Shown here piece after piece: positions 1 through 64,000 of a DNA stretch of 64,000 nt (position 1 is the first letter of the stretch; each line of letters opens with the position of its first letter). Origin of the DNA: Octopus sinensis (Eukaryota); the NCBI RefSeq assembly GCF_006345805.1, contig NC_043017.1, positions 6,386,001 through 6,450,000 on the forward strand, given 5' to 3'. The notes under the pieces are model-generated. The model was given only the letters and a program-made list of their open reading frames with translations. It was not told where the DNA came from and did no database searches. Both the position numbers and the translations under genes were made by a program.

Positions 1-248
1 ATAGATAGATAGATATATATATATAGATAGATAGATATAGATATATATATATAGATAGATAGATAGATATAGATATATATATATATAGATAGATAGATAT
101 AGATATATATATATATAGATAGATAGATATAGATATATATAGATAGATAGATATAGATAGATATAGATATATATATATAGATAGATATAGATATATATAT
201 ATAGATAGATAGATATAGATATATATATAGATAGATAGATAGATATAG

Positions 249-283
<35 letters not shown>

Positions 284-3140
284 TATATAGGCTTCTTTCA
301 GTTACTGTCTACCAAATCCACTCACAAAGATTTGGTTGGCTCGAGGCTATAGTAAAAGACAAAGACATTTGCCCAAAGTGCCATGCAGTGGTACTGAACC
401 CAGAACCATGTGGTTGGGAAGCATGCTTCTTACCCTACAGCCAAGCTAAATGGTAAAGTGTTAAACTCACTAAAATATTTGAAGTGGTTTATATGATTGG
501 AAATATAACTTCAAAGTGTTCACGGTATCATAGTGAGGATCTGATGAAAGACTTTGCAATTATGAAAAAGGAGAAAACTTTTGAAATATAAATAAAGGGG
601 GACTATACGAAAAAAAAAAGAAACATCTTCCATGTTACTATTAGTTTTGTTTCCGTTTGAAAAATAAAAATGTATTTTATGGTTTAGTGTTGTTTATATT
701 TTGAATTATATATATAATAGGGGGGCACCAAATTCTTTTTAAGTACTTTGGGCCTCTGTGGGTCTTAATCCAGCCCTGAGGGCAACAACCTTCAGGTCAC
801 TGACATTCAGGTCTGTCGGGATCCTGTGTATTACAAGTCTAATTTATAAATTTACACTTAAAAAATGAAAAGTGTCAATATTGCAATAATAGTTATGTTG
901 GCCAGACATACATGATCAATTAAAGATGACTTACTATGCATTCACAAAAGCAAGTTATGTGTTTGTTTTTACAAGATTATTACAAAACCAAACTAATTAG
1001 AAATATTCACAGAAAAATACTAAAATACTTGTTAAAATCAATATTAGGAAAAGAACAAGGAAACTAAATCTATCTCTTTTCTTTTTCCTTTACTTAAGTA
1101 GACAGAATTCTATCTTTAATAAATAAATAATTATTCACAGAAAAATAGAAAAAAAAAACTAATTTTATTTAAATAATTATATTTATAATGAAAAAAGTAA
1201 CAAAAAAATTAACACCATAAATACATTTTCTAATTATTAACAAAATTTAAAATTAACAAACTATGGAACTATCTGACTAATTAAGAGAAGAGATTAAACT
1301 CTGTGACCCATTGCTGTAATCTGCACTCTACATAATACAGACCACCATCTGGATACTCCCTTCTCCAACTACAACCAACACTCAACTCTCTAAATATCCT
1401 TCCACTGCCTACACTACAATTTATCGAGATACCCTCTGAATAGTGCTTCCCCTCAAACATAACCTACATTCACCCTCTAATTATTCCTCCATACCATAAC
1501 CTGCACTCCACTCAGGATATTGAACAACATTAAATGTTTCTTCCCTCACCCATAATCTGTACTCAAACACTCATACACCACCACCACTACCGTGGACTAC
1601 ACTCACTCTCTAATTACACCCCATCTCCACCTCCACTCAGTATATCGAGCTACACTCTAAATACTTCTTCCCTTAACCATAAGCTGTACTAAGACACTAA
1701 TAACCCATCACCACCTACCCCATAACCTATACTCACCTTCTAATTAAATTCCACCCCTACTCCATAAACCTACACTCCACCACCTTCTAAATACTCTTTC
1801 CCCCAACCAGAAGTTTTACTCAAACACAAATACCTCATCACCACCTACCCCATAACCTACACTCGCCTAATTATCCTGCCATTATATAAACCAACACAAA
1901 ATCCCCTCCTCCAATGCCTCTTCCCCTCTAAAAATTCCTTGTCTTGCAAGTTAGTTGGTGACCCCACCAGTGCTGGTGCCAAGTAAAAAGCATCCAGTCC
2001 AGACTGTGATGTGGTTGACATTGGAAGGGCATCCAGCTGTAAAAACCATGCCAAAATTGACCTCGGCTGGGCTGGCGCCATGTAAAAAGCACTAAGTCCA
2101 TTCTTTGGAGTGGTTGGTTTTAGGAAGGGCATCCAGCGGTAAAAACCTCCAACAACAGATACAGTAGCCTGGTGAAGTCTTCTACCTGGCCAGCTCCTGA
2201 CAAACCGTCCAACCCATGCCAGCATGGAAGGCAGACGTTATATGATGATCCTGAACATCCTTACTCTTTTCTCTTTTACTTGTTTCAGTCATTTGACTGC
2301 GGCCATGCTGGAGCACCGCCTTTTTAGTGGAGCAACTCGACTCCGGGACTTATTCTTTTTGTAAGCCCAGTACTTATTCTATTGGTCTCTTTTTGCCGAA
2401 CCGCTAAGTGACGGGGACGTAAACACACCAGCATCGGTTGTCAAGCAATGCTAGAGGAACAAACACACACCATCATCATCATCATCGTTTAGCATCCGTT
2501 TTCCATGCTAGCATGGGTTGGACGGTCTACTGGGGTCTGTGAAGCCAGAGGCTTCATCAGGCCCAGTCAAATCTGGCAGTTTTTCTACGGCTGGATGCCC
2601 TTCCTAACGCCAACCACTCCGAGATGTAGGGGTGCTTTTTACGTGCCACCCGCACAGGTGCAGACAGAGCTGGCAAATGGCCACGAACGGATGGTGCTTT
2701 TTATGTGCCACCGGCACGAGGGCCGGCGAGGCTGGCAATATATATATATATATATACGACAGGCTTCTTTCAGTTTCCGTCTACCAAATCCACTCACAAG
2801 GCATTGGTCGGCCCGGGGCTATAGCAGAAGACACTTGCCCAAGATGCCACGCAGTGGGACTGAACCCGGAACCATGTGGTTGGTTAGCAAGCTACTTACC
2901 ACACAGCCACTCCTGCGCCTAGGAAAAAAGAAAAGTTACAAAAACATCTTTTCTCTTGTCTTACAAGTCCGAGAAAGATCGAACAATCTACACAGGTGAT
3001 TTGTTTATAATGATCAAATACCGCTACTAACAAGTCATAACACCACTGTGACCAATACCACAACAACAACAATCACATCAACACTACTACCACCACAACA
3101 TTAACTACAGCAACACCAACACTACCTCATTAACCACATC

Positions 3141-3305
3141 ATAAGCACAGGAGTGGCTGTGTGGTAAGTAGCTTGCTTACCAACCACATGGTTCCGGGTT
3201 CAGTCCCACTGCGTGGCATCTTGGGCAAGTGCCTTCTGCTATAGCCCCGGGCCGACCAAAGCCTTGTGAGTGGATTTGGTAGACAGAAACTGAAAGAAGC
3301 CTGTC

Positions 3306-3342
<37 letters not shown>

Positions 3343-3561
3343 ATGTATATGTTTGTGTGTCTGTGTTTGTCCCCCTAGCATTGCTTGACAACCGATGCTG
3401 GTGTGTTTACGTCCCCGTCACTTAGCGGTTCGGCAAAAGAGACCGATAGAATAAGTACTAGGCCTACAAAGAATAAGTCCTGGGGTTGATTTGCTCGACT
3501 AAAGGCGGTACTCCAGCATGGCTGCAGTCAAATGACTGAAACAAGTAAAAGAGTAAAGAGT
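3141..3561 (+). mobile_element. tRNA-derived SINE family A (CORE-like body, internal (TA)n, (GAGTAAAA)n-like tail)
   Basis: A-box TGGCTGTGTGG, B-box GGTTCAGTCCC. Other + copies: ~10287-10823, 16803-17048, 17741-18140, 21231-21625, 31292-31684, 41866-42280, 43867-44200, 46017-46435, 55490-55886, 58311-58790. Confidence 0.92.
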
Positions 3562-3829
3562 ATCATCAGAACACCGTTGCTCTTATTATTATTATTATAG
3601 TAACACTACCACCAACACGCACCGTTATTACAAAACTGATAGAACGGTAGTACTAACACCTCAACATTGTGATACGAACTACACCACTACCATCCCCGCC
3701 ACTGTATAATGAATGCTCGTATTAGTTAGGTCATTCACCATTTCTTATATAAATGATCACAGTTTTATAAAGAGCCTTTTATATAGAATGATTCTTTTTC
3801 TTTTTATTGATTAGTTATGACTTCCCATC

Positions 3830-4360
3830 ATACAACACCACCACTACCGTAGCCTCTGCTACCATCACTTCCACTACTATCATTGCCACAACCACCATTG
3901 CCATAACCACTGCTACCAGCACTATCATTGCCACCATCAGTTCAACTACCACTACAACCTTAGCTATAACTACTGCTACCATCACTATCACTACCACAAA
4001 TACCTCCACAAACACCACCATCACTGCTACCACAACCACCACCATCACCACCACCATCATAACTATCAACATTACCACTACCATCTTCACACCACAAACA
4101 TCACCATCATCAACCACTACCACCCACCATCACACTACCGTCAACAACTACTACCACCACAACAACCACCGCAACATACCACCACCATCTCAACTACCAT
4201 CACCACTACACTGTAGCCACCACCCTCACCACCATCTCAACTACCATCACCACTACACTGTAGCCACCACCCTCACCACCATCAACTACGACTTCTACCA
4301 CCACTTCCACCACAATTATCACCACCAGAACATACCATCACCACCACTACAACCATGCAA
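3830..4360. repeat. (ACC/ACT/ATC)n trinucleotide tract
   Basis: Produces spurious Thr/His ORFs; similar tracts at 42460-42810, 54540-54765 and 63090-63450. Confidence 0.93.
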
Positions 4361-4749
4361 ACACCCTCTTACTTTATATTTATTTATATTGTTGTTTATT
4401 TCCCATCTCCCCCCGCCCACCACCTCTCTTTTTTTCTTTTTTTTCTTTTTCTTTTTAATTGTTCTTTTAACGAATGGCTCAATTAGACGTTCTGGGAATG
4501 TTTTAGAAATAAAGAGGTTACTTCTACTCTGACTTTTCTGATAACTTCCCGCTCAAAATTTCTCAACTCCAAAAACACTAATTATTATTATTATTATTAT
4601 TTTGGTTTTCGCTTTGGTTGTGGTTGTTGTTGTTGTTATGGTTGTCTGTGATATTTTTGTTTAATTTTTATTTCAGAATTTGGTTTCTTTCTCTTAACTC
4701 TTCTGTTTCTCTCTTTTTTTTTCTCCTTTTCTTCTAGAAAGAAGCATGT

Positions 4750-5125
4750 GAAAGAGATAGGGAGATAGATAGAGTGAAAGAGAGAGAGGAGGGGAGGAAT
4801 TTGCAGGAGTATGGAAGCTTCTGTGTGAGAGACAGGAAGAGCGAGAGAAAGACAGCAAGAGAGAGAGAGAGAGAGAGAGACAGAGACAGGAAGAGAGAGA
4901 GATAGAGACAGGAAGAGAGAGAGATAGAGACAGGAAGAGCGCGAGAGAGAGAGAAAGGTGGAGAGCAGCAAGAGAGAGAGAGGAAACAGGAAGAGAAGAG
5001 AGACAGGGAGAAGAGGAGAGAGAGGGAGAGAGAAGAAAGATACAGAACCGGAAGAGAGAGAGATAAGAGAGAGAGGAGACGAGAGCGAGAGAAGAAAGAG
5101 AGAAAACGGGTAAAGAGCGAGAGAT

Positions 5126-5156
<31 letters not shown>

Positions 5157-5668
5157 TAGTGAGAGAGAGAGAGAACAGCAAGAGAGAGAGAGAGAGACGG
5201 GAAGAGCGAGAGAGGGAGAGAGAGACGGGAAGAGGGAGAGAGAGAGAGGAGAGAGAGAGCGGACAGAAAAGCGAGAGAGAGATGGGAAGAGCGAGAGAGA
5301 GGAAGAGTGAGAGAGGTAAGAAGAGAGAGAGGGGGGAAGAGTGAGAAAGAGAGGAAGAATGAGGGAGGGAGAGAAAGAGAAACAAACTGTGTGAGAGAAA
5401 GAAAGATCACGTTTGTGCAGGGGGTAGAGAGATCGTGTGAGTGTGCAAGAGAGATTGTGTATCAGTGTGTGTATGTGCGTGTATATGATATATATAATAT
5501 ATAACTTTGTTTTAAGCAGCAGAAAATTCAACAAAATCTGTTACTCGTGAGTTTCTCGTTGCTTCATCAGACATTTTTTTGCTATATATATAAATATATA
5601 TATATAGTAGATAGAGAGAGAGAGAGAGAAAGAGTGAGAGAGATTGTGTATCAGTGTGTGTATGTGCG

Positions 5669-5701
<33 letters not shown>

Positions 5702-5882
5702 GTATAGAGAGAGAGAGAGATTGTAAGTGTATGACAGAGAGATGGAGAGGAAGAGAGAGACATTGTGTGAGAGAAAGGAACTGTGTATGAGAGAGAGAGA
5801 TTGTGTGTGCAAGTGAGAGAGAGAGGGGAGAAAAAGAGAGGAATTTGTGTGTGGGAGATAAAGTGACTGTGTATGAGTGTGT

Positions 5883-5917
<35 letters not shown>

Positions 5918-6178
5918 TGTGTGTGTATATGTGAGACAGATGTAGAGAGTGTATGTATAGAAAAGAGAGAGAGACAGAGGGAGAGAAAAGTTGTGTGTGA
6001 GACAGAGAGCATGTGAGAGAGTGTGAAAGATCATGTACGACTATGAAGGAGAGAGAGAGAGAGAGGGAGAGAGAAATTGTGAGAGAGAGAAAGAGACAAA
6101 TTGAATATATGAAGGAGAGAGAGAGAGAGGGAGAGAGAAATTGTGAGAGAGAGAAAGAGACAAATTGAATATATGAAG

Positions 6179-6210
<32 letters not shown>

Positions 6211-6430
6211 CCATGTGTGTGAAAGAGAGATAGATTGCATATATGAGAAAAAGAGAGAGGGAGAGGAAGGGAAAGTGACAGAGATAGAGAGAGGGAGATT
6301 GTGTGAGAGAGAGAGAAAGGGAAAGAGACAGAGATAGATTGTGTGTATGAGGGAGAGAGAGAGAGAGAGAAAGAGGAAGAGACACACAGAGATAGATTGC
6401 GTGTGAGAGGGAGAGAGAGGGATTGCGTGA
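4750..6430. repeat. degenerate (GA)n purine tract
   Basis: About 1.7 kb dominated by GA/GAGA with TA/TG inserts. Confidence 0.95.
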
Positions 6431-7499
6431 GTATCTATGTTAGGGAGATCGTACGTGAGTATGTTTGAGAGTGTGTGTGTGTGTGAACGTGCATGCGCAT
6501 ATGTACGAGAGAGAGTGCGTGTGTGTGTGTGTGTGTGTGGTGTGTGTGTGTGTGTGTGTTTCCTTAAATTGTTTTATTTTACTTTTTAAAATGCTGAAAT
6601 TTTCTTTTTCTCTTTTTCTTTTTTAAATTTTTTTCCCCCTCCCCTTTCTTTTCCCCAATCGAGACTAATTTCCCAATGATACTTTTCAAAATATTGATCA
6701 ATATCAAAGGTTGGTGTTAACTCAACCACTTTAGAGATTTACTTTCACCACCACCACGACCACCACCACCGCCATCAAACACTTTTCTAGAGAATTTTGT
6801 TGTTGTTGTTGTAGTATCCGTATTCTATTCTATTTTATTTTATTTTATATACGTGTGTATATTTTTTTAATTTAAATTTTGCGTTTCACTGACTTAATCA
6901 TTTTATTTGTTCGTTAATGTCTACCGTAATCTTTGATTTGCAATGTAAATGTCCACCAGAGATTTGAAATTCCTTTCAGTAGCGCCAGCACCTCATTCAC
7001 TTAAACAAATTGGCGATGTCGCAGCTGGTTGGCTTGATAAAATGTATTGGCCTCTCTCGCCTTCAAGGTTATACTTTGCTGATGAGCACAATACAAAAGC
7101 TTCACATCTTTTTTTTTACTTGTTTTGGTGATTGAGTTGCGGCCATGCTGGGGCATCGCCCTGAAGGGTGGTAAGTCGAATGAATCGACACCACTACATA
7201 TTTCTGTTTTATTTTTTTTTTAAAGTCTGGTGCTTATTTCATCAGTCTGCGGAGCTGAACTGCAAAAATTTATGGGGCTGTAAACAAACCAACACTGGTT
7301 GTCAAATACAACACACAAAAAGATACACACACAGAGATAGATAGATAGATACACAGATAGACAAATAGAGAGACAAAGAGATAGACAGAGAGATAGACAG
7401 AGAGACAGACAGACAGACAGACAGATAGATAGATCGATCGATAGATAGATAGATAGACAGATAGTTTAAGAAGAGATTTTGAGACAAAAAGCCAGAGTT

Positions 7500-7715
7500 C
7501 TTCCATTCAGCTTGGAGGATAATGCCCCAGGCCACAATTCCATCTTGGTAACCAACTACTGGACAAAGATGGGCACCAAAACAGTCCCACACCCACCTTA
7601 GACTCCAGTCTTTGATCCTGATGACTTTTGATTGTTCCCCAAGCTGAAGAGAACCTTAGAGGCAGTTTTGAAGACACTGAAAATATGAAAGAGGCTACGA
7701 CAAGGGTTCCTGGAT
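7500..7715 (+). pseudogene. mariner transposase relic
   Basis: DNAPGHNS...VPHPP*TPVFDPDDF*LFPKLK is a decayed DNARPH / HPPYSPDLAPxDFxLFPKLK. Confidence 0.75.
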
Positions 7716-8169
7716 TCTTACACTTATAAAAATAGTTCTATGTATATTTATATATCTAGCTCGCTATTAATATATAGTGCTCTTTCTTGTACTCTCTCTC
7801 TCCCCGCCTCTCTACATACATGCATGCAGCTATATGCATGAGATTACACACATAAAAAACACACAAATCAACATACATACACACATACAAAAACACCCTG
7901 TTGTTGATGATGTGGAAGTTCCAATGAAGGAGCCTTGCATCTAGGTTAGCAACCGGCTCTTTCCCTATTGGCAAAAAAATCTTGAAATAAGAATAATGAC
8001 CCCCCCCTCCACACACACACACAAATGAGTGGACAAATGAAAGGAAGAGGCACTCAACACATTTAGAAGGATTTACATGTATTATTTAAAACAGCTTGAT
8101 TCAGCTCCATGTGACCTCTGTTCAAAGCCTGCGAAACTAAGCTGAATGGAGCCAAATCTGATTCAAATA

Positions 8170-8639
8170 CATGATACATACATATATACAGATATATATA
8201 TATATGATATACATATATATACATACATACATATATATATATGATATACATATATATACATACATACATATATATATATATATAATATACACAGATATAT
8301 ATATATATGATATACATATATATACATACATACATATATATATATACAGATATTATATATACATATATATATATAATATTACATATATATATATATATAA
8401 CATATATATATACATATATATATATATTATATATATATACAATATATATATTATAATATAGATATATATATATTATATTATATATACAGATATATATATA
8501 TAATATATACATATATATATATACATATATATATATATACATATACATATATATATATACCTATATATATATATATATACATATACATATACATATAATA
8601 TATATATATACATATATTATATATATATATACATATACA

Positions 8640-8671
<32 letters not shown>

Positions 8672-8925
8672 CAGATATATATATATATACATATATATAC
8701 ATATATATACATATATACACATATATATACATATATACACATATATATATATATACATATATATACATATATACACATATATATATATATATACATATAT
8801 ATATACACACATATATATATACATACACACACATATATATACATACACACACATATATATATATACATACATATATATACATATATACACACACACATAT
8901 ATATACATATATACACACACACATA
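8170..8925. repeat. (TA)n/(CA)n compound microsatellite
   Basis: Directly visible; similar tracts at 1-290, 12980-13465, 14090-14775 and 15400-15865. Confidence 0.97.
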
Positions 8926-9316
8926 TGTTAGTTCTTTATTAATAAATATAAATAAATATAACTAACACACACACATTTATATATAAATACTTCCGTATTT
9001 ATATATACTTTTCTATTAATAACATAACTCTCTATCTCTCTCTCTCTCTCTTTCCACATATATACACACACACACACACACTCAATAAAGAAGTTTTAGA
9101 GGTGGTGTTATTGTACAAATAGAAAAAGACAGGCGAGCGTACATACAATGCTAATTTGGGTTATTTCTTTAATCTGAAAAAATCATTAATTATAAACACA
9201 TCTAATTAATAAACACAACTAAATTTAAACTAATGAATGAACAAATATTTTTTTTTTCCTTTCACTATTATTGACATCATCATTATAATCATCACTATCA
9301 TTATTACTATTACAAC

Positions 9317-9356
<40 letters not shown>

Positions 9357-10449
9357 TGTATTGCTCTCCTGGAACCCATTGCAAAGTTCTAATTAAAACA
9401 ATGTCACTTTGACCCCCTTCGACACTAGATTAACTGGTAATATCCAAATGTTCGTTTGCACTAATAATAATAATGATGATGATGATGATAATGATGGCGA
9501 TGATCACATGAAATCACAGAATTGGTAAAAGTCTCTAACCCCCCCCCCCACTACATTCCTGTATTTTGTTTTTGGTTTTTCTCCCACAGTTCTATAATTC
9601 ACACAGAAGACCATTACAGATTTTGATTCCGCCGTCTTTTAATTCAGTCTGAGAGCAGCTGCAATCTTCAGAATGATAACACCCACACACACATTGCAGT
9701 TTGGAAACAGTATGACTGACCACCCCCACCACCACCTTTGCAAATGCTACCACAAACACCCCCACCACCACCACCACTACCATTCCTACTACTGCCAATA
9801 CCGGGAAATCCGTCGGTTACGACAACAAAGGTTTCAGTTGATTCAATTAAAACAACAACCTACTCGCAAGTGGTTGAGTATTCCACAGACATGCGTACCC
9901 TTAACGTAGTTCTCAGGGAGGTATCTTTTATTTATCTTTTGTTTCAGTAATTAGGCTGTGGCCATGCTGGAGCACTGTCTTGACGGGTTTTACACACGCC
10001 AACGGCACAGGTGCCAGTAAGGCGATGCTGGTAACGATCCCGCTCCAATGGTGCCTCCTACATGCCACCGGCATGGAAGCCAGTTAGCCGCACTGGCAAA
10101 GATCATGCTCAGATGGTGCTCTTAGTACCCTACTAGCACAGGGCACAAGTGCCAGTAAGGCGAAGCTGGTAACAATCACACTTAATGGTGTCTTTTATGT
10201 GCCACTGGCACAGAAGCCAGTTAGCCGCTCTGTCAACGATCACACTCGTATGGTGCTCATGCTCGTCACCGAATTTCAATTGTTTTAGGCGCAGGAGTGG
10301 CTGTGTGGTAAGTAGCTTGCTTACCAACCACATGGTTCCGGGTTCAGTCCCACTGCGTGGCATCTTGGGCAAGTGTCTTCTACTATAGCCTCGGGCCAAC
10401 CAATGCCTTGTGAGTGGATTTGGTAGACGGAAACTGAAAGAAGCCTGTC

Positions 10450-10495
<46 letters not shown>

Positions 10496-10931
10496 ATATT
10501 TCGGAATGGTCATATTGCCAGTTTAGCCAATAAATCTTGCACAACAAATATTTAAACGTATATATATTATATATATATATATATATAATATATATATATA
10601 TGTATGTGTGTGTATATGTTTGTGTGTCTGTGTTTGTACCCCCACCATCGCTTGACAACCGATGCTGGTGTCTTTACGTCCCCGTCACTTAGCGGTTTGG
10701 CAAAAAGAGTCCGATAGAATAAGTACTGGGCTTACAAAAGAATAAGTCCCGGGTCGATTTGCTTGACTAAAGGTGGTGCTCCAGCATGGCTGCAGTCAAA
10801 TGACTGAAACAAGTAAAAGAGTAACGAAAGAAACAAATGGAAAACAAGCCAAGCAACATAACGAACGACCCTTCATCAGTTGTCGGCTGTTTCTCTAATC
10901 CGTATTTCCAAAATATCACATATATAAGATA

Positions 10932-11690
10932 CTAGCAGCATAGCCCGGCGTTGCCCGGGTATGTAAGAGCCCCTAGTAGGCAACGACTAATCCCAATCTA
11001 GTTCTTTCCCTCTAGGGAACGAAGGCGCATGTGTAGGTTGCAATGTCTTCTCTTCACTCGAATACTTCTATGTATACGATGTTCCTAGCTGTCTCCCGAC
11101 AGAAAATGTGTTGCATATAAAAAGCTTAGATTCTCAACCCCATGTCGAATTTATTGATTTTTTTCAGAACTGGGGGAACTTTTCAATATTTTCGCTGCGT
11201 TAGTTTTGAATTATGACATTGGGCTATGTGTGTGTCAAGTTTCATCAGAATCGGTTGAAAGCCGTGGTTAGGGTGAGGGTACAACCTTTACAGCCACACA
11301 GACAGACAAACTGCCGTTTATATATATAGAGACTAGCAGTATCGCCCTGCGTTGCTCAGGTTTGTAAGGGAAATAACTATAAAGTATTTTTAGAGAATTA
11401 TAGCCAAAAATTAGCAAAAAAATGAGAGTTAAAAAAGGTCGAGTTGCGTCCCCTAGACAGTCTGTGGTTTGTGTTTCTGATTCTCGACCCCATGTCGAAT
11501 TTATCTATATTTTTCAGAACTGGGGGAACTTTTCAAAATTTTCGCTGCGTTAGTTTTGAATTATGACATTGGGCTATGTGTGTGTCGAGTTTCATCAGAA
11601 TCGGTTGAAAGCCGTGGTTAGGGTGAGGGTACAACCTTTACAGCCACACAGACACACAGACAGACAAACTGCCGTTTATATATATAGAGA
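10932..11690 (-). mobile_element. two head-to-tail non-autonomous Helitrons (10932-11332 and 11333-11690)
   Basis: Each has minus-strand TC..TATATATAAA 5' ends and hairpin+CTAG 3' ends; they share a ~200-bp 5' module. Confidence 0.85.
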
Positions 11691-11799
11691 TAGAGATAAG
11701 ACAGAAACGACACAAGCAGATACAAACAGACAGGGCAATCCTGATACAATGCACCTTAATTTAATATGAATTCAGACAAGTGTTGAGTTATCACAACTT

Positions 11800-11805
11800 T
11801 TTATT
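11800..11805 (-). terminator. candidate polyadenylation signal of PDRG1
   Basis: AATAAA on the minus strand ~190 nt downstream of the stop codon; ATTAAA also at 11760-11765. Confidence 0.55.
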
Positions 11806-11992
11806 CAACATTGTGATTTTTTTGAGTAAAGACATCAGCATGGGATCTTACAGGGTCCTGAATATGGTATTTACAAAGAGGTTTGGAATTACCAGTGGAT
11901 GATTCCATCAACAGTTTGTGTGTGCATAAGCAACAAGAATCAGAAACGATGCACCTTTAAAAGAAGTGTCCTGGGTTCAAAACTTGTGAAAG

Positions 11993-12150
11993 TCAGATGA
12001 GACTTTCAATAGCTTTGATCTCTTGGTTTGAAAGAGGCTTCAAATCGAAACCTGTAAGGGCATCCTGATTTTCCAAGTCCCGTAACTGATTCATCTCAGT
12101 TTTCAAAGTTTTACGAAGAGAATTTATTTCTACGTCCAATTTGTCATAAT
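11993..12150 (-). CDS. PDRG1: PDRG1 last coding exon
   Basis: Strong acceptor tctttcctttcag|, (D)YDKLDVEINSLRKTLKTEMNQLRDLENQDALTGFDLKPLSNQEIKAIESLI*. Matches the PDRG1 C-terminus (LKGFNLNPLNQDELKAL). Spliced product is 127 aa. Confidence 0.92.
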
Positions 12151-13090
12151 CTGAAAGGAAAGAGAAAGACAGGGTGAATAAATTCTACAAGATATTTTGC
12201 ACTTGGCAGAAGTGGAGCTGTGGTGATAAACAAATTTATCTCACAACCCCGTGGCAACCAGAAGAAAGGAGCACAATTGTGAATACAGATGGCCAAAGCA
12301 ATCTCCTTACCTCACAGCCACACACATACATACACACAATGTAAACATGAAGGGATACTCGCAGAAGGAGAGTGGAAAATTTTTCAGACATGAAGTTTAT
12401 TGGAAATTTATATCAGTTCATTAAGTCAACACTGAATTCAGGAACTTTTAGACACAAGAAATTATTATTTGCAATAGTTGAGTGAGAATTCTACAAATTA
12501 GATCTCACATTATTGAGAAGATAGAAAAAAAAAAAAAACGAAAAAAAAAGAAAAAAAAGAAAACAAAAAAAAACTAGAAAAATACTTGTGACTTTTATGA
12601 ATTTAGAGTCTAAAAATAAATCGCAAGATGGTTACGCTAGAAGCATTAAATTTTGGTTATGAAGAAATATTAATTTTCTTATTCTAGTACAAGAAAAAGA
12701 AATTACAAAACTACTGTTTTGACTTTAAGAAATATTATTTTCAGGTTTGAAAAAAAAAATTAGAATTCATGGTGTTTTTTTACTTTTTTTTTTGTGGGAG
12801 TGTGAGAGCATGTGTACGTATGTGAGCGCATCAGTATGCGTGGGAGGGTATCTGTGAGTGCATGTGTCGGAGAGTCCATGCATGTATGTGCAGGTTTGTG
12901 TATGTTTCTGTGAGTGCACATATGCATCAGTATTACAACTGTTTCACTGGTCTAAGCATAAGAGTTTCATAAATACATTACATACACACACACATATATA
13001 TATATATATATGTATGTATAGTTTATATAGATAGATAGATACACATATAATTATATATACATACACACACATATATACACATACAGAGAC

Positions 13091-13133
<43 letters not shown>

Positions 13134-13552
13134 CATATATGTATGCATATATATATATATATATACACATACATATATGTATGCATATATATATACATAT
13201 ATATAGATATGTATGTGTTTACATATATATATACACGTATGTATATGTGTATACATATCTATATATACATGTATAGATATGTATATATAAATACATATAT
13301 GTGTATGTATATATACGTATGCGTGTATATATATATGCATAGATATGTATGTATATATAAATGTGAATATATATGCATATATATATATATATATGCATAT
13401 ATATCTATATATATATATATATATGCATATATATCTATATATATATATATATATATATATGCATAACTACATTTTAAAAAAAATTAGTACTTTTGATATT
13501 ATTTCAAAAACTTAAACATTTACCAAAGTGAATGGAAGTAAATAAACAACAA

Positions 13553-14078
13553 ACACACACACACACACACACAACCAACCAATGAACCAACCCAGAGATA
13601 AAAGAGTTCAAAACCAGAAAAAAAAATAAAGAACAAAGACAAAGTTGAGATAGTGTAAGAGAGGAAATTTTATCTGAAGAATATAAGTGGAATAACCAAT
13701 ATTTATTGACAACAGAGGATTCCCTAGTATTAACAGAAATGTATTAAGAATATCTCCAACAGCTAATCTTCTATGACAAATCTCTGAAATTCAAATCTGT
13801 TCATCCATCCATCCACACACACACACACACCACACACACAACCAACCAATGAACCAACCCAGAGATAAAAGAGTTCAAAACCAGAAAAAAAATAAAGAAC
13901 AAAGACAAAGTTGAGATAGTGTAAGAAGGAAATTTTATCTGAAGAATATAAGTGGAATAACCAATATTTATTGACAACAGAGGATTCCCTAGTATTAACA
14001 GAAATGTATTAAGAATATCTCCAACAGCTAATCTTCTATGACAAATCTCTGAAATTCAAATCTGTTCATCCATCCATC

Positions 14079-14102
<24 letters not shown>
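13553..14102. repeat. near-identical ~275-bp direct tandem duplication bounded by (CA)n
   Basis: AACCAACCAATGAACC...CATCCATCCATCC occurs twice. Confidence 0.92.
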
Positions 14103-14118
<16 letters not shown>

Positions 14119-14254
14119 CAAACATGCACACACACATACACACAAAAGTATAGATGTATCCATTCATATACATATATCCATTTATATATATGTATCTACC
14201 CACACACACAAATAGATATATTCATCTGTGTGAGTATGATTATGTATATATATA

Positions 14255-14301
<47 letters not shown>

Positions 14302-14400
14302 GACGGATATATTTATATACACACACACACATACAGATGTGATATATATATACACACCACACACAGATGGATATATATATATACACACACACACATGGAT

Positions 14401-14439
<39 letters not shown>

Positions 14440-14621
14440 CACATACATACAGATGGAGATATATATATACACACACACATACAGATGGATATATATATAC
14501 ATACAGATGGATATATATATATACACACAAACACATACAGATGGATATATATATATATATACACACACACACATACAGATGGATATATATATATATATAT
14601 ACATACACGCTTACAGATGGA

Positions 14622-14666
<45 letters not shown>

Positions 14667-17600
14667 TACAAATGGATATATATATACACACACACACATA
14701 CAGATGGATATATATATATACACACACACACATACAGATGGATATATATATATACACACACACACATACAGATGTGGCAAATATCTCTCACCACATTATC
14801 CACGCACAGAAGGATATTTTCCACATCGTTCTCTTTAACAAAAGCTCTGGAATTCGGTCGGATTAGTTTAATACCCTCGTTGTGTCATTCCGTACAGATT
14901 AATAGATATTTGCCGTTATACCTTTCCTGTTTCGTTCCATTCTCAATGATTGCCAGATAGTCCACATCTGTTATCTTAGGATAGCCTTAGAAGAAGAACA
15001 GGTTTTCAAGGGTTGAAAAATTTGCATATCATTGGATCAGTTTACTTAAGTAAACAGATCCCTTTCTTCGTTTGAACCAGAGCTTTACAATGTGGGCAGT
15101 ACAGCCCCTAAGAGGGCACTGGGCATATTGAAGGCAGCATTAGGCTTTAGCAGGTGGTCAGGCATCATAATTAACATCGTAAATTTTACCTACTGTGATA
15201 ATTACGTTATACATGATAAAACTAGAAATGGATTTTTAAATGTGATGCGAGATAAGTATATTGTGAGGTTAAAGAGATTTTTGGAGGAGAATAATTTATT
15301 TTTTATGTTCTATTTCTGTTTTGAATAGCATTGTTTAGGCATGCAGTCTTGCTGGCTTTCTCTATATACTGTGAACTCCAGTGGAGTAAAATTCAAAAAT
15401 TATGTATTTATATATAATTTATATATACATACATTATATTTATATATGCACACATGTACATTACATACACATATATACATATGTTTACATATACATATCT
15501 ATATATATGTATACATGTACATTTGTATACACAAACATACACATATATATGTATACACATGCATACATATGTATACACATACATACATATATATACATAT
15601 ACATACATATGTATATACACACATACATGCATATGTATACACATGCATACATGTATACATATGCATACACATGCATACATGTATACATATGCATACATGT
15701 ATACATATGCATACATGTATACATATGCATACATGTATATACATGCATACATGTATATACATGCATACATATGTATACACATACATATGTATAAATATAC
15801 ATACATATATATACACATACATACATATATATACACATACATACAAATGTATACACCTACACACACATCATCATCATTTAACGTCCATTTTCCATGCTGG
15901 CATGGGTGGACGGTCTGACAGGAACTGACTCAGCAGAAAATCGCACCAGGCTTCACTGTCTGTTTTGGCATGGCCTTTATGGCTGCCAGCCCTTGGCCTT
16001 CCTAATGCCAAACACCTTACTGAGCGGACCGAGTGCTTTTTACATGGCACCACGACTGCTGAGATCTGTTTCAGCATGGCTTTTATGGCTAGATGCCCTT
16101 CCAGATGCCAACCACTTTACACCGTGGCCTTGGTGCCTTTAACATAGCACCGAGTTCTACCTTGACATGGTTTTTACTTCTGACCAAGACGTTCCGAGTT
16201 CAAATTCCGCCAAGGTCAACTTTGCCTTTCATCCTTTTGGGGATGATAAATTAAGTACCAGTTGTGTACTAGGGTTGATCTAATCAGCTGGCCCCCTCCT
16301 AGAAAATGTCAGGCCTTGTACCTAGAGTAGAAAAGAATTATGTCGTGCTTGAGAAGAAGACCCAACAAGCTGAGCAAAAGCACAGTTGTGGTAGATACCG
16401 GTGTCACGCAAATGGCACCCGTGCCAGGGGCACTTAAAAGCACACATTACACTCTTGGATTGGTTGGCATTAGGAAGGGCATCCAGCCGTAGAAAACCAT
16501 GCCAAATCGGACTGGAACCTGGCACAGCCTTCTAGCATGCCAGCCCAGTCAAACCATCCGACCCATACCAGCTTGGACAACAGATGGTAAATGATGATGA
16601 TGAAGTACAGTGTGGGCTGGTATGGTTTCTACAGCAGGGTGTCCTCCCTAACGCCAACCAATTAGCAGAGGGTGCTGGGTGCTTTCTACATGCCACTGGG
16701 ATAGGCACATTTATGCGGCACGGTCACAGGTGCATTTTAAGTGGCACCATCAATTGGAAGGACAAGCCTGTATGTGTGGAAGACATAAATACATATATAT
16801 CTATGAGTGGCTGTGTGGTATGTAGCTTGCTAACCAACCACATGGTTCCGGGTTCAGTCCCACTGCGTGGCATCTTGGGCAAGTGTCTTGCTGGTGTGTT
16901 TACGTCCCCCATCACTTGGCGGTTCGGCAAAAGAGACCGATAGAATAAGTACTGGGCTTACAAAGAATAAGTCTCGGGGTCGATTTGCTCGACTAAAGGC
17001 GGTGCTTCAGCATGGCCACAGTCAAATGACTGAAACAACTAAGAGAGATATGCATATACTCACACGGATAACACACAAGGTACCTTTCAGCAAACAAGTC
17101 TGACAGAGTTATGTACCTTGTCCATAAGCCTTTACCTGCGTGTTAGGGTACCTGAGAATAGCAATCACAAAATATAATTAATCTGAAAGGTGTAACGAGC
17201 CAAAACTGGAGCCTCTATGGAGTTGGTCAGTCATGCTAGAAGTAGCAGCCAAATCTCTTTTATATTACATACAAGTGTATGTAATATAATATAGAACATA
17301 ACAGTTTACAAATATGATAGTCAGAAACAGATGAAATAGTCACAACTGGAAAGTCGTCTTCAACTCTTTTGTTATATTTGTTTAGGAATATTCTACCTTT
17401 GTTTTCATTATGAGTGGATTTGGTAGACAGAAACTGAAAAAAACCCATCATGTGTGTGTCCTTCACCACTGCTTGACAACCAATGTTAGTGTGTTTATGT
17501 CCTTGTGACTTAGTGGCTTGGCAAAAAAGACTGATAGATTAAGCACCAGGTTTTATGATGTATATTTTTATACCCAGACACATTCATATTGAACTGTTAC

Positions 17601-19334
17601 ACACTGAGTCACACTGATTTTTGCCTTCTGATTACATGAACGATACACACGTCTGTGGAATACCCAACCACATACCCTACAATTCAGTGAATAGAGAGTT
17701 CAGTTGATTGAATAACTGGAATATTTGTCACAGAAACGAACAGGCGCAGGAGTGGCTGTGTGGTAAGTAGCTTGCTTACCAACCACATGGTTCCGGGTTC
17801 AGTCCCACTGCGTGGCACCTTGGGCAAGTGTCTTCTACTATAGCCTTGGGCCGACCAAAGCTTTGTGAGTGGATTTGGTAGACGGAAACTGAAAGAAGCC
17901 CGTCGTATATATGTATATATATATATATGCGTGTGTGTGTTTGTCCCCCTAGCATTGCTTGACAACCGATGCTGGTGTGTTTATGTCCCCGTTACTTAGC
18001 GGTTCGGCAAAAGAGACCGATAGAATAAGTACTGGGCTTACAAAAAGAATAAGTCCCGGGGTCGAGTTGCTCGATTAAAGGCGGTGCTCCAGCATGGCCG
18101 CAGTCAAATGACTGAAACAGAGTAAAAGAGTAAAGAGAGAGAGAGACATTTACAAATATGGTGTTGTTATTCCTATATGTAAGGCGAGATACTGTCCCTA
18201 TAAATCTGAAAGGCAATAAGACCCTACAAGTTCTGTTAAATGTCCCCTATAATTCTGACAGATAGCACCTCCCACAAGGCCAGTTATTGTCCTTGCAATT
18301 CAGGGAAAATAACAGGTCCCAGAGGGCCAAGCATTGTCCCTATAATTTTGACCAACAGAAGCTCCCACTCTTTAATAGATGGTTTGTAGTAGGAAGAAGG
18401 AAGAAATTCCTGATTGTAGAAGGCCCAAAAGCCGTTTTTGATGAGGTAGCCTCTACTTAGTTGTTCACCATGCTAGGAATGTTAACCCAGTCTCCCTCAG
18501 ATGATACTGACGTCATAATAAAGAAGAAAAATACCGAAACAGCACACGAAAATATTTCAGTTCTAGAGACACTATGTTTGGAAAAAAAGGAAAGAAAAGA
18601 AAAAGCAAAGTTTGTCGTGACTGGAATAGTTTTTTTTTTTTTTTAATCATGTCTTTTGGATTAAGGATAATTAATAGTTAACTAACAACAAAATAGGAAA
18701 TAATTAGTGAAAATAAACGTCAGTAAGGGAAATAACTTCTGCCCTCCTCAATATGGATTGGCTGTCATGGTGACAGAAGAACAGATTGAATTGGCGGGAA
18801 TCGAACCACGTATCTATAACAATGTGCAGGTGATCGTATTACCTACAATTCTCTCTTTGGGAAAGATTCTTGGAAGGTTGCTCGACTCTTGTAAAAAAAA
18901 AAACTCAGCCAAATCTCAATCAATTATATCCTACCATTCAAAAAGCAAAAAAAAAAAGAGGAAAACGACAATGCAAATGTAGTTTGGAAAAACTGATGAG
19001 ATGGTCACGGCTGGAACATCTTCGATCACGTCTGCTAGACCAGGATCGACTAAAGAAGAGACAGGAACACAATCATAAATGAGATGCTTCCTTCTCTGAA
19101 GTTTTAACACAGTCGTCCATTTACAATATGTTTATCTAATGTTGAGGGCAATTTTTATCCTTTCAGTTTTATAACCCCAGGAGGAAAGATAGTGCTCATC
19201 ATGTTTGACAGGGAGCCCAACACTTTTGAGAGAGAGCCCTCCATTGAAGAATCTCCTGCCCCTAAGAGGTGCCAGCTGGTTGTGTTAACCTCGTGGTGTT
19301 CGATATTGTAGGAATTATCTGTTGAAATCTCATG

Positions 19335-19745
19335 TTGATATACTAATGGATACTCGTTGTCAATGCTTGTCATATTGACACAGCTAATTAGTAAGTGATG
19401 CTCTTTGTCAATATGTCATATTGACATAGCTAGTAACTGATGCTTGTTGTCAATGCCAGTCATATTTATATAGCATGTATTGATGCTCTTTATCAATGTC
19501 TGTCGTATTGACATAGTTGGTAACTGATGTCCTTAGTCAAGACTGTCATATTGACATAGCTAGTAACTAATACTCTTTATCAATGTCAAACATATTAGAC
19601 ATAAGTGGTAAATAACTGATGCTGTTTATCAATGTCAGTTGTATTGACATAAATGGTGAGTAGGTGGTGCTATTTGTCATATTGACATAGCTAGTGACTA
19701 ACTAATGCTCTTTGTCAATGTCTGTCATACTAACATAGCAGGTGA
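19335..19745. repeat. degenerate ~40-bp minisatellite with internal TGTCAAT..ATTGACA inverted repeat
   Basis: About 10 units of GTCAATGTCTGTCATATTGACATAGCTAGTAACTGATGCTCTTT-like sequence. Confidence 0.85.
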
Positions 19746-20506
19746 GTAATGGCCAGATAGACTGATACATTTTTTGCTCCACGGTTTTATTACCTAATAA
19801 GTGTTAGTGATACAGTTTGAACTTACAAACATTGATGTCACTATTTCCAGCACTTACATCACACTCACACACACACATACCAAACTTCCAGTGTTTATTA
19901 GCAGATATAGTTTATAGTTTGATATTAGCTTTTCCATGAGAACACACCATAAATGGGTTATATGCTGTTGCTATTTAACTCTAGGTCAGCCTTAAACCAG
20001 CCGAACTATGGTACATAGAGCAGTCTTTGATAGTGTAGTCTTCACATAGCCCTAAGCAAACCTATGAAATGTGTATAGCCAAGGGTACAATCCACACTTT
20101 TGTTGTTCTAGTAATAATAAGTGGATGAAGGTTGAGAGAGATTTAGCTGTCATCTCTAGCAAGTCAACCACCTATATAAAAGAACCCATTGTGGGATAAT
20201 TTTGTCAGAGCAACAATTTTTATAACTGGATATTCATCCTTTTGTTACTGTGAAGCTTCTGACTGTGGTGTGGACTTGCTTGTCAGTCAGGCAGACTGAG
20301 ACAAGCAGAAATTTTTTTTTTTTTTTTGGTAGAGATTCTATAATGGGTTTCAATAACAAAATCCTTCTAGGATGGCTGGGTTATACAATTTGTAAGTTCA
20401 AACCTAACTGTAGATATTCTGTCAAGAACTCCAGGGGTCAATGACTATAGATAAAAGGAAAAGAAACAAAAAAGGAAGAACAAAAAAAAAAATGGTGTGA
20501 ACTTAC

Positions 20507-20607
20507 CTTTTTCTAAAATTGACTTTGTAGATTTTTCTGGCATTTTGATAAACATATTACTCATGCAAACCCAAGATTTCTTTTCCCCATGCGTCTTTGA
20601 TAAAACC
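20507..20607 (-). CDS. PDRG1: PDRG1 coding exon 2
   Basis: ttgttgaag| acceptor, VLSKTHGEKKSWVCMSNMFIKMPEKSTKSILEK, donor G|GTAAGT. 101 nt with phases 2/1 fitting both neighbours; carries the VCxxNMFIKMP motif of PDRG1. Confidence 0.93.
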
Positions 20608-21902
20608 CTTCAACAAAAAAATAAGGTAAAAAAATTACAAATGTTTCATTTTTTATATATTTCATTCATTAGACTGGGGCCATACTGGAGCATTACCTTG
20701 AAAAAATCTAACACCCAGTGTAAAGATTATTTGCCGAGGTTGTCTTAGCTTTTCATCCTTTTGGGGTCGATAAAACAGGTACCAACTGTGTACTGAGGTC
20801 GTTGTAACCGACATACCACCCCACCTCCCACCCAAATACCCAACTTTGTGTCAAAATTTGAAGAGATTTTATTTATGGGTAGATAGCGATTTGAAAAATA
20901 TGCACTTTGCAGAGTGGACTGGGTGCGTTTTACGTGGTAACAGCACCGTCGAGGTTTGCAGTAAAGATTATCTCCCTTACATGATTTCTTGTGCTTTTCG
21001 CATCTTCATGAAGGACCCTTCACAGAATAATAACTTTCATTGAATATACATCCATTTTTGATATGTGGGTTTAAACCAGGGGCCTTCAACTAGGATCTAT
21101 ATAAGATTTTGGTGGGGTCCACGGTAATTTTTCAGGGGCCATTAAAGAACTGTATTTCAGACAAGTTTATGCACAATAAGGTGGTTATACAGCCACAAAA
21201 CACAGAATATTTTAACAATTTTTATACAACTTGGAGTAGCTGTGTGGTAAGTAGCTGGCTTACCAACCACATGTTTTCGGGTTCAGTCCCATTGTGTGAC
21301 ATCTTGGGCAAGTGTCTTCTACTATAGCCTCAGGCTGACCAAAGCCTTATGAGTGGATTTGGTAGAAGGAAACTGAAAGAAGCCCATCGTATATACATAC
21401 ATGTATATATATATGTGTGTGTGTATGTATGTATGTATGCATGTGTGTGTGAGTTTGTGTGTCTGTGTTTGTCCCCCCACCATCGTTTGAAAACCGATAT
21501 CGGTGTGTTTACATTCTTGGAACTTAGCAGTTCAGCAAAAGATACCGATAGAATAAGCGGTCAATTTGTTCAACTAAAGGCAGTGCTCCAGCATGGCTGC
21601 AGTCAAATGACAAACAAATAAAGAGAAAACATGTACCAATAAGCCACAGCCAGCCTTAACCTCTTAACATATTATCCTTTATATTTTCGTTCAGAGGCGT
21701 CAAGTAAATCTTTATTTGAACGAAAACATGTGTTTACTGTACTCTGATGTACCAGTCATTCATTTCTAATTCGAAATACTTCGTTCATGATGTTATTTCC
21801 TTTTTCTATCATTAACTATCAGCAATTTCATAATAAATCATAACCAATCTAAAATAATGAGTACTTGAATAATTTTATAATAGTTTGATACAAAATAAAT
21901 AC

Positions 21903-22360
21903 AATATTTACATTTGACGAATATTTGTCCTCATCGTGTTTGTTGTTAATACAACATACCCTCCAGCCTTCATCAGGTGTCTTGGCGAAATTTCGAACCT
22001 GGGTTCTCATTCCTAAGGTATTTTTCGATATCATTATTATTATTAGTAGTAGTAGTATTCGGGTCACTGCCTGGAATCGAACTTGGAATCTTGGGGTTAG
22101 TAGCCCACGCTCATAACCACTAGGCCATATGCCCATGGGCATATGGCGTAGTGGTTAAGAGCATGGGCTACTAACCCCAAGATTCCAAGTTCAATTGCAA
22201 GCAGTGATCTGAATAATAATAATAATAACAACAACAGCAAAAAATACCTTAGGAATGAGAACCCAGGTTTGAAATTTCCCCAAGACAACTGATGAAGGCT
22301 GGAGGGTTGTGTTAACAACAAACAAGATGAGGACAAATATCCGTCAAATGTATATAATGT
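21903..22360. repeat. ~230-bp-arm palindrome (head-to-head tRNA-like SINE dimer)
   Basis: Centre GCCCA|TGGGC at 22135/22136; arms are reverse-complementary with scattered mismatches. Confidence 0.9.
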
Positions 22361-22496
22361 ACATAATTCCTCATCTCTTAAATATAGAACTATATTGCCA
22401 AAATAAATAATTTGATCCAAAATAAATAATAAAAAATATATATACTGTGCATAACATTTAAAGACTTTTAGAAGAAAAACAAAGAAAAGTTTTTAC

Positions 22497-22621
22497 CTAA
22501 TTGCTTCTCTAATTTGGTTTCGTTTCCTATCTAAGTCAACAATTTGTTGTTTATTGGCGAGGATTTGTTCAGCAACCACTTCTATCTCACACAAACTGCT
22601 TTCAATCTTGTCCGTGCCCAT
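22497..22621 (-). CDS. PDRG1: p53 and DNA damage-regulated protein 1 (prefoldin-like), coding exon 1
   Basis: ATG at 22621 reads MGTDKIESSLCEIEVVAEQILANKQQIVDLDRKRNQIREAI(R); donor AG|GTAAAA at 22496. Matches the PDRG1 N-terminus as I recall it (EVEELAEEVLADKRQIVDLDTKRNQNRE). Confidence 0.92.
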
Positions 22622-25612
22622 TGTCAGCTGTTGGTGAAGGCTTTGGGAGATTAACTGGAGTGACGACAATAATGGGGAGATGGACGTCCCAGTTAATCAT
22701 TTAAACCACCTTGAAAGATTAAAAAGATTTTTAAAAAAAACATCACAGAAATAGAATTGTTTAATCTGATGAAAATAGATATAAATGAAGATAATGATAA
22801 GAGTGATGATGATGATGATGATGATCATTGTTATCAGCATTTAATGTTTGCTTTCCATGCTGGCATGGGTTGGATGATTTGATAGGAGCTGAAAAGCGGA
22901 TCAGGCCCCAGTTGCCTGTTTTGGCAGGGTTTCTATGGCTGGATGCCCTTCCTAATGCCAACCACTTTACAGAGTGGACTGGGTTACCATTACATGAAAC
23001 TGACACAAATACTCATTATGTGGCACCAGCACAGATGCTCAATATATGACACTGGTATGAGTGCTTCCTATGTGGCACAGCAGGAGTGCACTTGTACACG
23101 GTACCGCCACAAGAGCTTTGGTACATGACACCAGCATGAGTACTTCTGTACGTGGCACCGACATGAATGCTTCTTACATGGAAACGGCACAGCTGCTTTC
23201 ACCCATAGCACCAGCAGGAGTGCTTCTGTATGTGGCACCAGCACTAGTGCTTTTAACATATGCTTCTTTATTACCCACAAGGGGCTAAACATAGAGGGAA
23301 CAAACAAGGACAGTCAAACGGATTAAGTCGATTACATCGACCCCAGTGTGCAACTGGTACTTAATTTATCGACTCCGAAAGGATGAAAGGCAAAGTCGAC
23401 CTCAGCAGAATTTGAACTCAGAACGTAACAGCAGACGAAATACCTATTTCTTTATTACCTACAAGGGGCTAAACATAGAGGGAACAAACAAGGACAGTCA
23501 AACGGATTAAGTCGATTACATCGACCCCAGTATGCAACTGGTACTTAATTTATCGACCCCGAAAGGATGAAAGGCAAAGTCAACCTCGGCAGAATTTGAA
23601 CTCAGAACGTAACGGCAGACGAAATACCTATTTCTTCACTACCCACAAGGGGCTAAACATAGAGGGGACAAACAAGGACAGACAAACGGATTAAGTTGAT
23701 TACATCGACCCCAGTGCGCAACTGGTACTTAATTTATCGACCCCGAAAGGATGAAAGGCAAAGTCGACCTCAGCAGAATTTGAACTCAGAACATAACGAC
23801 AGACGAAATACGGCTACGCATTTCACCCGGTGTGCTAACGTTAACATAGCAATGGTACTAGAGCTTTTTAAATGGCCCTGATATGAATGCTTTCCATGTG
23901 GTACCAGCACAATAATGATGGCAACGGTAATGGAGAGAATGATAATGAGGATTAATGTTATCAAATGCAGAAATTATGGTATGGAATCATAAAACTGTTT
24001 TGCTGACCAATCAATGCTGAGCATTGGTGTTGGTATAAGGCATTTTCTTTAAATGACCGTCATTAAATATCTCCACACATTACAGTTTTTTGTTGTTTGT
24101 TCCTTCTCAAGCCATGCCTGGCTCAAAAGGGCCAGTTTCCCGGTTTCTTGGCGTATAGGTTCCCCACCTGGACGGGATGCCGGTCCATCACAGGTGAGCT
24201 GCAAGATGGAGGAGCAAAGAGTGAGCAGAAGTTCGCCATTACCTTCTGCCAGAGCCGCGTAGGTGTTTTGCTCATAAACACACACATCGTCCGGTCTGAG
24301 ATTCGAACCCGCGATCCCTCGACCACGAGTTCACTGCTCTAACCACTAGGCCATGTGCCTCCACTCACATTACAGTGGCCATCTTCATCCTTCACTGGAC
24401 CACCAAACTATCTCTCCTCATGCATTCTCTCTACTCCTGAAGCCTACCCCAAACACATCATCTCCTTTTTCCCTGCAGTCAACAGTATCGTAACAACCTT
24501 ACTGCTCCAACCTCAACTTGTGCAACCCCTCCCCAATCCTTATAAATGTTGTTCATCTCCCTCCCCCATCTCTTGCACTAACACATACTTATAGTGGCTT
24601 TCAGATGAGGTGGGTAGGGCCGGCTCCAATCACCAAGTTATGTTTGGGGTTTTAGTGGGATTACAAATTCACAAGAAGTCCCTGGCCACATACATACACA
24701 CTTTCAGATAGTGTGGTCCATAGCAGCTAATCTTGCTATCTATTGTCAACCATCTTAGAGGATTTGCGGAGCAAGTCACCACTGATTATCAAATAGGTGT
24801 AGCCTGGGCTTGAAGCAGATTCTTGAGACATGCTTTAACAAAAGCTAAGAAGTGCTTCACTCCCTATGCTTTTCTCTTATGCTGGACACCAGCCCAGACT
24901 TTCTGAAGGCACTCTTCAACTTCCCTCTTTTTCTCTCTCACCTTATACAAACCCCTGCTTACCCCACCCCTACAGATCCTGCTACTTGTGGCCCCACACG
25001 GACACCTTATTACCACTGTCTATCTCTTTGGATATAGTTCTAATTCATTTTCAATTTCTCTCTTAAATGCGGGTAGCCAAGAAACTCTTCTACAATAAGA
25101 ACCTGCTCCACCCCAGCACCTTCCTGCATACCTTAAACCCCCAACTAACACACACAGGCAACATCCTCCCTCCTTGACATTGCTTTGTTAATCTGTGAGC
25201 TACATGGAGAACTCAAAAACACTGGTGGCACAAAAAAAAAAAACAAGCACCCAGAACACCCTGTAAAGTGGATGGCATTACAAAGGGCATAAGGGCATCC
25301 AGTCATTGCACACCATATCCAAACAGACAGACACTGGAGCATGATGGGGTCTTTCAACTCATTGGATCTTTGTCCGGACATCCAGCCCTTGTCAGCATGG
25401 AACTCGGACATATTACTCTCTTTTACTTGTTTCAGTCATTTGACTGCGGCCATGCTGGAGCACCACCTTTAGCCGAGGACTTATTCTTTGTAAGCCTAGT
25501 ACTTATTCTATCGGTCTCTTTTGCTGAACTGCTAAGCTACGGGGACGTAAACACACCACCATCGGTTGTCAAACGATGTTGGGGGTACAAACACAAAAAC
25601 ACAAACACGGGG

Positions 25613-25647
<35 letters not shown>

Positions 25648-26693
25648 CATATATATACGACGGGCTTCTTTCAGTTTCCGTCTGCCAAATCCACTCACAA
25701 GGCTTTGGACAGACTGAGGCTAAGGTAGAAGACACTTGCCCAAGGTGCCACGCTGTGGGAATGAACCTGGAACCATGTGGTTGGTAAGCAAGCTACTTAC
25801 CACACAACCACTCCTGTGCCATATGATGAAGATATAATATAACGTATGTATTGGTGCAAGATAACTACCACTTAATACACATACAACCTTTACAGAAAAC
25901 TTATATCCTACAGGGAGCCTTCTCGAAATATAAAATTGATGACGATTGGCCTGAAAGAAGTTTTCTATATAGGTTTTTATATGTTGCTAGTGTACATAGA
26001 TAGGATAGATTAGTATTAATGGATACATACATGTGTGTGTATATATATGTATATATGTTTCGGTGGGTTCCCAGCACACGAGTAAAAGCTAATCTGGGAC
26101 TAAAGAACAACAACAAATGCCTGTTATGTTCTTTATACGAAAACCGTAACATGTCAAATTCATAGAAACCCTGACGGCCGAGAGGATTTTCGAAGAGTTG
26201 TCCCCCCTTTGTGTAAAAAATGATTTATTTTGTGTTTTATTTACTTTGTTGTAAGGATCGACTAGTCACGACTAGCTAGCGCCGATATCTTAAGTAGCAC
26301 CCTTGGACGTTTAGGACAAACTAATGAAAATCCTTCGGACTGGGGAAAGGGTTGATAAAGATTTAATTAGTCTTTGATAAAACCAATTAGTGAATTACGT
26401 AGAATAATTATTTATTTGCAAACTTAGTGAATACAGCAGGTCGTTTCTATGTTTACGTACCAGAAGGGTTTCTTTGTTTTTTGTATAAAACCAGGAATTT
26501 TGAGGGAGGGGTTAGTCTGTGACTGGTACTTTATGCCATCGACTCTGGAGGAATGAAAGGCAAATTTGATGGCAACCGGGATTTGAACTCACAACGTAAC
26601 GAGTCGGAAAAAATATCGCATAACTGGTAATATGTATCATATATGATGCATAAAAGCTAGGAAACTATGTCCTCTGTATCACATAAGATATAT

Positions 26694-26894
26694 CAGTGGT
26701 TTTCAACCAGGGTTCCGCCAGTATAGTCCAGGGGTTCCGCAAGAAGTTACAAAAATGCTAAAATCGACAGTAATTTTTAAGTCTCCCGTGCAGATATGTG
26801 TGCATAGGACAATTAAATTATTGCACAGGGGTTCCTCGAGCCAGTGAAATGTTTTCTTGGGGTTCCGCTCCAGCAAAAAGTTTGAAAAGCACTT
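26694..26894. mobile_element. hAT-type MITE
   Basis: TIRs CAGTGGTTTTCAAC / GTTTGAAAAGCACT; near-perfect 8-bp TSD AGATATAT/CGATATAT. Confidence 0.7.
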
Positions 26895-27122
26895 CGATAT
26901 ATGATAGGCCATGGGTTAAAAGTGATACGAGTATGAGTTTGCGTTACGAACCGCGGCCTGTTTTCTTATATAAACAGAAGTGCATCATAACGAATGGAAG
27001 GACTGTTTAAGTTACTTTGTTAAAACTAAATTTCGCCAAAAGCTAAACAAAACATGAAGTTTTTAACACAATATTTTAGGGTTTTTGTTACGCCGCAAAC
27101 GGGTGGGGTACGTATTCTTTAC

Positions 27123-27170
27123 CTCCGCCAAAACAAGTGTTCCACAAATACTTCAAAATAGTTCACGAGT
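27123..27170 (-). other. candidate non-coding first exon of PDRG1
   Basis: Minus-strand donor GGCGGAG|GTAAAG at 27122 in a locally CpG-richer unique stretch upstream of the coding exons; the 5' end is a guess. Confidence 0.3.
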
Positions 27171-27380
27171 ACCATTTACTATTTACTATTTTACTTGTTT
27201 CAGTCATTTGACTGCGGCCATGCTGGAGCACCGCCTTTTGTCGAGCGAATCGACCCCGGGACTTATTCTTTTGTAAGCCCAGTACTTATTCTATCGGGCC
27301 GCTTTTGCCAAACCGCTAAGATACGGTGACGTAAACACACCAGCATCGGTTGTCAAGCAATGCTAGGGGGACAAACACAA

Positions 27381-27447
<67 letters not shown>

Positions 27448-28452
27448 TATATACATATATACGACAGGCTTCTTTCAGTTTCCGTCTACCAAATCCACTC
27501 AGAAGGCATTGGTCGTATTTTCCTTTTCTCTGTAATTTTAAATCTGTTGTGTCTGGGGAGAGTCATTTTCTTTTTGTGCCTTTATAATGTAACACACTCA
27601 CCGGTAAATTTTCCGTTTATTTTATTATTTTCCAAAAATTTTCGTTGCGTCTTGCAACCTTTTTAATAGTCGCAATAAAAATAAGAAATAAGTGGAAATT
27701 TTTACCGGCGTGTGTTGTATTATAAGGCACAAAAAGAAAATGACTCTCCCCAGACACAACAGAATAGGCTTCAACACACGAACTCATATAAAGAATATTG
27801 CAAACCAAATCCAAAAACGAAATGTAATTTTAATTATTTGGTAATTAAGCATTCTTCGAAAGAATGTTGGTAATTTAAGTTAAGCGAAACGTGTAGGAGT
27901 GACGCTGAAGAATTTACGGAGCATAAAATATTTATTCCAGCGAGAAAGAAAGACCCAATGTCCATAAAAAATATAATATATTATAAGTAAATCAATTGGT
28001 ACAAAAGCAAATGAATGATTCGAATAAAATAATTAATTACATGGTTATTTAATTGGATTCTGAAATGAAGTTACGTCGCAGCTGAAATATTTTAAGAAGT
28101 TACACAATGTCTTCCGTAGCATAAAAACTATATCTTTAACCTTTAAAAAAAAAAGGAGGTGATATCTGTAAAAATATAATATATCATAAATAAATTATTC
28201 GGCGAAAATAATGTAAAAGATTTCAATTAAAATATCCCGAGCAAAAACTCACCAAACAATTTCGTCGTCTTAATTCGTTGTCCGAAGAATTATGATATAT
28301 TAAATTATCTCCCCTGCGTAGAACTTCCTGATTGCAATAACAAAGCGACGTAAAGTGGCATTGATCTTGAGGTCACGGTTTCTAATCTAGGTGAGAACAG
28401 TATCACTTCATTTTTTTTTTTTCTGATTGCTTTTTGAAATAAAATAATTCTA

Positions 28453-28877
28453 GGATCTTTTCGGTTTGACCGGCAGTTTTTTTCTAGCGGTGTTATATGA
28501 AATTGTCACCCATAATTGTGACCCTAGTATCGATCTATTGCATTTCCATCTGTTTTAGGGTTAGTTAGGGTTAGGGATGGGGGGAAGGGTATCTTTTTTT
28601 TCTTCACAAATGTAAATAAACCCAATCTGTTTCTTAAACGAGGGACATATTCATACGACACAGAATGTTTTCACCTCAATAGACGTCATTGATTAGTTGA
28701 AATTGCAGAAACTGAAAAAAAAAACAACAACAAATATTTTACAAACTATAGAATTTTCTCAATAAAGCCAAGAGAAAAAGATGTTTTATAAACACATTCT
28801 ATCAGTATACGAAGTTTAAAAGTGTTTAGTTACGTGGAAATTATTTTTAAAAACTGCCGGTCAAACCGAAAAGATCC
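28453..28877. mobile_element. MITE, TIR GGATCTTTTCGGTTTGACCGGCAGTTTTT, internal TTAGGG repeats
   Basis: ~29-bp terminal inverted repeats; same family as 30526-30945; no clear TSD. Confidence 0.88.
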
Positions 28878-29054
28878 TTTTTTAATGAAAATCGTGCGGG
28901 TGTTACCCTGAAAATTTCCCAAACAAAATATTTTAACACTCTTTTTATTATCATTTAAACAATCTCTATACAACAGGATTAAGGTTACGAGGATCCAGTC
29001 GAGTTAAATAGGAATGAAAGAGGTCCGTAAGCTAAGAATGGTTGGGAACCACTG

Positions 29055-29460
29055 CTATTGTTTCCCTGGGCATGGGTTCACTGAAGCTCCGGCGTCTGGC
29101 GACGGACTTGGTAAACACCCACAAAGTTATCAACCACCTCACCAACAACAACACTGAACACCTTTTTGATCTCCATGTGTCTAACACACGTGGACATGCC
29201 TACAAAGTCAGAAAACAACACAGCTCCCATGACTTTCGGAAACATCTTTTCACGCTCAGAGTTGCTGAAGCATGGAATAAACTGCCTGCGTCAGTAGTTG
29301 ACTGCCACGACACTGCATCCTTTAAGGCCCTCATGCTTTCCGAAATCCGCCGAAACTACACCTGATTATATATACACTTTAGATGAGTTGTAGTGCACCT
29401 GAGCACTGTACACAATTATTATTATTATTATTATTATTATTATTGTTAATAATAATAAAT
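29055..29460 (+). mobile_element. 3' fragment of a CR1-group LINE
   Basis: SLKLRRLATDL...TRGHAYKV...FTLRVAEAWNKLP...FK ORF2 C-terminus followed by an (ATT)n tail. Confidence 0.85.
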
Positions 29461-29747
29461 TGTTTTCGTAAAATCCGTTGCCTTAGTGTCAAGTAACGCA
29501 GTCAGTAATTAAAGAGAGGCAATTCATACAAACACTGCCTAGTAATTCATAACATACTCAACTCCTAACATCGTTATTTCTTAAACAACGAAATAAAGAA
29601 ATAGTTTTTCGTTTTATTTATTCTACACTAAGAATTAATTGCAAAATTATCCAAAAGTAGTGCATCAATCGCCTGATCTTTTCTGCAGAGTTACAGAACT
29701 GCGATGTATCTAGAAATATATTGTGTGATGCGGGACTGTTGTGTATC

Positions 29748-29761
29748 GTTGCTATGGCTAC
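29748..29761. promoter_or_regulatory. RFX X-box
   Basis: GTTGCTATGGCTAC; its reverse complement GTAGCCATAGCAAC fits GTNRCC-N2-RGYAAC exactly. Lies 70 nt upstream of the ATG at 29831. Confidence 0.75.
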
Positions 29762-29807
29762 CTAGCACTTAGCTCTTTCTCTCATTCTTTTTCCTTGGTG
29801 AAATTCA

Positions 29808-29816
29808 TGTAAACAA
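29808..29816 (+). promoter_or_regulatory. forkhead (FOXJ1-type) motif
   Basis: TGTAAACAA between the X-box and the ATG; a short motif supported only by context. Confidence 0.4.
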
Positions 29817-29830
29817 CACAATCTATCGAA

Positions 29831-29914
29831 ATGGCGCTGTCATCGTTGGAAATCTCTGATCTAGAAAGCAGGCGATCTTTATACGATATTGAAAGAAGTA
29901 GATTTGGAGAAGGT
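29831..29914 (+). CDS. TEX47: TEX47/DYBLUP-like BLUF-fold protein, exon 1
   Basis: aaATGG start, MALSSLEISDLESRRSLYDIERSRFGEG, donor |GTAAGT, phase 0. Confidence 0.8.
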
Positions 29915-30525
29915 GTAAGTATAAACATACGCTGGGTACTGATATATTTGTGATACCTACGTTCTGAGTTCGAATGCTACCGTGGTTGAATTTGTTTTTT
30001 TTTGTTTTTTTTCTTTTATCCTTTCGGGGTCTATAAAATAGGTACCAGTTGATCACTAGGATCGATGTAACGGAGTAGCCCCTATTTCCCAAAATTTTAG
30101 GCCTTGTGCCTTCGACACGAAAGGAACCGTTAGCACGCTGGTCCGGCTTTACGTTCTGAGTTCAAACTCCGCCGAGGTCGACTTTGCTTTTAATCCGTTC
30201 GGGGCCTATGAAATAAATACCATTCAAGTACTGGGATCGTTGAACAAGCCTCATCCCTCAGAATTTCAAATCTTGTTCTTATACTAGAAAGGATTAATGT
30301 TATGGTATTATTGAGATAATTTATATAGGGGTATAATGGTATTTTAACTGTGGAAATAGGAAAATTTGAGTGTGAAGAATAATTCCCATTTATGAATGGA
30401 CAAACGACTGAATTTTTCTCTCATTCTTCGTTATCACTTACTTGTCTCAGTCATTGGACTGCGGCCATGCTGGGGCAGCACCTTGAAGGGTTTTAGTCTA
30501 ACAAATGGTCCCCGGGACTTATTTT

Positions 30526-30945
30526 GGATCTTTTCGGTTTGACCGACAGTTTTTAAAAATAATTTCCACGTAACTAAACACTTTTAAACTTCGTATACTG
30601 GTAGAATGTGTTTATAAAACATCTTTTTCTCTTGGCTTTATTGAGAAAATTCTATAGTTTGTAAGATATTTGTTGTTTTTCTTCTGCAATTTTTGCAATT
30701 TCAACCAATCAGTGACGTCTATTGAGGTGAAAACATTCTGTGCCGTATGAATATGTCCCTCGTTTAAGAAACAAATTGGGTTTATTTACATTTGTGAAGA
30801 AAAAAGATACCCTTCCCCCCACCCCTAACCCTAACTAACCCTAAAACAGATTGAAATGCAATAGATTGATACTAGAGTCATAATTATGGGTGACAATTTC
30901 ATATGACACCGCAAGAAAAAAATGCCGTTCAAACCGAAAAGATCC
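30526..30945. mobile_element. MITE, same family in opposite orientation, 8-bp TSD
   Basis: TIRs as above, flanked by CTTATTTT on both sides, inserted in a decayed SINE. Superfamily (Merlin or Mutator-like) not resolved. Confidence 0.9.
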
Positions 30946-32157
30946 CTTATTTTTATAAGTCTGGTACTCAGTCTCTTTTGCTGAACTGCTGACTTATCGG
31001 GGACAGAAACAAACCTATACCGGTTGTCAAGCAGTAGTGGTGATTGAGAATAAATACAGACTCAAAGGTGACACACAGACATATATTTACACACATAGGA
31101 TGTGGTTCTACACAGTTTCTCTCCACCAAATTCACTCAGAAGGCTTCGGTCAGTCAGGTTCTGTGCAGTAGGATTGAACCAGAAACCACATTGTTGTAGA
31201 GAGACCTCCCTAACGACTCAGCCATGCCTGTGCATACACATTTTATTATTAATTCTCAAGATGGCCAGCTTGCAGAATCATGAACATGTCATGGTGCAGG
31301 AGTGGCTGTGTGGTAAGTAGCTTGCTAACCAACCACATGGTTCCGGGTTCAGTCCCACCGCGTGGCATCTTGGGCAAGTGTCTTCTGCTATAGCCCCGGG
31401 TCGACCAATGCCTTGTGAGTGGATTTGGTAGACGTAAACTGAAAGAAGCCTGTCGTATATATGTATGTCTGTGTATATGTTTGTGTGTCTGTGTTTGTCC
31501 CCCTAGCATTGCTTGACAACCGATGCTGGTGTGTTTACGTCCCCGTCACTTAGCAGTTCGGCAAAAGAGACCGATAGAATAAGTACTGGGCTTACAAAAG
31601 AATAAGTCCCAGGGTCGATTTGCTCGACTAAAGGCAGTGCTCCAGCATGGCTGCAGTCAAATGACTGAAACAAGTAAAAGAGTATGTCAGGCAAAATCAT
31701 GAACAACATTTCATCCAACTTTACGTTCTGAGTTCAAATTCTGCCAAGATCGACTTTACCTTTCTTCCTTTCGGGGTCGATAAATTAAGTACCAGTTGTA
31801 TACAGAGGGTTGATGTAATCAACTATTCCCCTTTCCTTGAAATTGCTGGCCTTGTGTCAACATTCGATAAATTAAGTACCAGTTGTATACGGAGGGTTGA
31901 TGTAATCAACTATTCCCCTTTCCTTGAAATTGCTGGCCTTGTGTCAACATTCGAAACTATTATTATAATTATTGTTATTATTCTGTTTCGGGGTTTTTTT
32001 TTTACATCTCTGTAACTTAGCGGTTCAGCAAAGGTGAGCAACAGAATAAGTACTAGGCTCTGGGGTTGAAAAAGAATAAATTCTGCAGTTGATTTGATTG
32101 ACTAAAGGTGGTGCTCCAGCATGGCCACAGTCAAATGACAGAAACAAGTAAAATAAT

Positions 32158-32213
<56 letters not shown>

Positions 32214-32583
32214 CTCTCCTTGGACACATGCGATCATATAGATTTCCAACTTAGAGGATAATGGAGTATCCTGTATGCTAGAAATCTATGTGGTTGTATG
32301 CACGTGAGGAAAGCGGTTTATTTCAAATTGATGTAATGTTTGCATTGATCAATTAAAGGGAGCTGCTTTAAATGGCCACAATGCACTGATACCTGGACAT
32401 CCTTCTTACTTATTTTTTTTCTAATTCATATATATATATATATATATATATATACTTTATTTAAAGCAGCAGAAAATTCAACAAAACCTGTTACTCTGAG
32501 TTTCACCTTTTATCAATTCAACAAGGAAAAAATTAAATTATACCATATAGAAAAAAAATGACATATATTCGTTTTATTTATTA

Positions 32584-32975
32584 CTAGCAGTATCGCCCAG
32601 CATTGCTCGGGTTTGTAAGGGAAATAACTATATAAGCATTTTTAGAGAGTTATAGCCAAAAAATAGCAAAAAAATGCATTAAAAATGGAAAAAAAATGTT
32701 GTTAATTTTTAAATCGTTGACTCATCGTAGACATTTTTAGAGAGTTACTTCCCTTATATAATAGCGAAAAAATGCATTAAAATGGAAAAAAATGATGGTA
32801 AATTTTTTTAAAATCGTAGACTCATCGTAGACGCGCGCTAATACCCAGAAGGGCTCGATATGAATCACGACTATAAGATACCCGATTTTGGTTAAACTGC
32901 ATCGCAAAATGTGGGAGTAGTTAGGAATCTAAATCGTAGGAGACAGACACACAACTTTAGTTTTATATATAAAGA
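32584..32975 (-). mobile_element. non-autonomous Helitron
   Basis: Minus-strand A|TC 5' end, CCCGAGCAATGCTGGGCG hairpin and CTAG|T; 3' module shared with 11333-11690. Confidence 0.83.
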
Positions 32976-33495
32976 TTTTGCATATTACTTAATCATTATT
33001 ATATGTTTTTATCTTATATTTAATATTTTCTATAGGATGTAATTTCTTTCTATATGGTATAATTTAATTTTTTCATTGTTGAATTGATAAAAGGTGTTTT
33101 TTTTCTAATTCATATATATATATATATATTATATTTTGTGAAATTTGATTTAGTATTTCTAAATTGAATTTTTCCCTGTAAGTTTGAAATAATATTCCCT
33201 AATATTATTATTATTATTATTATTATAATAATATATATATATACATACACCTTGGGCTTCTAGTTTCCATCTACCAAATCTACACACAGGTCTTTGGTTC
33301 AGCCTGAGAATATGGCAGAAGACATTTTCCCAGAACCATGGTTTCTGGGACTGAACCCAGAACCATGTGCTTGGGAAGCAAACTTCTTGCCACACAGCCA
33401 CATATGTGCCTTTATTAGTATTTCTTATCAAGGATATGGATGGCTGAATCAGGGAAAATCTGGAAAAAAAATATAGTGACTTCTTGTCACCCTTA

Positions 33496-36400
33496 CCCTG
33501 TTGCAGTCCAGCCCCTCTGTTTCATCCCCTAATTTCCTCCTGCACCTTGCTGGCAAGGTTTCACGTTTCCTTTGTCTCTGTTGCAGTCCAGCCCCTCTGT
33601 TTCATCCCCCTAATTTCCTCCTTGCACCTTGCTGGCAAGGTTTCACGTTTCCTTTGTCTCTGTTGCAGTCAGCCCCCTGTTTTCATCCCCTAATTTCCTC
33701 CTTGCACCTTGCGGCGAAGGTTTCACGTTTCTTTGTCTCTGTTGCAGTCCAGCCCTTTTTTTTCATCCCCTAATTTCCTCCTTGCACCTTGCTGGAAAAG
33801 TTTCACGTTCCTTTGTCTCTGTTGCAGTCCAGCCCCTCTGTTTCATCCCCTAATTTGCTCCTTGCACTTGCTGGCGAAGGTTTCACGTTTCCTTTGTCTC
33901 TGTTGCAGTCCAGCCCCTCTGTTTCATCCCCTAATTTGCTCCTTGCACCTTGCTGGCGAAGGTTTCACGTTTCCTTGTCTCTGTTGCAGTCCAGCCCCTC
34001 TGTTTCATCCCCTAATTTCCTCCTTGCACCTTGCTGGCGAAGGTTTCACGTTTCCTCTTTGTCCCTGTTGCAGTCCAGCCCCTCTGTTTCATCCCCTAAT
34101 TTCCTCCTTGCACCTTGCTGGCGAAGGTTTCACGTTTCCTTTGTCTCTGTTGCAGTCCAGCCCCTCTGTTTCATCCCCTAATTTCCTCCTTGCACCTTGC
34201 TGGTGAAGGTTTCACGTTTCCTTTGTCTCTGTTGCAGTCAAGCCCCTCTGTTTCATCCCCTAATTTCCTCCTTGCACCTTGCTGGCGAAGGTTTCATTTC
34301 GCCCGTTTCCTTGGTCTCTGTGCAGTCCAGCCCCTCTGTTTCATCCCCTAATTTCCTCCTTGCACCTTGCTGGCGAAGGTTTCACGTTTCCTTTGTCTCT
34401 GTTGCAGTCCAGCCCCCTGTTTCCATCCCTAATTTCCTCCTTGCACCTTGCTGGTGAAGGTTTCACGTTTCCTTTGTCTCTGTTGCAGTCCAGCCCCTCT
34501 GTTCATCTAATTTCCTCCTTGAACCTTGCTGGCGAAGGTTTCACGTTTCCTTTGTCTCTGTTGCAGTCCAGCCCCTCTGTTTCATCCCCTAATTTCCTCC
34601 TCCTGCACCTTGCTGGTGAAGGTTTCACGTTTCCTTTGTCTCTGTTGCAGGCCAGCCCCTCTGTTTCATTCCCTTAATTTCCTCCTTGCACCTGCTGGCG
34701 AAGGTTTCACGTTTCCTTTGTCTCTGTTGCAGTCCAGCCCCTCTGTTTCATCCCCCTAATTTCCTCCTTGCACCTTGCTGGCGAAGGTTTCACGTTTCCT
34801 TTGTCTCTGTTGCAGTCCAGCCCCTCTGTTTCATCCCCTAATTTCCTCCTTGCACCTTGCTGGCGAAGGTTTCACGTTTCCTTTGTCTCTGTTGCAGTCC
34901 AGCCCTCTGTTTCATCCCCTAATTTCCTCCTTGCACCTTGCTGGCGAAGGTTTCACGTTTCCTTTTGTCTGTTGCAGTCCAGCCCCTCTGTTTCATCTCC
35001 CCTAATTTCCTCCTTGCACCTTGCTTGGCGAAGGTTTCCACGTTTCCTTGTCTCTGTTGCAGCCAGCCCCTCTGTTTCATCCCTAATTTCCTCCTTGCAC
35101 CTTGCTGGCGAAGGTTTCACGTTTCCTTTGTCCTCTGTTGCAGTCCAGCCCCTCTGTTTCATCCCCATAATTTCCTCCTTGCACCTTGCTGGCGAAGGTT
35201 TCACGTTTCCTTTGTCTCTGTTGCAGTCCAGCCCCTCTGTTTCAATCCCCTAATTTGCTCCTTGCACCTTGCTGGCGAGGTTTCACGTTTCCTTTGTCTT
35301 TCTGTCTGTGCAGTCCAGCCCCTCTGTTTCATCCCCTAATTTCCTCCTTGCACCTGCTGGCGAAGGAAGGTTCACGTTTCCTTTGTCTCTGTTGCAGTCC
35401 AGCCCCTCTGTTTCATCCCCTAATTTGCTCCTTGCACCTTGCTGGCGAAGGTTTCACGTTTCCTTTGTCTCTGTTGCAGGCCAGCCCCTCTGTTTCATCC
35501 CCTAATTTCCTCCTTGCACCTTGCTGGCGAAGGTTTCACGTTTCCTTTGTCTCTGTTGCAGGCCAGCCCCTCTGTTTCATCCCCTAATTTCCTCCTTGCA
35601 CCTTGCTGGCGAAGGTTTCACGTTTCCTTTGTCTCTGTTGCAGGCCAGCCCCTCTGTTTCATCCCCTAATTCCTCCTTGCCTTGCTGGCGAAGGTTTCAC
35701 GTTTCCTTTGTCTCTGTTGCGGCCAGCCCCTCTGTTTCATCCCCTAATTCTCCTTGCACCTTGCTGGCGAAGGTTCACGTTCCTTTGTCTCTGTTGCAGG
35801 CCAGCCCCTCTGTTATCCCCCTAATTTGCTCCTTGCACCTTGCTGGCGAAGGTTTCACGTTCCTTTGTCTCTGTTGCAGGCCAGCCCCTCTGTTTCATCC
35901 CCTAATTTCCTCCTTGCACCTTGCTGGCGAAGGTTTCACGTTCCTTTGTCTCTGTTGCAGGCCAGCCCCTCTGTTTCATCCCCTAATTTGCTCCTTGCAC
36001 CTTGCTGGCGAAGGTTTCACGTTTCCTTTGTCTCTGTTGCAGTCCAGCCCCTCTGTTTCATCCCCTAATTTTCCCTTGCACCTTGCTGGTGAAGGTTTTC
36101 ACGTTTCTTTGTCTCTGTGCAGGCCAGCCCCTCTGTTTCATCCCCTAATTTCTCCTTGCACCTTGCTGGCGAGGTTTCACGTTTCCTTTGTCTCTGTTGC
36201 AGTCCAGCCCCTTGTTTCATCCCCTAATTTCCTCCTTGCACCTTGCTGGCGAAGGTTTCACGTTTCCTTTGTCTCTGTTGCAGTCCAGCCCCTCTGTTTC
36301 ATCACATCCCTAATTTCCTCCTTGCACCTTGCTGGCGAAGGTTTCACGTTTCCTTTGTCTCTGTTGCAGTCCAGCCCTCTGTTTCATCCCCTAATTTCCT

Positions 36401-39127
36401 CCTTGCACCTTGCTGGCGAAGGTTTCACGTTTCCTTTGTCTCTGTTGCAGTCCAGCCCCTCTGTTTCATCCCCTAATTTCCTCCTTGCACCTTGCTGGCG
36501 AAGGTTTCACGTTTCCTTTGGTCTCTGTTGCAGGTCCAGCCCCTCTGTTTCATCCCCTAATTCCTCCTTGCACCTTGCTGGCGAAGGTTTCACGTTTCCT
36601 TTGTCTCTGTTGCAGTCCAGCCCCTCTGTTTCATCCCCTAATTCCTCCTTGCACCTTGTGGCGAAGGTTTCACGTTTCCTTTGTCTCTGTTGCAGACAGC
36701 CCCTCTGTTTCATCCCCTAATTTCCTCCTTGCACCTTGCTGGCGAAGGTTTCACGTTTCCTTGTCTCTGTTGCAGTCCAGCCCCTCTCTGTTCATCCCCT
36801 AATTCCTCCTTGCACCTGCTGGCGAAGGTTTCACGTTTCTTTGTCTCTGTTGCAGTCAGCCCCTCTGTTTCATCCCCTAATTTGCTCCTTGCACCTTGCT
36901 GGCGAAGGTTTCACGTTTCCTTTGTCTCTGTTGCAGTCCAGCCACTCTGTTTTCATCCCCTAATTTCCTCCTTGCACCTTGCTGGCGAAGGTTTCACGTC
37001 CTGTGTCTCTGTTGCAGCCAGCCCCTCTGTTTCATACCCTAATTTCTCCTTGCACCTTGCTGGCGAAGGTTTCACGTTTCCTTTGTCTCTGTTGCAGGCC
37101 AGCCCCTCTGTTTCATCCCCTAATTTCCTCCTTGCACCTTGCTGGCGAAGGTTTCACGTTTCCTTGTCTCTGTTGCAGTCCAGCCCCTCTGTTTCATCCC
37201 CTAATTTCCTCTTGCACCTTGCTGGCGAAGGTTTCACGTTTCCTTTGTCTCTGTTGCAGTCCAGCCCCTCTGTTTCATCCCCTAATTCCTCCTTGCACCT
37301 TGCTGGCGAAGGTTCACGTTTCTTTGTCTGTTGCAGGCCAGCCCCTCTGTTTCATCCCCTAATTTCCTCCTTGCACCTTGCTGGCGAAGGTTTCACGTTT
37401 CCTTTGTCTCTGTTGCAGGCCAGCCCCTCTGTTTCATCCCCTAATTTCCTCCTTGCACCTTGCTGGCGAAGGTTTCACGTTTCCTTTGTCTCTGTTGCAG
37501 GCCAGCCCCTCTGTTTATCCCCTAATTTCCTCCTTGCAACTGCGCTTAAACGTTTCCTTTGTCTCTGTTGCAGTCCACCCTCTGTTTCATCCCCTAATTT
37601 CTCCTTGCCCTGCTGGCGAAGGTTTCACGTTTCCTTGTCTCTGTTGCAGTCCAGCCCTCTGTTTCATCCCCTAATTTCCTCCTTGCACCTTGCTGGCGAA
37701 GGTTTCACGTTTCCTTTGTCTCTGTTGCAGTCCAGCCCCTCTGTTTCATCCCCTAATTTCCTCCTTGCACCTTGCTGGCGAAGGTTTCACGTTTCCTTTG
37801 TCTCTGTTGCAGTCCAGCCCCTCTGTTTCATCCCCTAATTTCCTCCTTGCACCTTGCTGGCGAAGGTTTCACGTTTCCTTTGTCTCTGTTGCAGGCCAGC
37901 CCCTCTGTTTCATCCCCTAATTTCCTCCTTGCACCTTGCTGGCGAAGGTTTCACGTTTCCTTTGTCTCTGTTGCAGTCCAGCCCCTCTGTTTCATCCCCT
38001 AATTTCCTCCTTGCACCTTGCTGGCGAAGGTTTCACGTTTCCTTTGTCTCTGTTGCAGTCCAGCCCCTCTGTTTCATCCCCTAATTTCCTCCTTGCACCT
38101 TGCTGGCGAAGGTTTCACGTTTCCTTTGTCTCTGTTGCAGGCCAGCCCCTCTGTTTCATCCCCTAATTTGCTCCTTGCACCTTGCTGGCGAAGGTTTCAC
38201 GTTTCCTTTGTCTCTGTTGCAGTCCAGCCCCTCTGTTTCATCCCCTAATTTGCTCCTTGCACCTTGCTGGCGAAGGTTTCACGTTTCCTTTGTCTCTGTT
38301 GCAGTCCAGCCCTCTGTTTCATCCCCTAATTTCCTCCTTGCACCTTGCTGGCGAAGGTTTCACGTTTCCTTTGTCTCTGTTGCAGTCCAGCCCCTCTGTT
38401 TCATCCCTAATTTCCTCCTTGCACCTTGCTGGCGAAGGTTTCACGTTTCCTTTGTCTCTGTTGCAGTCCAGCCCTCTGTTTCATCCCCTAATTTCCTCCT
38501 TGCACCTTGCTGGCGAAGGTTTCACGTTTCCTTTGTCTCTGTTGCAGGCCAGCCCCTCTGTTTCATCCCCTAATTTGCTCCTTGCACCTTGCTGGCGAAG
38601 GTTTCACGTTTCCTTTGTCTCTGTTGCAGTCCAGCCCCTCTGTTTCATCCCCTAATTTGCTCCTTGCACCTTGCTGGCGAAGGTTTCACGTTTCCTTTGT
38701 CTCTGTTGCAGTCCAGCCCCTCTGTTTCATCCCCTAATTTCCTCCTTGCACCTTGCTGGCGAAGGTTTCACGTTTCCTTTGTCTCTGTTGCAGTCCAGCC
38801 CCTCTGTTTCATCCCCTAATTTCCTCCTTGCACCTTGCTGGCGAAGGTTTCACGTTTCCTTTGTCTCTGTTGCAGTCCAGCCCCTCTGTTTCATCCCCTA
38901 ATTTCCTCCTTGCACCTTGCTGGCGAAGGTTTCACGTTTCCTTGTCTCTGTTGCAGTCCAGCCCCTCTGTTTCATCCCTAATTTCCTCCTTGCACACTTG
39001 CTGGCGAAGGTTTCACGTTTCCTTTGTCTCTGTTGCAGTCCAGCCCCTCTGTTTCATCCCCTAATTTCCTCCTTGCACCTTGCTGGCGAAGGTTTCACGT
39101 TTCCTTTGTCTCTGTTGCAGGCCAGCC
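33496..39127 (+). repeat. 82-bp tandem array (~68 copies) in TEX47-like intron 1
   Basis: Unit TCCAGCCCCTCTGTTTCATCCCCTAATTTCCTCCTTGCACCTTGCTGGCGAAGGTTTCACGTTTCCTTTGTCTCTGTTGCAG. The 82-nt period is visible in the ORF start spacing (37690, 37772, 37854...). Confidence 0.97.
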
Positions 39128-39193
39128 TTGTTCACCGTTTGATCTACATTGGGAACATAAAGAACAGGTCAGAAGAACCATCAGTAGTTCTCA
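39121..39193 (+). CDS. TEX47: TEX47-like exon 2
   Basis: Acceptor tttcctttgtctctgttgcag| supplied by the last unit of the 82-bp array; ASLVHRLIYIGNIKNRSEEPSVVL; donor A|GTAAGT. Compare TEX47 FLLHRMFLVA and BLUF beta1 LxxLIYxS. Confidence 0.85.
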
Positions 39194-39546
39194 GTAAGTC
39201 CTTGAAGTTTGTTTCTGGCTGTGAATAGATATGTGTGTGTGAAGGCAGTGAGATATACATAGAATGTGTGAATGTGTGTATACACATGCACACACACATA
39301 CATGTATACATATATTTGCACATGTGTATATCAAAATTGCGAGGATGACCGGTTCTTGACTGAAGATTAGAGGCTTCAAATGACCCGCCTGTTTTTTGTG
39401 TCGTCTATTTAAGTGTTTTGCGTTCTTGTCCCATTTTGTATTTTTATATATATATATACATATATGTGTGTCCATGCTGATGCGTGTATGCATAAGTATA
39501 TCTATCTATCTATCTATCTATCTATCAATCTATCTATCTATCTATC

Positions 39547-39584
<38 letters not shown>

Positions 39585-39600
39585 ATATATATATATATAT

Positions 39601-40007
39601 TACTCTTACTCTTTTACTTGTTTCAGTCATTTGGACTGCGGCCATGCGGTGCATCTGGCGCTGCCTTTTAGTCGAGCAAATCGACCCCGGGACTTATTCT
39701 TTGTAAGCCAGTACTTATTCTATCGGTCTCTTTTGCCGAACCGCTAAGTGACGGGGACGTAAACACACCAGCATCGGTTGTCAAGCAATGCTAGGGGGAC
39801 AAACACAGACACACAAAAACACACGCACACACACATATATATACATATATACGACGGGCTTCTTTCAGTTTCCGTGTACCAAATCCACTCAGAAGGCTTT
39901 GGTCGGCCCGAGGCTATAGTAGAAGACACTTGCCCAAGATGCCACGCAGTGGGACTGAACCCGGAACCATGTGGTTGGTAAGCAAGCTACTTACCACACA
40001 GCCACTC
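39601..40007 (-). mobile_element. SINE family A, minus-strand copies
   Basis: Reverse complement of the above. Others at ~285-445, 2262-2920 (interrupted), 25415-25820, 27186-27515, 30438-31230, 33255-33410, 45227-45650. Confidence 0.9.
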
Positions 40008-40784
40008 AATTACTTTAAATATAACAAAGAATTTAGTAAAATAACTTAGTTATCATTCAGCTAGTGTTAGGAACATAAATTGTGACTAAGGTTTGGTGGA
40101 ATATTTTAATTCAGAACTTATGAAAACAAGACATTTGTACTCAGTGCCAGAGCCGGTTTCAGCCGGATTGTTATGAAAGAGTTAAATATCATATTGCACC
40201 CTTTCACAAACTATATTCTCAACCTAATCCCACCCCTTAATGCCCACAATTTATATACGATGGGCTTCTTTCAATTTCTGTCTTTGAAATATGTATGTAT
40301 GTATGTATATTTGTGTGTGTGTCTGTGTTTGTCCCTCCACCATCAATTGACAACTGATGCCGGTGTGTTTACATCCTGGTAACTTAGTGGTTCAGGAAAA
40401 GGGACCAATAAAAAATAAGTACTAGGCTTGCAAAGAAAAAGTCCTGGGATCGATTCGTTCGACCAAAGGCAGTGCTCCAGCATGGCCACAGTCAAATGGC
40501 TGAAACAAATAAAAGAGTAAAAGAATAAGAAGCGGGTGGGTGCAGAAATTACAGGGAAGTGAAGTTTGAATTATTTAATCTCATCGATTAATCCAGGGAT
40601 TATTGAGACTAGAAATTCGCTGTGTTCAATATCTTGTACCTTCTACAGTCATGGAATTTTGGAATTTTGTCTTTATTGATTTATTGATTACACAGACATT
40701 TTTACCAATATGTTGAATTAGATCATGAGATTTCATAAGGTCAGAAGTGATATCAAAGACAAGTATGTGTACGTGTAATGCACA

Positions 40785-40839
<55 letters not shown>

Positions 40840-41182
40840 CACACACACACACATTTATTTATATTCTCAAACAGTATATTAGTATATTCCTGGCTATGGC
40901 ATACAACTGATCAGGATGTAAATGACAGCTGCATGCCAACTATTGCACTTAATTGAAAACTCCTCAGACATGCTGGCCAAAAGCACGCAGCCTATCTCAA
41001 GAGCGTGTTGAGGAGTTGTGAATATTGACTGTGGCATTAAAAATCTCATTGACAGATGGAAAGGGAACTTGGAGAACGTTGGTGAATATATTAACAATTA
41101 AATAAATCAGATAGGTTGTTCTATTAGTTTGTTGACCCCTAATGGACAGAACTTTTGCTACAATTTGATATATATGTATATA

Positions 41183-41512
41183 TCTATATATAGAGAAGTT
41201 GAATTGCTGTGTGATGGCAGGTTTGGTAGCCTTCAACTAACATTATCTCTCCGAGACTCCTGCGGCGCAAGTTGACCAAAATGATAGTATTGTAGAAAAA
41301 GGCTGCTCTTCCTTCTGTAGAGAGGAAAAACATTCAAATCGGACCATGTTAACACCAAAAATACATTTACATCAAAAAAGTGCTTTTTTTTCTACGAAAA
41401 TCCCTATTTTTTACGATTTTTTGACTGCTGTGTCGCCATTTTTCAGTGTATTTCAACCAGAAAAATGTTGCCTTAAAGAGAATAACAGGCTACATAATGC
41501 AAAACTTTTCAT
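41183..41512 (+). mobile_element. non-autonomous Helitron, 3'-truncated copy of the 61683 family
   Basis: Shares GGCAGGTTTGGTAGCCTTCAACTAAC...CAACCAGAAAAATGTT with 61683-62088. Confidence 0.75.
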
Positions 41513-42315
41513 GTAACGCCTGTTGTTCATGCTGGCATGGGTTGGATAGTTTAACAGGAGCTGCCAAGCTGTCTTCTACTATAGCCTTGGGCCGACCAAA
41601 GCTTTGTGAGTATATTTACTACATGGAAACTGAAAGACACCCGTCGTATTTGTAAATATATATGAATATGTGTGTATCTTTGTATATGTGTTTGTCCCCA
41701 GCTGCCACATTAGCTTGACAACCGATGTTGGTGTGTTTATGTCCCTGAAACTGAACGGTTGAGCAAAAGAGACCGAGAGAATAAGTACTAGGCTTACAAA
41801 GAATAAGTCCCTGGGTCGATTTGTTTGACTATAGGCAGTGCTCCAGTATGGCTGCACATATATACACGCAGGAGTGGCTGTGTGGTAAGTAGCTTGCTAA
41901 CCAACCACATGGTTCCGGGTTCAGTCCCGCTGCGTGGCTTCTTGAGCAAGTGTCTTCTGCTATAGACCCGGGCCGACCAATGCCTTGTGAGTGGATTTGG
42001 TAGACAGAAACTGAAAGAAGCCTGTCGTATATATGTATATATATATAAATATATATAAGTGTGTGTTTGTGTGTCTGTGTTTGTCCCCCTAGCATTACTT
42101 GACAACCGATGCTGGTGTGTTTACATCCCCGTCACTTAGCTGTTCGGCAAAAGAGACCGATAGAATAAGTACTGGGCTTACAAAGAATAAGTCCCGGGGT
42201 CGATTTGCTCGACTAAAAGGCGGTGCTCCAGCATAGCCACAGTCAAATGACTGAAACAAGTAAAAGAGTAAAAGAGAGCACATATATATCGATGTAATTC
42301 CATATTTCTTAACAG

Positions 42316-42416
42316 GTCAGCTGCAAGAAGACATTCTATATTTAAGAGAAAAAGAAGGGGAGATCATTTCTGGTCTCCTCGTGATGTACCAGGTGCAGTT
42401 CTTTGTTGTACTGGAG
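42316..42416 (+). CDS. TEX47: TEX47-like exon 3
   Basis: tttcttaacag|, (S)QLQEDILYLREKEGEIISGLLVMYQVQFFVVLE, |GTAGGT. Compare TEX47 [20 protein letters not shown]. Confidence 0.88.
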
Positions 42417-42746
42417 GTAGGTTGATCTACTTGACTCTTTTGGGGGGCTTGCAGAGGGAGTGCTGGTAATCATGGTAGTGGTGATGGTGACGGTGCTGGT
42501 GGCAGAAGTGGATGTGGTGATGGTGGTGGTGGCGGGGGCAGCTGTGATGGTGGTGATCATGCCAGTGCTGGTGGCAGTAGTGGTAGTGGTGGTGGTGGTA
42601 GTAGTAGTGGTAGGGTGATGGTGTCAGTGCTGGTGGCAGTAGTGGTAGTACTGGTGGTGGTAGTAGTAGTGGTAGGGTGATGGTGTCAGTGCTGGTGGCA
42701 GTAGTGGCAGCAGTGGTGGTGGTGGTGGTGGTAGCAATAACAGAAT

Positions 42747-42782
<36 letters not shown>

Positions 42783-43230
42783 TGATGGTGGTGTTAGTGG
42801 CAGTAGTGGTGATTCTTTAGATCGAGAGGTAGTCTCAATGAACAAATCTATGATCGAAGCCATTCCACATGTGACCATTCCCTCTTAATTCAGGCACCAT
42901 ATCTAGGATTCTATCATCTAATGAGTCCTTCCTTTTTCCTAGATGATGTGGTACAATTTGAGGAAGACTTAGCTACCATTTCTGCTGCCATAAATCCTTT
43001 CCTATTTCATTAGAAAGTTCCATGTTTTAATTAATTTCGAAAATAATCAAGTATTTGATGTGAGTTATTCTTTTACCTTTTGCTTACTTCCCCTCACTTG
43101 AATGTGGCCATGCTGGAGCAACTCTTTGAAGGATTTAATCAACAAATCAACAGCAGAGCTTAGTCTTTAAGTCTCCATACTTATTTTATCGGCTTCTTTT
43201 GCTGGACTGTTAAGGTATTTGGACATAAAT

Positions 43231-43459
43231 GCGGCGAGCTGGCAGAATTGTTAGCACGCCGGGCGAAATGCTTTGCGGTATTTCGTCTGCGTTAATGTTG
43301 TGAGTTAAAATTCCGCCGAGGTCGACTTTGCCTTTCATCCTTTCGGGGTCGATAAATTAAGTACCAGTTACGCACTAGGGTCGATGTAATCGACTTAATA
43401 CCTATGTCTGTCCTTGTTTGTCCCCTCTGTGTTTGGCCCCTTGTGGGTAATAAAGAAAT
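43231..43459 (+). mobile_element. SINE family B (GCGGCGAGCTGGCAGAA...GCCTTTCATCCTTTCGGGGTCGATAAATTAAGTACCAG)
   Basis: 17-bp TSD AGGTATTTGGACATAAA. Other copies at 59379-59600, 60599-60829, 62741-62970, partial ones at 16190, 30125 and 31718, and a minus-strand trimer at 23262-23842. Confidence 0.88.
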
Positions 43460-44443
43460 AGGTATTTGGACATAAACAAACCAACACCAATTGTCAAGCA
43501 GCAACGGGGCCCAAATTCGACCCCCCCCCAAGGGCTTCACATAGTTTCTGTCTACCAAATTAACTCACAAGGCATTGGTCAGCATAGCAGCATTGTAGAA
43601 GATGCTTGCCGAAGGTGCTGGTGCTGTTTGTTTGTTTGTTTGTTTGTTGAGCGAAGTGGTCTTCATGGGAGAAGTCCGAAACATGGTCCTTTGCTATTCG
43701 TAAGACCCGCAGAAGAGAAAGCAGGTCAACCCCCGACACTGAGAGCATCGACGGATTGATGAATGCGCATCCAGGCTCAGCGGTTGCGTAGGAAGTTGGA
43801 GACAAGAAACAGGAAGAAAGAGTGAGAGAAAGTTGGAGCGAAAGAGTACAACAGGGGTCGCCACCATGGCACCTTGGGCAAATGTCTTCTGCTATAACTT
43901 CGGGCCATCTAAAGCCTTGTGAGTGGATTTGGTAAGCGGAAACTGAAAGAATCCCGTCGTATATATGTGTATATATATGTATGTGTGTCTGTGTTTACTC
44001 CCACCCCACCCCACCATCACTTGACAACCGTTGTTGGTGTGTTTACATCCCTGTAACTTAGCACATTGGCAAAAGGAGACCAAGAGAATAAGTATTAGGC
44101 TTACAAAGAATAAATCCTGGGGTTGATTTGTTTGACTGCATTTGGTGCTCCAGCATGGTCGCAGTCAAATGACTGAAACACGTAAAAGAATAAAAGAATA
44201 TGTTCTTCACGCTGAAGGCATCCCTGGGAAGTTTTCCAGTGTCAAGACATAGGTCCATATGCTTCATTCAGTGAATGTCCTTAAGGAAAGCATAGAAACC
44301 ACAGCAACCCGTCATTTCATAGGTCCTTTCCTGCCCTTTCAGTACTGTGTGTGTGTGTGTGTGTGCATGTAAGTGAGTGCAATCTTTACAAACCCGTTAT
44401 GTCTTCCTTTTAATGATGTTTTGTAATTTGTATCATTTCACAG

Positions 44444-44542
44444 TCATCGGAGAAATACATATCAGCCTTAATACAGCACCTCAAGTCTGCCATTGGTGGA
44501 AAACTAATCAAACGAGTGAAGTTGCTCGTTATGTCTCATGAT
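44444..44542 (+). CDS. TEX47: TEX47-like exon 4
   Basis: catttcacag|, SSEKYISALIQHLKSAIGGKLIKRVKLLVMSHD, then U12 donor GTATCCTTT. Compare TEX47 SSSDTL...MKIIVISHN. Confidence 0.88.
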
Positions 44543-45433
44543 GTATCCTTTGTATATTGCTGTGTATGTAATTCATTATACTGCAGCTTCATAACTGGCT
44601 ACTGCTGGTTCAATTTCTAGGTTGACTCAATTTCGTCTCTCTCCAGACACACACACATGCACGAGCTCACACACACACACACACACACACACGCACGCAT
44701 ACATACACATTGAGAAAATACAAATAAAAATGCATACAGAATTTTATCAAAAAACAGAAAGACAGTATTTATAATTCTAACTAAGCAGCTACCGGTTTTA
44801 ATTGCTGTCAGGTAATCTAGTCATGCTCAAAGAGAAAATAAACTGGATTAAATTAAATTAAATTTATATTAATCTCTCAAAATATCTGTTATAGACGTTC
44901 ACATTTTCTTCTTATAAAGATCACTTGATGGTTTATTTCCTTTCCTTCTAATTGTTGCTAGTGACCAGTTAATGATAGTGGAGGGGGATGGCTTAGTGGT
45001 TCGGGCGTTGCACTCATGATCATAAGATTCTTGAGCAAAAAGACTTCATTTCATGTTGTTACAGTCCACACAGCTGGTAAGAATGAGTAATGCTGCAATG
45101 TAATGGTGTCCCACCCGGGTATGCAGAACATGTAGACCAGAGAAACAAGTAAACCAGCTCTATGCTCTTTATGAAGTAATACAGACTGACCAATGTATGT
45201 ATAAATATATATACTTAAATGCATATACTCTTTTACTCTTTTACTTGTTTCAGTCATTTGACTGTGGCCATGCTGGAGCACTGCCTTTAGTCAAGCAAAT
45301 CGACCCCAGGACTTATTCTTTGTAAGCCCAGTACTTATTCTATGGGTCTCTTTTGCCGAACCACTAAGTGACGGGGATGTAAACACACCAGCATCAGTTG
45401 TCAGGCAATGCTAGGGGGACAAACACAGACACA

Positions 45434-45491
<58 letters not shown>

Positions 45492-45751
45492 CGCTTCTTT
45501 CAGTTTCTGTCTACCAAATCCACTCACAAGGCATTGGTCGGCCCGGGGCTATAGCAGAAGACACTTGCCCAAGATGCCACGCAGTGGGACTGAACCTGGA
45601 ACCATGTGGTTGGTTAGCAAGCTACTTACCACACAGCCACTTCTGCACCTATATATATATATGTGCTAGCATGGAAAGCGGATGCTAAACGATGATGATG
45701 ATATATATATATATACTTAAGTACATATATACACACACACACATATATACA

Positions 45752-45782
<31 letters not shown>

Positions 45783-46185
45783 GTAGTAAAGAAATAGGAT
45801 TATCCAGTCCAAGTGAAGCCATACTCAGTAAATAATTGTAGTCACGAATATTGTTCAGAAGCATGTGATCTCATAGATTAGCATCATAGTACTTAGCTAT
45901 TAATTCTGGGGGCTTCTTTTGTCTGTGGAACTTTGTCATTGCCACAGCAGAGGGTAGTTTTCTCAGCACAACTAAGGTCAGCTTTGCAGTCAAGGCATGT
46001 TCTGTTAAAAATGTTTCGCAGGAGTGGCTGTGTGGTAAGTAGCTTGCTAACCAACCACATGGTTCCGGGTTCAGTCCCACTGTGTGGCATCTTGGGCAAG
46101 TGCCTTCTGCTATAGCCCCGGGCCGACCAATGCCTTGTGAGTGGATTTGGTAGACGGAAACTGAAATAAGCCTGTCGTATATATG

Positions 46186-46218
<33 letters not shown>

Positions 46219-46599
46219 TTGTGTGTCTGTGTTTGTCCCCCTAGCATTGCTTGACAACCGATGCTGGTGTGTTTACGTCCTCATCACTTAGCGGTTCGGC
46301 AAAAGGGACCGATAGAATAAGTACTGGGCTTACAAAAAATAAGTCCCGGGGTCGATTTGCTTGACTAAAGGCGGTGCTCCAGCATGGCCGCAGTCAAATG
46401 ACTGAAACAAGTAAAAGAGTAAAAGATTAAAGAGAGTGGTGCAACATAGGATTTGGGTTTCGTTGTTTCTGATGAAAATCTGCCACATCGACTTCCATGG
46501 CCATTCTCTCAGTGTCAGTTCTTTACTGACGAAGTCTCGATTGCTATCGTGCCTGGGTTGTTTGCTTGTCGCTGCTGAATTAGTGGCAGCGACGTGTCT

Positions 46600-46960
46600 T
46601 GCCTAAAGTCTTGTTTCCTCAGCTGACCAGTATTCCTTCGTGCTTCTGTGTCTTGTGGTGTTTCCATGGCATGGATTTCCTGTGTTCTTAACTGATTCGC
46701 ATTTCACTGTGCTTCTGTTTTTACTGGTCTTTCCATTGCACAGGTTTCCTGTGTTCTCATCCAATTCCCACACCTCCGTGCTTCTGAATCTGTTGGTCTT
46801 TCCATTGCACAGGTTTCCTGTGTTCTCATCCAATTCCCACACCTCCGTGCTTCTGAATCTTTTGGTCTTTCCATTGCACGGGTTTCCTGTCTCCTCAGCC
46901 AATCTGCATGTCTCTGTGCCTCTGCTTCTTCTAGTGTTTCCATTGCACAGATTTCTTACA
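46600..46960. repeat. 63-bp tandem repeat (~5 units)
   Basis: TTTCCATTGCACAGGTTTCCTGTGTTCTCA... units; 21-aa period in the ORF track. Confidence 0.85.
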
Positions 46961-47743
46961 TTCTCCTTTGCTTTATTTCGAGACTTGTCTGTTTTCTTCA
47001 ATTAGCGTCTGTTGTCTTTGCACATGACAATTATCCAGCAAAAGTTTTGAGACGATTCAGCTAGTATTTGAGCTAATTTCTCTGAACGGGAAGTTTCCAC
47101 GGTATTAATTGTAACTATTTACCTTGGGTATTTATTTACAATTACACCATTGTCGCTAAACACTATCTTAAAGTGCGCCTTTTATCTCGTTGAATTGCTC
47201 TAAGCGAATTTGACCATAAAAATTTCAGAAATTTAGTATTTTTTAGGTAATTATAAAATTAGTCAAACCCATTTTCATGCAATTAAATGTGTAAAGTTCC
47301 TGACATTTTCATACTTTTTGCGCCTGCTATTTCAGAATTCTACGCATACGTGAAACATCAGCTGAAAGTACATTCAATAATGTATTCATACATGCAACGG
47401 CGTAAAGAGGCATAACAGTAGCTCCGACGGCATGAAAATAGGTCTGACAAATTTTATTAATATCTTAAGAAATACTAAATTTCCAACATTTCGAACACTA
47501 AATTTCCAAATTCGTTTAGAGAAATTCAATAACATAAAAATCGACCAGCTTATGGAAAATGGCTTCCAGGCCAGGTTCCAAAAGTGGCAGGAATGCTAGG
47601 AATGGTGTGTTTCTGTACAAGGAGGCTATTTTTATGGAAATACTGTTAAAACTTGGGTGAATAAGTTATTTTTTATTAAACCTAACTAGTCCAGGATCAT
47701 TTTGATACCACCTCATATTTGGTGTGTGTGTGTGGTGTCTGTA

Positions 47744-47774
<31 letters not shown>

Positions 47775-49219
47775 ATATTTATATATAATATATATATTAT
47801 ATATATATATATTATATATATTATTTAAACTCACATGAGTTCAAAAAGGCTTGACACTTCCTGATTGCTCTGATGTCAGTGCACCTAATTAATTAATGAC
47901 AGTTATATCCGATGAAGGAGAACCAGTTTGACAACATTAATTACATTATTGCAAATGAATTATTCTTAATTAATATCATGATTGCTCTCCTGATGTATCC
48001 CTTTAGAGGTATGATATCTTAGTCATATTCTATTTGCTTGTTAATACCTCTATCAGATGCATGCCTTTTATACTTATCACTTAGGATATTAATAAATGAG
48101 GCTGTGCTGAAAATTCCTGGCTTTCGGTAACAGAAAGTACAGGAGGATCAGTTAATTATGATTTTATTCAACATTTTTCCCTCCCAGATTCACGCCCTCA
48201 TTGCCCATCCTTCAGCTTTTCTGAGCCCTGTAAATGAAGTTGAAATGTTTGTCCTCCAACCAGACCTTTTACGATACTCTTTTCAGCAACCCCTTGTAAT
48301 ATAACTGTGTATGGAACAATTCATAGATTGGCAAATAGGAACAACAGCTTGGTTAAAAAGTTTGTCACACAGCCACATAATTTTGATGTATGTTACCTTA
48401 ATTAATTATGTTGCAGCATCATCTTTGGGTTGCTTTAATTCCTCTGATCTGATGATCTTGCATCCTTTATTTGCTTGGATTTGTGAATATACAATTTTTT
48501 TTGTATAATGTCAAACATGTATATTACTGCAAACATGTAAGTATAATTTCTACCACAGTATAATGAATACTACATGAAGAAGGTTATGAAACAGCTGTAA
48601 TCCTAAAAACGTCATGTAATTAAATAAATATATATTCACCACTCATACCTGCTGACTTTTGGAGTCAAACCAAATAGAGATATTTTGAAATTACTTAAAT
48701 GATTTATGTATTAAATGATTTAAAAATCATTTAATGTATAAATGTTTGTTGTGTTCTTGAGCAAGACACTTTATTTCATGTTGCTCCTGTTTCCTCAGCT
48801 GTAAAAATGAGTTGCAACATCACTGATGTGAAGCTGTATCAGCCTTGCCTTTCCCTTGGATAACATCAGTGGCATGGAGAGAGGAGGCTGGTATGCATGG
48901 GCAGTTGCTGGTCTTCTGTAAAACAACCTTGCCTGGACTTGTGCCTAGGAAGGACACTTTCTAGGTGCGATCCCAAAGGGGTCTTTACTTTTTACTCCTT
49001 ATTGATTTCAAAATATCTTTATTTGGTTTGACCTCATTCTTACAACTTATTATGACTTGATAACGGTAAAAAAATCACCAATCAAGACCCCACATATATG
49101 GATTTTCTAACATAGAATCAGAGGAGTTTGTTATATTTTGACTCAAGTCAAAAACTTCTAGTTACTCTGCCTTGCTTATTAGCATAACACAATATTATAT
49201 ATATATATACATATATATC

Positions 49220-49255
<36 letters not shown>

Positions 49256-49689
49256 ATATTATATATATATGAAAAAACAAGTCAAAATAGAAAATGCTAA
49301 AATACTTTTATAAAGAACATGTTCTTTATAAAATTATTTAGCATTTTCTATTTTGACTTGTTTTTTCATATATATCAACTCGTTGGTTCCTTTCATCCCT
49401 GTGTTTAATATATATATATAATATATATTAGTATATATAATATATATACCGATAAGAAAAACACATAAATGTGAAACAAGGTGGTGAAAAAAGAGTACTC
49501 AAATACCAGTGATAGAGTAATATGGTTTATTTAAAGCAGCAGAACATTCACTTTAAAGTGAGGCCACAGGAATTCAGCAACAATAATTTCTTTTATTCTT
49601 TTTAAAAGTGTGGCAAATTGTATTGGGGTTGCCTTTCCCTTGGATATATATATATCATCCGATGTGTGCGTTCGCCAGCCTCATCTGGC

Positions 49690-50376
49690 CCTGTGTCGGT
49701 GGCACATAAATAAAAAAAAAAAAAAAAAAAAAACACCATCCGAAGACCCGCAAGACTATTCAGGCCATAACCCGTGGCCCTACCTGGGACGTAGTCAGTC
49801 ACCTGTGCATACCTTCCTTCTTGTGAACTTGTGAATGACCTGTTGAGGCAAGTGAAATCAAATCATATCAATCAAAACAAATCAAACAAAGATGACATAG
49901 ATGGAATTTGTATCTTTGTTGTACCCAGTGGCGGTGGCCCACAAGAAAATCATCCGAACGTGGCCGTAGCCAGTACCGCATAACTGGCTCGTGCTTTGGG
50001 GACGTAACACCACCATCCGATCGTGGCCGTCCGCCATGCCTCATCTGCACCTGGGTCGGTGTTTCGGTGGCACATAAAAACACCATCCGAGCGTGGCCGT
50101 CTGCCAGCCTCGTCTGGCACCTGTGTCGGTGGCACATAAAAACACCATCCGAGCGTGGCCGTTCGCCAGCCTCGTCTGGCACCTGTGTCGGTGGCACATA
50201 AAATCACCCACTACAAACTCTCGAGTGTTGGCGTTAGGAAGGGCATCCAGCTGTAGAAACACTGCCAGATCTGACTGCCTGTGCAGCCTTCGGCTCCCCA
50301 GACCCCCAGTATAACCGTCCAACCCATGCTAGCATGGAAAACGACGCTAAATGATGATGATGATGATGATGATGAT
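49690..50376 (+). mobile_element. retroelement family C with GGAAGGGCATCCAGC motif, internal tandem units and (GAT)n tail
   Basis: Ends CCATGCTAGCATGGAAA..(GAT)n. Related copies at 1955-2250, 2472-2740, 15866-16180, 16340-16610 and 22803-23260. Confidence 0.7.
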
Positions 50377-50582
50377 TATAAATATATATATCTTATATAT
50401 ATATATATATGTATATATATGTATATTATTACATACATACACATTTTTTTAATGTTGCACAGGACCCGCTTTAAGTGAACTTTAAAGTGAGGCACAGGAA
50501 ATCACAGCAACAATAATTTCTTTTATTCTTTTTAAGTGTGGTAAATTGTATGGGGTGTTGTGCCTTCCCTTGAATATAGATA

Positions 50583-50641
<59 letters not shown>

Positions 50642-50864
50642 TATATATATATACATACATACACATTTTTTAAGTGTTGCACAGGAACCCGCTTTAAAGT
50701 GAACTTTAAAGTGAGGCACAGGAAATTCAGCAACAATAATTTCTTTTATTCTTTTTAAGTGTGGCAAATTGTTGCCTTTCCCTTGGATAACACTGGTGGC
50801 ATGGAGAGGGGAGGCCGGTGTGCATGGGCCACAGCTGGTCTTCCATAATCAACCTTGTCCAGAC

Positions 50865-53800
50865 TTAGTTAGTTAGTTAATTTTTTGACTCAAAAAGCAA
50901 AAAGGCAAGGCCATGTAGGGGGACATGAAGTTATGTACAGGGTGGTGTTCATGTAAAGAGTTCACGCCACTTGTGGTCAAGGGAGACTTTGAACCGAGCG
51001 GTCGTCGGCATCTTCACCATCTCGTCTGGCAGCTTATTCCACGGATCCGCAACCCGGACGGAGAAAGCCCCTCTCCTTCGATTGAGATGAAATCGTCGCA
51101 GATAGAGCTTTTTGGATTGACCCCACAGCTGACGCTCTGGAGCAGGAGTGAAGAACAGCTCCTTCGAGAGGTTACACTTTCCGCTTATGATGTTGTGAGC
51201 AAGAATGAGATCACCACGGCGTCGTCGTTTTTCTAGAGAATAAAGGTCGAGCGTCTTCAGCCTTTCTTCATAAGACAATTCTTGAGACCAAGAACCATGG
51301 GGTAGCCAGCTTCTGGACTCTTTCGAGATGCTGTATGTCTTGAGGAGATAAGGAGAAGAGGCTTGAATCCGTACTCCAATATGGGTCTCACCAGCGTGAC
51401 ATAGAGCGGTAGGAATATGGCTGCTGTGAGCATTTCAAATGACCGTCGAATCAAGAACAGAACTCCGCGTGCCTTGTTGGCAGCATGGACGCACTGGGCT
51501 GAAGGCGAAAAGGAGGAATCCACCAAGATACCCAGGTCCTTTACCTGATCGGTCCTCTCCAGCAGCAGACGACCGGCTCGAAATCAAGTTGAGTTGCAGG
51601 AGGGAGGCCAACAGGCAGATGACAGCACTTTGACACGTTCAGACACAGGTCCCATTCGCTAGACCATCTCCAAATTTGGTGGAGGCATCGACGAAGATCC
51701 TCTATATCACCGCGAGGAGCGACCAGTTTCACATCGTTGGCAAATAGAAGGGTGTGTTGCGTGAGGTCGTCGGGCAAGTCATTTATGAAAACTAAGAACA
51801 ATAAGGGCCCAAGCACTGAACCTTGAGGCACGCCACTGCTCGCATTGGAGACATCGGACCGCGAACCATTAACTTGGACTTGGAAGGAGCGATCTGAGAG
51901 GAAGGCACCAACCCATCGAACAATATCCGGATGGAAACTATATGCTTGAAGCTTGACAAGTAATAGGCGGTGGTTTACCGAGTCAAAAGCTTTGGCAAAG
52001 TCCAATAAAACGATGTCAACAGCATCACTATCATCGAGGATGCGCGTCACCAATTCTTTCATTACCAGTAAGTTGGTCAAGCATGATCTCTTCGGCACGA
52101 AGCCGTGTTGGGAATCAGAGATAGAGGCTGTGTTTTGGAGGTGGAGCATCATACTTTTCTTAAGGATGGTTTCGGACATCTTGCTGATTATTGATGTAAG
52201 GGAAACCGGTCGGTAGTTAAGCGGGTCTTCGCGGCTCCCTTTCTTGAAAATTGGGCAGATTATCGCTGTTCTCCAGTCCGCAGGTATAACACCCGTCGCC
52301 AATGACATATTAAATAGACGTGTTAAGGGCTCGCAGATGACCGGAGCCAACGCTTTGATAACCCGTGGGTGTATGCCGTCAGGGCCGTGACCCTTGTTGA
52401 CATCGAGGCCTTGAATAACGCGTTCGACTTCGTCCCGCGTGATGACCAATCGAAGCATTGGAAGTACCGATCTATCAAATGGAGGGGGTTCACGACCATC
52501 ATCTTGTTTGAAAATAGTTGAAAAAGCCTCGGCAAATAATTGACTCTGTTGATAAGGGTCCTCAATCGTTATGCCTCTTGAGTCAACCAACGTTGTAATT
52601 TGGTTGTTCAAGCGGGAATTCCGTTGGACATGGGCAAAGAAAGCTTTTGGATTGCTACTGGCGTTTGCCGCGATTCTGTATTCATATCTGAAGCGTTCTT
52701 CCTTTTCAATTTTCACGGCTCGGTCTCGTTGAGTTTCGTACACCTCAAAAGCTGCAGTCGAATCCAGAGTTTTGAATTCAGCCCAAGCAATATCTCTGAG
52801 TCTAAGTTCTCGTTTAACCTTCTTCGTCACCCAGGGCTTGTGTTTCTTCTTCTTGGGAAGCCCAACGAGAACTGCTTGGTCAGTCAACCAGATTACATAT
52901 GCTTTGAGGGACGACCATAGTTTGTCAACTGAGGACAACGTCATCAGGGATCGCCAGTCCAGAAGCGCGGAAGCCTCGGTTAGAATTTCAAGATTAATTG
53001 CAGAGAAGACTCTACGTGGCAGCGAAGTAGTCGTGGGCGCAGAAAAAGTGGAGTGCATGACGAACTTCAGGACCGCATGATCACTCTTGGCAAGAGGGGC
53101 GCTCACAGATACGTCTGACACTGATCTTGGATAGCAGGAGAATACCAGATCCAGCATAGATGGCTGCTGCCCAGACCGATGCCCTGTCGGATATTCGACA
53201 TGTTGCGATAGAAAACAATCTTCAGCCACGTCAAGAAGGGCCTGACCGAACCGGGAAGATGATGTACAAATTGATGCGGGCCAATCGATCGTGGGAGCGT
53301 TGAAGTCTCCTAATATCAAACAGTCATTAGAAGCTGAAACGAATATTATCGCTTCGAGTAAATGAGCATCCTCCTGGGGGTCGGTAAGAGGCGGCCTGTA
53401 GACAGCTAACACGGGCAGGCAAAACCCGGATAGGCTCAGCTTGCAATAGACGGCATCGGATTTTGTTGTAGGTTGAGCATTAGTGGGTAGAATACCGCTG
53501 GACGGTTTGAGATCAGATTTAACATACACAGCAACACCTCCACCGCGTCTTTTTTCTCTGTCACATCTGAAGAGGGCGTAGCCTTGTAGGTGGATTTCCG
53601 AGTCCTTTACTGCTGGAATTAGCCAAGTCTCGGTGATCGCTATCACATCAGGGGAATCACGCATGGCCAGTGTAAATAGTTCGCTGAACTTTGGAAATAA
53701 GGAGCACGAGTTGGTATAGACGATGCTGAGCTGTGAAATTTGAGGGGTGGGAGTTGGGGAACAAGCAGAATAAGGGGTATCAGAGATAGCATCGTTGACG

Positions 53801-54219
53801 GGGGTATCTACTTTACTTCAATTCGCCCTCGATTCACTTTCCCTGCGACCAGAGGTAGGACTTGATTATTTGTCCATCTTGGATGCGTAAACCCTTCTCT
53901 CCCATTTGTTTTCTCATCTTCAGTACGGATATTAGGTTTCTCCGGCGAATTCTCTCTCTCAGTGAGTATTCCTCGCGAAAACCCATATTGGGGTCCTCCC
54001 AGGCATGCATCTGAGCTCTGTTCAGAAAGGTTGAAGCCTCCTGATCGGAAGAAAAGATTACTCTTATTGGGCGTGGTCTAGTGTCTGAGGTTGAGTTCGC
54101 TTGGAAACTTCCTAGCCGAGCGACCTTATGGATACTGACCTTATGGATACTTGTGCCTGGGAGGGTAATTTTTCTAGATGCAATCCCACGGCCAGTCATG
54201 ACCGAAGTGGGTCTCAGCA
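50865..54219 (-). mobile_element. CR1/L2-group LINE, 5'-truncated, inactive
   Basis: ORF1 remnant (RPRPIRVIF); ORF2 with APE endonuclease (ITETWL, GDFN, SDH) and RT (LDFAKAFDSV, GVPQGSVLGPLLF). Catalytic FADD is mutated to FAND, the C-terminus (FSVRVADPWNKLP) is frameshifted, and there is a (TAAC)n tail. Confidence 0.93.
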
Positions 54220-54230
54220 ATATATATATG

Positions 54231-54303
<73 letters not shown>

Positions 54304-55112
54304 TATACATATATACATATATACGATACAACCTCAAGACAACGAATAAGTAAAGAAAATCTCTTTATTACAAAATACAAGCCACTTCTAAACGGGTCTA
54401 CGACAAACAATTAATATACCTCAACTTTAGAATAAAAGAAATATATATACACACACAAATATTACACTCCATAGAATCCATTACTAATCAGCCCCTTCAT
54501 AGCTATACTTACACCCATTCATATTCTCCTCCTCTGTTTTTTTTCTTCTTCTTCTTCTTCCTCTTCTTCTTCATCATCATCATTATCATCATCATCGTCG
54601 TCATCATCATCACCACCATCATCACCACCATCTTCTCCTTCTCCTCCTCCTTCTTCTTCTCATCATTATCATCATCATCGTCATAATCATCACCACCATC
54701 ACCATCATCGTCATCTTCTCCTTCTCCTCTTCTTCTTCTCTTCTTCTTCTTCTTCTCTTCTACTTCTCCCCTACCCCTTAACTTTGTCACTAATGTTTTT
54801 TAGTATAACACCTACGCTAATTCTATAAACAAGCCTGTCAATATAATATTCTCCTGAATTGAACTGAGACTGCCAGCCGCCACTGACCATTCAAAATACG
54901 ACCATCAGGGCACTCCCAGATTCTCCCACCCCCCTTTCCTCACCAGCCTTCTTCCTCTACTACCCTACCAAGAACTCACAACGACCTCCGACACACAAGT
55001 GCAAACAAGGAGTCAGAGAAAGGCAGAATGCCACTTAAATCTGAACACTACTATAGAAATATTCTTTTAAAAAAACTTTTCTTCTAATTTTTCTAAATTT
55101 AATTATTTAATC

Positions 55113-55158
55113 GTTACAGTTGAAAAGGTCTCAAAATGACCGAAACCGGTACTGAAAT
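55113..55158 (+). ncRNA. minimal type I hammerhead ribozyme (Penelope-like element type, U3-A8 core)
   Basis: CAG-TTGAAAA-GGTC(tcaaaat)GACC-GAAA-CCGG-TA-CTG: stem I CAG/CTG, 4-bp stem II, palindromic minimal stem III, GUA cleavage triplet. Confidence 0.65.
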
Positions 55159-55203
55159 GTTCACTATAAAATTATTTTAGCATTTTCTATTTTTGACTTG
55201 TTT

Positions 55204-55268
<65 letters not shown>

Positions 55269-55459
55269 CATAGTTAATAAACATGAAGAACAAACACAAA
55301 AAAACAACAATGTGAAGTTTTAGCAGACGCTCAGTGAAGGAAAGAAATGTGGTTTTGCATTTCAAACAAAACTCTGCTTCAGAAATAGGTGAAAGTACAA
55401 TAGAAAAGGAAGATGAAGGGGGGGAAAAACGCCAACGATTCACATGTGGTGGCATTTTG

Positions 55460-55490
<31 letters not shown>

Positions 55491-55946
55491 GGAGTGGCTG
55501 TGTGGTAAGTAGCTTGCTAACCAGCCACATGGTTCCGGGTTCAGTCACACTGCGTGGCATCTTGGGCAAGTGTCTTCTACTATAGCCTCGGGCCGACCAA
55601 TGCCTTGTGAGTGGATTTGGTAGACGGAAACTGAAAGAAGCCTGTCGTATATATGTATATATATATATGTATGTGTGTTTGTTTGTGTGTCTGTGTTTGT
55701 CCCCCTAGCATTGCTTGACAACCCATGCTGGTGTGTTTATGTCCCCGTTACTTAGCGGTTCGGCAAAAGAGACCGATAGAATAAGTACTGGGCTTACAAA
55801 AAGAATAAGTCCCGGGGTCTAGTTGATCGATTAAAGGCGGTGCTCCAGCATGGCCGCAGTCAAATGACTGAAACAAGTAAAAGAGATATCGTGTTTGTAT
55901 TTGGTTTGCAAGATTATTTATCTGAATGCAAAAGGTCTTGGCCATT

Positions 55947-56140
55947 GCCTCCATGAGGCCCGACATTCAAAAGGAACTCAGCCACCTTGCCTCTGTGAGG
56001 CCCAACACATGAAAGGAACACAGCTACTTTACCTCCGTGAGGCCTGCTCGAAAAAAACACAGCTACTTTGCCTCCGTGAGGCCCAATGCTTGAAAGGGAC
56101 TCAGTCATGTTGCCTCCGTCAGGCCCAACACTCAAAAGGT
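55947..56140. repeat. ~42-bp tandem repeat (5 units) with GCCTC-NNN-GAGGC hairpin
   Basis: GCCTCCGTGAGGCCCAACAC..AAAGGAACTCAGCTACTT-like units. Confidence 0.85.
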
Positions 56141-56317
56141 CTTCAGCCAGGCCCAATATTCAGAGGTTGAATATTTTTTCTTTGCATGCCACCAGCATGG
56201 ATGCATTTTTAAAAATCATTTTATATTTTTTGCTAATTGTTTTTTTTTTACATTTTATATATATATATATATTATTTATTAAAAACCAATGGTATTAACC
56301 CTTAACCACCAAAAAAG

Positions 56318-56473
56318 GTGTTCCGCTTATTCAGACAAATGCATTTCTGTCTCCTGGACATCCATTCTCAGAACATGGAGGTTTTCGAAACTTTGGACAC
56401 TATTGAGAAACTGCAAGTTGACCTCATTCAGCAGATCCTTCTTCTGGGAGCCCACCTAAACCAACAACATAAG
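56318..56473 (+). CDS. TEX47: TEX47-like exon 5
   Basis: VFRLFRQMHFCLLDIHSQNMEVFETLDTIEKLQVDLIQQILLLGAHLNQQHK, donor AAG|GTAAGT. Compare TEX47 PMRLFMQWH...KLSLYLCQ. Confidence 0.85.
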
Positions 56474-57061
56474 GTAAGTTGAACTTCTTTCGATGCACTC
56501 AGCCACTTTCTAGCAATGTTAGTCAGCCAAACTAGCGCATAATGGGAAAATACTATAAATTAAGTTGACCCTGAAATGTGAATACAAATGGAACAAAATA
56601 AGTTTCGCGTAAATCAGACCAGTGGCTTTTGAAGATATTCAAGTTTTTGCGGGTATAAATGCCCAAAACGGTGCATAATGGGAAAATACTCTGAAAATAA
56701 CAATCCTGAAAGGGAAGAAACTGTAACCTTGCCATCACAATGTCTAAACTTTCCATTAGACATTATGATGGGCAAAATATTTTAAAGTGAAAATGACTTT
56801 AAAATACGTTAAATATTCTGTAAAAGACCCGTTCGTAACTACTGTGTGAAATAGTTTTTTTTTTCCATAGGTTTTTTCGAGTCCATTCAATGTGTCCCAC
56901 TGCAAAAGATTTGGCTGCTATCTCTAGCAGGCCCTGTCCTAAAACCACCACAGGTGGCGATAACAATAACATTATACATGTGTTCACGACGTACAGCAAC
57001 AGTTCCAAATTTCACGACATGATTTTCATTTCTTACAATATTATTTCTATCTATCTATCTA

Positions 57062-57141
<80 letters not shown>

Positions 57142-57295
57142 CTCTCTCTCTCTCCTCTCTCTCTCATGTGAATGTGAATAGTGTATCGACAGATCGGCTC
57201 CAAGTAAGTTGGCTTTATTTGTACGAAAAAAAAACTGTTTTAAAATATTTTTCGTCAAAGGGATGTTCAACATTTTCTCCTTCAATCTAAGTAAA

Positions 57296-57505
57296 GGATC
57301 TTTTCACTTTGACCGGCAGATTTTAAAAATAATTTCTTTGTAACTAAGCACTTTTAATCTTCGTATACTGGTAGAATGTGTCACATAAAACATCTTTTTC
57401 TCATGGCTTTCTTGAGAAAATTCTGTAGTTTGTAAGCTATTTGTTGTTAAATTTCTTGCATTTTGGCAATTTCAACAAATCAATGACGTCTATTGAGGTG
57501 AACAC
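57296..57505. mobile_element. truncated copy of the same MITE
   Basis: GGATCTTTTCACTTTGACCGGCAG...GACGTCTATTGAGGTGAA; only one TIR. Confidence 0.75.
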
Positions 57506-57524
57506 AATCACTGCTGTTGTTTGC

Positions 57525-58476
57525 CTCTATCTGTCCGTCCGTCCAAGCGTTCTTATTTGTTTCCACTCATATACGATACATTTCTTTCTGCAGGCGTTCT
57601 TATTCGTGTGAAGTTATTACCCTCTGTTTCTCTCTGCCTACAACAACCATTTTCATTTCCGTAAATTATGCTAATTTTTAAAAAGAATATTTATTTAGGT
57701 TTTCCATTCTTACATCATGTCTCGACGAGTAAGAAAGAAAACATCCGGTTGGTCTATAGACAGTACGAAGAGAGTGCGGCTAAGCAGGCGACATAATGAA
57801 TCGGATTTAATCCTTTCAAGAGTCAGGGGAAACGGTGACGTTGCTAGTGTCATGGCCGCAACACTGGTTAAAACAACAAACAATGGTAGTGAGAGCAAAT
57901 GGTGTGTGCAACATTGATAAAAACTCAAATACAGGAAACCTCTTCCAGCACACTAGGCTAATTGTTTGGGATGAATGTCCTTTGATTCAGAAGGAAAGCT
58001 TCGAAGCCCTTCAGTTTATTCTACTTGACATATGCGAAAGCAATGAGCTGTTCAGTGACATTTTGACAATTTGCTGAGGGGGATTTCCGTCAGCTTCTAC
58101 AAGAAGTGAAAAAAAGGGAAATGATGCAGACATGGAAAACGTGTGCATTACAAAATCATACTTATGGCGAAGCTTCGAAAAATTTCAGCTGAAGACAATC
58201 ATGCGATTGTGTGAGGGAGCCGAGGACTACTCACATTTCCTATTGGATGTTGGAGAAGATAAGACCTAAAACAATGAAAATAGTGAAATTATTTTGCCAA
58301 AAGAAATGATAGGCGCAGGAGTGGCTGTGTGGTAAGTAGCTTGCTAACCAACCACATGGTTCCGGGTTCAGTCCCACTGCGTGACATCTTGGGCAAGTGT
58401 CTTCTGCTATAGCCCCGGGCTGACCAATGCCTTGTGAGTGGATTTGGTAGACGGAAACTGAAAGAAGCCTGTCGTA

Positions 58477-58565
<89 letters not shown>

Positions 58566-60579
58566 TTGTGTGTGTGTTTGTGTGTCTGTGTTTGTCCCCC
58601 TAGCATTGCTTGACAACCGATGCTGGTGTGTTTACGTCCCCGTCACTTAGCGGTTCGGCAAAAGAGACCGATAGAATAAGTACTGGGCTTACAAAGAATA
58701 AGTCCCGGGGTAGATTTGCTCGACTAAAGGCGGTGCTCCAGCATGGCCGCAGTCAAATGACTGAAACAAGTAAAAGAGTAAAGAGAGATACTCCAAGCAA
58801 CAACTATGGAAGAATGCATTGACTTCATTTACCCCACATTTGAAAATCCAGGTGAAGCGTTTGAGAACAATTTCATCCAAGTACCTCTCAATCAAATGAT
58901 GAGAAGCGTCAATTCCACCTGTATCAGATGCTTCCCTGAAATCATAAAAGAATACTGATCCTATAATTCTGTGAGTGATGGTGCCAATGCCACTCATTTC
59001 CTGACTGAATTGCTTGATCCAGTTGAATTATCAGGACTGCCACCACATAAGCTGGAATGGGAAAACGGATCGCCCATAATTCTAACGAGAAGCTTGAATC
59101 CTCCAAGGTTTTGTATTGGGACGCGTATGATCGTGGAAGAACTGCACGACAGTCTCATAGTAGGGATAATCGGCACTGCTGCTTTCAGAAATGAAATTGT
59201 TATGACACCAAGAATAACAATTAATCTCTCTGAAGGTGAGGACATCCCTTTGCCGCGAAGCTATTTCCCAGTTCAATCATGCTTTGCTAAGACAATTCAT
59301 AAAGCACAAGGACAAACTATGGACAACGTCTTGCTCTATCTGGAATGATCTGTATTCCAACACGGTCATCTGTATGTCGCGGCGAGCTGGCAGAAACGTT
59401 AGCACGCCGGGCGAAATGCTTAGCGGCATTTCGTCTGCGTTTATGCATTTATGCATGTATGTTATTATGTGTAACGTCTGCGCTACGTTCTGAGTTCAAA
59501 TTCCGCCGAGGTCGACTTTGCCTTTCATCCTTTGGGGGTCAATAAATTAAGTACCAGTTACGCACTGGGGTCGATGTAATCGACTTAATACCTATGTCTG
59601 TATGTCGCCCTTAGTCGTGCAAAATCTAAAGGAGAATGTCAGAGTGTTTATGAAGGATGCCCAGTCCACTAAGAATGTTGTCAATAAAAGCATTCTAGCA
59701 AACAAACTGTAACAGCGTCAAAGTGAGAAATTATCCCTTCTGACGTCAGAACGTGAAAAGAAAAGGGAAAACTAAGACAAGTATGAAGAATTTCCTTCAT
59801 TTCAATGCAATGATGAATTCAGTTTCGATGTTGTTATGACCTGAACCGCCAGTGCCCCAAAGGAGCCATTTACGCGTGATATGAATGTCACATTCGTTGA
59901 AAGCAGGCGAAATAACCTAGAAAAGAAAAAATCCCACGAAACAAAACTCCATTGCTGGGAAATTCAGAGTTTCCCGGGAAACTCCGAGGTTCCCAAATCC
60001 CTCACCCTTTTCTTTTTCGGAAGGAATAGCTTGCGGTGAGTTTGGAAGTTGAATGCATTCGAAAAAAATCCTGTGGAAAAAATTATTTCACACTGAAGTA
60101 CAAATGGGTCCTTTACAAAATATTTATCCAAGATAAGGACAAGCATATGAATTGAAGGGTCGATGGAACTAATAAAGCAAGGGCTGAGCGTCTGGCAGAA
60201 GAGCGGGAAAGAGAGAGAAGCAGGAGCGAGATCAGGAATCAAACACTTGAAGAGCTGAGCATCTGGTGAACAAAGGAAAGATATAAAAGCAGGAGACGTC
60301 ATGAATCGGATGCTCATATGAATACAAACACTATAGAACAAAGTTTTGCATAAATCAGACCACGGATCAGTGAGATACGTGGGTTTTTGGGGGTACCTTC
60401 ATAGATAGCCAAATCAGTGTATAGTGGGGGAAATGCTTTGCAAGTAAGGTAACACTGAAATGTGAATACTCACAGAATAACAAAATATTTTGCATAAATC
60501 GGTCCATAGATTTCACAGATTCGTAGTTTTTCCGGGTACCTTGAAATATTGGTAACCCAACGGGTCATGGGTAATCTAG
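57525..60579 (+). mobile_element. decayed Helitron with Pif1-family helicase pseudogene
   Basis: Disrupted helicase motifs LIVWDECP, SGLPPHKL, FAKTIHKAQGQT, FQHGHLYV/ALSR with stops, frameshifts and two SINE insertions. ACCCA..TGGGT hairpin then CTAG|T at 60576-60579. 5' boundary uncertain. Confidence 0.85.
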
Positions 60580-61053
60580 TATATATATATATAAATAAGG
60601 CGGCGAGCTGGCAGAAACGTTAGCACGCCGGGCGACCTGCGCAGCCGTATTTCGTCTGTCGTTACGTTCCGAGTTCAAATTCCGCCGAGGTCGACTTTGC
60701 CTTTCATCCTTTCGGGGTCGATAAATTAAGTACCAGTTACGCACTGGGGTCGATGTAATCGACTTAATACCTTTGTCTGCCCTTGTTTGTCCCCTCTGTG
60801 TTTAGCCCCTTGTGGGTAGTAAAGAAATATATATATATATAAATTTCTATGTAAATGAGAATAAGGCCATTATTTGAATAACGATCAAATCAAGTGGCAG
60901 CATGGGAAGAAAAAACCTTTTGAGTTATGATTATAACTAAAATTATAAATGAGGGTATCTACGAGATACCACCATGCTAGAAATAACAGTCAAAACCTGA
61001 CTTTACAACCACATCACGTAATCTGTACTGCACATGTATTCAGTACATGTAAT

Positions 61054-61113
<60 letters not shown>

Positions 61114-61208
61114 ATGTATGTATGTATGTATGTATGTATATAGGATGTATGTATGTAAGTATATATACTACACATTCATATATAAGGTGAGTACCATTCT
61201 CATTGCAG

Positions 61209-61272
61209 GGTGACTTTCAGAGAGTTCTTGAAACAATGAGTACAAGAAACCCAGCACTACTTCCCCAACAAG
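61209..61272 (+). CDS. TEX47: TEX47-like exon 6
   Basis: ttctcattgcag|, GDFQRVLETMSTRNPALLPQQ, G|GTAAGC. Compare TEX47 DNLHQVAPDLLLPEQ. Confidence 0.85.
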
Positions 61273-61682
61273 GTAAGCTTTATTGATTGGATCTTCCGGT
61301 AAGAATCCAAGTATCACCTCATTCCTGCCCAAACCGCTTAACAAACCCACACTTCAAAACTTCTTCATTGGTTAAAGGTGGACCGTTTGTTTCCACAGAA
61401 TTTGAAATACCAAAGTGATATGTAACTATTAACACTGCTATGAATTTATGTATCTCTTATTTGTTTCAGTCATTTGATTGTGGCCATGTTGGGGCAATGC
61501 ACTGAAGAATTTTATTTTAAAGAATTGACTTCTGTACTAATTTTCTTTTACATCCAGTACTTATTCTATCATTTTTGTTTGACAAAAGGCTAAGTTACAG
61601 GGACGTAAACAAACCAACACTAATTGTCAAATAGTGGCTGGGAACAAGCACAGACACCAAGACACATTAGCAAGACCATCAA

Positions 61683-62088
61683 TCTATATATATAAAGCTG
61701 AAGTTGTCTGTGTGTGTGTGTGTGTGTGTGTGGCAGGTTTGGTAGCCTTCAACTAACACTATCTCCTCCGAGACCCTGCGGCGCAAGTTGACCAAACTTG
61801 GGAGTATGATAGAAGAAGGCTTGCTCTTCATTTCGTAGAAGAAAAAATCAAATCGGACCATGTTAACACCAAAAATTATTTACATCGAAAACGTGCTTTT
61901 TTTATAGGAAAATCCCTATTTTTACGATTTTTGTACTGCTGTGCCGCCATTTTTCAGTGTATTTCAACCAGAAAAATGTTCACTTAAAGAGACAAGCTAC
62001 ATAATGCAACATTTTTACTTTTCAAAAATTCCAATTCTAAAAGGTCGAAAAGAAAACAAACCCGAGCAACGCCGGGCTATACTGCTAG
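61683..62088 (+). mobile_element. non-autonomous Helitron, complete
   Basis: A|TCTATATATATAAA 5' end, CCCGAGCAACGCCGGG hairpin and CTAG|T 3' end, A/T target with no TSD. Confidence 0.88.
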
Positions 62089-63451
62089 TAAAAAGATAAA
62101 GCTGTAGCTATACTCATCTATTGTTATACCAACAGCCGTCTACGTCTGGCGAAACCCGGAAGAAGACGGTGAAGGTCTCTCAGTTACTGGTCGCGTTCCA
62201 TTAATGCTGCCTGCATTCAGCCCTGGACATCTCTTTCCGGAACAGAGTGAGAAAGAAAGAAGTGATGAGAAGAGCAGGCAAGGGAAGTTTACAAGACATG
62301 ATGACTATGGAGGGACATGTAGGTGTCTTTACACCTCCATGATGTTTTCAAGTTTCCAGTAGGAATCCTTTGGGGATCCCCGTCTCACGACCCACATGTC
62401 CGACAGATTTCTGTGGGGATCGTTGGAGGGTTTTCCAACACTTGTTTTTCCTTTGGGCAGCTGGTTGATGACCATGGTCCTTCTGAACGCTACTTGTGGA
62501 TCTCGTGCAAAGATCCATCTAATTCAAACTTACTTCAGATGCAAACAGTGAATCTTTGAGAAAATGTCTCCTAAATTGTCTTTACACCTCCACAATGTTT
62601 TCATGCTTCCAGTAGGAATGATTTGGGGATTCTTGTCTCACAGCCCATTTGTCAAACAGTTTTTTGTGGGAATCAGTGGAGGGTTTCCAGCAATTGTTTT
62701 TCCTTTGCAGGGCCAGTTGATGACCATGATCCTTCTGAATGCTGGCAGAAACGTTAGCACGCCGAGCGAAATGCTTTGCGGTATTTCATCTGTCGCTACG
62801 TTCTGAGTTCAAATTCTGCCGAGGTCGACTTTGCCTTTCATCCTTTCGGGGTCGATTAAATAAGTACCAGTTACGCACTGGGGTCGATATAATCGACTTA
62901 ATCCGTTTGTCTGTCCTTTTTTGTCCTCTGTAATTTAGCCCCTTGTGGGTAGTAAAGAAATAGGTATTTCTTTACTACTATAATGAGTCATATAAAACAC
63001 TGGAGGGAGGGTTATGGCTGGAATGTCTTTTAGTCATAGATCTGCTTCATCAAAGCTGTCATATTATAAAACAGTGGGAAGAGCAGTAACAATGCTGACA
63101 CCACCATCACTACCTCTTCCTTCCAGTACTACTAATATTACCACCACTACCACAACCACCTTTACTGTCATCACTACTACTACTACCACCATCATTACTA
63201 CCTTCACTGCTACCACCACCAACATCATCACTACAACCGCCACCACCACCACTCCTATTGTCATTGCTACTACCACCACCATTTCCATCACCACAGCTAC
63301 TGCCACCAACAACATTGCCCGCCATTACTACTACTGCCACCACCACCATCACCACTACCACCTTCACCACTACCGTCTCCAACACTGCCACTTACGGTAT
63401 CAGCTCCACCTTCTTAGCCATTGCCACCACTACCACCATCCATACCATCAT

Positions 63452-63826
63452 GGAAGCACTCCGTCGGTTACGACGACGAGGGTTCCGGTTGATCCGAATC
63501 AACGGAACAGCCTGCTCGTGAAATTAACGTGTAAGTGGCTGAGCACTCCACAGACACGTGTACCCTTAACGTAGTTCTCGGGGATATTCAGCGTGACACA
63601 GAGAGTGACAAGGCCGGCCCTTTGAAATACAGGTACAACAGAAACAGGAAGTAAGAGTGAGAGAAAGTTGTGGTGAAAGAGTACAGCAGGGATCACCACC
63701 ATCCCCTGCCGGAGCCTCGTGGAGCTTTTAGGTGTTTTCGCTCACAACGCCTGGTCTGGGAATCGAAACCGCGATCCTATGACCGCGAGTCCGCTGCCCT
63801 AACCACTGGGCCATTGCGCCTCCACA
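63452..63826 (-). mobile_element. tRNA-derived SINE family D
   Basis: Minus-strand head TGGCCCAGTGG (A-box) and GGTTTCGATTCC (B-box); related heads or bodies at 24075-24365, 9805-9920 and 43620-43865. Confidence 0.8.
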
Positions 63827-63892
63827 TACCATCATAACCACCATTATGATGATCACAACTACAACTACAAATTAGACATTTCTCTATTGTAG

Positions 63893-63991
63893 CCTTGATC
63901 CATTATTTATTGAAGAACGAGGAAGAAGGGCTCACAATTGAACAACTCATAGACATGTTTACGAAACCTTTTGATATTGTTCTACAAAATG
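63893..63991 (+). CDS. TEX47: TEX47-like exon 7 (gene continues beyond window)
   Basis: ttctctattgtag|, (A)LIHYLLKNEEEGLTIEQLIDMFTKPFDIVLQN, G|GTAAGT. Compare TEX47 [30 protein letters not shown]. Confidence 0.87.
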
Positions 63992-64000
63992 GTAAGTTGT

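Follow-up and report, generated by a model that had tools for sequence, protein, structure and literature searches.

Which of its own 3' splice sites does a gene use when an intron ends in a long tandem array of near-copies of that site, how does such an array arise, and does it matter to the gene? These questions are raised by intron 1 of a gene in a 64,000-nucleotide stretch of the Octopus sinensis genome (assembly GCF_006345805.1, contig NC_043017.1, positions 6,386,001 to 6,450,000 of the forward strand), hereafter called the window. The answer that we consider probable is as follows: the array is a minisatellite confined to this locus; the transcripts seen are spliced to its last copy; its growth from a single unit, through slippage or unequal exchange, was likely recent; and it is likely removed with the intron without having a regulatory role.

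The host gene is TEX47/DYBLUP. Its fifth exon matches the Pfam family TEX47 (PF24787) with 30 bits against a cut-off of 25, and a protein search with this exon identified two proteins among 10 candidates, namely P0002 (Octopus vulgaris and O. sinensis), whose cluster also includes two O. bimaculoides isoforms, and P0003 (Argonauta). The seven exons found in the window give residues 1-225 of P0002 without a stop, and the eighth lies just outside the window. TEX47/DYBLUP has one match in the genome. TEX47 (C7orf62) is homologous to DYBLUP, which has a BLUF domain and belongs to the f/I1 inner-arm dynein as one of its subunits; DYBLUP is a dynein-associated blue-light sensor of sperm flagella, with a function demonstrated in Ciona and Chlamydomonas (PMC7909887, available part). 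By analogy, octopus TEX47 may have the same function. An earlier reading made from the letters alone (the sequence-only reading) had called the host a ciliary gene, and the Pfam match and the orthologous proteins agree with it. The gene is laid out as follows.

29831..29914, plus strand: coding exon 1, from the ATG to the donor (GTAAGT at 29915), located by tblastn of P0002; its end is joined to 39121 in three runs
29915..39120, plus strand: intron 1, 9206 nt; it would be 3674 nt if only one unit of the array were present
39121..39193, plus strand: exon 2 (73 nt), purine-rich, with a strong GTAAGT donor
42316..42416, plus strand: exon 3, located by tblastn of P0002 and by spliced contigs
44444..44542, plus strand: exon 4, followed by a U12-type donor
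56318..56473, plus strand: exon 5, with the Pfam TEX47 match above the cut-off
61209..61272, plus strand: exon 6, located by tblastn of P0002
63893..63991, plus strand: exon 7; exon 8 follows past the window end, from L011:1911 onward

Tandem Repeats Finder detected the minisatellite at 33498-39127, with a period of 82, 69.2 copies and 94% matches. It makes up 5.6 kb of intron 1, which is 9.2 kb long, and ends on the exon-2 acceptor. The parts of the array and its surroundings that are needed below are listed here.

33469..33497, plus strand: 5' flank of the array, unique, pyrimidine-rich and without AG for 28 nt before the first CAG
33498..39127, plus strand: 82-bp minisatellite, 69 units plus 16 nt, with 68 intact decoy acceptors and one broken
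33498..33513, plus strand: upstream copy of a 16-nt direct repeat, spanning the acceptor, with T at +1 and 15/16 identity to 39112-39127
39039..39120, plus strand: last unit, with CTAAT (A at -57), AAG/GT (-30), the candidate branch TTTCAC (A at -24), a pyrimidine tract and the used CAG
39112..39127, plus strand: downstream copy of the 16-nt direct repeat, comprising the authentic acceptor and the first 7 nt of exon 2, with G at +1

Splitting of the array at the acceptor motif yielded 70 junctions, 69 with an intact TGCAG and one, at 35721, without the A. The junctions delimit 69 units and provide 68 intact decoy acceptors in addition to the real acceptor at 39120. Each unit consists of 75 intronic and 7 exonic nt, a boundary confirmed by the protein match and by spliced contigs. 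The sequence-only reading, which had described about 68 tandem 82-bp copies ending on the exon-2 acceptor, each an amplified end of the intron together with the first 7 nt of exon 2, was therefore correct in both respects, the count being 69. The unit tail that it quoted is the exact end of 47 of the 69 units; CTAAT is present in 67 units and GAAGGTTTCA in 58. The first letter of the unit is T in 49 units, G in 17 (T-type and G-type below), C in 2 and A in 1. The context of the real acceptor out to +7 is found in 17 of the 69 units. The copies had also been taken for equal acceptors, which they are not, because 52 of the 69 units lack a G at +1. At window position 36534, the CAG of one unit is followed by G as well as T; this is probably an artefact of the consensus, which mixes the two junction types. 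Furthermore, a weak sub-period of 40-42 bp inside the 82-bp unit was detected at 34127-35999 (53-56% matches, Tandem Repeats Finder), possibly a trace of an older internal duplication.

Does the genome really contain 69 copies? When units were compared, deletions accounted for 86 bases and insertions for 42, versus 52 substitutions, and the indel bases number 13 in the last 19 units versus 115 in the first 50. Because indel-dominated differences look like long-read error, a variant confined to one unit, or the exact reading frame within the array, should not be relied on. The dominance of indels and their fall in the last 19 units, as in poorly polished long reads, together with the one unit that starts with both G and T, could be explained if long-read assembly had inflated or created the copy number and the true allele had few units. 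However, read error on a single unit would hardly produce the three recurrent substitution sites (unit position 1 in 16 units, position 30 in 11 and position 49 in 4) or the clusters of G-type units (8 adjacent pairs, p = 0.011), which look as they would in the turnover of a true minisatellite; in addition, both flanks are unique and collinear with a contig from a relative (run X16, described below). Creation or inflation of the array by assembly is thus very unlikely, and we treat the minisatellite as genuine.

The 82-bp unit has one candidate place in the genome, versus 30 candidate places for a control, the dispersed repeat of intron 4, in the same search. A genome-wide satellite, which would have been unrelated to this acceptor and had been raised as a possibility beforehand, was thereby rejected. 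As for size, 12 blocks of 50 kb, hand-placed on 12 contigs and comprising 599,600 non-N bases, contained 17 complex minisatellites that passed our filter, of which two reached 500 bp and none (0/17) reached 1 kb; arrays of this length are uncommon in these sampled blocks. An acceptor-like motif was present on one strand in three of the eight sampled minisatellites with a period of at least 40. Such motifs are therefore common in repeats, and size is what makes the array stand out. Elsewhere in the window, a common dispersed repeat is present as three copies of 184 bp in tandem at 23264-23811, and an array of four 185-bp copies with a similar consensus was found in the sampled blocks.

Which acceptor is used was examined in 4 of 24 sequence runs, which were compared with the last unit and exon 2; all 24 are assembled contigs, which drop rare isoforms, so that low-level use of upstream acceptors, or its loss to nonsense-mediated decay, could go unseen. 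None of the 24 is recorded as RNA; runs X8, X9 and X11, from three studies, are counted as RNA because their contigs are spliced. Each yielded one contig covering 39121-39195 (depths 301.5, 21 and 6.9, respectively), and all three contigs have the end of exon 1 before 39121 and the start of exon 3 after exon 2; the exon 2 sequence at the junction with exon 1 is GCCAGCCTT. These joins indicate that the last AG is used and that exon 2 is included. The CAG of the last unit had been proposed as the real acceptor, and the spliced contigs of the three studies confirm this; use of another acceptor for exon 2, or absence of splicing, was not what they revealed. A further outcome foreseen by the sequence-only reading, neutral slippage with use of the last AG only, agrees with the spliced contigs as far as the AG is concerned. 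Normal mRNA from the authentic copy was thus obtained in 3 of 3 RNA-like runs, from animals whose array alleles may differ from that of the window and may not have 69 units. No unit-bearing contig was seen in X8, X9 or X11, which we do not count as evidence because contigs drop rare variants.

What sets the last AG apart? It is 73 nt from the exon-2 donor, versus 155, 237, 318, 400 and 482 nt for the next decoys and 646 nt for the nearest G-type decoy. Exon definition acts over roughly 300 nt, and the contest would therefore be among about three sites, not 68. The purine fraction after the AG is 0.55 at the real site, with four GAA, and at most 0.33 at the decoys. The array contains no GT(A/G)AG, and the best intronic donor match has two of the four letters. 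Each unit was previously described as having a weak donor-like motif, GAAG/GTTTCA, that would define 53-nt pseudo-exons; this motif has none of the four consensus letters at +3 to +6, versus three or four in the six U2-type donors of the gene that were tested. On standard exon definition, the last AG would win by virtue of the strong donor 73 nt away, the purine-rich exon and the G at +1, and the decoys would find no donor in the array with which to pair.

Two further ideas about the decoys were discarded. RNA structure that hides the decoys was rejected because the predicted folding of three units does not surpass that of shuffled sequences (z = -0.41); the AG, the tract and the branch of the real site are also predicted to be about as accessible as those of the last six decoys. 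That the last six units are T-type is no evidence for selection of weak decoys beside the exon, since six in a row has a chance of approximately 0.18 with 17 G in 69. Regarding the branch, CTAAT had been noted as a branch-like motif. It does occur in nearly all units, as given above, but it is unlikely to serve as the branch for the CAG of its unit because its A is at -57 and an AG (-31/-30) lies between the two; branch-to-acceptor distances are quoted as 19-37 nt (PMC10078293, available part). TTTCAC, with its A at -24, fits better and may be the branch.

The array could alternatively provide recursive splice sites, or pseudo-exons of 53 nt, that serve as a ladder for the stepwise removal of intron 1, as the sequence-only reading had suggested, and an AAG/GT located 27 nt past CTAAT in most units (AGGT in 67/69) is what such a ladder might use. 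However, a recursive site calls for AG/GT, and GT directly follows the CAG in only 1 of 69 units; the AAG/GTTTCA donor is the one that has 0/4 at +3 to +6. Moreover, intron 1 without the array would be 3.7 kb, so that no stepwise removal is called for. With no usable donor or recursive site in the array, we regard a ladder as extremely improbable.

A smaller state of the locus was recovered from run X16, from a differently labelled organism, which contains 0.60 of the exon-1 words. It provided one contig of 225 nt (depth 3.8) that consists of the array 5' flank, one unit and then 12 nt of exon 2. The flank has one difference in 30 letters, and 39030-39132 is matched with 3 other letters in 103. 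If a second unit followed instead of exon 2, 5-6 differences (4-5 of the 12 positions plus a change at 39087) would be needed, versus the 3 seen. The contig is a single record of depth 3.8, and its 12 nt of exon 2 are fewer than the 31 letters required for a bridge; a related organism with one unit thus appears to exist, on good but not final evidence. The order flank, one unit and exon 2 in X16 suggests that expansion to 69 copies was probably recent. The single-copy ancestral state that had been proposed for a relative is in this way matched by one low-depth contig, but the single unit could be the product of a collapse instead.

A second indication comes from O. bimaculoides, whose isoform X2 (P0004, XP_014779515.1) starts with MRPLSLLQ followed by ASLV, eight residues replacing exon 1. 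When read in frame, the end of the unit gives PLSLLQ and the end of the flank gives TLTLLQ. Because the start of X2 matches the unit and not the flank, O. bimaculoides would have at least one unit, judging from the protein, and at least one unit would then be older than the split from that species. The X2 RefSeq model also implies transcript evidence upstream of this acceptor in O. bimaculoides.

The ends of the array suggest how the units arose. They carry the same 16-mer across the acceptor, identical at 15 of 16 positions, and the single difference is the T or G at +1 that is also the main variant among units. The 16-mer had no match with two or fewer mismatches in 1,316,680 other positions, and within approximately 300 nt upstream of the five other acceptors of the gene, the best 16-mer match was only 8-11/16; therefore, the repeat is not due to chance. 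An acceptor-spanning 16-nt sequence is thus present twice, 82 nt apart per unit, and at both ends of the array, and the X16 contig, albeit a single one of low depth, appears to represent flank, one unit and exon 2. Starting from such a state, misalignment between the two 16-mers may have begun tandem growth, in which exchange before or after their single difference would have given T-type or G-type junctions. A pyrimidine tract and 28 nt free of AG precede the 5'-most junction as well, and for this reason the one-unit state may itself be the result of a 66-nt insertion. The insertion, with duplication of the 16-mer, would have made the first unit; the 5'-most junction may then be an older acceptor, and the flank at 33469-33497 is a candidate ancestral intron end.

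Candidate sources of the 66-nt spacer were compared with shuffled sequences. Descent by decay from exon 2 or from the 5' flank was rejected, since 40-63% of 2000 shuffles score as well. A piece of the dispersed 69-bp-repeat element of intron 4 was likewise rejected (best window score 35, versus a mean of 33.5 and a maximum of 42 for shuffles), and a profile of 21 copies of this element had no match to the spacer. No source of the 66 nt was thus found among exon 2, the flank and the intron 4 element, and the sequence occurs at one place in the genome.

The array belongs to a known class, the amphioxus 'mirage', a minisatellite that spans an intron-exon boundary: the repeats are of minisatellite size and head to tail, the authentic boundary and its splice signal are repeated, and the array is locus-specific. 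Mirages have been described in amphioxus Adh3, troponin C, the globins BflGb6 and BflGb9, and PGBD5, and in the available parts of these papers they are considered harmless to splicing, those of Adh, troponin C and PGBD5 likewise (PMC3087553, PMC3902484). As in the octopus, they are minisatellite-like tandem copies of the boundary with splice signals inside, and normal mRNA is made. The closest is BflGb6, in which the 3' end of an intron and the start of exon 2 are repeated and haplotypes differ, with 6 versus 3 copies (PMC3087553). The octopus array has 69 copies versus 3-6 in BflGb6, and only 7 nt of its unit are exonic. It also leaves the one-unit state and the seeding 16-nt repeat visible, whereas the accessible text of the amphioxus globin paper calls the mechanism unclear (PMC3087553). 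What is new here is a large cephalopod case with a one-unit precursor in view; a literature search, largely without subscription papers, found no cephalopod mirage.

Human genes provide partial parallels, here as described in the available parts of the cited papers. In CBS 844ins68, the last 52 nt of an intron and the first 16 nt of an exon are duplicated, and, as in the octopus, splicing goes to the downstream acceptor and removes the upstream copy (PMC7490669); unlike the octopus array, it has two copies and no minisatellite. The 37-bp VNTR of F7 intron 7 is, like the octopus array, a minisatellite across a splice boundary with silent, identical pseudo-sites; the copy beside the exon is used, and the locus already serves as a model of splice-site choice (PMC1557585), but it is on the donor side and has few copies. 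The 25-bp VNTR of ABCA7 intron 18 resembles the octopus array in being long and in repeating the splice site in every unit, and a transcript spliced at the next unit is out of frame (PMC5954066). It differs in being on the donor side and in that a length-linked change in splicing has been demonstrated (PMC5954066).

This last case raises the question of whether the length of the octopus array controls the gene. More units might lead to use of upstream acceptors or to slower removal of the intron, and hence to nonsense-mediated decay (NMD) and a lower dose of TEX47/DYBLUP. In silico, all 68 intact upstream acceptors, when paired with the exon-2 donor, lead to a premature stop (67 within the array and 1 in exon 4). 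A frameshift or a premature stop had been predicted from the letters: the stop is correct for 68/68, but every third acceptor is in frame as far as length goes, and there it is a TAA, not a frameshift, that ends translation. The 17 of 69 units that match the context of the real acceptor to +7, the O. bimaculoides RefSeq model that begins in the intron end, and the one-unit-retained, out-of-frame isoform and length-linked splicing of the ABCA7 VNTR (PMC5954066, available part) also speak for such control. However, any intronic sequence would be expected to bring in premature stops, and the closest G-type decoy is 646 nt away from the exon-2 donor. In the three studies, every junction recovered from exon 1 leads to the last AG, including that in the contig with a depth of 301.5, and the relative appears to manage with one unit. 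Length-tunable control is accordingly unlikely in our judgement. The decoy bank and the copy-number-tuned alternative splicing with NMD put forward by the sequence-only reading are not supported either, given the last AG in the spliced contigs, the apparent single unit of the relative and the description of the class in print as not disturbing splicing. Also quite unlikely is a combined scheme in which a mirage born by a 66-nt insertion that duplicated the acceptor and displaced the old one, and then amplified 69-fold, acts as a polymorphic rheostat that sets the NMD share of DYBLUP transcripts in sperm or ciliated cells.

As a locus-specific minisatellite that the gene tolerates, and one of a described class, the array changes little. 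Its value lies elsewhere: the single-unit state, together with the 16-nt direct repeat, hints at how boundary repeats begin, and alleles with one versus 69 acceptors would be a natural contrast for studying the choice of 3' splice sites, matching on the acceptor side what the F7 model offers for donors. Were TEX47/DYBLUP tuned by array length, a minisatellite would be linked to a dynein-associated blue-light sensor of sperm flagella, assuming that the function carries over to the octopus.

Other features were observed in introns 4 and 5. Intron 4 (44543-56317) is a GT-AG intron with the donor GTATCCTTT, CCTTAAC near its 3' end and an AG without a preceding pyrimidine tract, and on these consensus motifs we take it to be a U12-type (minor spliceosome) intron. 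Within it, at approximately 46435-47290, is a dispersed element whose interior carries 69-bp tandem repeats (46635-46955). For this element the genome has at least 30 candidate places, with approximately 72-89% identity; its units carry an acceptor-like CAG/GT away from any exon and are unrelated to the 82-bp unit. On the minus strand of the same intron, a long coding-like stretch at approximately 50950-53900 resembles, by eye, a LINE-type retroelement. In intron 5, fragments at approximately 57740-59400 resemble, again by eye, a Helitron/PIF1-type helicase gene.
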